From a virus: DNA of 64,000 nt. The translations under genes were made by a program, and so were the position numbers. The stretch lies in IMG/VR virus record IMGVR_UViG_3300032246_003079; one strand, written 5' to 3'. This document shows positions 1-64,000 of the stretch, piece after piece. Within the stretch, counting starts at the first letter, position 1; each line of letters begins with the position of its first letter. The notes beneath the pieces are model-generated. The model saw only the letters and a list, made by a program, of their open reading frames with translations, did no database searches and had not been told where the DNA came from.

Positions 1-1
1 T

Positions 2-832
2 AGAGCAAGTGAAGATTGGGACGAAGGATATGTGTTAGACGGCTTAAAGGGCGAATCATTAAAAGTTTTATATAACATATTAAAAATATATCAACCAAAC
101 TTATTAGATGAGTTTGATATTAAAGACGAACAAGTGTCTTGGAAAAATGGTAAAGATTCAAGTAAAATAAGTGATTTTATTGAATATGTAAGTAATAGAA
201 CAAAAGATGATTTAATTGAAGCGTATGCATATGCAAGTGAAATGGCGACAGACGCAGCGGTACCTAAATATATTGATAATATATATTGTAATTGTTTATC
301 TGTTGTTGGAATCGAAAACCAATCAAGTAATTGTTATTGGAAGTATTTTTTAAATTGGGGGGATGCAATTATGTTATTTGTAAGATATGGAACACCTGAC
401 GATTGTTTGATGGATATATTATTTAAGGCAATAGAAAAAGAAGTTAGAACACACGTTACTGAATATTATGAAATTCAATATGCAACTTGGGATAATGAAG
501 TTTTTTCAAACGAATTTAATAAAAGAAGTGTAAGAGCTTTGGAAGGACTAGAAGAAGAATTGGAAAGTATGATTGAAGAAGGTGGAGAAGAAAAAATAAA
601 AAAATACTTTCAAATAATTAATATTATAAATGATAAAATTGGATTTAACACATTTAAACAAATACCAGGAGACTATGAAATTAGAATATTAAATGTTGAT
701 AAAGATAGTTTGATGGTTAATTATGGTATACGTAAAAGAAATTCGTGGAATCCACTCAAAAAAGGTTCGGCACCGTTAAATTATATTTTAAATATGTTGA
801 ATACCGAACCTTTAATACCTTATGTTGATTAA
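2..832 (+). CDS. Hypothetical protein, 5'-partial (frame open to window edge)
   Basis: Frame reads RASEDWDEGY-VLDGLKG from position 2 with no stop; ORF track start at 32 is internal. Confidence 0.7.
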   Translation, partial: RASEDWDEGYVLDGLKGESLKVLYNILKIYQPNLLDEFDIKDEQVSWKNGKDSSKISDFIEYVSNRTKDDLIEAYAYASEMATDAAVPKYIDNIYCNCLSVVGIENQSSNCYWKYFLNWGDAIMLFVRYGTPDDCLMDILFKAIEKEVRTHVTEYYEIQYATWDNEVFSNEFNKRSVRALEGLEEELESMIEEGGEEKIKKYFQIINIINDKIGFNTFKQIPGDYEIRILNVDKDSLMVNYGIRKRNSWNPLKKGSAPLNYILNMLNTEPLIPYVD

Positions 833-1890
833 TATTTTTTAATTAATCTTTCTCTAATAATTTCATATAAATTTTCTAAATCCTCATCAGGGATAAACAT
901 AAAACCATCATCATAAACATCGGTTAGTGTGATTCCGTCTTTTTCCTCATATACGTCAATAGTTTGTAAACGATGATGACTTTCTATTTCTTGTACTTCA
1001 AAAAAATCTAAATCATCATCAAACTCTTCAACAAATGAGTTCATAATGGTTGTAGGTGTATAAACTATTGGTTTATATTGATATTCATATTTTTTATGAC
1101 CCAACTCTTTAACCATGTTTTTTCCCGCTTCAATTGCGCATTTCACATCTTCAATCGAAATGAACTCTTGTGGTGAATGCATATTGTAATAACCACAAGA
1201 CATGTTGATGCAAGATACATCAATTTTTTTCTTTAACTGTGAAATATCAGTATAAGGGTGTGATTGAACTAACATTTCATTTCCAAAAGATTCGGTAATA
1301 ACTTTTGATGTTTTTGTAAAAAATTCACCATCCCTTTCAAATAAACGAACACCTGAGCAAATCTCGGTAATTAAATGGTTGCCAGGTGCGTCGTATTGTG
1401 TGATATAACCCACATCTTGTAAAAAATTTTCATCGCATTTTGATGAACCGTGACAACCCGTTTCTTCACTTACAAATAAACCAATTTTTACTTTGTCTAA
1501 TTGTTTAAGTAATTCTAAACAAATAAAAATGCCGCATTTGTCATCACCCCCAATACCTGTTGGTAAATCATTAACATCATACGCCTTCAATACATCAACA
1601 AGCGTATCGTCAAAATTTTTACCAAAAGTGTATGGTCGTTTTAATTTTTCTTCTTTAACAACAATCTTATCTATTTTGTTATGAACCGTATCGGTGTGAG
1701 CAATAAACATGGGATAAAATTCACCTTCTTCTAATATCCCCTTTGTTGCGTATATGTTCATCATATTGTCACGATAAAACGTAACACCATGAATTTTTTC
1801 CAACTCATCACAAATATATTCTACCATATCTTCTTCTTGATATGTTTTTGATGGTACTGAAAGGAGTTCTTTGAATTTTTGTAGGTTCAT
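829..1890 (-). CDS. Zinc metallopeptidase, M20/M28 clan
   Basis: AHTDTVH, GGDDKCG, SEETG, QYD and late GYYNMH metal-ligand motifs. Confidence 0.85.
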   Translation of the reverse strand: MNLQKFKELLSVPSKTYQEEDMVEYICDELEKIHGVTFYRDNMMNIYATKGILEEGEFYPMFIAHTDTVHNKIDKIVVKEEKLKRPYTFGKNFDDTLVDVLKAYDVNDLPTGIGGDDKCGIFICLELLKQLDKVKIGLFVSEETGCHGSSKCDENFLQDVGYITQYDAPGNHLITEICSGVRLFERDGEFFTKTSKVITESFGNEMLVQSHPYTDISQLKKKIDVSCINMSCGYYNMHSPQEFISIEDVKCAIEAGKNMVKELGHKKYEYQYKPIVYTPTTIMNSFVEEFDDDLDFFEVQEIESHHRLQTIDVYEEKDGITLTDVYDDGFMFIPDEDLENLYEIIRERLIKKY

Positions 1891-1904
1891 TATTTTGTTT
1901 TTTA

Positions 1905-1935
1905 CAAATGTACAAAAGTTTTCAACATTTGCAAA
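1905..1935 (-). promoter_or_regulatory. Bacteroidota housekeeping-sigma promoter (-33/-7)
   Basis: Minus strand TTTG-N19-TACATTTG, matching the TTTG-N19/21-TAnnTTTG consensus, ending 14 nt before the peptidase ATG. Confidence 0.7.
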
Positions 1936-1936
1936 A

Positions 1937-3973
1937 TTATTTCTTTCGTTTTGTTGGTTTTTTTATTTTTACTTCTGTTTTATTATTTTTTTCATCATAC
2001 GACAGTAAGAATTTAGAGTTTTTTTCTGGTTTGTCTGAAAGTATTTTTTCCGTAATTGCATCATCTACCCACTTTTGAACCGTTCTTTTCAAAATACGGG
2101 CTCCAAATCTAGTATCTGTACCCACTTTAATTAAGTGATTTTTTAATGACTCATCAACTTCAACATTAAATTCAAGATTTGAAACTCTTGTATATAATTT
2201 TTCAAGTTCTAAATTCAAAATCTTCATTAAATCGTTGTCATTCAAGTCTTTGAAGTATACAATATCATCAAATCTGTTGATAAACTCAGGTGCAAACTTC
2301 TTAAAAAGTTCTTTTTCCAATAGAGATTTTATTTCTTCATCTTTAGTTTCTTCTTTATGTGATGTTGAGAACCCAACACCTGTACCAAATTGTTGAACCA
2401 CCTTTGTCCCTACATTTGATGTCATAAGAATAATACAATTTTTAAAGTTAATTTTTCTACCGTGACCATCCGTTAAAAACCCTTCATCTAACATTTGTAA
2501 AAATACATTAAAAATTTCTGGGTGAGCTTTTTCAATTTCATCCAATAAAATAACAGAATAAGGTTTGTTTTTAATTTTGTTCAAAAATGGCGAACCATCT
2601 TCATACCCAACATATCCTGGTGATGTCCCCGTTAATTTTGATGTTGCTATTTTATCTGAAAATTCACTCATATCCAATCTAATAAGTGCGTCTTCACTAT
2701 TAAACATATGTTTTGCCAACTGTTTTGCCAATTCAGTTTTACCAACACCTGAATTACCAATTAATAATCCGCTAAATATTGGTTTTTTTGGGTCATTTAA
2801 ACCGACTTTATTTCTTTGTATTGCTCTTGCAATTTTGGAAACTGCCTCATTTTGACCAATTACTCTTGTATTTAATACTTCATTTAATGATGCTAATTGA
2901 ATTGATTCGTCTGTTGTGATTTTATTAATAGGAATTTTTGTCATCAAAGAAGTAACATCATAAACAATTTCTTCTGTAACTTCTTTTCGGTAAAGGTCTC
3001 TGTTTTTTTCAAAATCTTCCTTTTCTTTTTGAAGTTCTGATAAAACTTTTCTTTCTCTATCTCTTAAATTTGCCGCCTCTTCATACTTTTGTTTATTAAT
3101 AACTTCTATTTTTTGTTCTTTTATTTCTTGAGCTTCTTTTTTTAATTTTTCAATAGATTCGGGTAATTTGATTTCCACCTGACTTCTTGCCCCAACCTCA
3201 TCAAGTATATCAAACGCCTTGTCGGGAAATTCTCTGTCGGTAATGTATCTATTGGCCAATTCAACACATAGTTTTAAAATATCTTCACTATATCTAACTT
3301 TATGGTGTTTTTCGTAACGGTCTTTGGATTGTTTTAGTATTTCTAAAGTTTCTTCTTTAGTTGATGGGTCTACAACAATTTTTTGAAACCTTCTTTCAAG
3401 TGCCCCATCTTTTTCAATATTTTTTCTATATTCTTCTAATGTGGTTGCCCCAATACATTGAATTTCTCCTCTTGACAATGCGGGTTTAAATATATTTGAC
3501 GCATCCATGGAACCTGATGCGTTTCCAGCACCAATCATAGTATGGATTTCATCTATAAAAATAATTATGTCAGGATTTGCATATAATTCTTCAATTATAA
3601 CTTTCATTCTTTCTTCAAACTGACCTCTATACTTTGTTCCTGCAACTACAGAGGTTAAATCTAAAGAAACAATTCTTTTATTAACTAAATTCTGAGGACA
3701 ATCCCCCTCAAATATTTTTTTGGCCAATCCTTCTACAATTGCGGTTTTTCCACAACCTGGTTCACCAATAATAATCGGGTTATTTTTTTTCCTTCTTGAT
3801 AGAATTTGTGCAATCCTATTAATTTCTTGTTCTCTTCCAATAATAGGGTCCAATTTACCCTCTTCTGCCGTTTTTATTAAATCTCTTGAAAAATTATCCA
3901 ACACTGGTGTTTTACCTGTGGTTTCAGTTTTTTTTCCTTTGTCTTTTTCGTTGTTGTCTGCTGATTCAATCAT
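1937..3973 (-). CDS. clpC: ClpC-like AAA+ ATPase lacking the N-terminal Clp-repeat domain
   Basis: Two AAA modules (GEPGCGKT/IDEIH; GNSGVGKT/LDEIEKAH), UVR-type coil (QKYEEAANLRDRE), VGF loop. Confidence 0.85.
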   Translation of the reverse strand: MIESADNNEKDKGKKTETTGKTPVLDNFSRDLIKTAEEGKLDPIIGREQEINRIAQILSRRKKNNPIIIGEPGCGKTAIVEGLAKKIFEGDCPQNLVNKRIVSLDLTSVVAGTKYRGQFEERMKVIIEELYANPDIIIFIDEIHTMIGAGNASGSMDASNIFKPALSRGEIQCIGATTLEEYRKNIEKDGALERRFQKIVVDPSTKEETLEILKQSKDRYEKHHKVRYSEDILKLCVELANRYITDREFPDKAFDILDEVGARSQVEIKLPESIEKLKKEAQEIKEQKIEVINKQKYEEAANLRDRERKVLSELQKEKEDFEKNRDLYRKEVTEEIVYDVTSLMTKIPINKITTDESIQLASLNEVLNTRVIGQNEAVSKIARAIQRNKVGLNDPKKPIFSGLLIGNSGVGKTELAKQLAKHMFNSEDALIRLDMSEFSDKIATSKLTGTSPGYVGYEDGSPFLNKIKNKPYSVILLDEIEKAHPEIFNVFLQMLDEGFLTDGHGRKINFKNCIILMTSNVGTKVVQQFGTGVGFSTSHKEETKDEEIKSLLEKELFKKFAPEFINRFDDIVYFKDLNDNDLMKILNLELEKLYTRVSNLEFNVEVDESLKNHLIKVGTDTRFGARILKRTVQKWVDDAITEKILSDKPEKNSKFLLSYDEKNNKTEVKIKKPTKRKK

Positions 3974-4032
3974 ATTGTTTTTTTTAAAAAGTATAACTAA
4001 CTTTATAAATAATCAATTAAAAAATACATTTT

Positions 4033-4105
4033 TGACATTATGTCTTGACATATGTTGACGATACTGACATTTTGTCATACTTTTAATTGTGGCACAAATT
4101 TGTTG
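4033..4105. promoter_or_regulatory. Divergent clpC/dnaK control region with TGACA-N3-TGTCA palindromes and a TGGCAC element
   Basis: TGACATTATGTCT 4033-4045, TGACATATGTTGA 4046-4058, perfect TGACATTTTGTCA 4065-4077, TGGCAC 4090-4095. Confidence 0.45.
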
Positions 4106-4152
4106 AATAAAATAAACAAAAAAATAAACTATAAAAAAAATGTTAAACAAAA

Positions 4153-6009
4153 ATGGGAAAAATTATTGGTATAGACTTAGGAACAACTAATTCTTGTGTA
4201 GCAGTAATGGAAGGTCGTGAGCCGGTAGTAATTACAAACAGCGAAGGAAAAAGAACAACACCATCAGTTGTTGGATTTGTTAAAGACGGTGAAAGAAAAA
4301 TTGGAGACCCTGCAAAAAGACAGGCGGTAACAAATCCTGAAAAAACAATATACTCAATTAAAAGATTTATGGGTACAAGTTTTGAAGAAACAAAAAGTGA
4401 AATCAAAAAAGTACCTTACAAAGTTGTGAGTGAAAAAAATAATCCAAGAGTTCTTATTGACGATAAAAAATTTTCACCTCAAGAAATTTCAGCAACTATT
4501 TTACAAAAAATGAAACAAACCGCTGAAGACTACTTAGGTGAAAAAGTAACTGAGGCGGTCATCACCGTACCTGCATATTTTAATGACGCTCAAAGACAAG
4601 CAACAAAAGAAGCTGGTGAAATTGCAGGATTAACGGTTAGAAGAATTATAAACGAACCAACCGCAGCGGCATTAGCATATGGATTAGACAAAATGTCAAA
4701 AGAAATGAAAATTGTTGTTTTTGACTGTGGAGGTGGTACTCATGACGTTTCAATTTTGGAACTTGGTGACGGTGTATTTGAAGTTTTATCTACCGATGGA
4801 GATACTCATTTAGGAGGGGATGATTTTGACCAAGTTTTAATTGATTACATGGTTAGTGAATTTAAAAACGAAACAAGTATCGACATTACAAAAGACCCTA
4901 TGGCTATTCAAAGACTAAAAGAGTCTGCAGAAAAGGCTAAAATTGAGTTGTCATCTTCACCTTCAACTGATATTAATCTACCTTATCTCACTGCAGATTC
5001 AACAGGACCAAAACATTTAGTTTTAAAAATTACAAAATCTAAATTTGACCAATTAACTGAAGATTTAGTAAAACGCACTATTAATCCATGTGAATCTGCA
5101 CTTAAAAATGCCGGATTAAAACCTTCAGATATTGATGAAATTATTTTGGTTGGCGGTTCAACTAGAATCCCTGCAATTCAAGAGGCGGTTAAGAAATTTT
5201 TTGGTAAAGACCCGTCAAAAGGTGTAAACCCTGATGAGGTGGTTGCGTTAGGAGCAGCAATCCAAGGTGGTGTATTAGGTGGAGATGTGACAGATGTATT
5301 ATTATTGGACGTAACACCACTATCGTTGGGTATTGAAACTATGGGTGGTGTATTTACAAAACTTATTTCGGCAAACACAACAATCCCCACAAAAAAATCT
5401 GAAGTATTTTCAACAGCAGTAGACAACCAACCTTCCGTAGAAATTCATGTTTTACAAGGAGAAAGGTCTATGGCTAAAGACAATAAAACTATTGGAAAGT
5501 TCCATTTGGACGGACTACCACCATCAAGAAGAGGCGTTCCTCAAATTGAAGTTACTTTTGACATTGACGCTAACGGTATTATAAATGTATCGGCATTAGA
5601 CAAAGCAACTAATAAAACCCAATCAATTAGAATTGAGTCTTCGTCGGGATTATCAAAAGAAGAAATTGAAAAAATGAAAATGGATGCAGAACAAAATGCT
5701 GAAATTGACAAAAAATTAAAAGAGGATGCTGACACATTAAATTCAGCAGATTCTATGATTTTTCAAGTTTCAAAGTCTTTGGAAGATTTAAAAGATAAAA
5801 TTTCAGATAAAGATAAAGAAAATATCACTTCTAAAATTGAAAATCTAAAAACCGCATATAACGAAAAAAATATTGAAAATATTAAATCGTTAATGGATGA
5901 GGTAAATAACAAGTTTCAAAAAATAAGTCAAAATTTGTATAACCAAGCTTCAGAAAGTTCTGATAATGAAGAAGAAGTTACAAATGTAGATTTTGAAGAG
6001 GTAAAATAA
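4153..6009 (+). CDS. dnaK: Hsp70 chaperone DnaK
   Basis: [34 protein letters not shown]; C-terminus VDFEEVK. Confidence 0.97.
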
Positions 6010-6030
6010 TCCCCTAAGATTGTAAATTTT

Positions 6031-6058
6031 AAATCCACCTTCGGGTGGATTTTTTATT
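6031..6058 (+). terminator. Rho-independent terminator after dnaK
   Basis: AAATCCACC-TTCG-GGTGGATTT with a C(UUCG)G tetraloop followed by a T tract. Confidence 0.85.
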
Positions 6059-6112
6059 TGTGTGTTTACTACTTTTATAATTTTTACTATTTTTTTCAAA
6101 AAAAATATTAAC

Positions 6113-6355
6113 ATGGCAATAACTAGAACAGACATAGAAGGAAACAAAATTATTTGTGAAATAACATCTTCTAATTTAAAAAGAAGTGAGTATGATATTG
6201 AAAATAAAACATTAAAAATAACTTTCAACAATGAAATGTTATATGAATATGAAGAAGTGCCCCATTCAATATATTCTCAATTTAGATTATCAGATTCTCA
6301 AGGAAGATATTTCAATCAAAACATAGCAAAAAAATTCAAATACAAAAAACTTTGA
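6113..6355 (+). CDS. KTSC-domain protein
   Basis: SSNL..EYD....LKITFNN...YEY..VP..IY......SQGRYFN pattern; ATG at 6113 preferred over the track start at 6062. Confidence 0.85.
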   Translation: MAITRTDIEGNKIICEITSSNLKRSEYDIENKTLKITFNNEMLYEYEEVPHSIYSQFRLSDSQGRYFNQNIAKKFKYKKL

Positions 6356-6372
6356 AAATCATATTGATAATG

Positions 6373-6379
6373 TATTTAT
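6373..6379 (+). promoter_or_regulatory. Putative late promoter TATTTAT
   Basis: TATTTATTAATATG; same motif precedes about 20 genes on their sense strand. Confidence 0.55.
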
Positions 6380-6383
6380 TAAT

Positions 6384-7157
6384 ATGAAGGAATTTAAAAA
6401 AGTTATAAATAGCTTTTATTTACAAGACAAACTTAATCCCGAAGTTTGGGAATTACCCAATGAAAAATATATGGGTGACAAAGACGCCCAATTCTATAAA
6501 TTAAAACCTGAAATTAGAAAAAAACTTTTACAAGTTGCTGACGTTTTTTTAAAAACAATCGACCAAGACATTTTTATTCAAGACATTATACTAATTGGTT
6601 CTTTAACTGGTTATAATTGGTCTGAGTTTTCTGACTTTGACGTTCATTTATTATATGATTTTAATGAGGCTGGTGAAAATAAAGAATTATATGAAGAACT
6701 TTTTCACTTAAAAAAAACATTGTTTAACGCATCTCACGACATTAGAATTAAAGGTTATGAAGTTGAGGTTTTTATTCAAGACTCTAACGAAAAAGAGAAA
6801 AGTATGGGGTCTTATTCTTTGGTTTCCGATACATGGATTAGAAAACCAAAAAAAGAAAATTTTGAAGTTGATGAGAAAAAAATTAAAGAAAAAGCCCAAC
6901 AATGGATGGATATAATAGATGGTGTTTTGGAAAACGCAGAAGATGAAGATTTAAAAGACGCCATTGACCTTGTTAAGAAATACAAAGAAAAGTTAAGAAA
7001 ATACAGAACTTGTGGATTAACAAAAGAAGGTGAGTATTCATATGAAAATTTGGTGTTTAAGTTTTTAAGAAGAACGGGATATATAAAAAAACTTGAAGAC
7101 TTCAAAAACAAGATTACTGATAAAAAATTATCATTAGAAAACTTAAATATTGAATAA
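6384..7157 (+). CDS. Pol-beta-superfamily nucleotidyltransferase
   Basis: IGSLTGYNWSEFSDFDVH (GS..DxD) plus third acidic residue in EVEVF. Confidence 0.75.
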   Translation: MKEFKKVINSFYLQDKLNPEVWELPNEKYMGDKDAQFYKLKPEIRKKLLQVADVFLKTIDQDIFIQDIILIGSLTGYNWSEFSDFDVHLLYDFNEAGENKELYEELFHLKKTLFNASHDIRIKGYEVEVFIQDSNEKEKSMGSYSLVSDTWIRKPKKENFEVDEKKIKEKAQQWMDIIDGVLENAEDEDLKDAIDLVKKYKEKLRKYRTCGLTKEGEYSYENLVFKFLRRTGYIKKLEDFKNKITDKKLSLENLNIE

Positions 7158-7250
7158 TTAGTCAATTTATCTATTAACAATATATTTATTATTGAGTTAA
7201 ACTATCTTTTTGGATATTTATACTAAAATAACATATAAAGAAAAAACAAA

Positions 7251-8606
7251 ATGGCAGATTTGAAACCACTTGGAAGTGAAAAATTAGAAGGTATGGACAA
7301 AATTAGACGTATCTTAGAAATTGCACATTATAATGAAAAACCAAAATCACAACTTAACGAAAACGAAACTTTGAACTATACCATTCAATTAGCCGATGGT
7401 TACACTTACGGTATTGTTAAAGAAAAGTTAGGTTATATAATTAAAAAAGGAATTAATGAATCTGTTTTAGATTATTCAGACCCAATTAGACAAAGAAAAT
7501 ATTTTGATTCGTATTCTCAGGCGATGAAAAAGTTGAATCTTCACGCTAAAGAATTAAATCGCATTCATGAGAATGACGAGGAGATTCCTTTAATTGGCGA
7601 GCAAACCGCTTCAAAAAAAAAATTCGTTTTAAAAACGCCTAAACCCGCAACGGAACCAACACCTGACGCATCACCCGCACCTGCACCTGCACCCGCACCT
7701 GCACCTGCACCCGCACCTGCACCTGAAGAAACTCCCGTACCACCAGCACCTGAAGAAGGTGGAGAACCTATGGGTGATGAAATGATGGGAGGAGAACCTA
7801 TGGGAGGAGAACCTATGGGTGGTGAGCCTATGGGTGGAGAGCCTATGGGTGGAGAGCCTATGGGTGGAGAGCCTATGGGTGGTGAGCCTATGGGTGGTGA
7901 GCCTATGGGTGGTGAGCCTATGGGTGGAGAACCAATGGGTGGAGAGACTGAAGAAGGTGGAGGATTCAAAACTATTCAAAGACTTACAGGTAAATTATCA
8001 CAAAAATTAAGAGCATATAACAATCAAGATGAAGACGGATTGGATTCACAGGATATTAAATATGTTATAAACATGGTTTTATCGGCTTTAGATTTAGAAA
8101 AGTTGGACGAGGATGATAAAGAAGACATTTTATCTAAATTTGAAGAAATTGATATGTACGGTGATGAAGGTCCTGAAAGTTTAGATTTTAGTGGTGAAGA
8201 AGATTCTAATTTTGGTGGTGATGAGTTTGGAGGTGAGGAATTTGGAGCAGAACCAATGGGCGGAGCACCTATGGGTGGTGAAGAACCAACACCACAAGAG
8301 CCAACAGAAAATGTTTTTGGAGAATCAAGAGTTGAAAATGTTTTGAAAAAATATTTTGTAGTAACAAAAGAAGAAGCTCCAATTTTAGAAGAAAAAAAAC
8401 AAAAAGATTATATTAAAAACAAATTAACACAGATAAAAGTAAAACAAGAGTTGCAAAATTTATCAGAAACTAGTCGTCAGTTGGAAAGAGCAAATAGACT
8501 TTTATCTGAAGGAGCACAATTTGTAGGTAAAACAAATTTAGATAATTTAATTTTTAATAAAAAAGGTAAACAAATTAAAATAGACACAAGAGGAAACATT
8601 ATATGA
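7251..8606 (+). CDS. Acidic low-complexity protein, probable prohead core/internal head protein
   Basis: PA and GGEPM repeats, several (I/L)xE sites, TATTTAT at 7183 and 7215, located in the head module. Confidence 0.55.
   Translation: MADLKPLGSEKLEGMDKIRRILEIAHYNEKPKSQLNENETLNYTIQLADGYTYGIVKEKLGYIIKKGINESVLDYSDPIRQRKYFDSYSQAMKKLNLHAKELNRIHENDEEIPLIGEQTASKKKFVLKTPKPATEPTPDASPAPAPAPAPAPAPAPAPEETPVPPAPEEGGEPMGDEMMGGEPMGGEPMGGEPMGGEPMGGEPMGGEPMGGEPMGGEPMGGEPMGGEPMGGETEEGGGFKTIQRLTGKLSQKLRAYNNQDEDGLDSQDIKYVINMVLSALDLEKLDEDDKEDILSKFEEIDMYGDEGPESLDFSGEEDSNFGGDEFGGEEFGAEPMGGAPMGGEEPTPQEPTENVFGESRVENVLKKYFVVTKEEAPILEEKKQKDYIKNKLTQIKVKQELQNLSETSRQLERANRLLSEGAQFVGKTNLDNLIFNKKGKQIKIDTRGNII
7674..7724 (+). 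repeat. 6-bp tandem repeat encoding (PA)n
   Basis: CCYGCA tandem copies. Confidence 0.9.
7758..7946 (+). repeat. 15-bp coding tandem repeat (GGEPM)
   Basis: Ten contiguous GGEPM units at 7788-7937 plus flanking copies. Confidence 0.95.
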
Positions 8607-9022
8607 ATTTGATTTATATAAATGAGTTAGGTCCAAACTTTAGAGGAGACAACATCTATGAATTTATTTTTTCAGATGTTGATGACTCATATGGTGAAGA
8701 TTGGGATATTGAGCCAGCATCTGGACGACCACAACCACCAAAAATTGAATTTATTAAAAAAGTTGGTATTTTAAAAAACTCAGATATAGAATTAGAATTA
8801 GTTCAAAATTCAGACTTTTTTTGTGTTTATGATGCCGTTGATGGTGTTATTTCATTAGGATGGGAAAAGTCGGATTCGGATGAAATAATTGTATATAAAA
8901 AGAAACGATTAGTTTTTCAATACGGAGAAAGTATTGAAAATGTTGAAAGTAAATTATACGAAAGAGATGTCGTATTAAATTGGGAAAAAAATTTGATGCT
9001 AAATGAAACACATGAATTATAA
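8603..9022 (+). CDS. Hypothetical protein
   Basis: 139-aa ORF with ATGA overlap with upstream gene. Confidence 0.7.
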   Translation: MNLIYINELGPNFRGDNIYEFIFSDVDDSYGEDWDIEPASGRPQPPKIEFIKKVGILKNSDIELELVQNSDFFCVYDAVDGVISLGWEKSDSDEIIVYKKKRLVFQYGESIENVESKLYERDVVLNWEKNLMLNETHEL

Positions 9023-9635
9023 ACTTCAAAAATTACTTCATGAAGGGTTTTCTATTAAAACATTAGAAAATCTATCAGAAAAACAATTATCTTCTTTATA
9101 CCGTAGAATTATGGAGCAAGAAGGGACACTTAATGTTAAAAAAGGTTCCCCCGAAGAAGCTAAAGCTAAATCTACCGGTAAATCATTTGTCACTTATGAA
9201 GAAGAACTTGAAGAAGATGACTTCGCATTAAATAGAATGTCCGGAAACGACCCATATGAAACAGGTGATAATTACTCTGGCCCTGGTTCAGATGATGGAT
9301 TTGGTGATGAATATGACGGAATGTCGAACGAAGGAGAACTTGAAGAAAAGGCGGTTTCTAGACAACAACAAAAAATTATGGGATTGGCTCTTTCTGTTAA
9401 AAAAGGAGATACTCCAAAATCCAAAGTTTCTAAAAAAGTTCAAAACATGGCAAAAGAAATGTCTAAAAAAGATTTAGAAGATTTTGCATCCACAAAACAC
9501 AAAGGTTTACCAAAAAGAGTTGAAGAAGATGAGGTAAAAAAGTTAGAAGAAAGTATTTTATCAATAGTACAAAAACATATACCAACTCACTTTACAAAAG
9601 GGGAACTTTTAAGAAATTTTAGAAGTAGAATTTAA
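9003..9635 (+). CDS. Hypothetical head-associated protein with DUF3008-like module
   Basis: KAVSRQQQKIMGLAL..KKG...MSKKDLEDFASTKHKGLP resembles DUF3008. Confidence 0.6.
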   Translation: MKHMNYKLQKLLHEGFSIKTLENLSEKQLSSLYRRIMEQEGTLNVKKGSPEEAKAKSTGKSFVTYEEELEEDDFALNRMSGNDPYETGDNYSGPGSDDGFGDEYDGMSNEGELEEKAVSRQQQKIMGLALSVKKGDTPKSKVSKKVQNMAKEMSKKDLEDFASTKHKGLPKRVEEDEVKKLEESILSIVQKHIPTHFTKGELLRNFRSRI

Positions 9636-9641
9636 AAATGA

Positions 9642-11417
9642 ATGTCACTTTCAAAAGAACAAATATTATTAGAATATGCTAAATGTGTAAATGATACACC
9701 ATACGCTCTAAAAACATATTTGCAAACTTACGACAACACACAATCAAAATACGTACCGCTAGAACTATTTAATGACCAAGTCACTTTGGTAAAAGACTAC
9801 GATACTGCTGAAGAAAATATAGCACTCAAATATCGACAAGCGGGTGTATCAACAGTAACATCTGCATGGGCATCAAAAAGATTAGTTTTTGCAAAAAAAT
9901 CAAAACCTGAAAAAATTCTAATTATTGCAAACAAACTTGATACTGCCGTTGAAATGGCAAACAAAGTTCGTTCATTTGTTGAGCAATGGCCTAACTGGTT
10001 GGGTGTTGGATTTTCTTCTGAAAAAAATGCAGCAAGACATTTTAAATTAACAAATGGTTGTGAAGTTAAGGCGGTTGCAACCTCAAAAGATGCTCTTCGT
10101 GGGTATACACCAACTATTCTTATTTTTGATGAGGCGGCATACATTGATGCTGATGAAGATTTTTGGTCAGCGTGTATGGCATCCCTTTCAACAGGGGGTA
10201 AAGTAATTGTTATTTCAACACCCAACGGGTTTGACCCAATTTACTACTCAATTTATGCTCAGGCGATAAAAGGAATGAATGACTTCAAAATTACTGAGAT
10301 GTTTTGGTTTAGAGACCCTAGATATTCCAAAGACTTAAAACTAATAAAGGTTGATGATATAATACATTACATGTTAAATAGAACTGACTATAAGGACAAT
10401 GAAATAACTATCGATTATTCAAATATAAAAGTATCAGACAGAGATTTTGAGGATATTAAACAAAAAATTGAAAACGGTTACAAACCATACTCGTCGTGGT
10501 TTGAATCGATGTCAAAAAAATTGAAATTTGATAAACGTAAAATATCACAAGAGTTAGAATGTAACTTTTTAGGGTCAGGGGATAATGTTATTCCTCCTGA
10601 AACTATGAAAAAAATAAAAGAAAACCATATTAGAGAACCTGAAAACAAATTTATGGGTGGTGTTCTTTGGCAATGGAAAGAACCGATTGTTGGTCACAGA
10701 TATATTATGGGAATGGACGTTTCGAGAGGGGACAGTGAAGATTTTACAACTTTTATTATAATTGATTTTGATGAAAGAGAACAAGTCTTAGAATATATTG
10801 CAAAAGTTCCACCTGATATTGTAGCGGAAATAGCATATAAGTGGGCAATAATGTATAACGCATTTATTGTAACCGATATTACAGGTGGTATGGGTGTTGC
10901 CACTTCCAGAAAACTTCAAGAACTTGGATATAAAAATTTGTATGTTGATGGTGTAAATCCTGCAGACAAATGGAAATGGGGCCCAAAACAAGAAGATAAA
11001 ATACCAGGAATAAATTTTAACTCAAAACGAGTTTTAATTGTCCAAGCGTTTGAAGAAGCTTTAAGGTTTGGGTTCGCAGTTAAGTCCCAAAGACTTTTTA
11101 ACGAATTAAATACTTTTGTTTATGTGAACGGAAGACCTGACCACCAAAAAGGCCAACACGACGATTTAATTATGGCAATGGCTATGGCGATTTATGTTGG
11201 GGAGTCATCTTTTTCTAAATTGGAAAAATCAACAGAACAAGCAAAAGCAATGATAGAATCTTGGACAACGGACAAAACTATGTTCAAAGATTCTTCACAA
11301 AATTTTAATCCTTCAATTCCGGTTCAAAATGATATGTATAATAATAGACCATATACTGGACCAACTAAAAGTGACTATGAAAATTATTCTTGGTTATTTG
11401 GAGGAAGAAGAGTTTAG
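9642..11417 (+). CDS. terL: Terminase large subunit (T4 gp17-like)
   Basis: KYRQAGVST, LIFDEAA Walker B, ISTPNG, nuclease GMDVSRG and HDDLIMA. Confidence 0.95.
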   Translation: MSLSKEQILLEYAKCVNDTPYALKTYLQTYDNTQSKYVPLELFNDQVTLVKDYDTAEENIALKYRQAGVSTVTSAWASKRLVFAKKSKPEKILIIANKLDTAVEMANKVRSFVEQWPNWLGVGFSSEKNAARHFKLTNGCEVKAVATSKDALRGYTPTILIFDEAAYIDADEDFWSACMASLSTGGKVIVISTPNGFDPIYYSIYAQAIKGMNDFKITEMFWFRDPRYSKDLKLIKVDDIIHYMLNRTDYKDNEITIDYSNIKVSDRDFEDIKQKIENGYKPYSSWFESMSKKLKFDKRKISQELECNFLGSGDNVIPPETMKKIKENHIREPENKFMGGVLWQWKEPIVGHRYIMGMDVSRGDSEDFTTFIIIDFDEREQVLEYIAKVPPDIVAEIAYKWAIMYNAFIVTDITGGMGVATSRKLQELGYKNLYVDGVNPADKWKWGPKQEDKIPGINFNSKRVLIVQAFEEALRFGFAVKSQRLFNELNTFVYVNGRPDHQKGQHDDLIMAMAMAIYVGESSFSKLEKSTEQAKAMIESWTTDKTMFKDSSQNFNPSIPVQNDMYNNRPYTGPTKSDYENYSWLFGGRRV

Positions 11418-11450
11418 AATATTATAAAATGAACTATTTTAAAAAATAAA

Positions 11451-13277
11451 ATGGCAGAAGAAAAATATACAGTTTGGCAAAGATTAGGTAGAGTTTTTGG
11501 ACCTAATTCAACAATTGACCAACAATCACCGGTTTTTAAATTCGATAAAAAAGAATTATTAAAAACACCAAACAAACAAGAATTTGAAAAAGAAAAACTT
11601 CAAGCTCAGCAGACCATGTATATTGGTCAGCAATGGCAAAAAGTAGAAAGTAATCTTTATCAACAGGCGGTTTATTATGAACCAACAAGAATGGCATCAT
11701 ATTATGATTATGAATCCATGGAATATACTCCCGAAATTTCAGCAGCATTAGACATTTATGCTGAAGAGTCGACAACACCCGATAAAGACGGACACATTTT
11801 ACAAATTTATTCTGAATCAAAAAGAATTAAATCAGTTTTAACCGATTTATTTAATAACAAATTGGATATAAATACAAACTTACCAATGTGGATTAGAAAC
11901 ACTTGTAAGTTTGGTGATAATTTTGTTTATTTAAAATTAGACCCTGAAAGAGGAGTTGTAGGTTGCCAACAATTACCTAATATCCAAATAGAAAGATTAG
12001 AAAAAGGAATGAAATTCCAACCTGAAAAATATTCAGCAGAAATTGAAAATGACGCTCTTAAATTCACATGGAAAGAAAAAAACATGGAATTTAACACATG
12101 GGAGATAGGTCACTTTAGAATATTAGGCGATGATAGAAAATTACCATATGGTACATCAATGTTAGAAAAAGCTCGTCGTATTTGGAAACAATTACTTTTA
12201 TCTGAAGATGCGATGTTAATTTACCGAGTATCAAGAGCACCTGAAAGACGGGTTTTTAAAGTATTTGTGGGTAATATGGATGACAAAGATGTTGATGCTT
12301 ATGTACAAAGAGTTGCTAATAAATTCAAAAGAGACCAAATTGTAGACCATAAAACAGGAAATGTTGACATGAGATACAATCAAATGGCAGTTGACCAAGA
12401 TTATTTTATCCCTGTTAGAGACCCTGCGGCTACTAATCCTATTGAGACATTAGATGGGGCTAAAAACTTAGCAGAAATCGCGGATATTGAATATATCCAA
12501 AAGAAACTTGTTACAGCATTAAGAATCCCTAAAGCGTATTTAGGATTTGAAGAGGCTGTTGGTGATGGTAAAAATTTATCACTATTAGATATTAGATTTG
12601 CTAGAACAATTAATAGGATTCAAAAATCTATGATTGCAGAACTAAATAAAATTGCAATCATTCATTTGTTTCTTTTAGGGTTCGAAGATGAATTAACCAA
12701 TTTTACACTTGGATTAACCAACCCATCAAAACAATCTGATTTATTAGGTATAGAATTATGGAAAGAAAAAATAACATTATTTAAAGATGCGGTTGCACCA
12801 ATTCAAGATAGTGTTGCCCCTGTATCAGCATCATGGGCCAAAAAACATATTCTTGGATTTTCTGATGATGAAATTAGACTTGATTTACAACAACAAAGAA
12901 TTGAAAGAGCAGTATCTGCAGAACTTGGTAAAACGGCAGAAGTTATTACTAAAACGGGATTATTTGATACTCTTGATTCACTTTATAGTAAAAAAGACGC
13001 CGCCGCAGGTGGAGCACCTACTGAAGGAGGAGCAGCACCTGAAGGTGGAGGAATGCCTCCTGAAGAAGGAGGAATGCCTCCTGAAGCTGGAGGTGGGGCA
13101 CCACCGCCGCCACCCGCAGAAGGTGGGGGAGTAACTCCTGAAAATTTTAATAGAAATGATTTAAATTTAATTTTGGAAAACACTCTTTTTGATAGAGATA
13201 ATACATTAGATTTATCAAAAGGTAGATTATCTATCAATGAAATTGATGACAAAATAAATAAATTATTAAACAAGTAA
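11451..13277 (+). CDS. Portal protein (T4 gp20-like)
   Basis: EDAMLIYRVSRAPERRVF, QDYFIP, IETLDGAKNL, ALRIPKAYL motifs; follows TerL. Confidence 0.93.
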   Translation: MAEEKYTVWQRLGRVFGPNSTIDQQSPVFKFDKKELLKTPNKQEFEKEKLQAQQTMYIGQQWQKVESNLYQQAVYYEPTRMASYYDYESMEYTPEISAALDIYAEESTTPDKDGHILQIYSESKRIKSVLTDLFNNKLDINTNLPMWIRNTCKFGDNFVYLKLDPERGVVGCQQLPNIQIERLEKGMKFQPEKYSAEIENDALKFTWKEKNMEFNTWEIGHFRILGDDRKLPYGTSMLEKARRIWKQLLLSEDAMLIYRVSRAPERRVFKVFVGNMDDKDVDAYVQRVANKFKRDQIVDHKTGNVDMRYNQMAVDQDYFIPVRDPAATNPIETLDGAKNLAEIADIEYIQKKLVTALRIPKAYLGFEEAVGDGKNLSLLDIRFARTINRIQKSMIAELNKIAIIHLFLLGFEDELTNFTLGLTNPSKQSDLLGIELWKEKITLFKDAVAPIQDSVAPVSASWAKKHILGFSDDEIRLDLQQQRIERAVSAELGKTAEVITKTGLFDTLDSLYSKKDAAAGGAPTEGGAAPEGGGMPPEEGGMPPEAGGGAPPPPPAEGGGVTPENFNRNDLNLILENTLFDRDNTLDLSKGRLSINEIDDKINKLLNK

Positions 13278-13299
13278 GTATTTATCTAAAAAAATAGAT

Positions 13300-14037
13300 A
13301 TGGCAACTTTTGGTGAAATAAAAACTAAAATAGACGAAACTTTCATTAACTTATATGGTAAGGATGAGTTTAAATTTTTCAGCAATCAATTCAAAAAGAT
13401 TGTTTTGGAAAATAAAGACATTGCGGAGCTTTATTATATCTATAATGATTTGACAGAAAATAAAGGTATACCTGTAGACTTAGTTAATGACTATATTAAT
13501 GAGTCTGTAGAATACTCACAAATTTTAGTTGAAAATAATAATAAAGAATTAAGTAGAATTAATTCATGGATTAATAGTATCGATTTACATGGGGATGTAA
13601 AAAATATTTACGAAACAATCGATAATGTGATTTATAACAATTCTATTAAAAATCTTGAAAATATTTTAGAATCAAAAAAACAAATATCTAATATTATATC
13701 TACACCTAAAAAAGAAGTAACCATTAAAGAATCTATCAATTTACCTTTAGAGACTATGTTGAAAGTTGCAAACTCAAAACTTAATGATGAAATTACTAAT
13801 TTGTCAGAAAGTGAAAAAAATGATATTAAAGAAATAGTTTCTTTATCTAAAACTGAGTTAGAAAACAGAATGGAAAACTTAAAGGAATGTATTATTGAAA
13901 ACTTAAAAATGAAAATAAACGAGTCTAATGAAAGTGATTTGAAAAATACAATTGAAAAAACTGTAAACAAAATACAAAACTCACCTGTTGATTTTTACAA
14001 TTACTATAAGTTAAGACAACTTCAAGAAGGTTTATAA
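13300..14037 (+). CDS. Putative prohead core protein
   Basis: Helical, nine or more (I/L/V)xE sites, between portal and protease like T4 gp67/gp68. Confidence 0.45.
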   Translation: MATFGEIKTKIDETFINLYGKDEFKFFSNQFKKIVLENKDIAELYYIYNDLTENKGIPVDLVNDYINESVEYSQILVENNNKELSRINSWINSIDLHGDVKNIYETIDNVIYNNSIKNLENILESKKQISNIISTPKKEVTIKESINLPLETMLKVANSKLNDEITNLSESEKNDIKEIVSLSKTELENRMENLKECIIENLKMKINESNESDLKNTIEKTVNKIQNSPVDFYNYYKLRQLQEGL

Positions 14038-14285
14038 TGAAATTTTTTAAAAACATGATGGAAGGGGCAAACGGTGGTATATCCTCTAAAAGATTTATTG
14101 GTTTATTATGTGCCATTTCTTTAATAATATCTTTATTTGTTTCTTTATTTACTTGTGGAAGATATGAGGCTCCTGAAATTTTAATACAAACAATTGGATT
14201 ATTAGCATTTGGGACTTTAGGGTTGACATCCGTAGATTTCTTTACCAACAAAAAAAAAGAGAATAAAAATCAAGAAGAAAACTGA
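14037..14285 (+). CDS. Small two-TM membrane protein (holin-like)
   Basis: SSKRF followed by two hydrophobic segments and a charged tail. Confidence 0.5.
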   Translation: MKFFKNMMEGANGGISSKRFIGLLCAISLIISLFVSLFTCGRYEAPEILIQTIGLLAFGTLGLTSVDFFTNKKKENKNQEEN

Positions 14286-14461
14286 TTTTTAATTTTTTGC
14301 ATATAAACCGCCTTTATTCTTTTCTTTCTTAACTTAACAGACTTTTTTTCAAACTCTTTTCCGTCTCTTAAATGTTCAAGTTGTTTTGTTTTGTATACCT
14401 TGAGTTTATATTGTTTCAATGATTGTTCAATATTATTTTTTTTAACTTCGATAATAATCAT
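14270..14461 (-). CDS. rpsU: Phage-encoded 30S ribosomal protein bS21
   Basis: 63-aa basic protein; IE.SLK.YK.K, LR..KEFEKKSV, KAVY match the Bacteroidota bS21 pattern. Confidence 0.88.
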   Translation of the reverse strand: MIIIEVKKNNIEQSLKQYKLKVYKTKQLEHLRDGKEFEKKSVKLRKKRIKAVYMQKIKNQFSS

Positions 14462-14565
14462 ATTTTTTTTCTTTTTTTAATATAAATATATTAATTTTTT
14501 TATGTTTTGACAAATTCTTTTGTAATTGTTATTATTAGAAAAAATAAACCTCTTACATATGAAAA

Positions 14566-15015
14566 ATGAAGAAAGGAAAAACATCAAAATTAAACATTTT
14601 TGATGATGCGAAATGTCAGTACGGAACGGTCGATTCTAAAAATTTCAAATCAATTTATTTAATTTTACAAACATGGGTCGAACCAAAAGACGATTACAGT
14701 AATTGGACATCAATTACAGGTAGTATAAAAAGACAAATTCTACACACACTATTAGAAGTTGTTGACCACAAAATTTTTGAAAAAAAGTGTATAGTTGACT
14801 TAGATTTAAGAACAAGTGGATTACAAAAAAATAAAAAAAGTTTTTTGAATTTAGAAATTACATTGTTTATTCACAACCAATCGTATGATTTCAAATCAAT
14901 TCTTTTAAGGTCAAAAATAAAAAATATTTTCCAATCAATATATGTGGATGATTTAAAAAAATCACTTTATTTCACATTAAGTAAAACTAAATCAGAACAA
15001 ATAGAAGAAATATAA
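14566..15015 (+). CDS. Hypothetical protein divergent from bS21
   Basis: 149-aa ORF. Confidence 0.7.
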   Translation: MKKGKTSKLNIFDDAKCQYGTVDSKNFKSIYLILQTWVEPKDDYSNWTSITGSIKRQILHTLLEVVDHKIFEKKCIVDLDLRTSGLQKNKKSFLNLEITLFIHNQSYDFKSILLRSKIKNIFQSIYVDDLKKSLYFTLSKTKSEQIEEI

Positions 15016-15035
15016 TATTTATTAATAAAAATATT

Positions 15036-15746
15036 ATGAAAATTTTAGGACCAAAAGACACGGGTAAAGGGATTCTAGTTGAATGGGATGCCGGTATTAT
15101 AAATCCAAATGAACCAAGAAACCAAAATTTGATTAGAGAATCTTATGGTCAGTTAGACCATTCTAAACCGTTTGTTTTTTACGCAACACTTCAAAAATGG
15201 GGAGTTCCAAATAGAAACGGTAGAGTATATCCTGAAAAAATATTAAAAAGAGAAGCTGAAAAATATCAAGATGTTATTAAAAAAGGAATGTCAATTTCTG
15301 AATTAAACCACCCTGAATCTTCTTTAGTAGATTTAGATAGGGTTTCTCATATTATAACTGAAACATGGTGGGAAGGAAATATATTGATGGGGAAAATTAA
15401 ATTATTAACAAGTCCAGGTTTTCACGAAAGAGGTATTGTAACATCTAAGGGTGATGTTGCTGCGAATCTTATGAGACAAGGAGTCACTATGGGAGTATCT
15501 TCTCGTGGGGTCGGGTCTTTAGTAAAAAAAGGAGACCAAAATGAGGTACAGGAGGATTTTGAATTAATTTGTTTTGACCTTGTATCATCGCCATCTACAC
15601 CAGGAGCTTATCTTTATTTGAATGCTGAAGATAGACCAAGATATGAAGAAAAATTGGCAGAACATGATAACGCTTCAGTTAGTGATAGTGGGTTAGAAAA
15701 ATCTGTTGACTTAATGAAAAGATTGTCCGATTATTTAGGAAAGTAA
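15036..15746 (+). CDS. Prohead core protease (T4 gp21-like)
   Basis: NRNGRVYP, ELNHP, VSH, GVSSRGVGS, FDLVSSPS motifs. Confidence 0.93.
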   Translation: MKILGPKDTGKGILVEWDAGIINPNEPRNQNLIRESYGQLDHSKPFVFYATLQKWGVPNRNGRVYPEKILKREAEKYQDVIKKGMSISELNHPESSLVDLDRVSHIITETWWEGNILMGKIKLLTSPGFHERGIVTSKGDVAANLMRQGVTMGVSSRGVGSLVKKGDQNEVQEDFELICFDLVSSPSTPGAYLYLNAEDRPRYEEKLAEHDNASVSDSGLEKSVDLMKRLSDYLGK

Positions 15747-15758
15747 AAAAATTAAATT

Positions 15759-15968
15759 ATGGACGAAAAGTATTTTGTAGCAAAAATCACAACTGATATG
15801 GTTGATGATAACACAGGTAAAATCAAAAAAATTAGAGAAGAAAAATTGGTTAAAGGTTTTTCACCAACAGACGTTGAAGCTAAAGTAACTAAAGCTTATG
15901 AAAGTTACTCAATGGATTGGAGAATCACTGCAATCGTTGAAAGTAAAATTGACGAAGTTATTGAATAA
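15759..15968 (+). CDS. Small protein, DUF4494-like
   Basis: YFVAKI....GKIKKIREEKLV...S.TDVEAKV pattern. Confidence 0.45.
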   Translation: MDEKYFVAKITTDMVDDNTGKIKKIREEKLVKGFSPTDVEAKVTKAYESYSMDWRITAIVESKIDEVIE

Positions 15969-15989
15969 AAAAATTCTTAACATTTTTAT

Positions 15990-16020
15990 AAAGGTCCCCA
16001 AAAGGGACCTTTTTTATTTT
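15990..16020 (+). terminator. Rho-independent terminator
   Basis: AAAGGTCCC-CAAAA-GGGACCTTT plus T tract. Confidence 0.85.
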
Positions 16021-16107
16021 TTAACGGTTTTTCATATAAAAAACAAACTTTTTGGAATATAGATATATTTATTATAAAAATAAACGCAAAATTATATGCT
16101 TTTTTAA

Positions 16108-17502
16108 ATGAGTAACAGAAAATCAGAATCGTTAGTAGAGGAGGCTTTATTACAAATGAAGACCATCGAAGAGGCGATTAGTGAAAATGCAAAAGGAATA
16201 CTTGCTTCAACCATGAAACAAGAAATCGGCGAATTAGTAAGAGAATCTATAATGGGTTCTAAAAAATCCTTAAAAGAACAAGCACAAGGTGGTGAACAAC
16301 CACAAGGTTCAGAAGAAGAAGGAGAAGGAGAAGAAATAGAAGTATCTGGTGAAGAGGAAGTGGAAGCACTACCAGCACCAAGTACTGATAATGGTATGGA
16401 AGGAGCTCCTGAAGGCCCAACTGAAGAACTACCTCCACTTGATATGACAAAATCACCAATGTCCGACGTTATGAAAGTTTTCAAAGCGATGGGAGATGAA
16501 GATGGTTTTATCATTCAAAAAGATGGTAATTATGTTCACTTGAAAGACGGTAAAGCAAATACCGAATATCTAATCAGTATGGAAGTTGACGAACCTGAAA
16601 TGCCTGCAGAACAACCTGTCGAAAACATGGCTGAAAATACAACATATGAGTTGGTTTTTGAAGACGATTCGATGGCGAATGAAATGGACTATAACGAAGA
16701 CATGAACATGGATGAAATGTATATGGATGAAACGTACATGGATGAAATGGACTATAACGAAGGTATGGGTCATATGAACATGGATGAAATGTATATGGAT
16801 GAAATGGACTATAACGAAGATATGGACATGGATGAAGAAGTTTATGAAATCGACCAAGAATCACTTGAAAATGTTGTTGAAGCGTTTAAAGCTAAAGGTA
16901 AAATTGGAAAACTTAAAACCAAGATTTATCCTTCAAAATTGAAACACGGTGTTACTGAAACAGACGAAGATGAAATTTCAGACGGATGGATGGACGAAGA
17001 GGAAGATGATGACGTTGAAGCAACTGAAGCCGCTAGAACTTATGGAAATGGTTCTAAAAAAGGTAGAGGTTTAAGAAAGGGAATCACACCAAACAGAAAT
17101 TTAACGTTTGAATCTCGTGAATTGGAATCTTTAAGAGAAAAAAATGAAGAGTATAGAAAAGCATTAGACTTTTTTAGAAATAAATTAAATGAAGTTGCAA
17201 TTTTCAATTCTAATTTGGCTTACGCCACTAGATTGTTTACAGAACACTCAACAACAAAACAAGAAAAAATCAACATCTTAAGAAGATTTGACACTGTTGA
17301 ATCTTTAAAAGAATCAAAATCACTTTACAGAACAATCAAAGAAGAAATTGGTGAATCACCAAACTCTATGATGAACGAATCTATTGCACAAAAAGTTGTT
17401 AAAACTCCAAGTAATGGTTCATCATCAAACTTGATTGAATCTAAAGCTTACGAAAATCCTCAATTTATGAGAATGAAGGATTTAATGAACAAAATAAAAT
17501 AA
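16108..17502 (+). CDS. Prohead scaffolding protein (gp22 position)
   Basis: Very acidic, coiled-coil C-terminus, directly upstream of the major capsid gene. Confidence 0.7.
   Translation: MSNRKSESLVEEALLQMKTIEEAISENAKGILASTMKQEIGELVRESIMGSKKSLKEQAQGGEQPQGSEEEGEGEEIEVSGEEEVEALPAPSTDNGMEGAPEGPTEELPPLDMTKSPMSDVMKVFKAMGDEDGFIIQKDGNYVHLKDGKANTEYLISMEVDEPEMPAEQPVENMAENTTYELVFEDDSMANEMDYNEDMNMDEMYMDETYMDEMDYNEGMGHMNMDEMYMDEMDYNEDMDMDEEVYEIDQESLENVVEAFKAKGKIGKLKTKIYPSKLKHGVTETDEDEISDGWMDEEEDDDVEATEAARTYGNGSKKGRGLRKGITPNRNLTFESRELESLREKNEEYRKALDFFRNKLNEVAIFNSNLAYATRLFTEHSTTKQEKINILRRFDTVESLKESKSLYRTIKEEIGESPNSMMNESIAQKVVKTPSNGSSSNLIESKAYENPQFMRMKDLMNKIK
16681..16839 (+). repeat. Imperfect coding repeat (EMDYNE / MDEMY)
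   Basis: GAAATGGACTATAACGAA x3 and ATGGATGAA units. Confidence 0.85.
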
Positions 17503-17529
17503 AAATAAACTCTAAAAAAAATTAAAAAA

Positions 17530-19401
17530 ATGGGAGCATTATTAGAATCAGGTCTTGTTGGTAACATCGGGTTAAAACACCTTAAAGTTATCAAAGAAGA
17601 TACAATTAACAAATGGGATAGATTAGGATTCCTAGACGGTCTTAAAGGACACATCAAAGAGAACATGGCACAGTTATATGAAAACCAAGCGTCTCACCTA
17701 ATTAACGAAGCTGCGTCTTCAGATAGTTCAGGTTCTTTCGAAACTGTAGTTTTCCCTATCGTTAGACGTGTATTCTCTAAATTATTGGCTAATGATTTAG
17801 TATCGGTACAAGCAATGAACTTACCTATCGGTAAATTGTTCTACTTTATCCCTAAAATCCAAGGATATTCTGGTGGTACTATTACAGATACTTTAGGAGT
17901 TGTTTCAGGTGACCATTATGCACCTGTCGGTTCACCAAATAATCCAGCCGGTAATACACAAGCAGGATACACAACAGGAACAGGTTCTTACAACTCAACT
18001 TACCAAAAAAATCTTTATGATTTATTTTATGAAGGTGCTGAGCCAGGATTAAATCCAGCGGGTTTATTTGATTACTCAAAAGGTCAATTTGTAACTGTAA
18101 CTGGTAGTACACCTACAGTTGCTTGGTCTAACGGAGCGTTAATTGCTTCAGCATATACAACAAGTACTAACTTAGAATACAGAAAAATCTTAGTTGCCTT
18201 ATCTGGATTTACAAATGCCGGTCTTGGAAAACTTATCGGTCCTGATGGTCAAGAAATTGATACAGAATCTTTCTTATCAAATCTTGTACTTTATACTGCC
18301 GATGCTACAGCAGCTTCAAACCTTGGTACATCTACTTTCACGCCACTACTTTATAGAGTTGTTACTCAAAAGTATGGTCAAGGAATTGTAGGACCTACTT
18401 CAACTTTAACACAAGCACCTTTTAACACATCAAGCACAGGAGGTAATGGTGGTTACTATGACAACGTTTGTTCTCAAACAGGATTTATCTACTTGGAAAT
18501 CGATGCTCAAGTACCTGTATGTGTTTCTTGTTCTAACGCAGCAACAATCGACGGATATTCAGGAGCAACTTTAACTGCATCTTCTTGGTCAGGTGCCGGT
18601 GCGAACACAGTTATTAAAGCGGCTTGGAGACGTTACCAAGAATTGGAATTTGAAGACAAAATTGGTGAGGTTTCTTTTGACCTTGAGTCAGTAACTGTAT
18701 CTGTTACAGAAAGAAAACTAAGAGCACAATGGTCTCCTGAATTAGCACAAGACGTTTCTGCATTCCATAACATTGATGCTGAAGCTGAATTAACAGCTTT
18801 ATTATCTGAGCAAGTGGCAGCAGAAATTGACCGTGAAATTCTTCGTGACTTACGTAAAGGGGCGGCTTGGAACTTACGTTGGGATTACAACGGATGGAGA
18901 AGATTATCTAACACAACTTCTTACACTCAAAAAGACTGGAACCAAACTTTGATTACAGCAATCAACCAATTGTCTGCACAAATCCACAAATCTACTTTGA
19001 GAGGTGGAGCAAACTGGATTGTTGTTTCTTCTGAGGTTTCTGCAATCTTTGATGATTTAGAATACTTCCACGTATCTAACGCATCTCCTGAGCAAGACCA
19101 ATACAACATGGGTATTGAAAGAGTTGGTACATTAGCAGGTCGTTACCAAGTATACCGTGACCCTTACTTCCCAGCAAACCAAGTATTGTTAGGACACAAA
19201 GGAACATCATTGTTAGATACAGGTTACGTTTACGCACCATATGTACCTCTACAATTAACACCTACAATGTACAACCCATTCAACTTTACACCTATTAAAG
19301 GTATTATGACAAGATACGCTAAGAAAATGGTTAATAACCGTTTCTACGGACGTATCACAGTTGATGGTGTTCGTTCATTCGACTTAAATGAATTGAGATA
19401 A
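17530..19401 (+). CDS. Major capsid protein (T4 gp23-like) with large S/T/G-rich insertion
   Basis: RKLRAQWSPELAQD, EIDREIL, YAPYVPL, GIMTRY motifs. Confidence 0.95.
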   Translation: MGALLESGLVGNIGLKHLKVIKEDTINKWDRLGFLDGLKGHIKENMAQLYENQASHLINEAASSDSSGSFETVVFPIVRRVFSKLLANDLVSVQAMNLPIGKLFYFIPKIQGYSGGTITDTLGVVSGDHYAPVGSPNNPAGNTQAGYTTGTGSYNSTYQKNLYDLFYEGAEPGLNPAGLFDYSKGQFVTVTGSTPTVAWSNGALIASAYTTSTNLEYRKILVALSGFTNAGLGKLIGPDGQEIDTESFLSNLVLYTADATAASNLGTSTFTPLLYRVVTQKYGQGIVGPTSTLTQAPFNTSSTGGNGGYYDNVCSQTGFIYLEIDAQVPVCVSCSNAATIDGYSGATLTASSWSGAGANTVIKAAWRRYQELEFEDKIGEVSFDLESVTVSVTERKLRAQWSPELAQDVSAFHNIDAEAELTALLSEQVAAEIDREILRDLRKGAAWNLRWDYNGWRRLSNTTSYTQKDWNQTLITAINQLSAQIHKSTLRGGANWIVVSSEVSAIFDDLEYFHVSNASPEQDQYNMGIERVGTLAGRYQVYRDPYFPANQVLLGHKGTSLLDTGYVYAPYVPLQLTPTMYNPFNFTPIKGIMTRYAKKMVNNRFYGRITVDGVRSFDLNELR

Positions 19402-19423
19402 TCAATTTAAAGGTTAATACAAG

Positions 19424-19455
19424 AAAAAGGTCAGATTTATCTGACCTTTTTTTTA
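19424..19455 (+). terminator. Rho-independent terminator after capsid gene
   Basis: AAAAAGGTCAGAT...ATCTGACCTTTTT. Confidence 0.85.
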
Positions 19456-19475
19456 TTAATCAAATATTTATTAAT

Positions 19476-20201
19476 ATGATTGATTATATAATTAAAAAAA
19501 TTTTAAAGGAAGCAACTTCTACAAGTACGGGTTCAAGAGGAAGTTACATAGCACCATTAATTCCTGGTGAAAGATATTTCAAACCAAACGTGTTATCACC
19601 ATTTACAGTTTCCGGTTCAAAATACAAAAGTCCTGATTTATCTTATGATTCATATGATGGTAAAATGGAAAGAACTAAAAAACAAATAGGTAAAGAAGAA
19701 AGAATTGCAAATAAAATTTATAACTATATTAAAAATCACCCTAACGCAACATTTAGTGATGAAGACGGTAATATAATTAATCAATATCCCGGTAAAGGTA
19801 AAACGATAGTACCAATTAAAGAATGGGTAGAATTAGATAAAATTACACTTAATGAAGATTTGGCCGTATGGTTTGGTAAAAAGAAAAAACCAAAAGGTTC
19901 ATCTCAACCAAAAGGCCCATGGGTAAATATTTGTAGAAAAGTTGACGGTAAACATCCCCCTTGTGGTAGACCTGATACAAATAAAGGAGCATACCCAAAA
20001 TGTAGAGCTGCTGGAGTTGCAGGTAAAATGAGTGATTCAGAAAAAAGAGCGGCTTGTCAACAAAAAAGAAAGGCGGAGTCCAAAGACACACAAACGGGTA
20101 AAGGTCAAAAACCTATTATGACTTCATACAAACCAAAAAAGAAAAGGACCCAAAATGAGTCCTTAGATATTATTATTAATCGTATATTGAATAATATTTA
20201 A
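19476..20201 (+). CDS. Hypothetical protein with Cys-containing basic C-terminal module
   Basis: N-term IIKKILKE; EDLAVWF...WVNICR...CGR...YPKCR. Confidence 0.7.
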   Translation: MIDYIIKKILKEATSTSTGSRGSYIAPLIPGERYFKPNVLSPFTVSGSKYKSPDLSYDSYDGKMERTKKQIGKEERIANKIYNYIKNHPNATFSDEDGNIINQYPGKGKTIVPIKEWVELDKITLNEDLAVWFGKKKKPKGSSQPKGPWVNICRKVDGKHPPCGRPDTNKGAYPKCRAAGVAGKMSDSEKRAACQQKRKAESKDTQTGKGQKPIMTSYKPKKKRTQNESLDIIINRILNNI

Positions 20202-20650
20202 CAATAAGGTGGTGAACACCTTTTTTTACCGTCTAACCCTTTTACTTTACCTTTACATACTTGGACAGCATGACTATTACTATAAGCTGAGGGGTACACG
20301 TCATACTTTGCCTTTGCAGATGCCTTACCACGGGCACATAATTTAGTTCCGGTTTTTTTTCTTCCCTCCATCATAACCACGTCATCATCCATTTCCATAC
20401 CATCTCTTTCCGTCTCATTCATTAAAAAATCAAAAACTTGGTCCATATTGTTTTTTGCTTCAGCAATATGGTCTTGAGCCCAATCGTGACCATTTTCTAA
20501 AATGTTTTCTATCATAGAATGGTCCATATCTAATAATATTTCACATTGTCTTTTCATTTGTTCTAAATTAGAAAAGAACATATATCTTGAAGAATTTTCT
20601 TCTTGTGTCTCTCTAATTACTTTTTTAATAATATAATCTAAATTTTTCAT
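20198..20650 (-). CDS. Hypothetical protein with YPSAY module
   Basis: N-term IIKKVIRE; AKAKYDVYPSAYSN...VCKG. Confidence 0.7.
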   Translation of the reverse strand: MKNLDYIIKKVIRETQEENSSRYMFFSNLEQMKRQCEILLDMDHSMIENILENGHDWAQDHIAEAKNNMDQVFDFLMNETERDGMEMDDDVVMMEGRKKTGTKLCARGKASAKAKYDVYPSAYSNSHAVQVCKGKVKGLDGKKRCSPPYC

Positions 20651-20654
20651 TTTT

Positions 20655-20837
20655 TTAAGAATTTAATCCGTTAAATCCGCCAATAGTCACCATATTCAAC
20701 TGAACAACAGTTCCTCCTGTAAAATCACTATAATTAGGGTGTGGTGGTTTCACAACAACAACAGAACTCCCTGTTCCTCCTGTTGTACATATATATTCAC
20801 ATATTGTGACTTCGGTATTTGCGCTTGTAGTTGCCAT
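20655..20837 (-). CDS. Small T/G-rich protein, probably structural
   Basis: 60 aa, TATTTAT motif upstream (20846-20852), in operon. Confidence 0.55.
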   Translation of the reverse strand: MATTSANTEVTICEYICTTGGTGSSVVVVKPPHPNYSDFTGGTVVQLNMVTIGGFNGLNS

Positions 20838-20857
20838 TTTATTTTATAAATATACGT

Positions 20858-22339
20858 TTATTTTTTATTTACAATTTGAAACTGTAATTCTCTTTTATAA
20901 GTATCAACATTTCTATCACTTACAACTTTAATATCAACAAAATATTCATTTGGTATTTTATCTGTGGTGTCAAAGATAAAATAAAAACCGTCAGGGACTT
21001 CATTTACTCTTGTCCAATCTTGTACTTGAACTTCAGTACTTGCACCCTCTCTTACATAAATTCTATAATATGCCTCTACTGTTGTTAGTGGTGTATTTGT
21101 GGAATACGCTTGTTTTATTATTACGTTGACTTTTCTTATGTCAGTATTTAATACTTTTTCGTTTTGTCTAATTCCATTAAATTCAAAACCATAAATTTTT
21201 GGTTGTTGAGTTACAGAACCTATTTGGAAGTTTCCATTTTTAGCCAATAATGCAAATTCTAAAGTCACGTTAGATATTGACGTAGAACTTACTGACAATC
21301 CTTTCCAAACATCATAATATAAACAAGGTGTTGTTGATGCTGTTAAATTGTTTATTGAACACTTGTATACTCCTTTGGTTACTTGACAAGTGGATAATCC
21401 TGTGAATCCTGATACTGCAACACCATTTAAATTAAATATATCAACTGTTGGTAAATTGTCTAAATTAACTGCGTTTCCATTTTCATAGACATACAAATAC
21501 AATTCATTATTATTACCTGAATAAAATTTGTTTCTATCATCAATAATTAAATCGTTATAATTGGTTTCTAAAAATGGTTCATAAAAAGTTTGAGTGTGAG
21601 GGGAGAAAAATCCTACCGAATAATTTTCTGTTAAACCACTAATATTTTCAACATCAGGATAAAATGCAATTCCCCATCCTGTGACACCAGTTAATGTACC
21701 ATTTAAAATGTTATTTATTTCATTTGTCATGTTAAATTCAATATCCTCATTACCAAATTCAAAATGTTGTGTTGATACGATTGTCAACGCCGAGTAATTC
21801 AATCCCGTTAAAGAACCAATTTTTGAGTTGGTATTATCATAGATACCATTAACACTCCAACCACTTATCGTTGTTGTTTCAAACCAATTGGAAGGTCTTT
21901 GTGAATATGACCTATCATTTAAGTTTGTTACTTGATAATCGTAGTAATCATATCCAACACCGCTGTCCCAATTTTGAGGAACACCTGATTTTCCTAAAGT
22001 TTTTGGTATTCTAAATAGAACTAAGTCAAAAGATGTTGCTCTTCTTCTTCCTTGTGATGTTGTTGAATTTAAAAGATTTTCATCAAAATATGACGTATTT
22101 GTCATTCTTAAAGTGTGAGTAAAGTTTGTTCCACATCCTGAAGTGATAATTTTATCTGATATTCTTGACTGTAAATCCGTTAAATCTAAGTCAAAAATAT
22201 ATCTACTAAACCCTGTAGGTGCATTCAAATTATCAACACGACCGTAGAACAACTCAACAATAGGGTTTCTACCTGTGTTGGTGTAACTATTTTGTATTAG
22301 AGTATTACTTTTATCGAAATATGACCTGTAAATTGACAT
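20858..22339 (-). CDS. Putative virion structural (baseplate/tail) protein
   Basis: Beta-rich, S/T/N-rich composition; next to gp5-like gene. Confidence 0.55.
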   Translation of the reverse strand: MSIYRSYFDKSNTLIQNSYTNTGRNPIVELFYGRVDNLNAPTGFSRYIFDLDLTDLQSRISDKIITSGCGTNFTHTLRMTNTSYFDENLLNSTTSQGRRRATSFDLVLFRIPKTLGKSGVPQNWDSGVGYDYYDYQVTNLNDRSYSQRPSNWFETTTISGWSVNGIYDNTNSKIGSLTGLNYSALTIVSTQHFEFGNEDIEFNMTNEINNILNGTLTGVTGWGIAFYPDVENISGLTENYSVGFFSPHTQTFYEPFLETNYNDLIIDDRNKFYSGNNNELYLYVYENGNAVNLDNLPTVDIFNLNGVAVSGFTGLSTCQVTKGVYKCSINNLTASTTPCLYYDVWKGLSVSSTSISNVTLEFALLAKNGNFQIGSVTQQPKIYGFEFNGIRQNEKVLNTDIRKVNVIIKQAYSTNTPLTTVEAYYRIYVREGASTEVQVQDWTRVNEVPDGFYFIFDTTDKIPNEYFVDIKVVSDRNVDTYKRELQFQIVNKK

Positions 22340-22362
22340 TAAACTATTTTATATATAAATAG

Positions 22363-23952
22363 TTAGTTAATTCGAATATTACTGTTTAAAACTTTTTGAT
22401 ATGCTTCTAACATTTTTTTGGTCAATTCATCTATACTTGTACCATCATACGAAACTCCTGATGGTGGTAATAATGGGTACGGGTGTACGTGACTAACTAA
22501 AAACCCAACGATTGATTCTAAAAGTTCCAACAATTCTTCTCCTCTAACCATCGATGAGGTTTTAGGTTCTATTTCATCAAAAACTTGTTCAGGACTTATC
22601 CCTCCAACAGAACCAGATAAGGTAATTTTACCCTGTGAATTTTCTGAATCATGTGAAAGTAAATATAACTGAGACGCTCCAATCAACCCGACCGTATTAT
22701 CTATTTCTTCAGTATCGATTGGTGTAAAAACTTCTCTTGATGGTAAAAATGGTAATTCAGGACTAACCTTTCTATCTAATACCAACCCATAACCAGGACT
22801 AATATCTGTTGTAGTTATCAAAACTTTTGATAATAACTGATTCATATTTGTAAAATCAGTTATATTGTTTTGGTCGGGTAATGATTTTATAATATTTCTA
22901 ATTCTTTTTGAAGGTCTATAATAAAAAGGGAATTGTAGTTCGTTACTTGAATTATTATTTGAACCTACATTCGCGTTAGTTGGTATATTTGATATTAAAA
23001 TACTTGGATTATCTTTTAGTGCGACAACTTGGTCTGAAACAAACTTTGCAAAATCATCAACACCTAATGGTGAATCAATTTTTATTATTCTTACTTTAGA
23101 TAAAGTTGTTCCAGTTATTTCTGAGTCCCATTCAAATTGGTTTGTTTTTGTTGATTTTGATTCTTTGTCGGGTAATTGATAAATTGTTACGTCTCCTTGA
23201 AAAACTTGTGGAGCACTTTCAGGGTTATAAACATCATACTCTAAAAGATATTTTATTTGTTGTTCATTTCTTTGTAATCTAATATAAGACTTAGGGTCAC
23301 CATATTTTAATTTATTTGTAAATTTTGATAATTGAACAAACGCCCTATTATCATCATAATCGGGAATTTCGCCTGTTTTAAATGGTTTATGTTTTCCAGC
23401 TCTTAATAATAAATCGTTATTTTTTATTATCATATCAGAAGTTCCTCTACCTCTAATTGATATATCTTCAGGTTCAGGAAATACACCAGCATTATTATTA
23501 TTAGGGTAATTTTTAGAGTATGGGTCTTTGATATTTGGTAAACTCGCTCTTGAGTTAGAATTACCCATATCAGTATGGGTTCTTGAAGACCTATAATCTT
23601 CTTTAAAAATTGTGGTTGGTGATGAGTATGGTCCGACTAAATAAAATCTATTTCTACCTTTAGTTAGTTTATTATTAAAGTAAATAATCATAACTGTCTC
23701 ATCTACTTTTGGAACTTGATTAACAAAATAAGGTAAAAAAGGTAAAAATATAAAAGGGTCCTTTTCACCCCAAGGACCATTTAACGTATTTTTACTGTTT
23801 TCGTCAAACCCTTGCTTTGCCCCTTCCATTGCTTGAATATTTTCTTGTATAGGTTTACATCGTATTCTTCCAAGCATTAATGGGTCTTGATTGTCAACAC
23901 AGACACCAAAAAATATTATTTGACTATCCTGTAGAGGGTCGTTTTCAGGCAT
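22363..23952 (-). CDS. Baseplate hub/central spike protein (gp5/VgrG-like)
   Basis: N-terminal OB-fold signature GVCVDNQDPLMLGRIRC...PKVDE.V; C-terminal HVH motif. Confidence 0.7.
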   Translation of the reverse strand: MPENDPLQDSQIIFFGVCVDNQDPLMLGRIRCKPIQENIQAMEGAKQGFDENSKNTLNGPWGEKDPFIFLPFLPYFVNQVPKVDETVMIIYFNNKLTKGRNRFYLVGPYSSPTTIFKEDYRSSRTHTDMGNSNSRASLPNIKDPYSKNYPNNNNAGVFPEPEDISIRGRGTSDMIIKNNDLLLRAGKHKPFKTGEIPDYDDNRAFVQLSKFTNKLKYGDPKSYIRLQRNEQQIKYLLEYDVYNPESAPQVFQGDVTIYQLPDKESKSTKTNQFEWDSEITGTTLSKVRIIKIDSPLGVDDFAKFVSDQVVALKDNPSILISNIPTNANVGSNNNSSNELQFPFYYRPSKRIRNIIKSLPDQNNITDFTNMNQLLSKVLITTTDISPGYGLVLDRKVSPELPFLPSREVFTPIDTEEIDNTVGLIGASQLYLLSHDSENSQGKITLSGSVGGISPEQVFDEIEPKTSSMVRGEELLELLESIVGFLVSHVHPYPLLPPSGVSYDGTSIDELTKKMLEAYQKVLNSNIRIN

Positions 23953-24173
23953 TATATATTATTTGTTCTCTTATTTATTTCTTCTAAAATTTTGTTATAA
24001 CTATTTTCAGTGGTGTCCAAATGGTGAGTTAATTTGAGTATTAAATCCTTTGTTTTTTCAAAATCTTGATATAAAAATCCCAAAACCTCAATTAATTCTT
24101 TATTGGGTCTTTTTTTATACTCAGATAAAACTTCCAAAACTTTTTCGGATGATATTTTAATATGATTTTCCAA
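23952..24173 (-). CDS. Hypothetical coiled-coil protein
   Basis: 73-aa ORF coupled to neighbours. Confidence 0.65.
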   Translation of the reverse strand: MENHIKISSEKVLEVLSEYKKRPNKELIEVLGFLYQDFEKTKDLILKLTHHLDTTENSYNKILEEINKRTNNI

Positions 24174-26145
24174 CTCCTTTTGATGGTAATGTAATACCTG
24201 CCGGTGTCATAGTCAATGGCGGAATAAAAATTTCCGTTTTCCCATTTTCCGCTTGTTCTTGATTCAATCCCTTTACCATTGACATCATGGACATATTCAT
24301 AAAGTTAGGTCCGCCATCAGGAGCCCCACCTGTGGGTAGACCTTGTTTCTGAAGGTTCTCAATTACATTAGAAAATGCTCTAGTATCAGAAACCCCACCT
24401 AGTAGTGATGACCCTGCCAATATAAATTGGGGTAGTCCTAAGCTTAATTGTGAAAGACCTAAATTTAAAAGTTTCAATATTTCGTCTATAACACTTTTAC
24501 AATTTCTAAAATCCACAACGGCCTGACCAACAACTAATAAAATGTATACTATTGATGCATACATCCTAATTTGTTTATTTTTTGCTTCCTTAACAACCTC
24601 CAATAAAATTGTTTCGACTAAAGCTTTAATTTGTTTTTTTAGTATTTTAAATAATTCTTCAACAAAAATAGATGTAATTTTTTTCATAAAATTCAAAATA
24701 AACTTTTTGAATGTTTTCATGAAGTTTGTTAAATCATCAAATAAGTCATCTAATTTTTCTGATATTTCATTTTTTATTCCTTTAACCATTATTAAAAAAC
24801 CTAACATAACTTTAGGTGATAATATTGTTTTTAAAATCATTCTTGGAAGACCTAAAATAATATTACTTTGAAGTGATGCCAATAAGTTTAAATTTAAACC
24901 AAGACCAGGAACTAAAGATTTCCATTTTGGGTCATTTGCAATATCCTCTAATGACTTTTCAAATTTTTCTATTTTAGAATTATTTGAGTTTTCATTAATA
25001 ATTTCATCTTGAGATTTTCTATCGGCTAAAACATCTATTGGTAATTTAATTCCTTCACAACCTTCAAACTCAACGACACCGTCAATAGTATTATTAACTT
25101 TTTGTTCAATAACCATTAATTCTTGGTTTGTAACATCAAAAAAAGAATCATCAATTTCATCTATATCACTAAGTTTTGATGTTCCTGCGACATCAATTTT
25201 TTTATTTGGGTCTTCGCAAATTCCCATAATTCTTTTTAAAACAGTCATGAATTTGCTCTGTTCCTTTAGTTCGTCACTACTTAAACCTGCAGAAAAATCA
25301 AAAGAACCCGTAAGTAAATTTTTTAAGTTTACTGATAAATTATCAAAAGGCATAATGTCTATACTTGTATAATAGTCTTGTAAAAAATCAGTAACTGACG
25401 TTCTATTATTAGCTTGATTATTTAAGGTCACTTTGAAAAAGTCACCAGTAACTTGTAAGTTGTTTGGACCCAAATAATTCTGGACGTATTGTATATCAAA
25501 AATTTGGGATTGTGATGCTCCTTGATATGTTTGACCATTACCTCCCGTATTATCTTGTGAAAAGGATTGTGATGGGTTTTGTAATCTTTTATAAAGTTGT
25601 TGATTCATTGCATATGGAAATGAACCATTATTTGTAGTATTTTTTTCGTATTGATATTTGAAATCTTCGTCATCAGGTGAATTTTTTAATATTTTAAATA
25701 AATCCACTTGATTAACTTTTATATAAATTGGTTGGTTAGCAACGCTACCATATGATTGTTCTTCAGAGCACCCTATCGTTGAAACTATTTCACTTACTAA
25801 TGTTTCTTGTATTTTTGATTTTGTGTTTGTCGCCGCTTGTAAAAAAACTTTAGTTAAAAGTTTTAAAGATGACCCACCACCACTTGGTAAAGTTGCTTTA
25901 AATAACTCTAAAAGTTGTTCTAACTGACTTTTTATTTCATTTTTTATTTGATTTTTTTTGTCTTGACCGCCTTTTTTTAAATCATTAATTGATTTTTGAA
26001 CTTCGCTTTTTTTCTTATCAGTACTGGCTTTTGTTTTTTCTTTTTGTTGTTTTTTGTCGTCTTCCTTACTTTGTTTTACGGTTTGGTAAGCGCTAATTTT
26101 ACTTTTAGCTTGCGAATAACCTTCATTGATGTCTAAATTTGCCAT
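24157..26145 (-). CDS. Hypothetical protein, possibly tail-associated
   Basis: 662-aa ORF with amphipathic/hydrophobic C-terminal third. Confidence 0.7.
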   Translation of the reverse strand: MANLDINEGYSQAKSKISAYQTVKQSKEDDKKQQKEKTKASTDKKKSEVQKSINDLKKGGQDKKNQIKNEIKSQLEQLLELFKATLPSGGGSSLKLLTKVFLQAATNTKSKIQETLVSEIVSTIGCSEEQSYGSVANQPIYIKVNQVDLFKILKNSPDDEDFKYQYEKNTTNNGSFPYAMNQQLYKRLQNPSQSFSQDNTGGNGQTYQGASQSQIFDIQYVQNYLGPNNLQVTGDFFKVTLNNQANNRTSVTDFLQDYYTSIDIMPFDNLSVNLKNLLTGSFDFSAGLSSDELKEQSKFMTVLKRIMGICEDPNKKIDVAGTSKLSDIDEIDDSFFDVTNQELMVIEQKVNNTIDGVVEFEGCEGIKLPIDVLADRKSQDEIINENSNNSKIEKFEKSLEDIANDPKWKSLVPGLGLNLNLLASLQSNIILGLPRMILKTILSPKVMLGFLIMVKGIKNEISEKLDDLFDDLTNFMKTFKKFILNFMKKITSIFVEELFKILKKQIKALVETILLEVVKEAKNKQIRMYASIVYILLVVGQAVVDFRNCKSVIDEILKLLNLGLSQLSLGLPQFILAGSSLLGGVSDTRAFSNVIENLQKQGLPTGGAPDGGPNFMNMSMMSMVKGLNQEQAENGKTEIFIPPLTMTPAGITLPSKGVGKSY

Positions 26146-26519
26146 TATTTTTCAAGTGTAAAATTATTGTCGTTATTTTGACTAATGTCTTTTTGAATTA
26201 AATTTTGAAGAACAGTTTCGTCCATATCAGACAATGAAAAATTTTCTTCTTTAGAGCTGTTAGATTTTTCCCAAATTGTAGATTGAAGTTTAGAAAGACT
26301 TAACTTTTTTTCAATAGTGTCGTTGATAATTTTTTGTTGTTCTTTTATAACGGGACCAATAACGGTCATATCTTCAGCATCTTTAAGAAGTGCTAACATT
26401 TTATTTTGAATCCTAATAGCCGTTGACCTTTGTTCAACTAATTCGTTGTATATTTCTTGCATTAACCCCAATACTGAATCTTTGTTTAATGCAATTTCTT
26501 TTTTTCTCTTTCTATCCAT
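26145..26519 (-). CDS. Hypothetical helical protein
   Basis: ATG at 26519 follows TATTTAT at 26525-26531. Confidence 0.65.
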   Translation of the reverse strand: MDRKRKKEIALNKDSVLGLMQEIYNELVEQRSTAIRIQNKMLALLKDAEDMTVIGPVIKEQQKIINDTIEKKLSLSKLQSTIWEKSNSSKEENFSLSDMDETVLQNLIQKDISQNNDNNFTLEK

Positions 26520-26539
26520 AATCAATAAATAGATAAATT

Positions 26540-27283
26540 TTAATTATTATTTATTCTTCTAATAGTATTCAAATAAAGAATTTTATATTTTTTTAAATAT
26601 GCTCTTATTTCTTTTGTTGATAAATTTGTCATTTCTCGAAGTGAAAGTAAAACTATATTTTTATTAAACTTATTGTTGTCATTTCCAATAAAAATATTAC
26701 CATAATTTTCAAATAATTCAATCAAGGCGTTTCCGAGTTTAAATTCTCCATCCACCATTGATGTATTTTTAACGTGGTCTCTTAAGTCTTTTAAAAATAT
26801 ATCTATTATTTTTTCAGCATCAATTTTTTCAAACTCTAAATAATAAACCATGTCAGGTCTATTCTCCAATGCTTGTGAAATATCTTCATAAGACACTTTT
26901 CTATTTGTTTCTTTTTGGTCTTTTTGTATTTGACCCATTAAATAGTTCTTACAAATTGTACCAAAATAAGAATATGCTTTTTTGTTTTTGGCCGGTTTAA
27001 ACTTATCAACCTTTGTCATTAAAAAAGAATGTGTATCAGTATGTAAATCTCGATACTCCATATCTTTTCTATAAAGTTTGTATCGTCTTATGATTGATTC
27101 AATCATCTTATCTAACGGTTCTTTAAGAAATTTATTATAAATCTCTTCTTTTTCTATTTGAGTTTCGGCGGTGATATAATCTTTCACCGCCTCTTCCTCT
27201 CTCACATCAAAATAATTTTTACTTTTTTTTTCTGTCTTTTTCTTTTCGTCTAAATGTTCAGGGTTTGATTCCTCTAAAAACAT
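26540..27283 (-). CDS. Late-transcription sigma factor (T4 gp55-like)
   Basis: KNYF near N-terminus; KFKP....AYSYFGTICKNYL region-2 motif. Confidence 0.75.
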   Translation of the reverse strand: MFLEESNPEHLDEKKKTEKKSKNYFDVREEEAVKDYITAETQIEKEEIYNKFLKEPLDKMIESIIRRYKLYRKDMEYRDLHTDTHSFLMTKVDKFKPAKNKKAYSYFGTICKNYLMGQIQKDQKETNRKVSYEDISQALENRPDMVYYLEFEKIDAEKIIDIFLKDLRDHVKNTSMVDGEFKLGNALIELFENYGNIFIGNDNNKFNKNIVLLSLREMTNLSTKEIRAYLKKYKILYLNTIRRINNN

Positions 27284-28095
27284 TATACATTTTGTGGTTC
27301 GTATTTTATGTTCCTATCGGTTGTAAAAAAATGTTCTTTTTTTGCCGACTCAATCCAAAAAGAAACCTCATCATCTGTAATCTTACTTTCCCCATTTTTA
27401 TAATTCCAAAAAATAGAACCTGGTCTTAAATTCATGTGTTTATATCCAATTCTTGGAATTGTCATAATTTTAACAGAATTGTAAGTTAATCTTAATAAAA
27501 ACTCATATACAAAAGTTAATTTCATACTTGATTTAAACCCTCCGTTTTCTTCATAAACTGACTTTTTAATAACAATTCCACTTGATTGAAAATTTTGATA
27601 ATTTAAAAGTGTGTCATTATTTAAGTAACCAATTTCTGAGTTCATACTTACTGCGAATGCGGCTTCATTAGTAAACCCAACAAAAACTCCTTTTTCGTCA
27701 GTATCAACAACAATAGGTAAAAATGCATCAACTTCAGAATATGCTTTACTATATCTATCGAAATTTTTAAACCAAATTGTGGAATATTCATCGTCAAATT
27801 CTAAAATAGAAATCCAAGTACTTTTGGCGTGTTTTACACCAATATTTACTTGAGAACAAAAATCAAATTCATTTTGATTTTCTACCATAGTAACTGTTAG
27901 ACCGCTAAAGTCGTAATTATCTAATTTATTTTTTAATAACTCTTCACCCGAATGAACAATTACTAATTCATTAATAGGTTTGGTTTGTGTTTGAATGGAT
28001 GTAATGGCTCTGTTGAATAAATCTTCAAACATGATATTATTTGCCGAATCAATTGGTAGAATTACCGATACATCTAATTTTTCTAAGTTTTCCAT
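27283..28095 (-). CDS. Glycosyltransferase family 2
   Basis: VSVILP, N.G...A, ILEFDDEY, GGF. Confidence 0.85.
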   Translation of the reverse strand: MENLEKLDVSVILPIDSANNIMFEDLFNRAITSIQTQTKPINELVIVHSGEELLKNKLDNYDFSGLTVTMVENQNEFDFCSQVNIGVKHAKSTWISILEFDDEYSTIWFKNFDRYSKAYSEVDAFLPIVVDTDEKGVFVGFTNEAAFAVSMNSEIGYLNNDTLLNYQNFQSSGIVIKKSVYEENGGFKSSMKLTFVYEFLLRLTYNSVKIMTIPRIGYKHMNLRPGSIFWNYKNGESKITDDEVSFWIESAKKEHFFTTDRNIKYEPQNV

Positions 28096-28099
28096 AATA

Positions 28100-29164
28100 T
28101 TATTTTTCTTCAGTTATTTTTAATTTTTCTAATTGTTGACTAAACATTTCTTTTCTTACGTTGAAATAATCAACAAACAAAGATTCGATTTTATTATCAA
28201 ATGATTCTTTATTTTGATATTTTTCACCTGTTTCAGACATTTTAGTATACAACTCTTCGTTGATGTTGTCTTCTAACCAATTTTGTGCAAAATTTGCTAA
28301 AACGTCGATAATTTCGTTAAAAGAATATGTCCAAATACCGTTATTTTCATTCATCCAATCAGGTTTTAAATTAGGAACCACACCGATTACTGGAGTATTT
28401 GAAATCATGCTTTCGATTGGGAATGTACCAAATCCAGACTCTCTATCGACCCAAACAGAAACAAAAGATTCTTTTAAAAACTTTGAAAAGTCTGTTTGAC
28501 TAATGTTTTTCATGTCTCTAAAAGTAAACCAACGATACTGAGGATATTTCAAATAAAAACTTTTGATAATTTTTGCAGTGTCTCTTGGTTCTCTACAGTG
28601 AATAGAAACAATTGGTTTTGATGGTTTGTCTTTTTTACTGAACGCTTCAGAGATAAGAGGTTCAACAACGTCAACGCTTACATTTTTAAAAACTGATTTG
28701 ATATATTCTTTTTGAAATTCAGAAGTACTAATACTCTTTAAAAATCCATAATTAGCCCATGAAATACCTGGAGGTAAAGTTTCTAACATGTAATCATATG
28801 CTTGACACAACACCAATTTACCACATGGATAATTTTTAAGTTGCTCCATAACGTGCGCGTACAATTCAGGAATAACAACAAAATCTTCAGGTGAAATAGG
28901 AAGATTCTGACCCTCGATTGCAATGTGTTCGATTTCCATATATTCTTTACCTAACCAATCACCAACACCTTGGTAATCTTTTGTTTCGTGAATCATTTTC
29001 ACGTTAAATCCTTTGTTTAACAAGGACATGGCCATTTGATAAATGTAAGAAACGCCAGCTTTTGGGTTTCCTTTAGTGTCTTGAACTAAAAAATAAATTC
29101 TTGCGGTTTTATTTCCAAGCTTTTCGACTGACGTTTCAATTTTTTTAATTTTGTCTAATTCCAT
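28100..29164 (-). CDS. GT-B fold (GT4-like) glycosyltransferase
   Basis: DFVVIPE, SGFGTFPIESM..NTPVIG. Confidence 0.75.
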   Translation of the reverse strand: MELDKIKKIETSVEKLGNKTARIYFLVQDTKGNPKAGVSYIYQMAMSLLNKGFNVKMIHETKDYQGVGDWLGKEYMEIEHIAIEGQNLPISPEDFVVIPELYAHVMEQLKNYPCGKLVLCQAYDYMLETLPPGISWANYGFLKSISTSEFQKEYIKSVFKNVSVDVVEPLISEAFSKKDKPSKPIVSIHCREPRDTAKIIKSFYLKYPQYRWFTFRDMKNISQTDFSKFLKESFVSVWVDRESGFGTFPIESMISNTPVIGVVPNLKPDWMNENNGIWTYSFNEIIDVLANFAQNWLEDNINEELYTKMSETGEKYQNKESFDNKIESLFVDYFNVRKEMFSQQLEKLKITEEK

Positions 29165-29168
29165 TTTA

Positions 29169-29453
29169 TTATAACTTTTTTATTATGTTGTTTATTAGTA
29201 AAGTATTGAATGCGAATTTAAAAGGGATTGATAAATTTTTGGCGCTATGTATACCTAAATTTTCATCAAGTTCTTCTCTTTCGGATAATATAACATCTAC
29301 TAAATTTTTATATACTTCCCATTTTGAAACACTTATATGTGGTTCGTTTTCACCCTCAACTTCAGTTGATTCCAAAGTAGGGACGAACATTGCAATTTTA
29401 TTTTCTATTTCCTGTACGTCGATATAATATCTTTCACCTAAAAATTCTAACAT
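29169..29453 (-). CDS. Hypothetical protein
   Basis: Probable start MLEFLGERYY at 29453. Confidence 0.6.
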   Translation of the reverse strand: MLEFLGERYYIDVQEIENKIAMFVPTLESTEVEGENEPHISVSKWEVYKNLVDVILSEREELDENLGIHSAKNLSIPFKFAFNTLLINNIIKKL

Positions 29454-30094
29454 ATTCCTAATTTTTGTAAACATTCATCTAATTCTTTAAGTGAACTGAT
29501 TTCGTGTTCAGATTTATTTGTTTTGTTGTACTGAGTATTGAACTTGATAACAACTTTGTTTTTTGGATGGTCTTCGATTAAACTTGGATTTGCACTAACT
29601 AAAATATCAACCTCATCCCAAATTGAGTTTATAGTGGTGTCCGAATAAAATTTAACTTTTTCTACTTGACAACCAAACTTTGATAAAAAAAATAATGTGG
29701 CCGGTTTAGATTTACTAATTTCATCAGATACAATTACAATATCATTTGTGCTTCGATATTTTAAATAAATGTCATTTAAGGTATGAAATGTGTGCATCTC
29801 TGAGGATTCAGCGTGACCAAATATTTGCATCGCAAATTCTTGATATAAAAACTCATAAAGCTCATCATCAGATTTAAACTTAAAATGGTTTAACAAATTA
29901 AGACTGTCAATATTACCTAATACCTCATATTCAAACTCTTCTTCTTGTATAATCGATTCAGTATTACCTGACTCATCCAAAATGTAAGTTTTTTCTGTTG
30001 AGTTGTTTTCAATTAAAAACTTTTCATAAGTTTGTTGAATTTTACCCAAAGTATTTCTTAACACACCATTAACCTCAATTCCAATTTTCTTCAT
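29447..30094 (-). CDS. HAD-fold 5'-nucleotidase-like protein with degenerate catalytic motif
   Basis: KIGIEVNGVLRN in place of DxDGV; DILV, YNK C-terminal pattern. Confidence 0.6.
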   Translation of the reverse strand: MKKIGIEVNGVLRNTLGKIQQTYEKFLIENNSTEKTYILDESGNTESIIQEEEFEYEVLGNIDSLNLLNHFKFKSDDELYEFLYQEFAMQIFGHAESSEMHTFHTLNDIYLKYRSTNDIVIVSDEISKSKPATLFFLSKFGCQVEKVKFYSDTTINSIWDEVDILVSANPSLIEDHPKNKVVIKFNTQYNKTNKSEHEISSLKELDECLQKLGIC

Positions 30095-30812
30095 CGTATC
30101 TTTCTAAGATTTTACCAATTAATGGGTTTCTTACGTTTTTTGCATTTCTAAAATCATAAATTCCAATATCGTTAACATTTTGAAATCTTTGAAGGGCGTC
30201 GTATAGTCCTGATTGTTTTTTATCTTTATATCTGTCAGTTTGCTCCAAGTCGCCAGATATGAAAAATTTACTATTATAACCGATTCTTGTCAATAGTAAT
30301 TTAATTTGATTTGGAGTTGCGTTTTGTGCCTCTTCAAATATTAAAATAGAATTATCAATATTCATACCTCTCATATACGCCAAAGCAAAAACTTCAATTA
30401 TTTCTGCTTCTTTTAATTTTTCACGAGTGTCTTTTCCAATTATTTTATTTAACAGATAATATGATGGAAAAATATATGGGTCTAACTTTTCTTCTAAGTT
30501 GCCGGGTAAAGAACCCAATTTTTCTTCAGCTTCAACTGCAGGTCTTACAATTATAATTTTTTCATATGAGTTCGACGGGTCAATTAATAAATCAACAGCA
30601 GCTTTCATAGAAATGTAACTTTTACCAACACCCGCGGGTCCTGAACAGATTGTAATTTGATTGCTTAATAAGATATCATAATAGTCTTTTTGGTTGTCAG
30701 ATAAAAATTTACTTTTTTGTTTTCTTTTGATTGTTGCGTTTATGAAATCTTTTTTTGAAATAGTTTGAGGAATTACAGGTTCTTCTGTTGTTAGTTTTTT
30801 TCTTGGAGACAT
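30075..30812 (-). CDS. phoH: PhoH-family ATPase
   Basis: GPAGVGKS, RPAVEA, LGSLPG, YMRG, EEAQN, GDLEQTD. Confidence 0.95.
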   Translation of the reverse strand: MSPRKKLTTEEPVIPQTISKKDFINATIKRKQKSKFLSDNQKDYYDILLSNQITICSGPAGVGKSYISMKAAVDLLIDPSNSYEKIIIVRPAVEAEEKLGSLPGNLEEKLDPYIFPSYYLLNKIIGKDTREKLKEAEIIEVFALAYMRGMNIDNSILIFEEAQNATPNQIKLLLTRIGYNSKFFISGDLEQTDRYKDKKQSGLYDALQRFQNVNDIGIYDFRNAKNVRNPLIGKILERYDEENWN

Positions 30813-30855
30813 TTATTTATTAATTTTTTTTTATGGTTTTACCGTTATCGGGGCT

Positions 30856-31881
30856 TTAGTAAATGTACTTCGTATTTTTAATTTCTTTGTCCACTTTGGA
30901 TTTAATCCATTCGTAAGTTTTTTTGAGTCCTTCTAATAATGGTTGATTAACTTCCCACCCAACTTTTTCTTTATATAATTTGTTGTCTGAGTTTCTACCT
31001 TTTACACCTAACGGGCATTTGAATCCGTATTTATCTAAGAAATCTTGACCTCCGATATTATTAATACTAATGTTTTTACCTGATATATCAATAGCCATTT
31101 GAGCCAATTCATTAATTGTAACCATCTCTTCAGAGCCAATATTAACAGGACCCAAAAAATCACTTTCCATTAATTTTAAAACGGCCTCAACACATTCATC
31201 AATGTATAAAAATGAACGAGTTTGTTGACCATTACCCCAAACTTCTATAGTACCGTTATCTTCAGCCTCCGCGGCTTTTCTACACATAGCTGCTGGTGAT
31301 TTTTCTTTTCCTCCATTCCATGTACCCTGTGGTCCAAAAATGTTGTGAAACCTTGCAACTCTTACATCTAATCCATAGTTTCGATTGAACGCCAAGTATA
31401 ATCTTTCTGAAAATAATTTTTCCCAACCGTATTCTGAGTCAGGATTTGCGGGGTAAGCGGAAGATTCTTCACAATTTGGGTTTAATGGGTCTAATTGATT
31501 ATGTTCGGGGTACATACATGCCGATGATGAATAAAATACTTTTTTAACTTTCTTTTTAACACATTCGTGAACAACATTAAGATTTATTGTTGCTGAATTA
31601 TACATAACATTTGCGTCATTTTCTCCTGTAAAAATATATAACGCACCACCCATATCTGCAGCCAATTGGTAAACCTCATCAACATCTTCTTCAATAACTA
31701 ATTTAACCACATTAGGGTCAGTTAAATCTCCAAGTATAAACTCATGACAAATATCTTCATGAGCAAAATATTCGTGTTTTTTTATATCACAAATTCTTAC
31801 GTGATTCCCTTCTTCTTTTAATCGTTTTGCGAGGTGACCACCTATGAATCCACCACCACCTAAAATTACTACTTTTTTCAT
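30856..31881 (-). CDS. NAD-dependent epimerase, GDP-mannose 3,5-epimerase-like
   Basis: GGGGFIG, LAADMGG, SSACMYP, YGWEK, GGKEKSPAAMCRK. Confidence 0.88.
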   Translation of the reverse strand: MKKVVILGGGGFIGGHLAKRLKEEGNHVRICDIKKHEYFAHEDICHEFILGDLTDPNVVKLVIEEDVDEVYQLAADMGGALYIFTGENDANVMYNSATINLNVVHECVKKKVKKVFYSSSACMYPEHNQLDPLNPNCEESSAYPANPDSEYGWEKLFSERLYLAFNRNYGLDVRVARFHNIFGPQGTWNGGKEKSPAAMCRKAAEAEDNGTIEVWGNGQQTRSFLYIDECVEAVLKLMESDFLGPVNIGSEEMVTINELAQMAIDISGKNISINNIGGQDFLDKYGFKCPLGVKGRNSDNKLYKEKVGWEVNQPLLEGLKKTYEWIKSKVDKEIKNTKYIY

Positions 31882-31885
31882 TTTT

Positions 31886-32593
31886 TTATAAATTTAAAAT
31901 ATAATAATTTATATCACTCAATTTATCTTTAAATTTGTTATTAACAAATGTAGCATTTAATCCCCACGATAAACACTGAAATCCATTATTTTCCATATAG
32001 TTTTTTAACTCACTTGGATTTTCTTCGGAATAATACTGACCATTTGTTGATGTTTCAACGTCAACATATACAACTCTGTCTTTCATGTATTTGTCCATAC
32101 CTTTAATAATATTAAAATCAGAAGATTGTGCATCAATTTTAATTTGGTCAATAAATGGGATTTTTTCCCAAGGAAAACAATCAAAAAAATCATTAAGTGT
32201 GATTACAGGCACATCTATAATATCAACAATTTCAAATGATTTTGGTTCAAATAAACTTGATGTCCCTGAATTATTATTACCTGTGCAATAAAATTTTTCA
32301 GAATCTGAATTTTTATCCGATAATGCGCAATTTATAACAAAGAAAGTATTATCAATTCTTTCTTTTTCAATGTGGTGAGGCCAAAAATCTTGACCATCGT
32401 ATATTGTTTTTATATTGTAAATGTTAGGTTCAAATCCAAAAACTAATAACTCGGTTTCTCTTTGTAACCATAGTTCAGAATTAGGTGCACTTAAAGATGT
32501 GCCTATGTCAAGTTTTACTTTTTTGACCCATTCTGGAATTTTTATTTTTCCGTCGTTGCCCAAAATATTTTTTAAAATTTCATTTTTTTTCAT
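31886..32593 (-). CDS. FkbM-family methyltransferase
   Basis: LDIG, FEPN, GTSSL, IKIDAQ. Confidence 0.75.
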   Translation of the reverse strand: MKKNEILKNILGNDGKIKIPEWVKKVKLDIGTSLSAPNSELWLQRETELLVFGFEPNIYNIKTIYDGQDFWPHHIEKERIDNTFFVINCALSDKNSDSEKFYCTGNNNSGTSSLFEPKSFEIVDIIDVPVITLNDFFDCFPWEKIPFIDQIKIDAQSSDFNIIKGMDKYMKDRVVYVDVETSTNGQYYSEENPSELKNYMENNGFQCLSWGLNATFVNNKFKDKLSDINYYILNL

Positions 32594-33240
32594 ATTTTTT
32601 TAAATACATAATTTTCATTATCAATAATATTAATTAGAGAATACCCAATACTTTTCATAAATTCAACAGCATCACTAACTTGAAATCCTCTTTTTTCTAA
32701 TGCGTAATTTAATTCCACTAAAACAGTTGGGGACTGAGTTTCAAAAGTATTTTTTGAGCCTAATAAAACTTCATAATCATATGAGTCAACATCAATTTTA
32801 ATAAAATCAACCTTTAATTTATTTTTTTCTACAAAATTATCAATCGTTTCGAAGTCAAAATCTTTTTCCTCGATTGATTGCTGAGACCAAATTTTAAATA
32901 TTTTATCTTTTTTAATTCCTACTTTATCCGATAGAGGTTTTTTTATTAAAGTAATATTTTTACAGTCATTATGTAGACAATTTGCACTCAACATTTCGAA
33001 AGTTTCCGTAGGTTCAAATGAATAAACCTTACCATTAGAGCATATTTTTGAAAATAAAGTCGTATATAACCCTATTTGGGCCCCGCAATCTATAACTACA
33101 CTATCTTCTTTTAGATTTTCAATCACAAAAATTCTTGTGTTTGGTTCAGGATTAGAATACCAACCCAAATCACAATCGTAATAGTTAGGTAACTCAATAT
33201 CTATTTTATTTTGGTTTATATTGTAAGAATATTTTATCAT
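32590..33240 (-). CDS. FkbM-family methyltransferase
   Basis: VIDCGAQIG, SFEP, IKIDVD. Confidence 0.85.
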   Translation of the reverse strand: MIKYSYNINQNKIDIELPNYYDCDLGWYSNPEPNTRIFVIENLKEDSVVIDCGAQIGLYTTLFSKICSNGKVYSFEPTETFEMLSANCLHNDCKNITLIKKPLSDKVGIKKDKIFKIWSQQSIEEKDFDFETIDNFVEKNKLKVDFIKIDVDSYDYEVLLGSKNTFETQSPTVLVELNYALEKRGFQVSDAVEFMKSIGYSLINIIDNENYVFKKI

Positions 33241-34328
33241 TTTTTTTTATTTATTTCAGTAAGTGTTATTTCTTGAATTATTTGCTTTAATTCTATAGTT
33301 ATACCTGGCCAATCTGGAAAGTCTTTTTTAAATTTATTATAATTTGTGACGTAGTAAATATGGTCACCAATTCTATTTTTTTCATCGACAGAGTATTTAT
33401 CCCAAGTTATCCATTCGGGTATATTTTTTTTACATATTTCATTCACCATATCTATAGTTTCGATAATAGAAATTGAATTGTTAATTCCTCCACCCGCATT
33501 GTAAACTTCTCCTTTTTTTGGGTTCATATGATAAAACCAAAACATATTAACTAAATCAAAAGAATGAATATTATCTCTTACCTGTTTTCCTTTATAACCA
33601 TAAATTGTATAATGTTTGTTATTAACAATACATTTTATTAAATACGATAGAAATCCATGTAATTCTGCACCAGCATGGTCAGGACCCGTTAGACAACCTC
33701 CCCTAAAGCTAACAGTGTTCATATCAAAATACTTACCATATTCTTGAACCATTATATCTGCAGAAACTTTTGACGAACCAAAAACAGAGTGAAGACAATT
33801 ATCTATCGACAAACTTTCATCAAAAGTTTGTTCTAAAATGTCACCATCCAAAAAAAATCTAGTATTGTTTTCTTTATATTTTAATTTGTTAGGGTTGTCC
33901 CCATAAACTTTATTAGTTGAAGTAAAAATAAAAGTCGCATTATTACAATATAATCTAGTTAACTCTAAAATGTTTAGAGTACCTAGAGCGTTTACGGTAA
34001 AATCGGTTAGAGGTTCCTTTGAGGCCCAATCATGGGATGGTTGAGCTGCGGTATGGATTATTATTTCAATATCATTTTTGTGTAATTTAAAAATTTTTTC
34101 TAAACTATTATAATCTCTAATATCTATATTATTAAATTCAAAAAAATTTTTATAATCATTAATAAGTTTTTTAGTGGTGTTTTCTGTAGTATTTTCCTCA
34201 CCAAAAAAATAAGACCTCATGTGATTATCTATTCCAATCACAAAAAAACCCTTATCGATAAAAAATTTAACAGACTGAGAACCAATTAAGCCAGAGCATC
34301 CTGTAATTAATGTTATTTTTTTTTTCAT
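33237..34328 (-). CDS. rfbE: CDP-paratose 2-epimerase-like SDR
   Basis: TGCSGLIG, HTAAQPSHDW, STNKVYG, HGFLSYL, GKQVRDNIH. Confidence 0.8.
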   Translation of the reverse strand: MKKKITLITGCSGLIGSQSVKFFIDKGFFVIGIDNHMRSYFFGEENTTENTTKKLINDYKNFFEFNNIDIRDYNSLEKIFKLHKNDIEIIIHTAAQPSHDWASKEPLTDFTVNALGTLNILELTRLYCNNATFIFTSTNKVYGDNPNKLKYKENNTRFFLDGDILEQTFDESLSIDNCLHSVFGSSKVSADIMVQEYGKYFDMNTVSFRGGCLTGPDHAGAELHGFLSYLIKCIVNNKHYTIYGYKGKQVRDNIHSFDLVNMFWFYHMNPKKGEVYNAGGGINNSISIIETIDMVNEICKKNIPEWITWDKYSVDEKNRIGDHIYYVTNYNKFKKDFPDWPGITIELKQIIQEITLTEINKKK

Positions 34329-34930
34329 AGTTTTATATATAAGTAATCTATATTCACATTGCCGTATAAACTATATCCTTTTTTTAAAAAAAAGTCATTG
34401 AATGAGGATTCATGAAAATTATTTTCAACACAAATTACTTTTATTTGATATTTATCAAAATCAATATTATTTAATATTTGTAACTCAGAACCTTCAGTAT
34501 CTATTGATAAAAAATCAATTTCGGTTTTCTGAACCACAGAATCAAATTTTTTCGCGTCAATTTCAATTATCTCAGATTGACCTCCATATGTTTTTAATTC
34601 TGACATAATTCTATTATAATGTCTTGAATCGTAAGAGTCAAAAATTCCACTTAACATTTCCGTATAACCTGACAATGATAAAAATTTTATTTTACTATCT
34701 TCATTCCAAATTGCACAATTTACACATTCACAATTTCTATTTTTAATTAATTCTTTGTAAACATTAGGGTGAGGTTCTATACAAACACCATCCCAACCCA
34801 AATCTTCTAAAATTTTAGTGTTACTTATTGAAAACCCGTCATATGCTCCAATGTCCACAAAATAACCATTTTTTTTGTGTTTAAAAATTTCCAAAATTTT
34901 ATTTTCTAACTCTAAAATTCTTCCTCCCAT
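34325..34930 (-). CDS. FkbM-family methyltransferase
   Basis: FVDIGAYDG..SNT, GWDGVCIEP, LSIDTEGSE. Confidence 0.88.
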   Translation of the reverse strand: MGGRILELENKILEIFKHKKNGYFVDIGAYDGFSISNTKILEDLGWDGVCIEPHPNVYKELIKNRNCECVNCAIWNEDSKIKFLSLSGYTEMLSGIFDSYDSRHYNRIMSELKTYGGQSEIIEIDAKKFDSVVQKTEIDFLSIDTEGSELQILNNIDFDKYQIKVICVENNFHESSFNDFFLKKGYSLYGNVNIDYLYIKL

Positions 34931-34995
34931 TTTTTTTGATTTTAATTTTTATTTTTATTTTTAATTTAATTAGTAAAAAAAAATTGTAAATATGA

Positions 34996-35832
34996 TTAAT
35001 TTTCTTTCAACTCTAATATTTTTTCATTAACCCTATCATACCAAAATCCATACTTTTCTTTAGCTGTTCTGTAGTTTTCAATTACATATTTAATTCTATT
35101 TGTGTAATCTTTTTCCGATAAATTATCTAAAATAGATTCTAACTCATTTTCTGTTTCAAAAAAAATTATACCATCCTTGTTAAAAAAATTAAAAACACTC
35201 GGGGTTCCCCAATAAATCGGGATTGTGTATGACATGAAACAGTCAACAATTTTTTCACTTATATAGTTGTTATTTTTTGTATTCTCAATCGATATATGAA
35301 ACATGGAATCCTCAAAAAGTTTATATTTTAGACTTCCTTCTATTGACTCGGGAAATAATAAATTAAATTTTCTTTTTTTTCTTATTATGTCTTTTGTTTC
35401 ATGTCTTAGTTTATGACCTGGTAAAAAATTTTTATTACTCATAACATGACTTAACTTAAATTTTTTATTTGTAGAAAAAATATTTTCATAATCTTTTTTA
35501 AGTGAAATAGGTTTTTTTTCTTTGTCCGTAAGAATCCAACAAGACGCATAAAGAAATAATTCAGAATTTTCACAAAAATTTAAAACCTCCTCGAATGATG
35601 TTAATATTTTGTCAAAATAAATTTTATTTTGAATTATTTCATTTGAAATATTATTTAACTCTACGGGTTCCATTCCCTGTATCAAAAGTAATTTATCAAA
35701 TTTTTTTCTGTCGGATAAAAGTTGATTTTTAAAATATGATTTTGGGGGGTCAATTATTATTTTTAAATTAAAATTATCAAAACTTAAAAAGTTGTTTCCC
35801 GGACAACCAAATTGTGAATATGTTTCAGTCAT
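34996..35832 (-). CDS. GT10 alpha-1,3-fucosyltransferase-like
   Basis: FHISIEN....YISEKI.DC.....PIYWG. Confidence 0.85.
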   Translation of the reverse strand: MTETYSQFGCPGNNFLSFDNFNLKIIIDPPKSYFKNQLLSDRKKFDKLLLIQGMEPVELNNISNEIIQNKIYFDKILTSFEEVLNFCENSELFLYASCWILTDKEKKPISLKKDYENIFSTNKKFKLSHVMSNKNFLPGHKLRHETKDIIRKKRKFNLLFPESIEGSLKYKLFEDSMFHISIENTKNNNYISEKIVDCFMSYTIPIYWGTPSVFNFFNKDGIIFFETENELESILDNLSEKDYTNRIKYVIENYRTAKEKYGFWYDRVNEKILELKEN

Positions 35833-35835
35833 AAA

Positions 35836-36411
35836 TTAAATTTTTGGGTAAATATATATTAAACCGGAGTCAACACAATCAACGTTATTATTATAATGAA
35901 AATTATACCCTTCTTCATTATAAATCTTGTTTATAAAAGATTCTATGTATTTGAAATCTAAATTTTGTTCCCCGTATCTATCAAATCCAAATTTAGGTTT
36001 TCCACGTTCGTCAGGAACATAAAAATCATGTATTATAATAATAGGTTTTACCTTTTTTTCAATAAAAACTTTTAATTCGTCATGAATAGGCCAATAGTTG
36101 TGCCAATGAGCATCAAGAAAAACTAATAAGTTTTTTTCATTGTAATCAATTATTTTTTCTAAAATTTCAGGTGATGAACCTAATATAATTTCAACATTGT
36201 TAATTTTTTCTTCTGATATATTTTTTTTGGCAATTTCAAAATTTTCTTCAGAAATTTCAATAGAAAAAACATTTACCCCAAATTCGGATAATTTTTTTGT
36301 AGACCATCCATGGTATGTGCCAGTTTCAATAATTTTATTTATCTTGTGTGAATTTATAAGTTTTTTAAATTCATCATATACAAACTTATCTTCTAATGCT
36401 CCTTTAATCAT
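35836..36411 (-). CDS. Class I SAM-dependent methyltransferase
   Basis: IETGTYHG, FLDAH, IHDF. Confidence 0.8.
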   Translation of the reverse strand: MIKGALEDKFVYDEFKKLINSHKINKIIETGTYHGWSTKKLSEFGVNVFSIEISEENFEIAKKNISEEKINNVEIILGSSPEILEKIIDYNEKNLLVFLDAHWHNYWPIHDELKVFIEKKVKPIIIIHDFYVPDERGKPKFGFDRYGEQNLDFKYIESFINKIYNEEGYNFHYNNNVDCVDSGLIYIYPKI

Positions 36412-37166
36412 ATTTTTTTAAATACTGGTATTTCTACCATTTTGTGTTTATTTTTATTATTCAAAGATTTAAATATTTTGATGACTTCTTTATCTCTTTC
36501 AGAAAGACTATCTAAATTTTCTTCATTGTTATTTTCCAGGTAATACATGGCAAATTCTAATTCTTCGTAAGTTGCTCCGATTTGGTCTTCATCGGTTCTA
36601 TCATCATCCCACAATCCGTCAGTCGGTTTTGCCAAAACTATGTCTTCTATTATACCAATTTTTTTCGCTAAATCCCTAACTTCAGTTTTTGTTAAATCGG
36701 CAATAGGGGAAATATCTACCCCTCCATCCCCATATTTAGTAAAAAATCCGACACCAAAATCTTCTATTTTATTACCAGTTCCGACTACTATACCATTATT
36801 ATTACTTGATATATGGTACAATGTAGTCATTCTAAGTCTAGAACGAGAGTTTGCCAATGATAATTCAGTTGAACATTCAAATAAAGATTTAAAATTTTCA
36901 AAAATATTAGTTAAATCAAATTCCAAAAATTCAACATTATTAAAATTATTCATGAGCCAATTTATGTGATTATGAGCCCTATTTATTTGTTTTTTATTTT
37001 GGTGTATTGGAATGCTGACAACAAATGTTTTAATTTTTGTTTTGGCACAAAGGGTTGAAACAACTGCGGAGTCAATACCACCTGATACACCAACAACAAA
37101 ACATAAATTATTATTATCCGTACTATACCTTATAAGCCAATCAACTATTCTGTTTTCTAAATTCAT
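36408..37166 (-). CDS. nadE: NH3-dependent NAD+ synthetase
   Basis: SGGIDS, GTGNK.E, FFTKYGDG, PIADL.KT, PTDGLW, DEDQIG. Confidence 0.92.
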   Translation of the reverse strand: MNLENRIVDWLIRYSTDNNNLCFVVGVSGGIDSAVVSTLCAKTKIKTFVVSIPIHQNKKQINRAHNHINWLMNNFNNVEFLEFDLTNIFENFKSLFECSTELSLANSRSRLRMTTLYHISSNNNGIVVGTGNKIEDFGVGFFTKYGDGGVDISPIADLTKTEVRDLAKKIGIIEDIVLAKPTDGLWDDDRTDEDQIGATYEELEFAMYYLENNNEENLDSLSERDKEVIKIFKSLNNKNKHKMVEIPVFKKI

Positions 37167-38242
37167 ATAATATTTTTTAGTTGATTTATTACTTCTTCTC
37201 TGTTGTCGGATACTACAACATTATATCCCATATTTTTTAAACTTAAGGCAAATTTAAGTTGTTGGGATTCTTCGATTAAGGTACTTTCTTTTTTATATGT
37301 AACGTATGGTATTACAACTTTTTTAGTCATATCGGGATTGTTTTTAACAAAATTTTGAATTTGATATTCTAAATGTTTTTCATTCATTATGTCTGTAGAT
37401 TTTGAAATTACTGCGTCAATGCCAACTTCTTCCGCACATTTAGATAGTGCACGATTATCTCTTGGAAAACAAGGTCCCCCAAAACCAAATCCGGGTTTAA
37501 GGTATTTATTTCCGATTCTACTATCTGAACCAACAGCATTTAAAATAACATTAGGATTACAATTCATCCTCTCAGATATGTCACCTATCATGTTTGCAAA
37601 ACTTATTTTAGTTGTGAGAAAACAGTTAACTGACAATTTTGTTAATTCAGATTCTGTTCTTGACATGCGGTTTACTATTGGATTAGAATCACACATTACT
37701 TTATATATGTGCTCAATCGTATTTCCTGCCGTTTCGTCTGATTCACCTATTAACACACTATCACAATTCAATTGGTCCATAATAATACTACCTTGAGCAA
37801 TAAATTCTGGATTATAAGACACAAAATAATTTAAATCTGACAATCTTTTTTGGATTGTGTCACAGTATCCTGGAAAAGTTGTTGAGTTTATAATTAAATC
37901 TTTACGGGTATTTTGTTTTCCGATTTTAATTAACTCATCAACTATATTATCTATTTGAGTGTGGTCGTATTTCCATTCTGGTGTTGATGGAGTTTTTACA
38001 ACAACAAATATTATATCATTTTTTAACGCTAATTCAAGAGAAGTTGTAAAAATAATATTTTTGGAACTTTGTAAAAATTCATTAACGTATGGTTCTGTAC
38101 TTTTAAAACTTTTATTATTTAATGAACCTACATATGACTCAGAAACGTCAACCCCTATTATATTAAATCCTTTTCTTTCTAAATTTAACGATAAACATAA
38201 GCCTAATTTGCCAACACCTATAATTGATATATTATTTTTCAT
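37163..38242 (-). CDS. ugd: UDP-glucose/GDP-mannose 6-dehydrogenase (short C-domain)
   Basis: GVGKLG, YNPEF, KISFAN, DSRIG, GFGGPCFPRD. Confidence 0.9.
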   Translation of the reverse strand: MKNNISIIGVGKLGLCLSLNLERKGFNIIGVDVSESYVGSLNNKSFKSTEPYVNEFLQSSKNIIFTTSLELALKNDIIFVVVKTPSTPEWKYDHTQIDNIVDELIKIGKQNTRKDLIINSTTFPGYCDTIQKRLSDLNYFVSYNPEFIAQGSIIMDQLNCDSVLIGESDETAGNTIEHIYKVMCDSNPIVNRMSRTESELTKLSVNCFLTTKISFANMIGDISERMNCNPNVILNAVGSDSRIGNKYLKPGFGFGGPCFPRDNRALSKCAEEVGIDAVISKSTDIMNEKHLEYQIQNFVKNNPDMTKKVVIPYVTYKKESTLIEESQQLKFALSLKNMGYNVVVSDNREEVINQLKNII

Positions 38243-38251
38243 GTTATAAAA

Positions 38252-39013
38252 TTAAATTATATTACCATAATTGTCAACTAAAAAAGTTGACGGGTACCAA
38301 GAATGAAAAAAATTGTTACGTGAATAGACATATTTATTTTGACCATAAAGATGAGAAACCCAACTAAAAGAACTATTCGAGGTTACTAATATTTCACTTG
38401 TAATTAAATGATATAATGTTGTTACTATATCACCGTTCAAATGTATTTTTGCGTTAAATTTTTTTTCAAATATTTCAAAATCTTCATCCTTACCTTGAGA
38501 AAAAATATGAACATCTAAATTTTTTCCGTGAATACTATGTATGTTTGTAATTAAATTTATAAAATAATTTTTTTTATTTTCTGAATAATATTCCCTGTTA
38601 TAATCAAAACAAACATCTTGAGGATTAATATTTCTTATATGTACGGATAAAGTTTTTTTATTTTTATCAAAGTAGTTTATTCCTGTGTATTTTATTTTTT
38701 CAAATAACTCAGGAATATATTTTTGTTTTACAGAATTTTCAGACTCACCCCAATTTTTTAATAGATATGATGGTTCAATATAGTTTGTCCCAACTTCCCC
38801 TTCTGATGAGATATTAAAAAAATCATTTAGTTTTTTATTAAAAATTTCTTTTTCCTCTCCAACATATTGGTAATGTGATATGTTCTGTAAACCAGGGAAA
38901 AACATTTTCTTATTATTGACCCTACAATACGCATATAAGTGAAGTTGTGACTGTAAAATTGAACCTAAACCTTCTTCGTCATTACCGTCATATCTTGTGT
39001 AATAGTATTCCAT
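38252..39013 (-). CDS. GT11-like glycosyltransferase
   Basis: EGLG..LQ, SVHIR, SNSSFSW. Confidence 0.65.
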   Translation of the reverse strand: MEYYYTRYDGNDEEGLGSILQSQLHLYAYCRVNNKKMFFPGLQNISHYQYVGEEKEIFNKKLNDFFNISSEGEVGTNYIEPSYLLKNWGESENSVKQKYIPELFEKIKYTGINYFDKNKKTLSVHIRNINPQDVCFDYNREYYSENKKNYFINLITNIHSIHGKNLDVHIFSQGKDEDFEIFEKKFNAKIHLNGDIVTTLYHLITSEILVTSNSSFSWVSHLYGQNKYVYSRNNFFHSWYPSTFLVDNYGNII

Positions 39014-39016
39014 ATG

Positions 39017-39829
39017 TTATTCTAAAAAACCATTTTTATAAGACACATCAATAATTTTCCAATAATCTTCGTATATGTCTTTGTAATTTTTAGGACCTCT
39101 TGGTCCGAACCAAATTGAAGGTGACAATATTTTTTTATCTGGGTTTTTATTTAAGAACGACGACCACCAAGAAAAAGTTGAGTTTACTATAATGTTGTGA
39201 TTACAAAGAGACATTAACCACATTTCTTCGTAATCCTCAAGGTTTTCGATAAACGTAGAATTTTTTAATTTAATGTTATTTTTTACCCATTCTTTATCAT
39301 CTCCAAAAATAAAAACATGTTTGTATTCCCCAACAATATTTAACGATTTTTCAATATATTTTTCGTTTGCGATAGGGTGAATATCTAAATTAAAAAAACA
39401 ATCCCCCCTACGTGTGTGTATGGATAAAGTATTATCTTGTTTTAATTGTGGATATTTATCATACATCTTATTTATAAAATCTTCAGTCGGGGAAAAAATA
39501 TTTTTAATTTGTTCATCATATCCCAAAAAGTTTTTACTACTTTGAAAATACCCTTCAAAGACAGTGCTATTAGTTTTTGGATTTACTTCAGAATATTCCC
39601 AAGGACCTTCAACAACTTTTTCAAATCCATCAATAGACTCAACAAACTTTAAATTTCTAAAAACGTTATTAATATAGTTTGAAGCTTGTCTACCTTGCAT
39701 TGGTGTCCATGATTTAGGGACAAAAACTACTTCTCTATCGTGTTTTATTCCTTGTGCCAATGCGTGAGCCGCTTGAAATAATTGATTACCTAAACCACCC
39801 ATTAAATTACATGAGATTAAATTATTCAT
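39017..39829 (-). CDS. GT11 alpha-1,2-fucosyltransferase
   Basis: GGLGNQLFQ, GYFQS, HTRRGD, NSTFSWW. Confidence 0.92.
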   Translation of the reverse strand: MNNLISCNLMGGLGNQLFQAAHALAQGIKHDREVVFVPKSWTPMQGRQASNYINNVFRNLKFVESIDGFEKVVEGPWEYSEVNPKTNSTVFEGYFQSSKNFLGYDEQIKNIFSPTEDFINKMYDKYPQLKQDNTLSIHTRRGDCFFNLDIHPIANEKYIEKSLNIVGEYKHVFIFGDDKEWVKNNIKLKNSTFIENLEDYEEMWLMSLCNHNIIVNSTFSWWSSFLNKNPDKKILSPSIWFGPRGPKNYKDIYEDYWKIIDVSYKNGFLE

Positions 39830-40563
39830 TTAACTAACTTATTTAATTTTTGTTTATTTCTAACCATGTTTGATACTTTTATTTGTTCAAGATTGGAGCC
39901 ACTAGCGCTACCTTGTTTGTGGTCATTATATGGGTTTTCTTCATTATAAACTAATAGTATATCGGGTATAAATTCATAATGATTTTCACCTGACATTTCA
40001 ACCATAGGGAATGAGTACGCAACATCAGCCCCTGATTTAAAATAATTTTTATTTTCATCTAAAAACATTTCTTCATCTATACTTCTCCATAAATGAGCTT
40101 TCCAAGTTCTTAAATGGGAAAAAACAAATAAGTCACGTCTTATTGTGTTAGGATTCGCCTTTGCCGAAAACCCCATCCTTCCATCAGAATATATAAAACT
40201 ACCGTTAGTAATCCAAAGATTTTTGTTTTTAGAATATCTATCAAAAACTTTTTGTAAAACTAATTCATTATAAAACCAATCATCACCATCCAACTCAACA
40301 ATAATATCTTCATCATCAATTAATGATTCATCCATCAATAAGTCATCTAAATTTTTTAATTTGAACTTTTTTTCAGTGTTTTTGATATAAACAAATCTTT
40401 CATCACCTTCTATTAATTTTTCTATGATTTGATTTGTATTGTCATTAGACATATCATCAATTAAATACATTTTAAAGTCCCGATAAGTTTGAGATTTAAC
40501 CGAATTAATACATTTTTCAATATAGTTTTCAACATTCCAAAAACAACTTACAACTTTAATCAT
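39826..40563 (-). CDS. Glycosyltransferase family 2
   Basis: CINSV..QT, IDDMSND, LDGDDW. Confidence 0.9.
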   Translation of the reverse strand: MIKVVSCFWNVENYIEKCINSVKSQTYRDFKMYLIDDMSNDNTNQIIEKLIEGDERFVYIKNTEKKFKLKNLDDLLMDESLIDDEDIIVELDGDDWFYNELVLQKVFDRYSKNKNLWITNGSFIYSDGRMGFSAKANPNTIRRDLFVFSHLRTWKAHLWRSIDEEMFLDENKNYFKSGADVAYSFPMVEMSGENHYEFIPDILLVYNEENPYNDHKQGSASGSNLEQIKVSNMVRNKQKLNKLVK

Positions 40564-42199
40564 TTAAAACTTTAATATATTCTTCTTTTATTTTTTTCGC
40601 CACTTCAATTGAGTCAAATTTACTAACATCTGTCGGTGGTGTATGTAATTTTTTATCTAAAATATAACCACTACTTTCAACATTGTAAATCCACCCAGGT
40701 TTATTACACATCCAACCTTCAATAGTTGTTCTTCCCAAAAGAATACCTGCAGTTTCAGAACAGTTTTTAACATACTGTTCAACTTTACTTGTCGCGTTAA
40801 AATGTTTTACGTGTGGATTTTTTAATAAATCATCCAAGTAATTTGATTTATTTTCACCAACTAACCATAATTCTTTATTAATTTCAGAGGAGTATGTAAC
40901 TAAATCTTTTATTGTATTTTCTCTTAAATAATCAATTGTCCCAACAAACAAAACGTAATTATCATTTTTAATATTATTTGAATTGAATCTTTTTGTGTCG
41001 ATTGGATTATAAATTACTTCAGTATTATTTTTATCGATATTAAATTTTTCGACAATATGGTTTTGTATCTCAGGACGAATGCAAATATATTTTTTAATTG
41101 AATCGTTAATAATTGGATTTTCTAATTCTATGACTTCAGAATGTATTGTTGATATTTTTGAAATATTAGGATACATCTGACACATTTGATTTGAAACGGG
41201 AGTGTGTTGAGTATGGATTATATCATAATTAACATCACCAATTTTGTACATTACATTTGGTTGTGTTGGTTGAAATCCTTGTGGTGTGTTAAATCCCCAC
41301 TTTCCATCTCCCATTTTGTAACCAGGAGCATCTTGAAATGAAACTACTTTGATTCCTTGTTGTTTTGCTAATTGAGATAAGGGTCCATTAATGTCTGAAA
41401 GTACCGTAACATCACAATTTAACTTTTTTAATCCTCTTGCTAATTCATAAACATACATTTCTGAACCTGTAAAAGTTTTAAAAAATAAACAAGACAATAA
41501 AACTTTTAAAGGTGAATCGATTGTAAGATTTCGTTTGATTTTAACGGGTAAAACATCTTTGAATTTTTCTGCAAACTCTTCTCTATTTTTTTCCCATTGT
41601 TCATTAGTCATTCCGATTGATTTATGCGTGACTCTAACATCATACATAACACCTATTTTAACATCTTCTAAATAATTTCTAAAAGAAAAATCTACATCGT
41701 AAAAGTGAAACCCTTTAACTTCTTCGTTAAAGTTGTGTTTAATATTTTTTTTATTAATTGCCATAAATAATCCATCTACCAACAATACGTCATCTAACTG
41801 ATTACCCTTACTTGTTGAATATTTTGACTCCCATTTTTTTCCTTCATGTTCATGATTAACAATTCCTTTAAGTTTTGAAAAATCTTCCCACCATTTACCA
41901 GAAGAAGGTAATGATGTTGAGCCCGCAACTCCAAGAATGCCGTAGTCAGAATTTCTTTTAAAATAATTCAAAACCTTTGATGCCCAATTCTTACTGTCAA
42001 AATAAATGTCGTGATGCATAAATACAACTATATCATATTTTGATTCTTTTAAACCTTTATTATAAATCTCGGTTAAAGAATATTCTCCGTTATTTTTATA
42101 TCCTAAAAATTCAATTTTATTATGTAAACCACTATTTTTAGTAGTTTCTTTTTTAAAATTTTCTAAATCGTATTGAGATGAGCAAACTACACTTATCAT
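40556..42199 (-). CDS. Bifunctional glycosyltransferase (GT2-like + GT4-like)
   Basis: YNKG..FMHHDI..DGLF..FHFYD N-half; TGSEMY..IYNPID..GRT.IE C-half. Confidence 0.85.
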   Translation of the reverse strand: MISVVCSSQYDLENFKKETTKNSGLHNKIEFLGYKNNGEYSLTEIYNKGLKESKYDIVVFMHHDIYFDSKNWASKVLNYFKRNSDYGILGVAGSTSLPSSGKWWEDFSKLKGIVNHEHEGKKWESKYSTSKGNQLDDVLLVDGLFMAINKKNIKHNFNEEVKGFHFYDVDFSFRNYLEDVKIGVMYDVRVTHKSIGMTNEQWEKNREEFAEKFKDVLPVKIKRNLTIDSPLKVLLSCLFFKTFTGSEMYVYELARGLKKLNCDVTVLSDINGPLSQLAKQQGIKVVSFQDAPGYKMGDGKWGFNTPQGFQPTQPNVMYKIGDVNYDIIHTQHTPVSNQMCQMYPNISKISTIHSEVIELENPIINDSIKKYICIRPEIQNHIVEKFNIDKNNTEVIYNPIDTKRFNSNNIKNDNYVLFVGTIDYLRENTIKDLVTYSSEINKELWLVGENKSNYLDDLLKNPHVKHFNATSKVEQYVKNCSETAGILLGRTTIEGWMCNKPGWIYNVESSGYILDKKLHTPPTDVSKFDSIEVAKKIKEEYIKVLND

Positions 42200-43029
42200 A
42201 TTTTATTTTGTTTTTTTAACTGTCTCACTTTATTATAAACAGAACTTAATTTCTTACCTAATTGTTTAGAACACTCAACAGAGGTTATCTTACCATAATT
42301 TTCAATTAAGAAATTTTCATCTTTTTTTGACCAAAATTTAATTGATTTTTCATTTATGTAATTAACTATGTCAATGTATTTTTTATATTTTCTACTAAAC
42401 CCAATGTTATCATAATCACAATATATGTAATCACATAATATTTTAACATCGTTTTTTTTATTAACTCTAAAATGTGAATACCCACCCATTTTAACAACCC
42501 AATTATTAATTATAAAATTAATGTTTAATTTGTTGCACAAATCAATCATAAAAGACCAATCTTGATTATATGGACCAGCAAAAACAACATCTATTCCATA
42601 TTTTTTACCTAATTTAATACATCCGTCACCATCTAAATACCCGCGAAACCAATGTTTTTTTAAGTCTTCAGGTATTGAGTGTAAAATTTTATTAGGGGAT
42701 GAATTTGATTTATTAGTATAATCGTTTTTTTTTAATATTTCAAATAACCCCCAAGTTGACGTTGATATTTTTTTTTGGTTTTTAACTTGTTTACCTTTAT
42801 GTGTTTTAATTATAGGTTTACTTATATTCCAATGACCCGTCTTTAAAAAAATATTAATAACGTCGTTTATGTCCGATTCGCTACAATTTATAGAAGTTAA
42901 CTTATGTTCTTCCCTAATATGACCATCTGCCCATAAAAGACCTAAGATATATGACGATTCTTTATTAAATTTATTTTCAAATAATGAAACATCCACCTTT
43001 TTTTTATTTTTATTTTCACCTTTATTCAT
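42196..43029 (-). mobile_element. Free-standing LAGLIDADG homing endonuclease with C-terminal HTH
   Basis: YILGLLWADG and FRGYLDGDG motifs; WS..D..FL C-terminal helix bundle. Confidence 0.88.
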
Positions 43030-43094
43030 CTTGTTATATTTTTACATAATGTTATTTAAATATAAATATATGATAAAACAAAAAAGGATTTAAT

Positions 43095-43697
43095 TTAAAA
43101 CAAATTCGTACTTCCAAATCCATTATCATTTCGGTCTTTTGAACCTAAATTTGAAATTTGTGTTAAATTAACCCATTTACCACTAACAACAGGACAAAGA
43201 ACCGCTTGGGCGATTTTTTGACCTTTTTCAATTTTAACTTTTTCTTGAGTGGTGTTAAATAAAATAACTTGTATTTCACCTAAGTACCCACTATCAACCG
43301 TGCCGGGTGAATTTAAAACAAATAATCCTTGATTTAATGCTAAACCACTTTTAGACCTTACTTGTATTTCATAACCATCGGGAATATCAAATTTCAAACC
43401 TGTGGGTATTAAAACTCTTGAATTTGGAAAAACGCATTTTTCTTCTGACGCCCTTAAATCAAACCCTGAATCACTTTTATATGCGTATTCAGGGTTTTGG
43501 TTCTCACTATTATTTACAAACTTTAAATCAACTGCAGATGTAAATTGGCCTTCAAAATGTTCATTAATTTCATCAACATTAAGTCCCATGGATTTTAACA
43601 TACTTTCAGGATTAGTCATGTCAACATCACCAAATTGAGATTGAAGCTCCTTTAAAGCTTTCATGCTATTTTTTAAATCTTTTATATTTTCAAACAT
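43095..43697 (-). CDS. dut: Trimeric dUTPase with N-terminal extension
   Basis: SGFDL, RSKSGL, GTVDSGY.GEI, KIAQ, RNDNGFGST. Confidence 0.93.
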   Translation of the reverse strand: MFENIKDLKNSMKALKELQSQFGDVDMTNPESMLKSMGLNVDEINEHFEGQFTSAVDLKFVNNSENQNPEYAYKSDSGFDLRASEEKCVFPNSRVLIPTGLKFDIPDGYEIQVRSKSGLALNQGLFVLNSPGTVDSGYLGEIQVILFNTTQEKVKIEKGQKIAQAVLCPVVSGKWVNLTQISNLGSKDRNDNGFGSTNLF

Positions 43698-44425
43698 TAT
43701 TTTAAACTTTTTAATTTTTTTATTGATTCAATCAAAACATCAACATCTTTTTCACAGTATTTTGCAATTTCATCAAGTCTACTCTGATTCCAATATGCCT
43801 GATGAACCATACCTCCATTTATTTCACCATCTTTTGGTGTTGGAATATCTAAACAAGAACACATTAAATCTAAAGAACCAATTGAACTATACGAACCATA
43901 TTGCCAAATTTCTTTGGTGTCAATCGCTTTCACTTCCCATGGTTTGGTGTCGTATGACGGAAGTATTTTTGATGGCATAATATTGTTAATAATCATACGT
44001 TTTGCCAACATAGGAATATCAAAGTTTTTTAAATTATGTCCACACAAATAAAAATCTAATTTGTGACAACGGTCTAATAAATTTCTAACTTCCAATAGCA
44101 AATCCTCTTCGTTGTCATTTTTAAAAGTTTGTTTTTTTACATCACCGTTTTCTAAAACAAATGCCATTGATACACAAACAATTTTAGCAAACTCTGGAAC
44201 AAGTGCCGCTCTTGAAGAATAAACATCATTCATTTTTTGAAGTTCTTCTTCAAGACCATTTGTCTCAACGTCATCTTCAGGAAATCGTTTTAAAAACCAA
44301 TCAAAGTATTTAACAAATTGTTCAGCAATTTTAGGGTGATTTTCTTGACAAGTCCGCCAATCCTTACATATACCAACAGTTTCAATGTCGATAAATAAAA
44401 TTTTGTTAATAGGTATGTTTATCAT
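43697..44425 (-). CDS. PolB-type 3'-5' exonuclease (stand-alone)
   Basis: IDIET, GHNLKNFD, YCEKDV (Exo I/II/III). Confidence 0.88.
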   Translation of the reverse strand: MINIPINKILFIDIETVGICKDWRTCQENHPKIAEQFVKYFDWFLKRFPEDDVETNGLEEELQKMNDVYSSRAALVPEFAKIVCVSMAFVLENGDVKKQTFKNDNEEDLLLEVRNLLDRCHKLDFYLCGHNLKNFDIPMLAKRMIINNIMPSKILPSYDTKPWEVKAIDTKEIWQYGSYSSIGSLDLMCSCLDIPTPKDGEINGGMVHQAYWNQSRLDEIAKYCEKDVDVLIESIKKLKSLK

Positions 44426-45682
44426 TTTATTAAAGATTTATAAAGTTCCGCTCTATTTTTTGTGACCACATTCAAATCATATGTGTCTTTCACCGTTTCA
44501 TACAATCGTTGTCCCAAGTCATAAGCAAAGTTAGGATTATCAATTAATTTTTTCATGTTTTTAGCCCAATCACTATGATTTTTTACTTCATCTACTAAAA
44601 GTGCGTTTCCGTCAGAGAATTGACCATTTTTTAATGCGTGTTTTAAATCAATAGTGTAGGGACCAACATTTGAAGCAATAATTGCTTTTTTGTAAAAACC
44701 AGCTTCAATAACTTTTAATTGCGACTTAACTCGGTTAAAAATATGATTTACAATCGGTGATAATGAAACGTCAAATAATCTATAATTTGAAGCATAACTT
44801 GTAACAGGTTTTGTCCAAACTCGATTGTAAAAAGGTTCAGACTCCATAATATATTCTGAATCCTCAAATTTTTTCAAATATTCAATATGTTGGGGGGAAA
44901 CCATTTTATAATTGTCAGTAAAAATTTCTTCATAACGAGCCCATACGGTTTCTTCTGGTCGTATTGGTCTTTGTTTTTGTTCTCCCGTTTCTTTATTAAT
45001 TTCAGTAACACTTCCTCTTGTATCAAAACCACATAAATACAATGAAAATTTGTCATGACTATCTTTTAATTTATTCGTAACGCCGCTTAACAATTTTAAA
45101 TCGTGTAAGTGAGAAGAACCACCCAACCATCCAAAACGAAGTTTATCTGACGGTTTTGTTTCATGGTTAAATTGAGCTTCTTTTGGATTAATTGCATTTG
45201 GAAGAACGTATACGTTTTTATTAATTTTAGATATTTCTGAAGCAAATAAAGATGTTGTTGTTGTTACATGTGCCGCCACTTTTAGATTTGCAACTATCTT
45301 TTGATTTATTTTGTTCTGTATGATTAGTTGATGAATTGGGTGCTCTTTAGTTGGCAACCAATAATCATCTAAATCCATAATTGTAATTACACCAATAGAA
45401 TTTAATGTTTGAATTAATTTATTGGATTGGTCAAAATCTTGACCAATTGACCTATGGAAATGTACAATGTCGTATTGTTTCCAATAGTTATAATCATTAA
45501 TTTTTGGGTCATAATCTATATCTATGTGAAATTCATCTGAGTGATTATTTTGTAACATTACGTGGGGGTCTACAGACCTAAATTTTCCTTTAAATTCAGC
45601 CAACTCCAGTACGGTCGCTAGGGACGCATAGAACCCTAATTTTTTTGCGAACGTCTGGAGTTGGATTGCTCTCTTGATTCAT
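44422..45682 (-). CDS. GT-B glycosyltransferase encoded in two frames: 45682-45599 (28 aa) and 45585-44422, separated by a 13-nt coding gap
   Basis: Segment 1 MNQ..KIRVLCVPSDRTGVG* joins segment 2 KFRSVDPH...; body has MDLDDYW, GWLGGSSH..DL, FNRVKSQLKVIEAG. Confidence 0.75.
45600..45664 (-). other. GC-rich 22-bp mRNA stem-loop ending at the putative take-off codon
   Basis: CCAACTCCAG/CTGGAGTTGG, ACG/CGT, TCGC/GCGA, TAGGG/CCCTA; 33 of 65 nt are G+C. Confidence 0.8.
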
Positions 45683-46037
45683 GTTTTTTTATTAAGTTAT
45701 TTATTATTTGTGGGTTTGATTTCAATTCAGACTCCCACACCACTTCAAAAAAATAACCATTACTTTTTATTAAGTCAATTTTATTATTATCATATTCCCA
45801 TAATTCTTGTGCGGTTTTTTTCTTTACTTGGTGATAATAACTTGCGTCGTATTTTTTTGGGTTACAATGCCAATAATCTCCATTATATTCAATAATTAAA
45901 TTTAATTTAGGTATATATATGTCACATATTTTTGTGTCAATTTTTAATGAATGTTTTACTTGGTAACCCATATTTTTTATTTCTTCCAATATTTCTTTCT
46001 CTTTTTTAGACCTATTAATTGATTTTATTTTTCCCAT
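45636..46037 (-). mobile_element. Free-standing Vsr/DUF559-like (EDxHD) endonuclease
   Basis: SK.E, D.YIP, IIEYNGDYWH, D..K, GY....VWE motifs. Confidence 0.8.
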
Positions 46038-46076
46038 AATATGATTAATAGTCCCGACCTATCAAAAGGTAATAAA

Positions 46077-46105
46077 ATAAAAAATCCACCTAAAATAGGT
46101 GGATT
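46077..46105 (-). terminator. Rho-independent terminator upstream of the endonuclease
   Basis: Minus strand AATCCACCTA-TTT-TAGGTGGATT plus T tract. Confidence 0.8.
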
Positions 46106-46128
46106 GCATTTTTTGATTTTATTTAAGG

Positions 46129-46764
46129 TTATTTTACTTTTTGAATTTTTGTAACTCTACCTAAAAATATGTGCTTACCAACTTTAAATTGGATTGATTC
46201 GTTAGCATCTTCAGATGATTCACTAATGACACCCGCATCTTGTAATTCTTCTCTAATAACATCTCTTACAACATCTCTTACCACATCTCTAATTATTGTT
46301 TTCATTTCATTCATGTTGAATTGTGATTGTGTGTTTTGAGTTGTTGTTTTGGTGTTTGATTTTGGTAATGATTCGGATGGTTGTGAGTTTTTATTCTCCA
46401 TCTTCATTAGTCTTTGAGCCCCCTCGATTATATCATCAGATATAGACGCACTTGACATAGTATTAGGTTGTACAATAGGTCTTTCAATCATTAATTTTTT
46501 AATTTCATCTGGTAGTTTTGAATTTAAAATTTTTGATTCTTCAATCGGTTTTGTTGGGTCGTAATTTGATTTTTGACTTGTCGACGGACTTTCAGACAAA
46601 AATTCTTGAGGTAAATTATACGTTGCTTGAGGAGTATTAAAACTCTCTAACATTGGTGCTGCATTAATATTTTGTGGAATTTCACCTCTTTTTATTGTGC
46701 TCTGTCTGTCCATAATTTTTTTGGACACGGCCAATCTTTGCATTAATTCTTCTGCTGATGACAT
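46129..46764 (-). CDS. Hypothetical protein
   Basis: 211-aa ORF with (RDVV)n repeat ending VIREEL. Confidence 0.7.
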   Translation of the reverse strand: MSSAEELMQRLAVSKKIMDRQSTIKRGEIPQNINAAPMLESFNTPQATYNLPQEFLSESPSTSQKSNYDPTKPIEESKILNSKLPDEIKKLMIERPIVQPNTMSSASISDDIIEGAQRLMKMENKNSQPSESLPKSNTKTTTQNTQSQFNMNEMKTIIRDVVRDVVRDVIREELQDAGVISESSEDANESIQFKVGKHIFLGRVTKIQKVK

Positions 46765-46777
46765 ATTTTTTTATTTT

Positions 46778-47167
46778 TTATTCATTATCAAATTTAGCGT
46801 TAACTAAAACTCTAATCATTGATTTATCACCTTGTGGATTATAGTTAGGTCTAACTTCATCAAAGTTATCAAAGGAGGGTTTATATGTAAAGATTTTATC
46901 TACTCTAAATAATCTCCAACCTGGTAAAACATTACCTTTATTTTGTGCACTGTAGGAAGCACCTTCTCTTTCCCACGCTCTTAAAACCATATTATCTCTT
47001 TTTGAAAATCCTAAACACACAGGCTCTATTGTTCTATATCCTTTACCACCATTATCATTACCATCATAGTAAATTGTTACCACGTTTCTTTTTTTAATAG
47101 AATCCGTCATGTCAGAAATCGCAGCAATTTCTGTAATCAATTCACTAAGATTGTTGACTAATTTCAT
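46778..47167 (-). CDS. WYL-domain protein
   Basis: I.Y...RTIEP..LG...LRAW...GWRLFRVDKI. Confidence 0.75.
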   Translation of the reverse strand: MKLVNNLSELITEIAAISDMTDSIKKRNVVTIYYDGNDNGGKGYRTIEPVCLGFSKRDNMVLRAWEREGASYSAQNKGNVLPGWRLFRVDKIFTYKPSFDNFDEVRPNYNPQGDKSMIRVLVNAKFDNE

Positions 47168-47457
47168 TGTGGAACGTAATAAGGATTTTTTTCTGAAAAT
47201 TTATTACTTTTCAAATCGTCTTTTCTTTCAAATCTATCAAGTGCTGTTCCTGCATTTTGATTGTATATATCTAAATCACCACCAGTACCTCTACCTTTAC
47301 CGTCACCATCTGCTAATGCTGCAGGATTAACGCTTGAATAAGGATTAACTTCCTTGAAATCATTACGAGCAAACATTTTTCTTCTTTGTTCTTCAGCAAT
47401 TTTTGACAATGTGTTGTCAGGTTGCGAAAAATCTAATTTATCTGATTGAACTGCCAT
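47164..47457 (-). CDS. Hypothetical protein
   Basis: 97-aa ORF coupled to neighbours. Confidence 0.65.
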   Translation of the reverse strand: MAVQSDKLDFSQPDNTLSKIAEEQRRKMFARNDFKEVNPYSSVNPAALADGDGKGRGTGGDLDIYNQNAGTALDRFERKDDLKSNKFSEKNPYYVPQ

Positions 47458-47921
47458 TACAATATTTTTTTAATTAAATCGTTTATTTTTTTAACTTCTT
47501 CTTTTATTGATGTATCAAATTTATTTCCCCCCTTTTCATGTCTTTTACTTGGTATTAAATTAATGCCATTTTTTTCATGAGTGTCGTTAAACTGGTTTTG
47601 CATTCCCGTATCACTTTTAACTTTTTTTCCACTTTCAACACTGTTTCTCCATGTTTTTAAAACCTCATCACACCAAGATTTCATTCTATCGCCACCGTTT
47701 AAAATAAAAGGGGCATCTTTTTTATTTCCGTTGTAACCGTCAAACCAATTTTTTATTCTTTTTATTTGTTGGTATGTTGCAACTTTTTTTTCACGCAATT
47801 CTTTATTTCTATTATACCCTTCAGTTCCTTCGTCACCATCTGTCGAACTAAAACATTGTTCTAAATGTTTTAACAATGTATCGGGTACAACTGCCTTTCT
47901 ATCGTATAATGAACTATTCAT
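47457..47921 (-). CDS. Hypothetical protein
   Basis: 154-aa ORF; C-term IKEEVKKINDLIKK. Confidence 0.7.
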   Translation of the reverse strand: MNSSLYDRKAVVPDTLLKHLEQCFSSTDGDEGTEGYNRNKELREKKVATYQQIKRIKNWFDGYNGNKKDAPFILNGGDRMKSWCDEVLKTWRNSVESGKKVKSDTGMQNQFNDTHEKNGINLIPSKRHEKGGNKFDTSIKEEVKKINDLIKKIL

Positions 47922-48630
47922 CTTTTAACATATAAATTAATTCTTGAAGAGAAATGTTGTTGTCATTTGCCATTTTTTTAAGGGCTTTTACATTTTTTTT
48001 AATTAAATCACCAATGACACCATCGTCAGATTTTCTTGATTTGTCTAATAAAATTTCCTCATCTAATTCCAATTCTTTTAGTATTTCTCTATCTATAAAC
48101 CCTTTTTTCTTTTTTATTTGTGGAGGTGTTTTTTTATCTAACCCTTTTTTCTTTCCTTGGTCTAATGTTCTTACTTTTGCGTTTTGTGGTTTTAACTTTA
48201 ATTCTTTTTTGAAAAATTTCTCTGTTTCTTTTGCATCCATAAATTTTGTGTCTTCGAAACCAAAAGCCTTCGACATGTCAATTTCTTTTACGTGACCTTC
48301 ACCATAATAACCATACCAACCCCTTAAAAGTGGGTCTCTTGGGTTTTTACTCATAGAAACAATTTTATCTGTAGTTGTCGGGTTGTTTTTTGTTCCTGTC
48401 GTTGCAGGATTCAAAATAGGTATAGAAGATGATTTCCAAGTTCCATCATCATCTACCAATTCTGTAACCTCACCATCTGAGTTTTTTGTTTTTTTTGTGA
48501 AAATTTCATGACTCTTACAAGGCATAAAAATCTTCTTACCTTTTTCTGTATGTTGGTGTGAACCTGTACATCCTAAAGTCTTAGCAACTCTTTCTGCTCT
48601 TTCTTTTGTAGAATATTTATAAGTTTTCAT
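47914..48630 (-). CDS. Hypothetical protein with N-terminal Cys/His putative metal-binding motif
   Basis: LGCTGSHQH......FMPCKSH. Confidence 0.7.
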   Translation of the reverse strand: MKTYKYSTKERAERVAKTLGCTGSHQHTEKGKKIFMPCKSHEIFTKKTKNSDGEVTELVDDDGTWKSSSIPILNPATTGTKNNPTTTDKIVSMSKNPRDPLLRGWYGYYGEGHVKEIDMSKAFGFEDTKFMDAKETEKFFKKELKLKPQNAKVRTLDQGKKKGLDKKTPPQIKKKKGFIDREILKELELDEEILLDKSRKSDDGVIGDLIKKNVKALKKMANDNNISLQELIYMLKDE

Positions 48631-48679
48631 TTAATACTTTTTATATAAATATCTTCTGTTAAAGTATTTATTAATAAAA

Positions 48680-51376
48680 ATGCCAAGTCAAAGTATTAAT
48701 TCATATTTTACACCAAAATATTCCCAAAAATTAAATTTTGCGAACTATTTTGATTTTACACTTGTCGGAGATGAAAAAGACTACGATGAAGAAGTGGTAT
48801 TCTCTAACGAACTCATTGCATACAATGACGGAAATAGACTTCCAATTTTATTTGATTTAGGGGATTCCAACACTTGTCCTCAAATACCTATGTTATTTAA
48901 TAACTTTTATATCAACGCCACATTAGTTAGTAAAAATTATTACAACCCTAATAATGTTGATTTAAATTGTATATCGGCATTTACAGGAACTTGTGACGTG
49001 GGATTAGTGGGTACAGATAATGGGTTGTTTACATCTTTAACTGGTCAAACTTTGTACTATACAATGGGAATTAGAAACGATTTTAAATTTAATCCCTATT
49101 ATTATGATAGACGTATGAAGATGCATATGGTTACGGGTTATACTAATCCACCAAATGTGGTTTTTTCAGGAAGACCTAAGCAATCTATGTATAATATTGT
49201 GTCAAAATTTAACCAAAAGGTCGGTTATTATCAAGAACTATATGGTGGGTTTTATCAAGGATTTTATAAACTTTTTGGTTATGACTATGAAGTTTTTCCT
49301 GAACGAGTAAATAAAGGTTGGACTATGGAGACGGTTATAAAACCAAGAAACATAGAAGAATACGGAATTAATACTTTAACACAAGAATACTTAAATACAA
49401 AATACCCAAGTAATTCCGGTACTTTTTTCTATTTTGGGACAAGAGCCGAAAACAAATTTTATCATTACGCAAGTGGTAGTCCTGAATCTGATTCAGGATA
49501 TACTAGAAGTACAATAGGTTTAGGTAGTTTAAGTAGTTGTACTTGTTATCAAACGGGATATACAAATGCAAATTGTGTAAAATTATACCCCACAAGTTCA
49601 ACTACAGCGTATCATAATATTGGGTGTAATTGCGGAGCTTGCACGGAACAAATTCCAAACCCTCCTTTAGACCCCAAGTTCGATGTATTATCAAATGGAT
49701 TATCAATGAGATTTAGTGGTTGCCCTTTAAATCCAAGTTTATGTGTAAAATACATAAAAATTACAGGAGATTGTGTTACAACAGGTGTTTGTGAAACTAC
49801 TGGTGTTACTTTTCAAACAGGATATACAATTACAGAAGTGTGCACCCCCCCAATTTATGAAATTTGTGATTACATTTGTGGTACAATAACTGAAGACAGA
49901 TGGGTAATGGTTACGGCAGTTTTTGAAAGATATACAACAATGGAAGAGTGTGATTTATTAAATCTTGGTGGTTTAGGGGATATAAGAGAGGTAACTTACC
50001 AATCTATTTTAAACGGGACTGCATATAATTTGATTATGCCACCTGAAACACATTCTGGTGACACAAAAGAAAATAAAGTTTATAGAATTGTTTTTGACCA
50101 TAAATGGTTTGATGATACTTGGTATAGATTAGGAAGACTAAAATTATATATTAACGGTCACTTATTCACTATAATTGAAAACTTTGAAGAAATAATTCCA
50201 AGAGAATTAAATTGTGAAAAAGAAAAACAAATCGGAGTACCATTTAATATTTCTTGGGGTGGAGGTAGTCAAGGATTACACGACAATTTAATATTTGATT
50301 CTTGTCAACAATGGTCTTGGTCTGTTGGTAATATTGACACAAATTTAATTTATACAAATTGTAGCGGGAGTATAATAACATTATCAGGTTTGACGGGACA
50401 ATCAAATACAATTACTGTAGAATATGGTTCAATACCTTACTTTACATCGGCATCAACTGCTAGTACTTTAACCTTTATTGGTGATTATATACCTTTGAGT
50501 GGTCCTTACATACAAGACCCTGAATTATTTCCAGATGAAATTTTATCAGCAACTTCTTTAAATTCTTTATCGACAAATATTTTAGTTGAACAAAATTTTG
50601 GAGGTTCATTTATGGGTGGTATATCACAGTTTAGAATGTATACTGAACCTTTTGCAAGTCCTCAAGTGCAACACAACTTTAGAATTTTAAAAGATAAATT
50701 TAATTTGTTTGATTATTGGTGTCCTAATTGTTTGTCTCCTGCTCCGACCCCAACTCCTACGCCTACTCCGACACCCACTCCGACACCGACCCCAACTCCT
50801 ACACCTACACCAACCCCTACACCTGCAAATATACTTGCAGTGGCAATACCGTGTTTAGGTGAATCTGAAGCGGAAGTTATTTCAATACCTCCACAATATC
50901 AAAATCTTGACATATACTATGTTGTTGGTGGAACAAATGGTCAATGTTATATTGTTGCAGGTCCATCTGCAGGGCCTCAAACCGTGACATGGAACGGTCA
51001 AGTTTATGGTCAAAACGCAGATTGCTCGTTATGTCCTCCTGCTCCGACACCAATACCTTGCTTAGCAACACACCCGTACTTATCTTCATATTTAAGTTTT
51101 TCTACCAATCAATACGGTAATTTTTCAAATAGCTATTCGTTGGCTTGTAGTTCGTTGTTGTGTTTATCTGCCGGAACATGTAATACCAACGGAGCAATTA
51201 ATCCTATGCATATTGATACTCCACAAATTCAAGTTGGTACGGTGTTCTATAGTGGACCTACGACATGTAATTACTATGGTATGACAGGATTTTATATCGC
51301 ACAAAACGGAGCAAACTATGTATTAATAAGTATTTCGAATGGAATTGTTACTCAAGTATTAAATAATTGTTCATAA
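48680..51376 (+). CDS. Cys-rich virion structural protein, LamG-like core with PT linker
   Basis: LKLYING, FMGGISQFRMY..P LamG-type strands; (PT)n; many Cys. Confidence 0.6.
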   Translation: MPSQSINSYFTPKYSQKLNFANYFDFTLVGDEKDYDEEVVFSNELIAYNDGNRLPILFDLGDSNTCPQIPMLFNNFYINATLVSKNYYNPNNVDLNCISAFTGTCDVGLVGTDNGLFTSLTGQTLYYTMGIRNDFKFNPYYYDRRMKMHMVTGYTNPPNVVFSGRPKQSMYNIVSKFNQKVGYYQELYGGFYQGFYKLFGYDYEVFPERVNKGWTMETVIKPRNIEEYGINTLTQEYLNTKYPSNSGTFFYFGTRAENKFYHYASGSPESDSGYTRSTIGLGSLSSCTCYQTGYTNANCVKLYPTSSTTAYHNIGCNCGACTEQIPNPPLDPKFDVLSNGLSMRFSGCPLNPSLCVKYIKITGDCVTTGVCETTGVTFQTGYTITEVCTPPIYEICDYICGTITEDRWVMVTAVFERYTTMEECDLLNLGGLGDIREVTYQSILNGTAYNLIMPPETHSGDTKENKVYRIVFDHKWFDDTWYRLGRLKLYINGHLFTIIENFEEIIPRELNCEKEKQIGVPFNISWGGGSQGLHDNLIFDSCQQWSWSVGNIDTNLIYTNCSGSIITLSGLTGQSNTITVEYGSIPYFTSASTASTLTFIGDYIPLSGPYIQDPELFPDEILSATSLNSLSTNILVEQNFGGSFMGGISQFRMYTEPFASPQVQHNFRILKDKFNLFDYWCPNCLSPAPTPTPTPTPTPTPTPTPTPTPTPTPTPANILAVAIPCLGESEAEVISIPPQYQNLDIYYVVGGTNGQCYIVAGPSAGPQTVTWNGQVYGQNADCSLCPPAPTPIPCLATHPYLSSYLSFSTNQYGNFSNSYSLACSSLLCLSAGTCNTNGAINPMHIDTPQIQVGTVFYSGPTTCNYYGMTGFYIAQNGANYVLISISNGIVTQVLNNCS
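50738..50827 (+). repeat. Coding (PT)n repeat
   Basis: PAPTPTPT... with varied wobble positions. Confidence 0.9.
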
Positions 51377-51394
51377 ACTACATAAGAAGAAAAA

Positions 51395-51748
51395 ATGGAA
51401 TTTTTTATAAATCAAAACTCTACATTACCAATTTTAAAAATGGAACCAGTCGTGGACGGTAGAAGTGACTCTTATAAAAATATTATAGAAATTTTAGATA
51501 ATGCGATTATTCGTTTTTCAATGAAAGACGAAAAAAATGGAATACAAAAAATATTCATGAAACAAGCTTATATTGTCGAGAAATTAAAAAATAACCCCGA
51601 TAGTCCAACTGAATATTATTTATACTACAAATGGACTGCGAACGATACAAAAATAAAAGGTAGGTTTATAGGTGAATTTTCCATAGTTTTACAAAATGGA
51701 GAATTGATTTCACCAATTAGAGAAAATCTTTATATAAACATCGTTTGA
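51395..51748 (+). CDS. BppU-like Ig-fold virion protein
   Basis: FFINQNSTLP.L, Y.W...DT...G.F.GEF pattern. Confidence 0.55.
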   Translation: MEFFINQNSTLPILKMEPVVDGRSDSYKNIIEILDNAIIRFSMKDEKNGIQKIFMKQAYIVEKLKNNPDSPTEYYLYYKWTANDTKIKGRFIGEFSIVLQNGELISPIRENLYINIV

Positions 51749-51838
51749 CATTAAGACAAGACATTTTTATATTTATTAAAAAAGGGAAACCACAACATAG
51801 TTTGTGAGAATAATAACCCAAAATTAATAATATAAAAT

Positions 51839-54667
51839 ATGGTTCCACAAGAAGAAATTGAACGCTTTTTATTAGGCGAAGACGACGAAAAATATATCGT
51901 ATCACTCGAATACGATTACAAAACATCTAAAATTTATAAAGTAATCCAAGACCCTGTTAAGGGTAAATTATTACGCCCCGACACATTTATTCCATTTGCT
52001 TGGGTTGGCGACTTGAAAGGTAAAAACTTTTACAAGAACGACAAACACGCACAAAAACGTGAGATGAGTGAAAATGGTATTATCATAGAAAAACTTGATA
52101 CTCATGATGATGAACGTTTAGAGAACGGATTGAGGTATTTGGTTAAAACAACAAAGTCATACTCCAATCTTGTAAACTTCTTTAAAGGTGGAGGATTAGA
52201 CCCATGGGGTAGAGACAACACAGACTCAATTCAAATATTATCACCTGTAGAACAATACTTAATTCAAAAAAGTAAAAGACTTTTCAAAGGTTTTGACGAA
52301 TACGATGAAATTCACAGGTTTGTATTCGATATTGAGACCACAGGTCTTGACCCCAAAACAAGTAAGATATTCTTGATAGGAATGAAAGACAATCGTGGTT
52401 TTTTAAAATTATTATCATCACAAAATGAAGATGAAGAAAGACAAATGATTGTCGACTTCTTTAAGACTATTGATGAGTTAAAACCATCTTTGATTGGAGG
52501 CTACAACTCGGCATTCTTTGACTTTCCATTTATTTTAAAAAGAGCTGAGATATTAAAAGTTAATATCAAAAAAATCTGTAAGACCTTACATCCTGATTAT
52601 ACTCTGAAACAAAAAGATGGTATTCTAAAATTAGCAAATGAAATGGAACCATACGTTCAAACTCAAATGTGGGGATATAATATTGTTGATATTGCACATG
52701 CGGTTCGTAGAGCTCAAGCAATCAACTCAGACATTAAAAGTTGGTCTTTGAAGTATATTACCAAGTTTATTGAAGCAGAAAAACCAAATCGTGTTTATGT
52801 TGAAGGGGATAAGATTGGTAAAATTTATTTTGATAATCTTGAATATTGGATGAACAAAGAAAACGGAGCGTATAAGAAAGTTGGATTTGATTCAAAAATA
52901 GATGAAATATGTAAAAGAAGAGATGATGTTTATAAATTAGTTACGGGTTCAAAAATTATTGAGGACTACTTGGACGATGACCTTTATGAAACGATGATAG
53001 TTGATGAGCAGTTTAATCAAGCAAACTTCTTGTTGTCTAAACTTGTACCAACAACATATGAAAGACTTTCAACTATGGGAACTGCGACATTATGGAAAAT
53101 GATTATGGCCGCATGGTCATATAAACATAACTTGGCATTACCAAGAAAATTAGAAAAAAGAAAATTTACAGGAGGTCTTTCTCGTTTAGTACAGGTTGGG
53201 TTCTCTAAAAACGTATTGAAACTTGACTATTCTTCACTATATCCATCTATTCAGTTGGTTCACGACGTATTTCCTAAATGTGACGTAACAGGTGCGATGA
53301 AAAGTATGTTAAAGTATTTTCGTGATACTCGTATTAAATACAAGAACTTAGCCAGTGAATATAAGTCTATTGACCCCAAACTTGCAATTTCTTATGACCG
53401 TAAACAATTACCAATTAAAATCTTTATCAATGCATTCTTTGGTTCATTATCGGCACCACAAGTATTTCCGTGGGGTGATATTGATATGGGTGAACAGATT
53501 ACTTGTACGGGTAGACAATATCTAAGACAGATGATTATGTTCTTTATGAAAAGAGGTTATGTTCCACTTGTAATGGACACGGATGGTGTAAACTTTGAAA
53601 CCCCACAAGATAGAGAAGAGTATAAGTATATTGGAAAGGGATTGAATGGATTGGTTAAAGAAGGTAAAGAATATGTTGGAGCAGAAGCGGATGTGGCGGA
53701 ATACAATGATTTATTTTTACGAGGTGAAATGGGATTGGATATTGACGGTGTTTGGCCTTCGACAATTAATGTGGCTCGTAAAAACTACGCACTTCTTACA
53801 GATAAGGGTAAAGTAAAACTAACAGGAAATAGTATTAAATCTAAAAAACTTCAAACATATGTTGCTGAATTTTTGGACAAAGGTCTTCGAATGTTGTTAG
53901 ACGGTAAGGGTGGTGATTTTTTAGATTTTTACTATGAATATGTGGACAAACTTTATAATAGAGAAATTCCTTTGGCAAAAATTGCAAACAAAGCTCGTGT
54001 AAAACAATCAATAGACGATTACAAAGTTCACATTACAAAAACCACAAAGGCGGGAAATATGATGTCACGTCAAGCACATATGGAACTTTTAATTAAAGAA
54101 GGTAAAAATCCAGGTCTTGGTGATACTATCTATTATGTAAATAATGGTGAAAAAAAATCACATGGTGATGTTCAAAAGAAAAAAGATGAATTAGTTTTAA
54201 ATTGTTATATGATTGACGAGCGTGATATTGAAATGAATCCTGATTTATTGGGTGAGTATAATGTTCCAAGATACTTGGCGGCATTTAACAAAAGAATTGA
54301 ACCATTACTTGTTGTTTATAAACCTGAAATCAGAGAAGACATTTTAATTGAAGACCCAAAAGATAGACCTATCTTTACTAAGTCTCAAACTGAATTAGTA
54401 CGTGGTTATCCAATGAAAGAGGCTCACCAAGATACATTAGAGGAAGTATTAACTTTATCTGACATGGAATTAACATTTTGGAAAAACGTAGGTATTGACC
54501 CTTACTATATGTATTTAGATGGTACTGTTGATTTAGTGGATGTTGATTGGGTTGAAAATAACAAAAAGTTAATGGAAGAGTTTGTCATACAACAAAAAAA
54601 GGTGGATATTGATGAATACTTTGAATTTGATGTGGATGGCGATTTAATGGCTCTTAGTTTCGACTAA
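51839..54667 (+). CDS. Family B DNA polymerase
   Basis: FDIETTG exonuclease; DYSSLYPSI, KIFINAFFG, MDTDG, KNYA polymerase motifs. Confidence 0.95.
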   Translation: MVPQEEIERFLLGEDDEKYIVSLEYDYKTSKIYKVIQDPVKGKLLRPDTFIPFAWVGDLKGKNFYKNDKHAQKREMSENGIIIEKLDTHDDERLENGLRYLVKTTKSYSNLVNFFKGGGLDPWGRDNTDSIQILSPVEQYLIQKSKRLFKGFDEYDEIHRFVFDIETTGLDPKTSKIFLIGMKDNRGFLKLLSSQNEDEERQMIVDFFKTIDELKPSLIGGYNSAFFDFPFILKRAEILKVNIKKICKTLHPDYTLKQKDGILKLANEMEPYVQTQMWGYNIVDIAHAVRRAQAINSDIKSWSLKYITKFIEAEKPNRVYVEGDKIGKIYFDNLEYWMNKENGAYKKVGFDSKIDEICKRRDDVYKLVTGSKIIEDYLDDDLYETMIVDEQFNQANFLLSKLVPTTYERLSTMGTATLWKMIMAAWSYKHNLALPRKLEKRKFTGGLSRLVQVGFSKNVLKLDYSSLYPSIQLVHDVFPKCDVTGAMKSMLKYFRDTRIKYKNLASEYKSIDPKLAISYDRKQLPIKIFINAFFGSLSAPQVFPWGDIDMGEQITCTGRQYLRQMIMFFMKRGYVPLVMDTDGVNFETPQDREEYKYIGKGLNGLVKEGKEYVGAEADVAEYNDLFLRGEMGLDIDGVWPSTINVARKNYALLTDKGKVKLTGNSIKSKKLQTYVAEFLDKGLRMLLDGKGGDFLDFYYEYVDKLYNREIPLAKIANKARVKQSIDDYKVHITKTTKAGNMMSRQAHMELLIKEGKNPGLGDTIYYVNNGEKKSHGDVQKKKDELVLNCYMIDERDIEMNPDLLGEYNVPRYLAAFNKRIEPLLVVYKPEIREDILIEDPKDRPIFTKSQTELVRGYPMKEAHQDTLEEVLTLSDMELTFWKNVGIDPYYMYLDGTVDLVDVDWVENNKKLMEEFVIQQKKVDIDEYFEFDVDGDLMALSFD

Positions 54668-54996
54668 GAGTCTTTTAATCCGTCTGAAGATAATATATAC
54701 CAGTAGTTTCCGACTTTTTTAAACTCAACACATGAACCTTTGGTTAATTCAACTTCTTCATATTGCTCATCAATTAGAGAGTCTCCCTTAACTAAAACAT
54801 TCGTCATAGATTTCACCACAACATGGTCAGTATTTGATGAATTTAACAAAATTTCACAATTTTCAACACCCGAAACAATGATGACGTATTCACCGTCAGT
54901 TTCATAATAAGAGTTTGAAACTATTGCAGAATCTGATGTTTCAACGCTATTACCATTAATTATTCTAATTGAAGGAATAGATTTAAATACTGACAT
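54664..54996 (-). CDS. Hypothetical beta-rich protein
   Basis: 110-aa ORF downstream of neck gene. Confidence 0.65.
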   Translation of the reverse strand: MSVFKSIPSIRIINGNSVETSDSAIVSNSYYETDGEYVIIVSGVENCEILLNSSNTDHVVVKSMTNVLVKGDSLIDEQYEEVELTKGSCVEFKKVGNYWYILSSDGLKDS

Positions 54997-55003
54997 AAAA
55001 AAA

Positions 55004-56125
55004 TTATATGATATTATAAGGACTTGTAAATGCTCTAAATTTCAAGGCTTTGTTCAAGTTTTCGGCTTGTAACGCTTTTTGCTCCATTTGTTTTTCAGGT
55101 CTTAATCTTTCAAGTCTTGCTTTCAATTCTTCCCACAACATTGCCTTTTCATCTTTGGCTTCACTGTTTAAACTTTGCCACTCTAAGGTTAATTCACTAT
55201 CAGGGGTCTTCAAACTACCACTATACTTACCTCTTACTTTTGCCAAAGTTTCTTTACAGTATGCGGTAAACCATCTTCTAACCCAAGTTTTTGCTGGCGA
55301 GTTTAATTCATCCCATCTCATTTCATCAATTGGAACATCAGAAGGAAGTCTAACAACGTCAGGATTTTTCGCTAAACAATCATCTCTATCAAAAGTATCA
55401 TAATACCAATACCATACTTTGTATTTTTGATAAGCGATATTTCCAAAATCAAATTTTCCTCCAGGAACATTCATTAAATGTAATGCTTTTTTTCCTTCAG
55501 GAAGTGCTGTTATTCTATAAGTTAAATCACCTGTTATAATTCTTCTTTTCATTTGAATGTCAGCCATTCTAAGTAAAATATCAAAGGCTGGTGTAATAAA
55601 ATAATTTCCTGTTGTTCCCATTTGAGAAAATCCTGCTCCACCACCTAAACCAATACCACCAAATCCACCAAAACCTCCCATAAACGGGTCAAAATATGCG
55701 GCGTCTAATTCAGAACGAGAAAACCATAATATTTCATTAATTTCACGACCTGCAGGTATTTCGTATATTTGTTGATTTGCAACTAAATCGATATAATCTT
55801 TTTTCAATACATAATCACCACCAGCTTGTAATCCCACAATTTTTGAATAAGCGTAAGTATATTGTGTTTCCCAATCCATACTTCTTGTAGTAAAGGCTCT
55901 TGTTAGTGATTGCTCATCCAAATTTAAACCATTCAAAGAAGACCATTGGGCTTCAATTAACCAATCGTTAACATGTTGTGCGTAATCCTGAATAGATAAT
56001 TCTAATAATGAATCCATCATTTCGTCTTCTAATTCAACACTACGAATAGGGGCTCCTAAAAGATTTTTTATTCTTTTATATAATTTACTTCTTTCAGGTT
56101 CGGTGATAATTACAGTAGTTGCCAT
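55004..56125 (-). CDS. Neck protein (T4 gp13-like)
   Basis: LGAP...VEL, WVRRW..A..KE.L..VRGKY motifs. Confidence 0.75.
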   Translation of the reverse strand: MATTVIITEPERSKLYKRIKNLLGAPIRSVELEDEMMDSLLELSIQDYAQHVNDWLIEAQWSSLNGLNLDEQSLTRAFTTRSMDWETQYTYAYSKIVGLQAGGDYVLKKDYIDLVANQQIYEIPAGREINEILWFSRSELDAAYFDPFMGGFGGFGGIGLGGGAGFSQMGTTGNYFITPAFDILLRMADIQMKRRIITGDLTYRITALPEGKKALHLMNVPGGKFDFGNIAYQKYKVWYWYYDTFDRDDCLAKNPDVVRLPSDVPIDEMRWDELNSPAKTWVRRWFTAYCKETLAKVRGKYSGSLKTPDSELTLEWQSLNSEAKDEKAMLWEELKARLERLRPEKQMEQKALQAENLNKALKFRAFTSPYNII

Positions 56126-56149
56126 AAGTTTTTATTATATAAATATAAT

Positions 56150-57235
56150 TTAGTTATTAAGTTTAGACTGAGTCGAATATAAATCATTAACAAATCCCCA
56201 ATTAACTACTTTCCAAAAATTAGATACGTACTTGTCTCTTAGATTTTTGTATTTTAAATAATAGGCGTGTTCCCAAACATCAAGACCTAACAAGGGGTAA
56301 CCTCTTTCTTCTTGATTATCCATTATGGGATTGTCTTGATTTGCGGTGGTTACAATTTTCAATCTATTTTTATCTGTAAGAATCAACCAAACCCAACCTG
56401 AACCAAAACGAGATTTGGCGGCGTCTTCAAATTGTGTTTTAAATTTTTCAAATGAACCGAAAGTTTTTTCTATTTTACTTTTGATGGGGTCATCTAACTT
56501 TTGTTTTTTAGGTGACATCATTTTCCAAAATAGTGCGTGGTTAAATGCGCCACCACCATTATTTCTAACTATTGTATTAAAACTTGAAATGTCAGATATA
56601 ATTTGTTCTAAGTCTAAATCTTTACCACTTATTTTTTCTAATTCTTTATTTAATTTTTCAACATAACCTTTGTAGTGTTTATTGTAATGAGTTTTCATTG
56701 TTTCACTATCAATAAAAACTTCTAAAGAATCATATTCGTAAGGTAGTTTATCTACGCTTATTTTTTTTATCTCATTTATTAATGATTGTTTTTCTAAAGA
56801 TTCTATTTGTAACAAAGATTCTATTCTTTCAATTCTTTCTGTGAAAGGTTTATAAATAACTTTTTCTATTTTTTTATTACCTTTTTCAAATTTTTTTATT
56901 TCTTCAGACGCTTGAGAACTGGCTTCATTTTCATTTTTACCTCCAATGTTTTTACCTTTTTTTCTATTGAGAACTGTTTTTTGATGTTCATGGGACCACT
57001 CATGAGCCAATGTTCTCAGTATATCACGATTTAATCTATCTTTAACTAATATTTTTAACTCATGTTTGTCTGTCCTTATCCCTGTGGTCATTTTACCCGT
57101 TCTGTTATTTTGAAACAAGATTGTTATGTCATTTTCTAAAGGATAATTTTTTTTCAACTGAGAAATAAATTTGTTAATTAATTCTTTTTCCTCCTTTGTT
57201 GGTTCAACATCTACATATTTAATATCTACGGTCAT
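56150..57235 (-). CDS. sodA: Fe/Mn superoxide dismutase fused to an N-terminal HExxH zincin-like domain
   Basis: HYNKH, NGGG.FNH, FGSGW, NQD, DVWEHAYY; N-half RTLAHEWSH...ENEA. Confidence 0.88.
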   Translation of the reverse strand: MTVDIKYVDVEPTKEEKELINKFISQLKKNYPLENDITILFQNNRTGKMTTGIRTDKHELKILVKDRLNRDILRTLAHEWSHEHQKTVLNRKKGKNIGGKNENEASSQASEEIKKFEKGNKKIEKVIYKPFTERIERIESLLQIESLEKQSLINEIKKISVDKLPYEYDSLEVFIDSETMKTHYNKHYKGYVEKLNKELEKISGKDLDLEQIISDISSFNTIVRNNGGGAFNHALFWKMMSPKKQKLDDPIKSKIEKTFGSFEKFKTQFEDAAKSRFGSGWVWLILTDKNRLKIVTTANQDNPIMDNQEERGYPLLGLDVWEHAYYLKYKNLRDKYVSNFWKVVNWGFVNDLYSTQSKLNN

Positions 57236-57247
57236 GATATATAAATA

Positions 57248-60142
57248 TCATCGATTACCAGAAATTAAATTTAACATTTCTTCTATTGTGGATGCATCAT
57301 CAAACATATCGTCACCCATTACTGTTGAAATAATTTTCTTTTTTCTATTTAAGATGTCGTAAATTGCACCTTCTATTGTATTTTCAAAAAGAGGGTAATA
57401 AACTGATGTTGAATTTTTTTGACCAATTCTATGTGACCTATCTTCTGCTTGTGAATGTTCAGCTGGAACAAAAGATAAATCATTCATAATAACGGCCTCA
57501 GCAGATGTTAAAGTAATACCAACACCGGCAGCCTTCAAGTTTCCAACAAATACTTTGATTTTATCATTTGTTTGAAATTCATCAACCGCGTTTTGTCTGT
57601 GGAACTTAGAACAACTACCATCTAAATAAACCGCAGATTTACCAAAGTGATTATAGATTTGATTTAATGTGTCGGTAAAGTTTGTAAATATAATGACCTT
57701 TTTACCTTGTTCTATAATGTTCTCCGCTAACTCGATTGTGTTATTAATTTTTTCTTGTGCGATTACTTTTCTTACTTTCATTAGTTTACCAAACTGAATT
57801 GTAAGTGACGATGACTCTTCAGGGTTTTGGTCATACCAATCAAAATATTCACCCATTAATTCTTCGTAGTCTTTTGATTTGAGTCTCAAATAAACAGGTG
57901 TGATAATTTTTTCAGGTAAATCCAAAACTTCTTCTTTTAACCTTCTTAGAATGTGTGTTGAGGTTCTTTCTCTTAATTCATCAAGATTAGATGCTCCTGT
58001 GACGTTCCACACCTTTCTTTTTCCAACACTAAATTGAAATCCATTACAATATCTTATGGCGTAAGCCATCCAATTTGCAGCAACAGGACTTCCAACGATA
58101 TTTAATAAGTTATAATAATTCATTGGTCTTGATGTCATTGGTGTTCCCGACAATAACCAAACCCTATTTGATTTACTTGCAATATCGTTAGCGATTTTTG
58201 TTCTTAAAGCTTTTGGATTAGCAATTACATGAGCTTCATCCATGATTACTAAATCAAAATCAATTTTCATTATTTCTGATTTATCTTTTTCTTTGGCGTC
58301 ATGGAAATTTTTTAGAATGTCGTAGTTCACAATAACAAAATCATGTTTATCTGAAAATTTCTTACCTTCTGCGATATAAACAGACCTATCTGAATAATTT
58401 GCAATCTCTCTTTGCCAATTTATTTTTAAAGATGCGGGACAAATTATTAATATTTTTTTTGCACCTGTTTCTAAAGAAGAGATAATTGTAGAAGTGGTGT
58501 TATGTGTTACAATACAATGTTCTGTAACATATAGTTTATCAGGAGCATCAACCGATATACAAACACTTTCTTCAAAACCAACTTTTTCAATATTTTTAAT
58601 ATATCTTCCGGTGGGGTATTTTTTTGGTTCAATGTATTTGTTAGCCTTTCGTTTTAATCTGAACGGATTCATACCCTTTGGTAATTTAATATTAACTCTA
58701 TAAGCTAACTTACCTTTCTTTTTTTCACCCTTATAAGTATATGTTGGGATACAAGTTTTGACTCTTGCAACTCCTCCTAATGTTTGTACTACTTCAACAA
58801 CATCATTACAAAGTTGTTTTGATGTTGTACAATAATCAGTCCCAATAAAACTATTACCATTATACATACAATGCCCGTCAGTATCCATTAACCCTTGTAA
58901 AATTGATAATCTATTTTCAACTGATGAAAACTTGTATATGTCGGGAATAAATTTAGTGTCTGACCCACATCCCATCAAGTTTAAATTTTTTAAAATTTGT
59001 ATAACTTCATTTGTGTAACCATCGATTTTAGTTATTCTATAACTGTATCTTGAATTTTTTTGTTTAACTATTTGTGAATTTTTTGGTAATGCGGTTTCAA
59101 TATAACCCACAATTTCATCGTCTTTTGTTGTAAAATTAATATTTTTTTGTGTTATACCACCATCACCTAATGTAAGTCCTAACAAATAAGGGTCAATCAT
59201 AAGATTATCATTTCGTTCAAATTGTATTGGTTTCACTATTGGGATTTGCCATTTATTATTTCCGTTTGGTGATTTATAATAAGTTTCAATTTCATATTCC
59301 TTATTTTTATTATGGTTAATGCCTTTAACTTTAATTTTACCTCCCTCATACATTTGTTTTGTTGATAAAACTAAAGATTTTTTTAATCTTTCGTTTTTTC
59401 TATTTTTACCGTAATTAGGGGATGAAACAGACCATAAATGTTCATCTCCTGATAAAATTGAAAACCCGTCATTAAATGTAATTTTATATGTTTCCTTAAA
59501 CCCTTGTGGAAATACACCTATTACATTATGGGATTTACCATCACTACCAATAACCTTATCACCAATTTTTATATCACCAATTTTTTTAGTACCTTTAGGT
59601 GTATAAACAGGCGTATTGACCGGTAAAAACTTACCCAAACCCATATCATCCGCCAAAATAAACTTTTTATTACCAACCAATTTTTCAATAGCTACCTTTT
59701 GATGTTCCATTGGTGGTCTAACGTCATACTTACTATAATCAATTGAAATATTTTTAACTTCATTATCTTTTAGTAATGCTGATTTTGGCATCCAAAAGTC
59801 GTGTAAAGTTTCACCTGAAAAGATTTTACCCCAAATATGATACGCTTTATCCTTTTCAACCAATAACTTTTCAACATATATTTCAGAAGGTTCTTTGGTG
59901 TACATCTTATCTTCCATTAGTTTTTTACCAAAATATGAATCAAGTTTGACCCATTTTTTTGCAACTTTTGGTTGTGTTGTGTTATAATTATTGATATAAT
60001 CCGCCTGTGGTCTTGTAGGAACAAAAGACTTACTATTCTCTTTTTTGTGTTTTAAATTTAGGATATAGTTATTTGACCCTTCGTAATTGTCTAATATTAA
60101 AAGGGCTTTTGATTCGGGTGTTTTAGGCACAAAATCTTCCAT
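57248..60142 (-). CDS. SNF2/HARP-like helicase interrupted by an intein
   Basis: ADDMGLGK|TT, MDEAH, LSGTP, QAEDRSHRIGQ. Confidence 0.92.
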   Translation of the reverse strand: MEDFVPKTPESKALLILDNYEGSNNYILNLKHKKENSKSFVPTRPQADYINNYNTTQPKVAKKWVKLDSYFGKKLMEDKMYTKEPSEIYVEKLLVEKDKAYHIWGKIFSGETLHDFWMPKSALLKDNEVKNISIDYSKYDVRPPMEHQKVAIEKLVGNKKFILADDMGLGKFLPVNTPVYTPKGTKKIGDIKIGDKVIGSDGKSHNVIGVFPQGFKETYKITFNDGFSILSGDEHLWSVSSPNYGKNRKNERLKKSLVLSTKQMYEGGKIKVKGINHNKNKEYEIETYYKSPNGNNKWQIPIVKPIQFERNDNLMIDPYLLGLTLGDGGITQKNINFTTKDDEIVGYIETALPKNSQIVKQKNSRYSYRITKIDGYTNEVIQILKNLNLMGCGSDTKFIPDIYKFSSVENRLSILQGLMDTDGHCMYNGNSFIGTDYCTTSKQLCNDVVEVVQTLGGVARVKTCIPTYTYKGEKKKGKLAYRVNIKLPKGMNPFRLKRKANKYIEPKKYPTGRYIKNIEKVGFEESVCISVDAPDKLYVTEHCIVTHNTTSTIISSLETGAKKILIICPASLKINWQREIANYSDRSVYIAEGKKFSDKHDFVIVNYDILKNFHDAKEKDKSEIMKIDFDLVIMDEAHVIANPKALRTKIANDIASKSNRVWLLSGTPMTSRPMNYYNLLNIVGSPVAANWMAYAIRYCNGFQFSVGKRKVWNVTGASNLDELRERTSTHILRRLKEEVLDLPEKIITPVYLRLKSKDYEELMGEYFDWYDQNPEESSSLTIQFGKLMKVRKVIAQEKINNTIELAENIIEQGKKVIIFTNFTDTLNQIYNHFGKSAVYLDGSCSKFHRQNAVDEFQTNDKIKVFVGNLKAAGVGITLTSAEAVIMNDLSFVPAEHSQAEDRSHRIGQKNSTSVYYPLFENTIEGAIYDILNRKKKIISTVMGDDMFDDASTIEEMLNLISGNR
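58499..59629 (-). mobile_element. Class-3 intein (377 aa) with LAGLIDADG endonuclease in Walker A
   Basis: Starts FLPVNTPV, HLW block B, VCISV block F, VTHN/T end; LLGLTLGDG and LQGLMDTDG. Confidence 0.9.
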
Positions 60143-60197
60143 AGTTTATTAAAATATAATAAAATTCAAGAAAAAATCAATCAAAGTATTTATAGGT

Positions 60198-60713
60198 ATG
60201 ACACAACCTAAAGTTCCAATAACAAGATTAAATAAGTTTTTTGCAGAAGAAGACTTCAATTTAGATATAAAAATGGGAAGAGAATGGTTAGAGGGGGATA
60301 TGAACTTCACTTTAGTTTTATATAAAGTTGATAGACAAAAAACAAACAACGACGATGTGTATGGTGAAGCCTTAAAAGGTGGGATACAATTTTTACCACC
60401 AATAGAATTTAAAGGTTTGGTCAAAATAGAGGCTCCTGCAAACCAAGACTATGGCTCAACAAAATTAGAACAGTTAGAGCCAGGTAATTTAACTGTTAGT
60501 GTTTATCAAGATTATTTAGACGATTTAGAAATTGATATAGAATATGGTGATTATATTGGATACTATGAAACAGAAAGTAGAGTTAGATATTATAGTGTGG
60601 TAAATGATGGTAGGGTGTTTACTGACAATAAACATACCTATGGTGGTTATAAAAGATTTTATAGAACGATTGTTGCGACTCCTGTCACCAATAATGAATT
60701 TGAAGGAATTTAA
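60198..60713 (+). CDS. Head-closure/neck protein (gp14-like)
   Basis: DDVYGE motif, position before tail completion and sheath genes. Confidence 0.55.
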   Translation: MTQPKVPITRLNKFFAEEDFNLDIKMGREWLEGDMNFTLVLYKVDRQKTNNDDVYGEALKGGIQFLPPIEFKGLVKIEAPANQDYGSTKLEQLEPGNLTVSVYQDYLDDLEIDIEYGDYIGYYETESRVRYYSVVNDGRVFTDNKHTYGGYKRFYRTIVATPVTNNEFEGI

Positions 60714-60720
60714 TTAAATT

Positions 60721-61953
60721 ATGGCTTTTCCAAAACAAGTAAAAAAACATTTACCTTTGATTCCACAAAAGTTTGGTGTGGAAAGAAGAGAAGAAATGCT
60801 CGAAGACATAACAAGACATGGGACGTTTTTACCAAAAGGGGTATTACATGCCGATTTGGACAGGGGGTTTTTAGATTTTGTTAAAGACAAATTGGAATTA
60901 GTTGTTGATGAAAAAAAAGTACCTTTGATTGATAGAATTATAACCAATCAAAATTGGATGCAATTTACACAAACGTGGAATTTTCAAGATTTAGATAAAA
61001 ATATATCATTACCTTTTTTAGCAATTGTAAGAACTCCTGAAGTTAAACCAGGTAAATATGTTGGAGGTAAATTTAATGTCCCTGAAAAACTTAGAATTAA
61101 TTATTTTACAGTACCAACATGGGATGGTCAAAGAAAAGGTGCTGATGTCTATAAAGTTCCACAACCAGTGGCTGTTGATATTGTTTACAATTTAAAGTTG
61201 TTTTGTAATCGAATGAGAGAAAACAACGAGTTTAACAAAATTGTTATGCAAACATTTGCATCGGCTCAATCTTATACTCAAATAAATGGTCACTATATGC
61301 CAATAATGATGGAAGAAGTGTCCGATGAGTCCGTAAAAGAATTAGAAAAAAGAAAATACTACATCATAAATTATAAGTTGACACTACAAGGATTTTTATT
61401 AGATGAAGAAGATTTTCAAGTTTCTCCAGCAATATCAAGATATATGACGATGTTTGAAGTAGATACAAAAATTAAAAGTAGACGAGTTGAAATTGAACCT
61501 CCACGACCCGACAACTTTGATTTTGATTTTACTTTTTTACCCGGAGTAACACAATTATCTGAAGTTTTTAGATATACTGCAGATTTAAAAGTTGTTGAAT
61601 TGCAAAATTTATCAAGTTGTTATAATTTTAATTATACCGCAACCACAAACAACACTTTAAATTTTGTAACATGTAATAGTGGACCATCAATTATATCAGG
61701 AATAACAAGTGGTAATACAGGTACTATTTGTGTTCAAGGAGGTACTTTCCCTGTATTTTCAAACCCAACAGGTGCGACAACAAATTCAACAACATCTTGT
61801 GGTAGCGCGTTTTCTGTTTATATAAATGGTCTTTACATAGGTGATGATTTGGATGTGATTCAAGTTAATGATGGAGACTCTCTATTAATAAAGGCATATA
61901 AAAGTTTAATTACTCAAACATCGGTAATTAAAACTGTCGCCTATTTTGTTTAA
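60721..61953 (+). CDS. Tail completion/terminator-like protein (gp15 position)
   Basis: LPFLAIVR, PQPVAVDIVY pattern; position. Confidence 0.5.
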   Translation: MAFPKQVKKHLPLIPQKFGVERREEMLEDITRHGTFLPKGVLHADLDRGFLDFVKDKLELVVDEKKVPLIDRIITNQNWMQFTQTWNFQDLDKNISLPFLAIVRTPEVKPGKYVGGKFNVPEKLRINYFTVPTWDGQRKGADVYKVPQPVAVDIVYNLKLFCNRMRENNEFNKIVMQTFASAQSYTQINGHYMPIMMEEVSDESVKELEKRKYYIINYKLTLQGFLLDEEDFQVSPAISRYMTMFEVDTKIKSRRVEIEPPRPDNFDFDFTFLPGVTQLSEVFRYTADLKVVELQNLSSCYNFNYTATTNNTLNFVTCNSGPSIISGITSGNTGTICVQGGTFPVFSNPTGATTNSTTSCGSAFSVYINGLYIGDDLDVIQVNDGDSLLIKAYKSLITQTSVIKTVAYFV

Positions 61954-62108
61954 TATTCACCGTATATATCTTTAGGTTTACTACAAGTTTTAATTATCAA
62001 ATTTTCTAAAAACTTATACAGTTTCAAACCATTTTTTTCACAGTAAGTTTTTAATACTGAATGAGCGTCATCAGATATTTTAATGTTTTTAATTTTTTTA
62101 TTTTTCAT
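61950..62108 (-). CDS. Small ribbon-helix-helix-like DNA-binding protein
   Basis: KNIKISDDAHSVLKTYC..GLK..FLE.LI; probable ATG at 62108. Confidence 0.6.
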   Translation of the reverse strand: MKNKKIKNIKISDDAHSVLKTYCEKNGLKLYKFLENLIIKTCSKPKDIYGEY

Positions 62109-62128
62109 AATAATTTGAGGTGAGAAAA

Positions 62129-62150
62129 AAGGCAGAATTTTGTCTGCCTT
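62129..62150. other. Intergenic inverted repeat
   Basis: AAGGCAGA-ATTTTG-TCTGCCTT between the divergent RHH and sheath genes. Confidence 0.5.
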
Positions 62151-62238
62151 ATCAGATAAATATATTATTGTCAATAGTTTTTTGCAAAAATTCAATGTAT
62201 TTATATAGAAAACATAAAAAGCTAAAACATAATTTAAA

Positions 62239-64000
62239 ATGGCATCTAGTAATAAGGTTTTCGTCTCACCTGGTGTTTACACTTCAGAAAGAGATTTAAC
62301 TTTTGTTGCACAAAGCGTTGGTGTAACAACTTTAGGTATTGTCGGTGAAACCATTCAGGGTCCCGCATTTGAACCTATTTTCATAACAAACTTTGACGAA
62401 TATCAAGTTTATTTTGGGGGAACAAGTCCTGAAAAATTTGTAAATACACAAATACCAAAATATGAGGCGTCTTATATTGCAAAGGCTTACTTAAGTCAAT
62501 CAAATCAATTATTTGTAACAAGAATACTTGGATTATCAGGTTACGATGCTGGACCATCTTGGTCAGTTGTTACTATTGCAAATCCAAATCCTGCAACAAT
62601 AGCAGCAACAGGAAATACGACAGGTATTACATTAAACTTTACAGGAAAAACGGGTACTAGTGGAAATATTACAATTACAAGTATTCCGTCACAACTAAGT
62701 GCTGATTTTAATAAGACATACACAACTTATAACGGAGGAACTTCTACATTAAATGCTGATTTTCAAAACTTTATTTCTACTAACGTTAATAGCTTTAGTG
62801 TGAGTGCGTCTACTTCAGGAAAAACTGCAATTTATTGGGGGACTTTAAGTGCGAATACATTAACATATGTGTCGGGGTCTTCAGTGAATACCGTAACAGC
62901 AACTTCTGAAACATTCGGAGTGAATAATGTTAATTTATCTTTAGCTAATCTTTCCGCAGATACAAACGATACATGGTATTACGCATTATTTGATTATAAT
63001 AAAGTTCAAAGTGTTGGTTCGTATTATGGGTATGGTTTTGGAGCATCAATTAAGGGAATTGCATCTATAGGTGGTGGAGTATATTCAGGTCAGTGTAATA
63101 TTGGTATGACATTCTACTCAGGTTCACCTTATAGTGAATGGGATGATTTAGTTGTATCAACACTACGCTCAAGAGGTCTTACCACATATTCTTCAACACA
63201 ACACGGACCAAAATATTGGGTTACAGGAACAAGTGATGTTCAAATGGTATGTACTGGTACATATTCAGCAGTTACAAGTGACCCATATTCAACTTTTGTA
63301 ATATCAGGTATTACATATGATTCTGAAACATTTAGTTTTGAAACCTCAATGTTGTCTACAAATTCTAACTATATGTCAAGTTTGTTTGGTAAATCAAACT
63401 TTGCAAAAGATAGAAACGCAGTTCCAATTTTTGTTGAGGAAATTTACCCAAGTTTATTAAATTCAGGATATAACAATAGTAAAATTAGAGGTTTATACTG
63501 TGATTTAATTGCATTAGACAGTGCTGAATCATTAAATACTGAAACTATTGGTTTCTATTTAGAACAATATCAAACACCTAAAACTCCTTACTTAGTATCT
63601 GAACTAAGAGGTAATTTGGTTTATAACTTATTTAGATTTGTATTAATTTCTGATGGTAACGCAGCTAATAGACTTGTAAAAATATCAATAGGTAATATAT
63701 CTTTTACAAACAATACTTTTGACGTGTTTGTTAGAGACTTTTATGATACTGACCAAAATGTAAAAGTAGTAGAAAGTTTCACAAACTGTTCATTAGACCC
63801 TTCACAAAATAACTTTATAGCAAATAAAATTGGTACTTCTAATGGTGAATATCAAGTAAAATCTAAATACTTGATGATTGAAATGGCCGATGAAGCACCA
63901 ACAGACGCACTACCTTGTGGATTTGAGGGTTATATCATGAGAGAATACTCAAACGCAACACCTCCTTTTGTAATATACAAAACAAAATATTTAAAACCGG
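62239..64000 (+). CDS. Tail sheath protein (gp18-like), 3'-partial; missing from the ORF track
   Basis: MASSNKVFVSPGVYTSERDLT...GET..GPAFEP; frame runs off the window. Confidence 0.92.
   Translation, partial: MASSNKVFVSPGVYTSERDLTFVAQSVGVTTLGIVGETIQGPAFEPIFITNFDEYQVYFGGTSPEKFVNTQIPKYEASYIAKAYLSQSNQLFVTRILGLSGYDAGPSWSVVTIANPNPATIAATGNTTGITLNFTGKTGTSGNITITSIPSQLSADFNKTYTTYNGGTSTLNADFQNFISTNVNSFSVSASTSGKTAIYWGTLSANTLTYVSGSSVNTVTATSETFGVNNVNLSLANLSADTNDTWYYALFDYNKVQSVGSYYGYGFGASIKGIASIGGGVYSGQCNIGMTFYSGSPYSEWDDLVVSTLRSRGLTTYSSTQHGPKYWVTGTSDVQMVCTGTYSAVTSDPYSTFVISGITYDSETFSFETSMLSTNSNYMSSLFGKSNFAKDRNAVPIFVEEIYPSLLNSGYNNSKIRGLYCDLIALDSAESLNTETIGFYLEQYQTPKTPYLVSELRGNLVYNLFRFVLISDGNAANRLVKISIGNISFTNNTFDVFVRDFYDTDQNVKVVESFTNCSLDPSQNNFIANKIGTSNGEYQVKSKYLMIEMADEAPTDALPCGFEGYIMREYSNATPPFVIYKTKYLKP

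What the first reader, a model, noticed from the sequence alone, without database searches (positions are those of the whole stretch)
45580..45682. Candidate programmed ribosomal bypass (hop) in a phage glycosyltransferase
Seen: on the minus strand, ATG 45682 opens MNQESNPTPDVRKKIRVLCVPSDRTGVG and stops at TGA 45598-45596. The GT body continues in the +1 frame as G-KFRSVDPH. The junction reads GTT GGC TGA ATTTAAA GGA AAA TTT: a Gly codon (GGC), a stop codon, 7 nt, then a second Gly codon (GGA) displaced by 13 nt. Removing those 13 nt gives ...KIRVLCVPSDRTGVGKFRSVDPH..., a typical GT-B first beta-strand plus glycine loop, and a 415-aa protein. The track's TTG-started ORF lacks this strand. Known: T4 gene 60 bypassing uses a Gly take-off codon, an adjacent stop, a Gly landing codon and mRNA structure. 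Inference: this is an independent, short-gap bypass element. Caveat: the take-off and landing codons are synonymous, not identical.
Basis: partly seen in the sequence, partly recalled or inferred. Interest (0 to 1): 0.95.

Follow-up and report, generated by a model that had tools for sequence, protein, structure and literature searches.

The report
Ribosome-hop gap in phage glycosyltransferase
A lake phage's sugar-transferase gene is broken by 13 untranslatable bases that arrived with a selfish nuclease gene, and 68 natural variants of the same break indicate that ribosomes most likely hop over it, a short-range counterpart of the phage T4 gene 60 bypass.

Summary
Observation confirmed. On the minus strand a 28-codon ORF (ATG 45682 to GGC 45601-45599) stops at TGA 45598-45596. 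The GT-B glycosyltransferase body continues in the +1 frame from AAA 45585 to 44422.

- **The 13 bases are extra and real.** 57 distinct uninterrupted relatives read SDxTGVG|KFRSVDPH without a gap. The 13 bases occur in several IMG/VR samples and in contigs of three further studies.
- **An allelic series exists.** 68 distinct interrupted alleles carry 13 versions of Gly(GGY)-stop-(0-9 G-free bases)-Gly(GGN) at this codon. Inserts are 6, 9, 11, 12, 13 or 15 nt, so all three frames occur, and one version has two in-frame stops.
- **The gene stays functional.** Every complete body is intact. The 5' exon evolves as protein (pN/pS 0.25). The gene outlives the decaying endonuclease beside it.
- **A hairpin travels with the gap.** Only interrupted alleles have an N-terminal extension that forms a ~65-nt hairpin ending on the take-off codon, with covariation.

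Best reading (about 0.7): a programmed short ribosomal hop carried by a Vsr-like homing-endonuclease cassette. It is analogous to T4 gene 60/MobA and to the phiHau3 10-nt gaps. There is no experimental proof. This scan has reported the same cassette before on other phage genomes.

The parts
46079..46104 (-). Terminator-like hairpin plus T-run of the upstream gene. It marks the left border of the cassette.
   Evidence: Read. The same hairpin lies directly before the GT start in the cassette-free relative L009 (alignment).
45636..46037 (-). 133-aa free-standing Vsr/DUF559-like endonuclease (homing endonuclease). Its last 47 nt overlap the new GT start.
   Evidence: Pfam MTES_1575 and DUF559 match below their cut-offs. 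PHROG 3339 'homing endonuclease' matches at E 2.7e-14. It is absent from the near-identical phage L009. It is decayed in L005, L006, L031, L059, L287 and L299.
45599..45682 (-). GT 5' exon of 28 codons. An N-terminal extension (MNQESNPTPDVRK) is followed by beta-strand 1 and the glycine loop (KIRVLCVPSDRTGVG).
   Evidence: Across 68 interrupted alleles the residues I, L, S, D, G and V are invariant despite up to 6 synonymous codons, and pN/pS is 0.25.
45600..45664 (-). About 65-nt RNA hairpin. The outer 10-bp stem pairs CCAACUCCAG (45664-45655) with CUGGAGUUGG (45609-45600). Its 3' end is the second base of the take-off codon.
   Evidence: RNAfold z = -3.1. It is present in all 13 junction versions and absent from uninterrupted alleles. 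Covariation is shown.
45599..45601 (-). Take-off codon GGC (Gly28).
   Evidence: The take-off is GGY in 67 of 68 interrupted alleles and AGT in one. Part of this set was found with a GGY pattern.
45596..45598 (-). Stop codon TGA directly after the take-off codon.
   Evidence: A TGA or TAA sits here in all 68 interrupted alleles.
45589..45595 (-). 7-nt spacer ATTTAAA, free of G. It creates a second zero-frame stop (TAA).
   Evidence: L006 has ATTAAAA. Other lineages have spacers of 0, 3, 5, 6 or 9 nt, none containing G.
45586..45588 (-). Landing codon GGA. It is the first GGN triplet after the take-off codon.
   Evidence: A GGN codon directly 5' of AAA(Lys) is present in all 13 versions.
44422..45585 (-). 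GT body: 387 codons plus the stop, starting KFRSVDPH.
   Evidence: A 96%-identical intact homologue (L009) gives an AF2 model with pLDDT 85. That model matches GT-B/GT4 enzymes at Foldseek E about 1e-12.

Best explanation
A mobile cassette has inserted at the 5' end of a conserved GT-B glycosyltransferase gene. It consists of a small Vsr-like homing endonuclease, a replacement start with an N-terminal extension, and a short stop-containing insert.

The insert splits the invariant GVG|KFRS motif at the N-cap of helix alpha-1. By analogy with T4 MobA, it probably protects the phage's own DNA from its endonuclease.

The gene stays functional because ribosomes hop. With peptidyl-tRNA-Gly on GGC in the P site and UGA in the A site, the tRNA unpairs. 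The mRNA then slides 13 nt, and the tRNA re-pairs with the next GGN triplet (GGA). Decoding resumes at AAA and gives the ancestral 415-aa protein.

The ~65-nt hairpin's 3' strand ends on the take-off codon. It most likely drives or rectifies the slide by re-zipping behind the ribosome.

Shown here: the anatomy, the allelic series, the selection signals and the hairpin covariation. Inferred: the hop itself, the role of the hairpin and the self-immunity function.
For: 1. **Exact excision restores the family motif.** 57 distinct uninterrupted alleles, and a 35%-identical megaphage homologue (SDVDGIGYYRNFMPH), show no length variation at this site.
2. **Allelic series.** 68 distinct interrupted alleles fall into 13 versions, with inserts of 6, 9, 11, 12, 13 and 15 nt covering frames 0, +1 and +2. 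Each starts with TGA or TAA right after GGY (AGT once) and ends with GGN right before AAA. No spacer contains G. The 15-nt version and the window's zero frame each hold two stops. Only a hop serves all of these.
3. **Function is kept.**
   - All complete bodies are 377-422 codons long with no extra stop.
   - WIN versus L006 (both 13-nt alleles) gives dS 0.585 and dN/dS 0.056.
   - The 5' exon has pN/pS 0.25. Leu uses 6 codons and Ser uses both the AGY and TCN families.
   - KFRSVDPH is kept although no start codon lies at the landing site.
4. **The endonuclease decays while the GT stays intact** in L005, L006, L031, L059, L287 and L299.
5. **Hairpin.** The mean probability that the 3' arm pairs with an upstream partner is 0.57 in 67 interrupted alleles and 0.05 in 57 uninterrupted ones. 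At one pair the types are AU:4, UG:4 and GC:1, reached by 1 of 500 shuffles. Two further pairs change on both sides. The third base of the -2 Gly codon (A, G or C) tracks its partner (U, C or G).
6. **Cassette behaviour.** The near-identical phage L009 lacks the endonuclease, the extension and the gap together. The interrupted state changes 20 times on the GT-body tree.
7. **Precedents.** T4 MobA/gene 60 (10.1101/2022.08.31.505936) and the phiHau3 10-nt gaps (PMC10732093).
Against: - No protein, reporter or ribosome-profiling data exist. All support is comparative.
- In the window's allele the take-off GGC and landing GGA are not read by one standard tRNA-Gly(GCC). The wobble position would be a G:A mismatch. 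The same holds for 9 of 68 alleles, and one allele takes off from AGT.
- Much of the synonymous divergence in the bodies may predate arrival of the cassette, because the cassette moves between alleles (20 state changes). dN/dS therefore overstates selection after insertion.
- Alleles are related, so counts and the Mann-Whitney test are not independent samples. The two pattern scans fixed GTT GGY, which biases those positions.
- The small take-off hairpin predicted in the window (45579-45598) is not kept in L006.
- Host and efficiency are unknown.
I could not find which part.
Confidence: 0.72

Rival explanations
1. Each allele uses a different conventional recoding event. The 13-nt allele would use a +1 frameshift at GGC UGA A, giving TGVG-EFKG-KFRS. 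The 6-, 9-, 12- and 15-nt alleles would use stop-codon readthrough. The 11-nt alleles would use a -1 or +2 shift.
For: A stop in the A site and a G-rich GGAG or GGGG block 2 nt upstream of the P-site codon recall the prfB +1 site. UGA is the leakiest stop codon. A loop might tolerate a few extra residues.
Against: This needs three mechanisms at one site, with a switch of mechanism at every change of gap length. tRNA-Gly cannot re-pair in the +1 frame (GCU). The 15-nt version has two in-frame stops, and many alleles use TAA. The insert would fall between invariant G17 and K18 at the N-cap of helix 1. No homologue shows a length change there. The conserved landing GGN and the G-free spacers are left unexplained.
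Confidence: 0.1
2. The gene is simply inactivated. The selfish endonuclease cassette breaks the GT, and the phages live without it or are recent invasions that have not yet decayed.
For: Selfish elements can spread at a cost. The cassette is gained and lost often. Gene callers annotate the gene only as 378- or 393-aa truncated proteins.
Against: None of the complete interrupted bodies has a second lesion, while the neighbouring endonuclease is deleted, frameshifted or reduced to remnants in at least six lineages. The 5' exon and the codons right after the gap remain under protein-level constraint. The stop, both Gly codons and the hairpin are conserved across lineages whose endonucleases are only about 50% identical.
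Confidence: 0.07
3. The protein is split. A 28-aa peptide (beta-strand 1 plus the glycine loop) and a separately initiated body (TTG 45603, or reinitiation after the stop) assemble in trans, like the split Topo2L or NrdA made by MobA/MobE insertions.
For: The window has an in-frame TTG overlapping the junction. Split genes with added tails are known for Mob elements (10.1101/2022.08.31.505936, section 12).
Against: The 6-, 9-, 11-, 12- and 15-nt versions have no start codon in the body frame before the Met of PHVM. Reinitiation there would drop the invariant KFRSVDPH, yet those codons are conserved. A 28-residue strand-plus-loop is an unlikely stable subunit.
Confidence: 0.05
4. The extra bases are removed from the RNA by a tiny intron, editing or polymerase slippage before translation.
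For: None directly. It would also give the exact junction.
Against: No known bacterial or phage mechanism excises 6-15 nt. The gaps share no splice-like ends. One metatranscriptome contig (X20 record 12, 45563-45724, no differences) still holds the 13 nt. It has only 23 nt on one side and may derive from DNA, so this is weak.
Confidence: 0.03

Closest known systems
Phage T4 gene 60 50-nt translational bypass carried by the MobA homing-endonuclease element (Huang 1988; Bonocora 2011; Manning & Atkins, bioRxiv 10.1101/2022.08.31.505936)
   Same: An endonuclease sits just upstream. A new N-terminal extension is added. A non-coding insert lies a few dozen codons into a highly conserved motif. Take-off is from a Gly codon followed by a stop, with landing on a Gly codon. 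The gap is devoid of premature landing triplets. The endonuclease decays while the gap persists. Presence or absence varies among close relatives.
   Different: The host gene differs (GT-B glycosyltransferase, not Topo2L). The gap is 6-15 nt rather than about 50 nt. There is no SD-like element in the gap. The endonuclease is Vsr/DUF559-like rather than MobA. The 5' hairpin is conserved with covariation here, whereas the T4 5' stem-loop is not conserved between clades (section 19 of that preprint). No nascent-peptide signal has been shown. No experiments exist.
Streptomyces phage phiHau3 terminase, 10-nt inserts with UUA-triggered bypassing (Antonov et al. 2023, PMC10732093)
   Same: It is a natural phage gene with a short gap of about 10 nt. 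A slow-to-decode A-site codon triggers the event. A 5' stem-loop is proposed as stimulator. Insertion of the extra residues would disrupt the protein.
   Different: The trigger there is a rare sense codon (UUA) with a proposed regulatory role, not a stop. No endonuclease cassette is involved. No allelic series of gap lengths is known.
Low-level stop-hops in E. coli constructs (Weiss et al. 1987, listed as ref. 47 in PMC10732093; bovine placental lactogen two-codon hop, Kane 1992, ref. 50)
   Same: Peptidyl-tRNA leaves a codon next to a stop or hungry codon and re-pairs with a synonymous codon 6 nt or a few more downstream. This is exactly the layout of the 6-nt alleles (GGC TGA GGT, GGT TAA GGT).
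   Different: Those are rare events (on my recollection about 1% or less) in artificial or overexpressed genes. Here the layout is conserved in a natural gene, with a dedicated hairpin.
Mitochondrial 'byps' of Magnusiomyces capitatus (Lang 2014; cited in PMC10732093)
   Same: Mobile inserts are bypassed between matched, sometimes wobble-matched, codons.
   Different: Those inserts are 27-55 nt, GC-rich, present in many copies per genome and mitochondrial. No endonuclease gene is linked to them.
prfB (RF2) programmed +1 frameshift
   Same: An in-frame UGA sits in the A site, with a G-rich block shortly upstream of the P-site codon.
   Different: The P-site tRNA cannot re-pair in the +1 frame here. 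A +1 product would add four residues to an invariant motif. This mechanism cannot serve the 6-, 9-, 11-, 12- or 15-nt alleles.

Membership tests
Programmed translational bypassing (gene 60 type, as a mechanism) | Two ORFs of one protein are separated by a non-coding gap. Exact removal of the gap restores the protein. | tested here: met
   Removing 13 nt gives TGVG|KFRS, as in 57 uninterrupted alleles.
Programmed translational bypassing (gene 60 type, as a mechanism) | A stop or slow codon lies directly 3' of the take-off codon. | tested here: met
   TGA or TAA is present in 68 of 68 interrupted alleles.
Programmed translational bypassing (gene 60 type, as a mechanism) | Take-off and landing codons can be read by the same tRNA. 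| tested here: inconclusive
   GGY to GGY in 59 of 68 alleles. The window (GGC to GGA) and 8 others mismatch at the wobble position, and one allele goes from AGT to GGC. The host tRNA set is unknown and the window holds no tRNA gene.
Programmed translational bypassing (gene 60 type, as a mechanism) | The gap works independently of reading frame and lacks premature landing triplets. | tested here: met
   Inserts of 6, 9, 11, 12, 13 and 15 nt occur. No spacer contains G.
Programmed translational bypassing (gene 60 type, as a mechanism) | A take-off stem-loop within the gap and an SD-like element 5' of the landing site. | tested here: not met
   The window's 7-bp AU hairpin is lost in L006. The gaps are too short and G-free, so no SD-like element is present.
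Programmed translational bypassing (gene 60 type, as a mechanism) | A nascent-peptide signal is required for take-off. | not testable with these tools
   The N-terminal extension always accompanies the gap. Its conservation is confounded with the 5' arm of the hairpin.
Programmed translational bypassing (gene 60 type, as a mechanism) | A single polypeptide spanning the gap has been demonstrated. | not testable with these tools
   This needs a reporter assay or mass spectrometry.
Free-standing homing endonuclease (Vsr/DUF559-like) | Sequence match to the nuclease family. | tested here: inconclusive
   Pfam MTES_1575 scores 24.9 bits (cut-off 38.2) and DUF559 18.4 (cut-off 20.6). PHROG 3339 'homing endonuclease' matches at E 2.7e-14 and phrog_559 at 9.4e-11.
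Free-standing homing endonuclease (Vsr/DUF559-like) | Presence or absence varies at one site among near-identical genomes, with decay after fixation. | tested here: met
   L009 lacks it although its flanks are 94-100% identical. Decayed copies are seen. The state changes 20 times on the GT tree.
Free-standing homing endonuclease (Vsr/DUF559-like) | It cleaves the cassette-free allele, and the gap protects the carrier. | not testable with these tools
   Inferred from T4 MobA (10.1101/2022.08.31.505936, section 12). Some relatives carry an endonuclease homologue without a gap (L007, L054, L240-L248).
GT-B fold glycosyltransferase (GT4-like) | Two Rossmann-like domains, with similarity to solved GT-B enzymes. 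| tested here: met
   The AF2 model of L009 has pLDDT 85.4 and pTM 0.83. Foldseek matches PglA, GlgM, MshA, BshA and PimA at E 1e-12 to 1e-9 with probability 1.0. Pfam Glycos_transf_1 matches only below its cut-off. PHROG 7162 'glycosyltransferase' matches at E 1e-46.
prfB-type +1 frameshift | The P-site tRNA can re-pair in the +1 frame, and the +1 product is the conserved protein. | tested here: not met
   The shift from GGC to GCU leaves a central mismatch. The +1 product would insert EFKG into an invariant motif. Alleles in the other frames exist.

The most novel reading that the evidence does not exclude
This is a natural, mobile, minimal bypass module. A stop codon flanked by two glycine codons is combined with a 5' hairpin that re-zips behind the stalled ribosome and pushes it 6-15 nt forward. 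It would need no take-off stem-loop or SD element in the gap. Nature has supplied a graded series of gap lengths in all three frames. A homing endonuclease would use the module to immunise its own genome without harming an essential motif.
Probability: 0.5. Interest if true: 0.9.

Novelty: new variant of a known kind. Interest (0 to 1): 0.85.

Why it matters
Translational bypassing has very few natural cases. Gene 60 and its homologues all sit in one topoisomerase gene. This locus would be a second, unrelated endonuclease-plus-bypass cassette. Its gaps are short enough to link gene 60 bypassing with the low-level stop-hops seen in reporters.

Dozens of natural variants are available for study, differing in gap length, frame, stop codon, landing codon and hairpin sequence. 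That makes the minimal requirements for hopping directly testable. It also lets one test whether mRNA refolding behind the ribosome drives forward sliding.

In practice, gene callers mis-annotate the gene as truncated 378- or 393-aa proteins in public databases. The family is very large, with at least 7,988 clusters in one capped search.

Tried and rejected
- blastn of the locus against GenBank phages found nothing. The window's own assembly is not held.
- The first variable-gap pattern was too loose.
- RNAalifold on the MAFFT alignment of all classes did not return the 5' hairpin, because the 5' arms were out of register. It proposed a weak downstream pairing instead. I therefore counted pairs on two sub-alignments and used per-sequence partition functions.
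- Helix length counted with G-U pairs does not separate interrupted from uninterrupted alleles, because the G/U-rich arm finds many weak partners.
- RNA evidence is weak. One metatranscriptome contig (X20) holds the 13 nt but has only 23 nt on one side and may derive from DNA. It does not show transcription or the absence of RNA excision.
- The window has no tRNA gene.
- A scan of the window for other same-residue-stop-same-residue breaks found only noise in non-coding frames.
- Transcriptional slippage at the A7 run (45646-45640) would lose the conserved IRVLCVPSD strand, so I rejected it by inspection.
- I could not find what failed in the earlier check that one of this scan's notes mentions.
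Full report
**Observation.** The minus strand reads ATG (45682) ... ACT GGA GTT GGC TGA ATTTAAA GGA AAA TTT AGG. The first ORF is 28 codons and stops at TGA 45598-45596. The glycosyltransferase body runs in the +1 frame for 387 codons from AAA 45585 to the stop at 44422.

**The 13 bases are extra.** A protein-guided scan of viral contigs returned 80 relatives. In 57 distinct alleles at 64-96% identity the gene reads MxKIKVLVLPSDxTGVG|KFRSVDPH with no gap. A 35%-identical homologue in a 735-kb megaphage has the same spacing, SDVDGIGYYRNFMPH.

**The 13 bases are real DNA.** Identical junctions occur in IMG/VR contigs from several other samples. Ungapped contigs from three unrelated studies span the site. 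One metatranscriptome contig also holds the 13 nt. It has only 23 nt on one side and could be DNA carry-over, so I give it no weight.

**The gene.**
- Pfam sees only sub-threshold Glycos_transf_1, while PHROG 7162 'glycosyltransferase' matches at E 1e-46.
- An AlphaFold model of the intact 96%-identical homologue L009 has pLDDT 85.4 and pTM 0.83. It is a GT-B fold, and its best matches are PglA, GlgM, MshA, BshA and PimA.
- In the model, strand 1 is residues 4-9, the loop is residues 10-17 and helix 1 starts at K18. The break therefore lies exactly between invariant G17 and invariant K18 at the helix N-cap.
- The gene heads a long minus-strand array holding PolB-like exonuclease, dUTPase, GT2, GT4, GT10 and GT11 genes, a UDP-glucose dehydrogenase, an epimerase and FkbM methyltransferases.
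- The family is very large, with 7,988 hits in a capped search. Public gene calls list the interrupted form as truncated 378- or 393-aa proteins.

**A mobile cassette.**
- Directly upstream lies a 133-aa Vsr/DUF559-like endonuclease (45636-46037). PHROG 'homing endonuclease' matches at E 2.7e-14, while the Pfam matches are below cut-off. Its 3' end overlaps the new GT start.
- The near-identical phage L009 has flanks 94-100% identical. It lacks the endonuclease, the N-terminal extension and the 13 nt together. There the terminator of the upstream gene is followed directly by the ordinary GT start.
- All interrupted loci in the unbiased sets, and the eight pattern-scan loci I checked, have the endonuclease or a remnant of it.
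- On a tree of 103 GT bodies the interrupted state changes 20 times, against a shuffled mean of 34 and minimum of 27. L009 is nested among the 13-nt alleles. The cassette is therefore gained or lost often.
- Endonuclease homologues at 50-61% identity also sit upstream of uninterrupted GT genes without extension or gap (L007, L054, L240-L248, L264). Linkage of endonuclease and gap is thus strong but not absolute.

**The allelic series.** I combined the protein-guided loci, the endonuclease-guided loci and two pattern scans. This gave 68 distinct interrupted alleles in 13 junction versions.

| Take-off | Stop | Spacer | Landing | Insert (nt) | Distinct alleles |
|---|---|---|---|---|---|
| GGC | TGA | none | GGT | 6 | 36 |
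| GGT | TAA | none | GGT | 6 | 8 |
| GGT | TGA | none | GGT | 6 | 4 |
| GGT | TAA | none | GGA | 6 | 2 |
| GGT | TGA | none | GGA | 6 | 1 |
| AGT | TAA | none | GGC | 6 | 1 |
| GGT | TAA | CCA | GGC | 9 | 2 |
| GGT | TAA | ATCAA | GGT | 11 | 3 |
| GGT | TAA | CCAAA | GGT | 11 | 3 |
| GGT | TAA | CAAAAC | GGT | 12 | 2 |
| GGC | TGA | ATTTAAA | GGA | 13 (the window) | 4 |
| GGC | TGA | ATTAAAA | GGA | 13 | 1 |
| GGC | TGA | AAAAATTAA | GGA | 15 | 1 |

- All three frames are represented.
- The 15-nt version has two in-frame stops.
- No spacer contains G, so the landing codon is always the first GGN after take-off.
- Readthrough could serve only frame 0, a +1 shift only the 13-nt alleles, and a -1 or +2 shift only the 11-nt alleles. 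A hop from Gly codon to Gly codon serves all of them.
- The two pattern scans fixed GTT GGY TRR, so the take-off codon identity is unbiased only in the 21 alleles found by protein similarity. Those too are all NGY.

**Is the interrupted gene alive?**
- Every body that the contig allows to be read is complete, at 377-422 codons.
- The endonuclease next door has lost its start by a 47-nt deletion in L005. It is frameshifted in L031. It is reduced to remnants without an ORF in L006, L059, L287 and L299. This serves as an internal clock, showing that the GT is kept while neutral DNA beside it decays.
- Two 13-nt alleles, WIN and L006, differ at dS 0.585 with dN/dS 0.056. Within 21 codons upstream of the gap they show four synonymous changes and one conservative change.
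- Across the 68 alleles, the 15 codons before the stop have pN/pS 0.25. Leu -10 is spelled six ways, and Ser -6 uses both AGY and TCN.
- The codons just after the gap (KFRSVDPH) stay conserved, although most versions have no start codon in frame there. This argues against a separately initiated body.
- Caveat: because the cassette moves between alleles, part of the body divergence predates its arrival.

**The hairpin.**
- RNAfold places a ~65-nt hairpin at 45664-45600. Its outer 10-bp stem pairs CCAACUCCAG with CUGGAGUUGG and ends on the second base of the take-off codon (z = -3.1).
- The 5' arm lies in the N-terminal extension, which explains why extension and gap always travel together.
- All 13 versions fold the same way. 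The mean probability that the 11-nt 3' arm pairs with a distant upstream partner is 0.57 (median 0.69) in 67 interrupted alleles. It is 0.05 (median 0.006) in 57 uninterrupted ones. These are not independent samples.
- Covariation:
  - In nine GGC-TGA-GGT alleles the closing pair is A-U four times, U-G four times and G-C once. 98.6% of cells are paired, and 1 of 500 shuffles reaches this.
  - In the other group two pairs change on both sides, UA/CG and GC/AU.
  - The third base of the -2 glycine codon is A, G or C, with partner U, C or G in different lineages.
- In many GGC-TGA-GGT alleles the same G-rich arm can instead pair downstream with UCAGUUGACCCCC, enclosing the stop and landing codons. 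I did not pursue this alternative fold.
- By analogy with current gene 60 models, in which mRNA pairing behind the ribosome drives forward movement (10.1101/2024.12.09.627546), I infer the following. When the ribosome stalls on the stop, the 3' arm is held inside it. Zipping of the stem then pulls the message through by up to about a dozen bases. This is inference.

**Comparison with known systems.**
- The closest is T4 gene 60 with MobA. It has an endonuclease, an N-terminal extension, a Gly take-off followed by a stop, a matched landing, a gap that blocks self-cleavage, and endonuclease decay with retention of the gap (10.1101/2022.08.31.505936, sections 12, 16).
- Differences: the host gene, the gap length (6-15 nt against about 50 nt), the absence of an SD element and of a conserved take-off stem-loop in the gap, and the endonuclease type. 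The 5' hairpin is conserved here, whereas the T4 5' stem-loop is not conserved between clades (section 19).
- Short natural gaps have a precedent in the 10-nt UUA inserts of the phiHau3 terminase, which have experimental support (PMC10732093). Six-base stop-hops are known from reporter constructs. The kind is therefore known and this is a new variant.
- Three full-text searches found no paper on a bypass in a glycosyltransferase.
- This scan's own notes describe the same cassette on other phage genomes several times. Their mention of further gap lengths prompted my tighter pattern scan, and I verified 6, 9, 11, 12, 13 and 15 nt myself. One note warns that part of a like claim fell on checking. 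I could not learn which part, so I avoid claims of priority or of efficiency.

**Verdict.** My confidence in a programmed hop is about 0.72. The rest is divided among mixed conventional recoding, a dead gene, a split protein and RNA-level removal.

Noticed in passing
window 42196-43029 (-): A 277-aa LAGLIDADG-type endonuclease gene lies between the dUTPase gene and a GT2/GT4 fusion gene. Four near-identical relatives (L005, L006, L009, L045) align there at only about 55%, meaning no homology. It appears to be a second mobile endonuclease, specific to this phage.
   Followed up: partly
window 46009-46055; L001 (= G001): The closest held relative has a 47-nt deletion that removes the endonuclease start codon. 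The same 47-nt skip appears as a contig joint in run X5.
   Followed up: partly
window about 28100-45682 (-): A long same-strand array of glycan genes: GT2, a GT2+GT4 fusion, GT10- and GT11-like transferases, a UDP-glucose dehydrogenase, an epimerase/dehydratase, three FkbM methyltransferases, an O-methyltransferase and an NAD synthase. A dUTPase and a PolB-like exonuclease lie among them. The interrupted GT is its first gene.
   Followed up: partly
L309, L065, L211 and other GGC-TGA-GGT alleles, about -8 to +30 around the take-off codon: The G-rich arm GGGGGUUGGCUGA can pair downstream with UCAGUUGACCCCC (13 bp with three G-U pairs). This encloses the stop and landing codons and competes with the upstream hairpin, so it may act as a switch or as a take-off stem-loop.
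   Followed up: partly
L227-L235, L238-L239, L251-L283: 43 of 80 homologues of the small endonuclease lie next to genes other than this GT. I did not check whether those genes carry similar stop-containing inserts.
   Followed up: no
L007/L224-L226, L054/L223, L240-L248, L258, L264: Endonuclease homologues (50-61% identity) sit upstream of uninterrupted GT genes that have no extension or hairpin. Two of these lineages share an unusual VLVTPSD (GTCACCCCT) variant of strand 1, which might be another way of escaping cleavage.
   Followed up: no
P0005, P0007, P0009, P0011-P0019 (public protein clusters): Public gene calls list the interrupted gene as 378-aa (start at the Met of PHVM) or 393-aa (TTG start) proteins. 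Some are named 'glycosyltransferase involved in cell wall biosynthesis'.
   Followed up: partly
P0044 (443 aa): One public homologue repeats a stretch of about 39 residues around NHIFNRVKSQLKVIEAGF. This is either an internal duplication or an assembly artefact.
   Followed up: no
window 46778-47167 (-): A stand-alone 129-aa WYL-domain protein without an HTH lies just upstream of the cassette region.
   Followed up: no

What the first reader, a model, noticed from the sequence alone, without database searches (positions are those of the whole stretch)
45600..45664. 22-bp hairpin whose base sits on the take-off codon; hop length matches the ribosome's 5' footprint
Seen: mRNA CCAACUCCAG-ACG-U-UCGC-A7U-UAGGG-(10-nt loop)-CCCUA-GCGA-C-CGU-A-CUGGAGUUGG. 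It is 51% GC in an otherwise very AT-rich window, and the last paired GG is the start of the GGC codon before UGA. The 5' arm is encoded by an N-terminal extension (NPTPDVR) that looks built to pair with the SDRTGVG codons. Inference: with GGC in the P site the 3' arm is inside the ribosome. A 13-nt forward slide would free it at about the mRNA exit and let the stem zip, acting as a pusher and ruler that sets landing at GGA. The structure argues against a random indel or assembly error.
Basis: partly seen in the sequence, partly recalled or inferred. Interest (0 to 1): 0.82.

Follow-up and report, generated by a model that had tools for sequence, protein, structure and literature searches.

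The report
Hairpin-driven ribosome hop in phage gene
A freshwater phage glycosyltransferase gene is broken by a 13-base stop-containing insert, and comparison with about 100 related alleles indicates that ribosomes hop over it, helped by a conserved upstream RNA hairpin that travels with the insert and a homing endonuclease as one mobile cassette; this would be a new natural family of translational bypassing.

Summary
The hairpin is real: 22 bp, RNA MFE -30.6 kcal/mol, z -6.9 against dinucleotide shuffles, and 0 of 2000 synonymous re-codings fold as well. Its last two pairs are the GG of the GGC codon before UGA. Uninterrupted homologues read ...SDRTGVG|KFRSVDPH... across the junction. The window carries exactly 13 extra bases there, and a GGC-to-GGA hop restores the homologue sequence.

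I found 46 distinct interrupted alleles in related phage contigs, with hop lengths of every value from 5 to 15 nt.
- All have a take-off codon, an immediate stop and a short G-poor gap, and all but one land on a matching codon.
- GGY lands on GGN in 41 of 41 alleles, and AGY lands on AGC in 4 of 5.
- All have an 11-residue N-terminal extension that supplies the 5' arm.
- All have the hairpin, whereas none of 54 uninterrupted alleles does.
- The stem covaries at synonymous sites.
- ORF2 is under purifying selection and has no conserved start codon of its own.

The gap state follows the tree of the adjacent homing endonuclease (2 changes) and not the glycosyltransferase tree (at least 9). The "pusher" reading is well supported by comparison but untested experimentally. 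The "13-nt ruler" reading is not supported. I found no published report of this system.

The parts
45599..45682 (-). ORF1, 28 codons (ATG at 45682..45680 to the take-off GGC at 45601..45599). It encodes an 11-residue extension followed by the native strand beta1 and Gly loop (KKIRVLCVPSDRTGVG).
   Evidence: In the AF2 model, beta1 is residues 4-9, the loop is 10-15 and helix alpha1 starts at 16.
45647..45679 (-). N-terminal extension (codons 2-12, NQESNPTPDVR). It carries the 5' arm of the hairpin and is absent from all uninterrupted alleles.
45600..45664 (-). The 22-bp hairpin. Its 5' arm lies in the extension. Its 3' arm consists of the S-D-R-T-G-V codons plus the GG of the take-off codon.
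   Evidence: Covariation is shown.
45599..45601 (-). Take-off codon GGC (Gly28).
   Evidence: Across the family the take-off codon is GGY or AGY.
45589..45598 (-). Untranslated gap TGAATTTAAA. UGA lies immediately 3' of the take-off codon. The distance from take-off to landing codon is 13 nt.
45586..45588 (-). Landing codon GGA, the first GG after take-off. Decoding resumes at AAA (Lys).
44422..45588 (-). ORF2, the rest of the GT4-like GT-B glycosyltransferase (388 codons from the landing codon, plus the stop).
45579..45598 (-). Small 7-bp A/U hairpin (UGAAUUU / loop AAAGGA / AAAUUUA), with the stop codon in the stem and the landing codon in the loop. It is specific to the 13-nt allele; the gaps of most alleles are too short to form it.
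   Evidence: Gaps of other alleles are listed.
45636..46037 (-). Truncated homing endonuclease gene (133 aa, the Vsr/DUF559-like nuclease domain only). Its stop codon TAG lies inside the hairpin, and the ORF overlaps ORF1 by 47 nt. The full-length form is 315 aa with a NUMOD3 motif (L003, L009).

Best explanation
The glycosyltransferase is made as a single chain by programmed translational bypassing. Ribosomes translate the 28-codon ORF1 and pause with peptidyl-tRNA(Gly) on GGC and UGA in the A site. The mRNA then slides 13 nt until the same tRNA re-pairs with the first downstream GGN (GGA), and decoding resumes at AAA. The product, ...SDRTGVG-KFRSVDPH..., is identical across the junction to uninterrupted homologues.

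The hairpin is the stimulator. At take-off its 3' arm is held inside the ribosome, right up to the P-site codon, while its 5' arm is free behind the ribosome. Re-zipping of the stem pulls mRNA out of the exit side. This destabilises codon-anticodon pairing and biases movement forward. Landing is set by re-pairing, not by distance.

The gap, the extension with the hairpin, and the upstream homing endonuclease form one mobile cassette. The insert probably breaks the endonuclease's target site, giving self-immunity as in T4 mobA/gene 60, and the hairpin keeps the host gene expressible.

Shown by comparison: the gene architecture, co-occurrence of gap and hairpin, covariation, purifying selection and cassette mobility. 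Inferred: the hop itself, its efficiency, the pushing role of the hairpin and the immunity role of the insert.
For: 1. Junction. Uninterrupted 404-aa homologues, up to 98% identical, read SDRTGVGKFRSVDPH. The window has exactly 13 extra nt between GVG and KFR.

2. Family. There are 46 distinct interrupted alleles with hops of 5 to 15 nt, every length represented.
- All have a stop codon directly after take-off. The stop, and GGY at take-off, were required by the patterns, but not by the scan or by the endonuclease-protein search.
- All have ORF1 of 27-28 codons wherever it was delimited, and the 32 distinct complete ORF2 sequences are intact.
- No single frameshift or readthrough event explains frame offsets of 0, +1 and +2. 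Close relatives differ by indels in the gap (11 against 12 nt, and 13 against 15 nt).
- L067 has two in-frame stops in its gap.

3. Take-off and landing codons covary. GGY lands on GGN in 41 of 41 alleles, and AGY lands on AGC in 4 of 5. In the 28 alleles checked, the landing codon is the first GG after take-off, and the gaps are G-poor.

4. ORF2 has no conserved start codon; L025 has none in its first 120 codons. dN/dS among interrupted alleles is 0.02-0.17. The SDRTGVG codons vary synonymously while the peptide stays invariant. The junction lies at the N-cap of helix alpha1, just after strand beta1 and the Gly loop of a GT4-like fold.

5. Hairpin.
- The 84-nt MFE averages -29.1 in the 46 interrupted alleles (weakest -23.1) and -11.1 in the 54 uninterrupted ones (strongest -20.7).
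- Hairpin and gap go together in 9 of 9 independent contrasts on the tree (p = 0.004).
- The third position of the Thr codon pairs as G-C, A-U, C-G or U-A in different alleles. The third position of the Gly codon pairs as U-A, C-G or G-C.
- 85.7% of cells are paired, against 29-43% in slid controls. The covariation score is 0.233 against 0.121 in shuffles, reached by 0 of 500.
- The base of the stem pairs CC:GG in Gly alleles and CT:AG in Ser alleles.
- 42 G-U cells make the structure specific to the mRNA strand.

6. The hairpin tracks the gap, not the endonuclease. Alleles with the endonuclease but no gap have no hairpin (L006, L248, L257 and others). Alleles with a gap but no detectable endonuclease keep the hairpin (L017-L019).

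7. Cassette mobility. The gap state needs at least 9-11 changes on the ORF2 tree but only 2 on the endonuclease tree. The cassette is about 100% identical across genomes whose ORF2 falls to 88-98% identity just past the landing site.

8. The 13 nt are present unchanged in an RNA-library contig and in independent DNA runs.

9. Precedents. Upstream hairpins juxtaposed to the E site stimulate forward shifts at CUU-UGA in 70S translation (PMC6321510, PMC3639245). A driver role has been proposed for exiting-mRNA pairing in gene 60 (bioRxiv 10.1101/2024.12.09.627546).
Against: - There is no protein, reporter or ribosome-profiling evidence, so bypassing and its efficiency are inferred.
- In the window the landing GGA matches the take-off GGC only at two positions. 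A tRNA(Gly) with anticodon GCC would mispair at the wobble base.
- For this 13-nt allele alone, a +1 shift at GGC_U_GAA would also restore the frame, adding the residues EFKG.
- Host, host tRNAs and release-factor context are unknown. No tRNA gene was found in the window or in the nearest record.
- The scans required GGY and TRA, which biases those two features. Searches did not.
- The RNA-library contig could derive from contaminating DNA.
- Co-occurrence of hairpin and gap could partly reflect joint inheritance within one cassette. The covariation and the two clean joint losses argue for selection, but they do not prove a stimulatory role.
Confidence: 0.7

Rival explanations
1. In this 13-nt allele, ORF1 and ORF2 are joined by a hairpin-stimulated +1 frameshift at GGC_UGA, as in prfB, rather than by a 13-nt hop. 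The product would be GVG-EFKG-KFRS.
For: - 13 = 12 + 1, and the +1 frame across the gap is open.
- There is a stop in the A site and a duplex abutting the E and P sites. This is the arrangement shown to stimulate +1 shifting in 70S systems (PMC6321510).
Against: - tRNA(Gly) cannot re-pair well on GCU.
- The homologous element in relatives has offsets of 5-15 nt, which would need +2 shifts or readthrough of one or two stops.
- The closest relatives of this allele have gaps of 6 and 15 nt.
- The gap sequence shows indels and no amino-acid conservation.
- The four extra residues would sit at the N-cap of alpha1, next to the Gly loop.
Confidence: 0.1
2. Bypassing or some other recoding does occur, but the hairpin serves the cassette rather than the hop. 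It might be a 3' stabiliser or processing site for the endonuclease mRNA, a regulator of endonuclease or glycosyltransferase translation, or part of the sequence change that protects against cleavage.
For: - The endonuclease stop codon lies inside the hairpin, and the ORFs overlap.
- Hairpin and gap are inherited together with the endonuclease, so co-occurrence alone cannot separate the roles.
Against: - Alleles with the endonuclease but no gap lack the hairpin.
- Alleles with a gap but no endonuclease keep it.
- The 3' base of the stem is always tied to the take-off codon and covaries with it, CC:GG against CT:AG.
- There is no U-tract and no terminator call at this site.
- G-U pairs show that the structure acts on the sense RNA strand, not as DNA.
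Confidence: 0.1
3. The gene is inactivated or split. ORF2 is either not made or is made from an internal start without strand beta1, or ORF1 and ORF2 act as two separate polypeptides.
For: - Gene callers annotate only a 378-aa product from an internal ATG.
- The window allele has TTG and ATG codons near the 5' end of ORF2.
Against: - The 32 distinct complete ORF2 sequences from interrupted alleles are all intact, with dN/dS of 0.02-0.17.
- Many lack any start codon near the 5' end.
- The ORF1 peptide SDRTGVG is conserved through synonymous change.
- Beta1 and the Gly loop are core elements of the Rossmann domain.
- The endonuclease decays by deletion while the recoding module stays perfect.
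Confidence: 0.05
4. The insert is a sequencing or assembly artefact, and the hairpin is a chance structure.
For: None was found.
Against: - The identical insert occurs in many contigs from different studies and in independent runs.
- The hairpin has z -6.9, and 0 of 2000 synonymous re-codings match it.
- The stem covaries across alleles.
Confidence: 0.01

Closest known systems
Phage T4 gene 60 50-nt translational bypass with the mobA homing-endonuclease cassette (reviewed in bioRxiv 10.1101/2022.08.31.505936)
   Same: - Glycine take-off and landing codons.
- A stop codon immediately 3' of take-off.
- An upstream stem-loop proposed to drive forward movement.
- The insert sits next to a free-standing homing endonuclease and moves with it.
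- The endonuclease often decays while the bypass element persists.
   Different: - The gap here is 5-15 nt, not 50.
- There is no room for the take-off/A-site stem-loop that is essential in gene 60, and no internal Shine-Dalgarno sequence.
- ORF1 is only 28 codons, so a gene-60-type nascent-peptide signal is unlikely.
- The 5' hairpin here is the strongly conserved, covarying element, whereas in gene 60 homologues the 5' SL is reported as not conserved.
- The host gene (a GT4-like glycosyltransferase, not a topoisomerase) and the endonuclease family (NUMOD3 plus Vsr/DUF559-like, not the MobA type) both differ.
- There is no sequence homology.
Low-efficiency 'hops' over a stop or hungry codon in E. 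coli reporters (the +5/+6 hops cited in the introduction of bioRxiv 10.1101/2022.08.31.505936; primary papers known to me from memory only)
   Same: Peptidyl-tRNA detaches next to a slow A-site codon and re-pairs a few nucleotides downstream on a matching codon, regardless of frame.
   Different: Those hops are synthetic or adventitious and inefficient. Here the arrangement is naturally selected, conserved across diverged phages, needed to make an otherwise conserved enzyme, and equipped with a dedicated stimulator.
prfB (RF2) +1 programmed frameshift, and experimentally placed upstream refolding hairpins (PMC6321510, PMC3639245)
   Same: [quoted passage not shown]
   Different: The duplex here is an intramolecular mRNA hairpin, not an SD:anti-SD helix. 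The displacement is 5-15 nt with non-overlapping re-pairing, not +1.
Magnusiomyces capitatus mitochondrial 'byps' (as summarised in bioRxiv 10.1101/2022.08.31.505936)
   Same: Mobile inserts inside essential coding sequences that are skipped during translation.
   Different: The byps are 27-55 nt GC-cluster-like elements in a mitochondrial system that use an unassigned sense codon. No endonuclease is linked to them, and no upstream covarying hairpin is described.

Membership tests
T4 gene 60-type bypass cassette | Take-off and landing codons are read by the same peptidyl-tRNA | tested here: met
   GGY lands on GGN in 41 of 41 alleles, and AGY lands on AGC in 4 of 5. The landing codon is the first GG after take-off in the 28 alleles checked. 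The window's GGC-to-GGA pair matches at two of three positions.
T4 gene 60-type bypass cassette | A stop or slow codon lies immediately 3' of the take-off codon | tested here: met
   UGA or UAA follows take-off in all 46 alleles. This includes alleles found by scans that did not require a stop.
T4 gene 60-type bypass cassette | A take-off stem-loop forms in the A site from the 5' part of the gap | tested here: not met
   Between the take-off and landing codons there are only 2-12 nt. Only the 13-nt allele can form a small A/U hairpin, and most alleles have no room for one.
T4 gene 60-type bypass cassette | A roughly 50-nt gap with an SD-like element 6 nt 5' of the landing codon, and homology to the gene 60/mobA region | tested here: not met
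   Gaps are 5-15 nt. The host gene is a GT4-like glycosyltransferase. The endonuclease has NUMOD3 plus MTES_1575/DUF559-like domains. There is no Rfam match.
T4 gene 60-type bypass cassette | A nascent-peptide signal acts in the exit tunnel | not testable with these tools
   ORF1 is only 27-28 residues. The basic residues 14-16 positions before take-off are also present in uninterrupted alleles, so they are not informative.
Free-standing homing-endonuclease mobile cassette | An endonuclease gene shows presence/absence polymorphism at one site, with a co-converted flank more conserved than the background and a phylogeny incongruent with the host gene | tested here: met
   Endonuclease-less, endonuclease-bearing and decayed alleles all occur at the same site. 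The cassette is about 100% identical while ORF2 is 88-98%. The gap state needs at least 9 changes on the ORF2 tree and 2 on the endonuclease tree. Cleavage activity and target site were not tested.
prfB-like +1 programmed frameshift | A +1 shift restores the frame at a slippery codon followed by a stop | tested here: not met
   This is possible arithmetically for the window allele only. Family offsets span 5-15 nt, and GGC cannot re-pair in the +1 frame.
Upstream refolding-hairpin recoding stimulator (PMC6321510) | A stable hairpin has its 3' end juxtaposed to the E/P-site codons at the recoding site | tested here: met
   The stem ends 1-4 nt before the last base of the take-off codon in all 46 alleles. 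A stimulatory effect was not tested.
Intrinsic transcription terminator | A GC-rich hairpin is followed by a U-tract | tested here: not met
   There is no U-tract after the stem, and the scan makes no call at this site. The nearby terminator is at 46105..46083 on the minus strand.

The most novel reading that the evidence does not exclude
This may be a minimal, portable bypass module. An A-site stop codon, together with an upstream hairpin whose base overlaps the P-site codon, would be sufficient to launch efficient ribosome hops of 5-15 nt to the next cognate codon, without a take-off stem-loop or a nascent-peptide signal. Homing endonucleases would use the module as a self-immunity insert inside a conserved coding target. 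The natural allelic series would then be the first evolutionary proof that re-pairing of mRNA leaving the ribosome acts as a forward motor.
Probability: 0.5. Interest if true: 0.92.

Novelty: new variant of a known kind. Interest (0 to 1): 0.88.

Why it matters
- **Rarity.** Programmed bypassing is known from very few natural systems: T4 gene 60 and its topoisomerase homologues, and yeast mitochondrial byps. The 2022 survey (bioRxiv 10.1101/2022.08.31.505936) states that no similar bypassing had been reported in other phages. Full-text searches found no paper linking bypassing to a phage glycosyltransferase.
- **Scope of the series.** This family offers 46 natural variants covering every hop length from 5 to 15 nt. 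It has two take-off amino acids with matching landing codons, and a stimulatory hairpin with clear covariation.
- **Relevance to an open question.** Whether pairing of exiting mRNA drives forward movement is disputed for gene 60, where the 5' stem-loop is not conserved. This family provides the material to test it directly.
- **Mobile-element biology.** A second, unrelated homing endonuclease lineage has coupled itself to a bypassed insert, which suggests a general strategy.
- **Annotation.** These genes are currently annotated as N-terminally truncated 378-aa proteins.

Tried and rejected
- A nucleotide search of cultured phage records found nothing. The protein search found only relatives below 40% identity, so no isolate is available.
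- The window's own assembly is not held.
- No tRNA genes were found in the window or in the nearest record, so the identity of the tRNA(Gly) could not be addressed.
- A PDB sequence search with the glycosyltransferase found nothing. The fold search was needed instead.
- A PDB sequence search with the endonuclease gave only a marginal match to the NUMOD3-like part of I-TevI.
- A plain MAFFT alignment mis-registers the 5' arm by one base between allele groups. I therefore used per-sequence folds and a covariance-model alignment, which leans towards the model structure.
- RNA run X20 laid no contigs.
- The small A/U hairpin in the gap was considered as a gene-60-like take-off stem-loop. I rejected it as a family feature because most gaps are too short to form it.
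- An SD-like sequence at the landing site (AAGGA, UAAGG) was considered. It overlaps the landing codon itself and is not consistent across alleles.
- A reassigned stop codon was rejected. TAA, TGA and TAG all close long ORFs in the window.
- A terminator and a known RNA family were rejected.
Full report
**Observation**

The genes in this part of the window lie on the minus strand. It has stems of 10, 3, 4 and 5 bp (22 bp in all), an A7U bulge and a 10-nt loop. The MFE is -30.6 kcal/mol, against a mean of -12.6 for dinucleotide shuffles (z -6.9, 0 of 200 as good). The structure persists when 185 nt of context are folded. Resampling synonymous codons of the same peptide gives -14.2 +/- 3.5, and none of 2000 samples is as low as the observed -31.1. 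GC content is 50.8%, in a window of 30.2%. The last two pairs are the GG of GGC (45601..45599), which is followed by TGA. No terminator is called at this site, and no Rfam family matches.

**The gene is interrupted by exactly 13 nt**

A 28-codon ORF1 starts at the ATG at 45682. It ends ...KKIRVLCVPSDRTGVG and then reaches a stop. The long ORF2 begins in the +1 frame with ...GKFRSVDPHVMLQ. Thousands of homologues exist. The full-length ones are 404 aa, up to 98% identical, and begin MKKIKVLVLASDRTGVGKFRSVDPH. The window therefore carries 13 extra bases between GVG and KFR, and a hop from GGC to GGA recreates the homologue junction.

An AF2 model of the 98% homologue (pLDDT 89.8) places residues 4-9 in strand beta1, residues 10-15 in the Gly loop, and the junction at the N-cap of helix alpha1. 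Its nearest solved folds are GT4 enzymes such as GlgM, MshA and BshA. ORF2 alone would therefore lack a core strand of the Rossmann domain.

**A family of interrupted alleles**

I collected alleles by three routes:
- DNA-pattern scans of viral and metagenome contigs;
- a search with the uninterrupted protein;
- a search with the neighbouring endonuclease protein, which is independent of any junction pattern.

These gave 46 distinct interrupted alleles and 54 distinct uninterrupted ones. The distance from take-off to landing takes every value from 5 to 15 nt, with 6 the most common. All interrupted alleles share one layout:
- ORF1 of 27-28 codons, wherever it was delimited;
- a take-off codon GGY, or AGY in one subfamily;
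- UAA or UGA immediately after it;
- a short, G-poor, A-rich gap;
- a landing codon, followed by the conserved K/Y-F/Y-R-S codons.

GGY lands on GGN in 41 of 41 alleles, and AGY lands on AGC in 4 of 5. The exception, AGT to GGC, can still pair through a G-U wobble. In the 28 alleles checked, the landing codon is the first GG after take-off.

Frame offsets of 0, +1 and +2 all occur, and close relatives differ by indels in the gap (CCAAA against CCAACA; 13 against 15 nt). One allele, L067, has two in-frame stops in its gap. No single frameshift or readthrough event fits all of these, whereas re-pairing of the retained peptidyl-tRNA does.

TAA, TGA and TAG all close long ORFs in the window, so the genetic code is standard.

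**The interrupted genes are functional**

- All 32 distinct complete ORF2 sequences from interrupted alleles are intact.
- dN/dS among interrupted alleles is 0.02-0.17. This holds within a clade made only of interrupted alleles whose synonymous sites are near saturation.
- ORF2 has no conserved start codon. L025 has none in 120 codons, and others have their first at codon 32-64.
- The SDRTGVG codons of ORF1 change synonymously while the peptide stays fixed.

**The hairpin belongs to the gap**

Every interrupted allele has an extension of about 11 residues and a hairpin. The 84-nt MFE ranges from -23.1 to -36.0 (mean -29.1). No uninterrupted allele has either feature (mean -11.1, strongest -20.7). 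On the ORF2 tree, 9 of 9 independent contrasts go the same way (p = 0.004).

The hairpin follows the gap and not the endonuclease:
- alleles with the endonuclease but no gap have no hairpin (L006-8, L248, L257 and others);
- alleles with a gap but no detectable endonuclease keep it (L017-L019).

The stem also covaries:
- Independent folds of each allele give the same architecture.
- The third position of the Thr codon pairs as C-G, A-U, U-A or G-C in different alleles.
- The third position of the Gly codon pairs as C-G, G-C or U-A.
- Ser codons TCT and AGC are each matched by a compensating 5' arm.
- On a covariance-model alignment, 85.7% of cells pair, against 29-43% when the partner is slid by 1-3 columns.
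- On the same alignment, nine pairs change on both sides.
- The covariation score there is 0.233, against 0.121 +/- 0.010 in shuffles (0 of 500 reach it). That alignment leans towards the model structure.
- The two pairs at the base of the stem are CC:GG in Gly alleles and CT:AG in Ser alleles.
- G-U pairs (42 cells) make the structure specific to the mRNA strand.

**Mechanism**

With the take-off codon in the P site and a stop in the A site, the 3' arm runs from about 18 nt upstream into the P-site codon, so it is inside the ribosome while the 5' arm is free. Re-zipping would pull mRNA out through the exit. This is the arrangement shown in a 70S system to stimulate forward shifts at CUU-UGA (PMC6321510, PMC3639245). 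It is also the 'driver' proposed for gene 60 (bioRxiv 10.1101/2024.12.09.627546).

After landing, the base of the stem lies 5-13 nt upstream of the P-site codon (calculated). From general knowledge of SD-to-start spacing, a duplex can sit at the exit at that distance.

It does not support the 'ruler' reading, because the same hairpin serves hops of 5 to 15 nt and landing follows the first cognate codon. One trend remains: the stem reaches column 82-83 (the take-off GG) in all alleles with hops of 8 nt or more, and usually ends at column 80-82 in 5-7-nt hops.

For the window allele alone, a +1 shift giving GVG-EFKG-KFRS cannot be excluded.

**A mobile cassette**

Immediately upstream lies a homing endonuclease gene. 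The full-length form is 315 aa, with a NUMOD3 motif, a Vsr/DUF559/MTES_1575-like nuclease domain and a match to a PHROG 'homing endonuclease' family. In the window about 525 nt have been deleted between 22-nt direct repeats, leaving the 133-aa nuclease domain. L004 carries a different deletion.

Three further observations point to movement as a unit:
- Uninterrupted L001 has no endonuclease at this site.
- The 400 nt upstream of the landing codon are about 100% identical among genomes whose ORF2 drops to 88-98% identity just downstream.
- The gap state needs at least 9-11 changes on the ORF2 tree but only 2 on the endonuclease tree.

The endonuclease, extension, hairpin and gap therefore move together between glycosyltransferase alleles. 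This parallels T4 mobA/gene 60, where the insert protects against the endonuclease (bioRxiv 10.1101/2022.08.31.505936). Protection here is an inference.

**Reality of the insert**

Runs from 12 studies, mostly freshwater, hold the stretch. DNA contigs from 2016 and 2020 cover it without gaps. A 162-nt contig from a metatranscriptome library spans 45563-45724 with no difference, so the 13 nt are not removed in that material, although DNA carry-over cannot be excluded.

**Novelty**

Literature searches found gene 60 work only. They found no paper linking bypassing to a phage glycosyltransferase. The 2022 survey states that no similar bypassing had been reported in other phages, and that the gene 60 5' SL is not conserved.

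This is not a member of the gene 60 family. It has no take-off stem-loop, no 50-nt gap and no sequence homology. It does work like gene 60 in its use of a Gly take-off and landing pair, an adjacent stop codon and a linked endonuclease. I class it as a new variant of programmed bypassing, supported by comparison only.

Earlier notes of this scan on the same genome proposed the same reading. None had been followed up.

Noticed in passing
window 46016-46037 and 45636-46037 (minus strand): The window's endonuclease gene is a deletion derivative. About 525 nt (175 codons, including the NUMOD3 part) are missing relative to L003 and L009. The breakpoint lies at a 22-nt direct repeat, which keeps the start codon in frame. 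L004 carries a different small deletion.
   Followed up: yes
L009:3666-4499: In one related contig a second, unrelated homing endonuclease (GIY-YIG plus NUMOD3, 277 aa) is inserted between the glycosyltransferase and the PolB-like exonuclease gene.
   Followed up: no
L261, L264, L274, L282 (regions printed): A more distant glycosyltransferase subfamily (...TGVS / YFRSTKPH) uses serine take-off and landing codons (AGC to AGC, or AGT to AGC), with hops of 5, 7, 8 and 9 nt. In L264 the landing codon overlaps the last base of the stop codon.
   Followed up: partly
L271: One allele takes off from AGT (Ser) but the only candidate landing codon is GGC. This is a first-position mismatch that tRNA(Ser) with anticodon GCU could still pair through a G-U wobble. 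It may report on how tolerant landing is.
   Followed up: no
window 46083-46105 (minus strand): A clean intrinsic-terminator-like hairpin with a U-tract lies between the 211-aa gene and the endonuclease remnant, so the cassette sits just downstream of a terminator.
   Followed up: no
G001; contig lengths: The nearest held virus record (53 kb) is rated 15% complete, and related contigs reach 290-310 kb. These are therefore probably jumbo phages. The runs holding the stretch are mostly freshwater or lake metagenomes.
   Followed up: no
L006-L008, L248, L253, L257-L260, L263, L266: Two endonuclease clades sit upstream of uninterrupted glycosyltransferase genes with no extension and no hairpin. 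On the endonuclease tree they are nested among gap-bearing lineages. This suggests clean joint loss of the gap, the hairpin and the extension.
   Followed up: partly

Follow-up and report, generated by a model that had tools for sequence, protein, structure and literature searches.

A probable mobile homing-endonuclease cassette and ribosomal hop in a phage glycosyltransferase gene

How is an intact protein made from a gene whose coding sequence is broken by a stop codon and a shift of frame close to its 5' end? The question is raised by a glycosyltransferase (GT) gene in a 64,000-nt stretch of viral DNA (IMG/VR record IMGVR_UViG_3300032246_003079), referred to here as the window, where all cassette, nuclease and GT features lie on the minus strand (Table 1). 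The first exon of this gene, which shares 47 nt with a nuclease ORF, encodes ...SDRTGVG before a TGA stop; the GT body restarts at AAA in the +1 frame (KFRSVDPH...). The initial annotation had placed the nuclease just downstream of a terminator with a 47-nt overlap of the GT start, in agreement with the coordinates and with the terminator-like hairpin found upstream, and had the nuclease ORF end inside a hairpin about 40 nt from the gap, a distance that was measured at 38 nt. A nucleotide search with the window gave no match among deposited phages, and the best protein match to these was only 35% identical.

Table 1. Positions of the cassette, the nuclease and the interrupted glycosyltransferase gene in the window
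Feature	Positions	Strand	Remarks
Intrinsic-terminator-like hairpin of the upstream gene	46083..46105	-	cassette starts right after its T-run; boundary from the L005 comparison
Cassette, 487 nt	45589..46075	-	replaces 146 nt of cassette-free L005; 3' edge is the base preceding the landing codon
Nuclease ORF, 133 aa	45636..46037	-	Vsr-like/EDxHD catalytic domain only, 5'-truncated; stop 45638-45636
Recoded GT first exon, 28 codons	45599..45682	-	ATG 45682 to take-off GGC 45601-45599
Long hairpin over most of the first exon	45600..45664	-	basal 10-bp stem, 45664-45655 with 45609-45600
Take-off codon GGC (Gly)	45599..45601	-	
Coding gap, 13 nt	45586..45598	-	UGA 45598-45596; second in-frame stop UAA 45592-45590; landing GGA 45588-45586
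Small AU-rich hairpin	45579..45598	-	stop in 5' arm, landing codon in loop, resume codons in 3' arm
GT body, GT-B fold, GT4-like	44422..45585	-	resumes at AAA 45585-45583; range includes the stop codon

Intact GT homologues of 404 aa (95–98% identity) read GVG directly and then KFR; since the two motifs are contiguous there, the window gene carries a 13-nt insert. The identical gap is found on at least nine contigs from different metagenomes, so it is not an assembly error. Three simple accounts of the interruption could be ruled out. The nuclease stop, which lies inside the long hairpin, does not double as the stop of the gap, since the nuclease is read in another frame and ends upstream. A reassigned stop codon is excluded because all three stops open gaps and end normal ORFs; the code is standard, with TGA, TAA and TAG each terminating long ORFs in the window, where a search for tRNA genes found none. 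A self-splicing intron or intein is excluded by an interruption of only 13 nt and by the absence of any match to a known RNA family in Rfam within 45300–46300. The remaining evidence leads us to propose that the gene has probably been invaded by a mobile homing-endonuclease cassette and that the gap is crossed by a programmed ribosomal hop.

The boundaries of the cassette follow from comparison with phage L005, with which the window is collinear and 95–97% identical apart from the 487-nt cassette, whose end falls at the landing codon, the second Gly. What the cassette replaces consists, in the L005 reference, of an intergenic spacer and the native first 16 codons of the GT gene. The recoded first exon cannot be aligned with its L005 counterpart and carries an N-terminal extension of about 10 residues that is absent from gapless alleles. 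The expectation that nuclease and gap move as a unit is borne out in that both belong to one insertion polymorphism relative to L005.

The link between nuclease and gap was also seen across loci. In an unbiased GT-anchored sample of 75 scorable loci, 11 carried both gap and nuclease, none a gap without a nuclease, two a nuclease without a gap and 62 neither (p = 1.6e-11); in this test of co-occurrence, set beforehand, 11/11 gaps lay beside a nuclease and 0/62 nuclease-free alleles had a gap. More widely, every gap was accompanied by the nuclease or a remnant of it save in allele L269, from which the nuclease has been wholly lost. Changes of gap state number at least 22 on the GT tree versus seven on the nuclease tree: the gap tracks the nuclease tree, not the GT tree. 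Presence or absence of the cassette is polymorphic between near-identical genomes and sporadically spread on the GT tree, a pattern of mobility.

The gap itself may shield the GVG/KFR site from the nuclease. An unlikely, though not negligible, alternative accepts the hop but takes the gap for a junction scar or an anti-loss device, with the nuclease cutting elsewhere or the recoded exon conferring immunity. It draws on 19 distinct nuclease-bearing alleles without a gap, inside or beside gap-bearing nuclease clades, which indicate that nuclease and GT gene can coexist with no gap present; on the recoding of the entire first exon beyond alignment with the native one; and on the persistence of gap and hairpin after loss of the nuclease. 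An immunity mark is favored by the position of the insert, always at one exact codon boundary (GVG/KFR) in the most conserved motif of the gene, as expected of a target chosen for its conservation, and by the T4 system, where polymorphisms alone did not block the homing endonuclease MobA but the bypass insert did (bioRxiv 10.1101/2022.08.31.505936).

The AlphaFold2 (AF2) model of the window nuclease (pLDDT 88) has as its top Foldseek matches Vsr (1cw0, 1vsr) and I-Bth0305I (3r3p; TM 0.76 on the target, rmsd 2.6 Å, probability 1.00, E about 1e-2), and 3r3p was also the best match in a PDB profile search (E 0.007). Residues E13, D39, N52, H57 and D83, invariant across 16 diverse relatives, align to E170, D196, N208, H213 and D222 of I-Bth0305I, whose catalytic roles have been described (PMC3239194). 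Full-length relatives of 285–300 aa comprise HTH-like and Cys4 (Zn-ribbon) segments, NUMOD3 (27.3 and 24.7 bits versus a Pfam cutoff of 20.4) and the nuclease. Fold, catalytic residues and NUMOD3 agree in placing the enzyme, as first proposed, in the Vsr/EDxHD homing family. I-Bth0305I and the Hef-type EDxHD phage enzymes share with it the Vsr-like fold and the composite E, D, x, H, D residues (PMC3239194); I-Bth0305I is, like the full-length relatives, phage-borne and bipartite with an N-terminal NUMOD/HTH DNA-binding region. The latter enzyme is, however, encoded by a group I intron in recA and has two NUMOD2 motifs (PMC3239194), whereas the nuclease here is free-standing upstream of the GT gene and its relatives have NUMOD3 and a Zn-ribbon.

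The description of the window nuclease as compact had to be given up. Its 133-aa ORF is just the C-terminal catalytic domain, without the N-terminal DNA-binding region (NUMOD/HTH) and, judged from its sequence, is a truncated EDxHD member, the remnant of a 285–300-aa enzyme. Lacking the DNA-binding half, this copy probably cannot act as a site-specific enzyme and its cassette is probably no longer autonomously mobile, while the GT gene probably remains dependent on the hop. The window copy falls within a series of decay that runs from 285–300 aa through 133 aa to remnants of about 50 aa and to no nuclease at all, with gap and hairpin kept throughout. Among 28 loci where nuclease homologues precede other genes, the same hop was not found; where sequence sufficed, the downstream ORFs were plain.

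An AF2 model of the intact L005 homologue (pLDDT 87.7) shows a GT-B fold of two Rossmann-like domains, matched in Foldseek by GlgM, MshA, BshA, PimA and PglA (E 1e-13 to 1e-10). The protein also matches the glycosyltransferase family PHROG 7162 (E 5e-46), and its Pfam matches fall below the Pfam cutoffs. In the model, the interruption maps just past the core strand beta-1, to the first turn of helix alpha-1. In some distant relatives the GT carries, at another place, a separate LAGLIDADG insertion that is in frame.

Comparison of alleles indicates that both exons are under purifying selection. The GT body is open in 47/47 complete cases, with dN/dS of 0.02–0.17 in close pairs and an omega of 0.05 between L001 and L002, which both have the 13-nt gap and differ by a dS of 0.63. 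The last 16 codons of the first exon have a dN/dS of 0.21 versus 1.4 in the +1 frame, and their Ser, Arg and Leu residues are drawn from both codon families of each; the first 10 codons after the gap have a dN/dS of 0.32. Selection at the level of the body could in part be a legacy of functional alleles that the cassette entered only recently. Conservation of the first exon escapes this objection because that exon travels with the cassette.

Selection on both pieces would also be expected if the gene were split into a 26–28-aa peptide and a separately initiated GT body that assemble non-covalently. Homing-endonuclease-split nrdA, as well as gp39/gp60, in T4-like phages are precedents for such an arrangement. 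Split genes with added tails are known beside free-standing homing endonucleases (bioRxiv 10.1101/2022.08.31.505936), and an in-frame TTG (45603 in the window) could start the body in the window and in L115. We nonetheless regard this reading as improbable. An in-frame ATG, GTG or TTG upstream of the resume codon is absent in 64/69 alleles, yet their post-gap codons (xFRSxxPH) are conserved as protein, and a start within four codons after the resume codon occurs in 0/69. Splitting would moreover leave the Rossmann-like domain without its core strand beta-1 and its Gly loop, and it leaves the matched last codon of the gap, the leading stop and a gap of at most 13 nt unexplained.

The anatomy of the gap was compared in 70 distinct gap-bearing alleles with 31 distinct gap strings and proved to be conserved, while gap lengths of 5, 6, 7, 8, 9, 10 and 13 nt cover all three frames. 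The gap opens with a stop codon in 70/70 alleles. The take-off codon before it is GGY or AGY in all 70, while its counterpart ends in Y in 36/67 gapless alleles (p = 2e-12). The landing codon, the last of the gap, follows the take-off codon in kind: Gly take-off codons are paired with Gly landing codons in 55 cases and with Ser in none, and Ser take-off codons with AGY, with GGC (a G-U pair with U36 is possible) or, once, with AGA (Gly/Gly and Ser/Ser matching, p = 8e-8). Imperfect pairs, differing at the first or third base, occur in 7/70 alleles, L113 and L229 among them, and in the window, where the order is GGC, UGA, then GGA, then AAA, take-off and landing codons mismatch at the wobble base. 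All gap alleles have a first exon of 26–28 codons versus 17–20 in gapless ones.

These regularities bear on whether the gap might instead be translated, by readthrough where it is 6 or 9 nt long and by +1 or +2 frameshifting otherwise, adding two to four residues before KFR. Gaps are in frame in 47/70 alleles, the take-off codon is preceded at a distance of 2 nt by a G-rich, Shine-Dalgarno-like run, and +1 shifts are known to be stimulated by a stop in the A site, prfB being an example. A +1 site of the prfB type was rejected, as a +1 shift from GGC (next base U) would place the tRNA on GCU, where it cannot re-pair, and gaps of 5, 6, 8 and 9 nt are not +1-repairable. Translation of the gap, to which we give slightly less credence than to a split gene, would require three different mechanisms for one conserved architecture, is at odds with close sister alleles that differ by a 1-nt indel within the gap (7 versus 8 nt) and both keep intact GT bodies, and would leave the covariation of take-off and landing codons and the strict GGY/AGY rule unexplained. 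A mutation from stop to sense would be an easy improvement, yet it is found in 0/70 alleles, and the extra residues would fall in the first turn of helix alpha-1, beside the Gly loop. That the cassette is a gene-killing parasite, the frames being intact only through recent invasion, is conceivable for a mobile element with many possibly recent invasions but is very hard to reconcile with a cassette-borne first exon that stays GT-like across nuclease lineages about 50% identical, with bodies that are open in every complete case, with the divergence of L001 and L002 across a shared gap, and with a conserved hairpin and matched codons that would be purposeless.

The long hairpin is the other constant feature of the cassette. 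In the window it has a minimum free energy of −38.8 kcal/mol (z −3.8) and a perfect basal stem, and its 3' arm takes in the first two bases of the take-off codon. A hairpin taking in the take-off codon was found in 70/70 gap alleles, at a mean of −30.6 kcal/mol and z −4.7; gapless alleles lack it, with or without the nuclease (z about 0). These results come from folding each sequence singly and from an in-register subset; the hairpin escaped RNAalifold when this was run on the first MAFFT alignment, its arms drifting by 1–2 nt between clades. The covariation score was 0.28, versus 0.15 in shuffles (0/500 as high) and 0.02–0.10 in slid controls; one pair shows four Watson-Crick types, and a change between G and A at the start of the take-off codon is accompanied by a change between C and U at the base that it pairs with in the hairpin. 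A nascent-peptide stimulator of the T4 kind may reside in the conserved extension of the first exon; that extension, however, doubles as coding sequence for the 5' arm, and its reading register shifts from clade to clade. The small gap hairpin is real but was set aside as the core mechanism, being lineage-specific and not kept in the sister allele L002.

The data presented above have led us to propose a model in which a cassette built around a free-standing gene for a Vsr-like EDxHD endonuclease, inserted directly upstream of a GT4-like gene, would swap the native 5' end of that gene for its own recoded first exon and a short non-coding gap. The 28-codon first exon would be translated until the ribosome pauses with peptidyl-tRNA-Gly on GGC and UGA in the A site; the tRNA would then unpair, the mRNA would slide by 13 nt, and the same tRNA would re-pair on GGA, with decoding restarting at AAA. 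Because GGC and GGA differ at the wobble base, re-pairing in the window would be two out of three. The product would be the wild-type ...TGVG-KFR... as a single polypeptide. At take-off the basal stem, including the take-off codon, would be held open within the ribosome, and we infer that the hairpin then re-zips behind it, pulling the mRNA forward and blocking its return. For 5–9-nt gaps this motor is geometrically tight, as the basal stem would fully re-form only very near the E-site side of the ribosome. Selection, codon matching, the distribution of starts and the hairpin together lend strong comparative support to the earlier suggestion that the ribosome, rather than an intron or intein, repairs the gene.

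Programmed bypassing has, to our knowledge, been known in bacterial viruses from a single case, that of T4 gene 60 with its homologues, which all lie in one gene. There a 50-nt translational bypass is associated with a mobA homing endonuclease cassette (bioRxiv 10.1101/2022.08.31.505936; reviewed in PMC5009743). As at the GT locus, a free-standing endonuclease gene is inserted together with a coding gap near the 5' end of the gene that follows, the two making up a single mobile unit. Shared as well are a stop directly after a Gly take-off codon, a matched landing codon right before the resume codon, N-terminal sequence contributed by the cassette, and a bypass that outlasts decay or loss of the nuclease. 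In both systems the take-off residue can switch and the landing codon follows, from Gly to Asp in the gene 60 system and from Gly to Ser here. The differences are equally clear: the host gene is GT4-like rather than the large subunit of topoisomerase II, the nuclease is Vsr-like EDxHD rather than HNH as in MobA, the gap is 5–13 nt rather than 50 nt, the sequence 3' of the take-off codon forms no conserved take-off stem-loop, and the take-off tRNA would be a G34 tRNA reading GGY or AGY rather than tRNA-Gly UCC. As far as sequence allows a judgment, the GT cassette is analogous to the T4 gene 60/mobA cassette and not a member of it. A second, unrelated origin, as claimed at the outset, is plausible because gene, nuclease family and gap architecture all differ from T4; against it, Vsr-type nucleases have been reported beside gene-60-type cassettes (bioRxiv 10.1101/2022.08.31.505936).

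Two other systems invite comparison. In the synthetic E. coli 'stop-hops' of +5 and +6 (Weiss et al. 1987, as cited in PMC5009743), matched codons likewise flank a stop and the peptidyl-tRNA re-pairs a few nucleotides downstream regardless of frame; as presented in that review, these hops are artificial and of low efficiency, whereas the candidate hop here is natural and deeply conserved and comes with its own hairpin and a first exon whose length is fixed. The mitochondrial 'byp' elements of Magnusiomyces capitatus, 27–55 nt long and scattered over many mitochondrial genes, have, in the account cited in PMC5009743, no linked nuclease and an unused sense codon in the A site, and appear independent of mRNA context, unlike the GT cassette. 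The same 2016 review expected natural short stop-hops and knew of no natural in-frame example (PMC5009743). Our search of the literature found no published account that links bypassing with a glycosyltransferase or describes this cassette. On balance we consider it likely, a shade less firmly than the hop in the window, that the GT cassettes represent widespread natural hops of 5–13 nt over a stop, powered by a 'spring-loaded' 5' hairpin of which the take-off codon is a part, borne by EDxHD nucleases and independent of T4 gene 60.

If this is correct, a homing endonuclease and bypassing would have come together a second time and independently, which would suggest that hopping is a general route by which mobile DNA can settle where a gene is most conserved, with neither intron nor intein. 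The dozens of natural variants in gap length, codon pair and stem would then constitute a ready-made mutational series for the mechanism of bypassing; in particular, the approximately 31 gap variants, the switch from Gly to Ser and the covarying 5' hairpin make the model of mRNA refolding as motor directly testable. Gene callers annotate gap-bearing GTs as truncated proteins of 378 or 393 aa, which points to a systematic mis-annotation of such genes in metagenomes.

The glycosyltransferase (GT) gene of the window is interrupted at one codon junction. In intact 404-aa homologues of 95–98% identity GVG is joined straight to KFR, so the window carries a 13-nt insert exactly between these codons, in the order take-off GGC, UGA, seven bases with a second in-frame stop, GGA and resume codon AAA. 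The initial annotation had placed a nuclease ORF 3' of a terminator, overlapping the GT by 47 nt and followed by a 13-nt gap; ORF coordinates and the intact homologues confirm this layout, the overlap lying between the 3' end of the nuclease ORF and the 28-codon GT frame. Contigs of different metagenomes, at least nine in all, carry the identical gap, so the insert is genuine; the long ORFs of the window (30% GC) terminate at TAA, TGA and TAG alike, hence the genetic code is standard. Gap-bearing GT alleles appear in public gene calls as 378-aa or 393-aa proteins. No tRNA gene was found within the window. A sigma-70-like promoter match (10/12; 46065-46036, minus) ends at the nuclease start codon; promoter-like matches around it are no more numerous than shuffling predicts.

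Layout of the nuclease–GT locus in the window
Feature	Position	Strand	Remark
Terminator-like hairpin	46105-46083	minus	upstream of nuclease ORF
Nuclease ORF, 133 aa	46037-45636	minus	
GT first exon, 28-codon frame	ATG at 45682; UGA 45598-45596	minus	ends ...SDRTGVG
13-nt insert	45598-45586	minus	absent from intact 404-aa homologues
GT body	from 45585, +1 frame	minus	begins KFRSVDPH...
Cassette, 487 nt	45589-46075	minus	missing from L005

Among pooled IMG/VR and metagenome loci, 70 different alleles carry a gap; their gap sequences number 31, with lengths of 5, 6, 7, 8, 9, 10 or 13 nt, and all three frames are represented. The first gap codon is a stop in every allele (TGA 47, TAA 20, TAG 3). 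Take-off codons are GGY or AGY throughout, ending in a pyrimidine that only 36/67 gapless alleles have at this position, and the last gap codon agrees with the take-off codon: Gly take-off codons are paired with Gly landing codons 55 to 0, while Ser (AGY) take-off lands on AGY (8), GGC (6) or AGA (1), the AGY to GGC landing permitting a G-U pair with U36 of the GCU anticodon. Sister alleles with gaps of 7 and 8 nt differ by a 1-nt indel, and both bodies are intact.

Both sides of the gap are under protein-level selection. Complete GT bodies are open in 47/47 cases, with dN/dS of 0.02–0.17 between close pairs, including two alleles that both carry the 13-nt gap and have diverged to a dS of 0.63 with omega 0.05. 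The cassette-borne first exon shows dN/dS of 0.21 in frame versus 1.4 in the +1 frame, its Ser, Arg and Leu residues alternate between codon families, and protein-level conservation extends to ten codons after the gap. In 64/69 alleles no in-frame start precedes the resume codon, and none of the 69 has a start within four codons downstream of it. In the model of the intact enzyme, which has a GT-B, GT4-like fold, the break falls in the first turn of helix α1, directly after core strand β1. Each of the rival readings, namely readthrough, +1 or +2 frameshifting, a split protein and an inactivated gene, is at odds with several of these points. A frame-independent peptidyl-tRNA hop would account for all of them; on comparative grounds, matched codons, gaps in all frames, selection on two exons and missing starts strongly favor the earlier proposal that the ribosome repairs the gene.

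The first exon has 26–28 codons in every gap-bearing allele versus 17–20 in gapless ones, and each gap-bearing first exon folds as a single long hairpin (−30.6 kcal/mol on average, z −4.7; 45% GC within a 30% GC genome) whose 3' end falls −2 to +5 from the take-off codon's first base. No such hairpin was found in gapless alleles, with or without nuclease (z about 0). Among 28 sequences whose arms are in register, pairing holds in 86% of cells versus 29–44% with a slid partner; the covariation score is 0.28 versus 0.15 shuffled, a value that 0 of 500 shuffles reached. Four Watson-Crick types occur at one of the pairs, and the take-off first base, G for Gly and A for Ser, covaries with the C or U opposite it. 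Arm register shifts by 1–2 nt between clades, which points to selection on structure and not on the encoded peptide. Within the ribosome, the basal stem has to be open at take-off. In the current gene 60 model, the mRNA is drawn forward when a 5' stem is completed (PMC5009743; bioRxiv 10.1101/2024.12.09.627546); by analogy, we infer that re-zipping of the basal stem would drive the hop and then lock it, a geometry that is tight for the shortest gaps.

The window nuclease has only weak DUF559/MTES_1575 matches in Pfam. A profile built from 16 relatives best matches I-Bth0305I in the PDB (3r3p), the predicted model (pLDDT 88) resembles Vsr and I-Bth0305I most closely, and all five defining residues of the composite EDxHD motif (PMC3239194) are invariant among relatives; PHROGs groups it with homing endonucleases. 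Most relatives have 285–300 aa, with an HTH-like segment, a Cys4 ribbon and a NUMOD3 that scores above Pfam's cutoff, N-terminal to the catalytic domain. The Vsr/EDxHD family assignment thus holds, but the supposed compactness does not: the window ORF is a 5'-truncated remnant comprising the catalytic domain alone and probably no longer homes. Other contigs retain gap and hairpin with nuclease remnants of ~50 aa or none. One contig, L269 (IMGVR_UViG_3300032293_001706), has gap, intact first exon and hairpin with no detectable upstream nuclease remnant, a “hit-and-run” state resembling some gene 60 relatives.

Apart from the cassette, whose 487 nt stand in place of 146 nt comprising spacer and the native first 16 codons, the window and the phage contig L005 are collinear at 95–97% identity. 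At the 3' edge, the last cassette base immediately precedes the landing codon, and this codon is the Gly codon native to L005. In a sample that is unbiased because it was anchored on the GT, all 11 gaps accompany a nuclease and none of the 62 nuclease-free alleles has a gap; two alleles have nuclease alone (Fisher's test, p = 1.6e-11), bearing out the suggested co-occurrence. Gap state requires at least 22 changes on the GT-body tree, 17 forced by well-supported branches, versus only 7 on the nuclease tree; the gap therefore follows the nuclease lineage from one GT background to another. No hop was found in 28 loci where nuclease homologues lie upstream of other genes.

The gap may shield the GVG/KFR site from the nuclease; its invariant position within the most conserved GT motif, together with the T4 precedent, is consistent with this idea. 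Nineteen distinct nuclease-bearing alleles lack gap, N-terminal extension and hairpin, so other routes to nuclease–GT coexistence must exist. These alleles (L003, L102, L050, L117-L125, L198, L236 and others) have a short, native-length first exon. At the Arg two codons past the junction, CGN is commoner in them than in nuclease-free alleles, which may reflect an alternative immunity change or a trace of co-conversion.

The GT gene is a hotspot for mobile elements. In a divergent clade (L104-L112, L116, L208, L225; e.g. L110:4445-6760) the GT carries the upstream nuclease/hop cassette and an in-frame insertion of ~375 aa that looks intein-like and contains a LAGLIDADG_3 domain, near residue 160–190 (body ORF 768–780 aa). 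In the window, a free-standing LAGLIDADG ORF (42196-43029, minus) marks a second presence/absence cassette of ~1 kb, missing from L005 (95–97% identical), with recoded last dUTPase codons at its 5' edge and the start of the next gene at its 3' edge.

The T4 gene 60/mobA cassette is the nearest known parallel; a survey located its relatives in the topoisomerase gene alone, with the 5' stem-loop unconserved (bioRxiv 10.1101/2022.08.31.505936). The GT cassette appears to work in a similar way but does not belong to that group: gene, nuclease family, gap length and stimulatory RNA all differ. It also resembles the stop-hops of +5 and +6 that Weiss et al. built synthetically and that had no known natural equivalent (PMC5009743); no description of this cassette was found in the literature searched. 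Imperfect take-off/landing pairs occur in alleles L113, L229, L214, L218, L219, L225 and L235 (AGT to GGC, AGC to GGC, AGC to AGA), and these alleles are natural tests of mismatch tolerance in P-site re-pairing.
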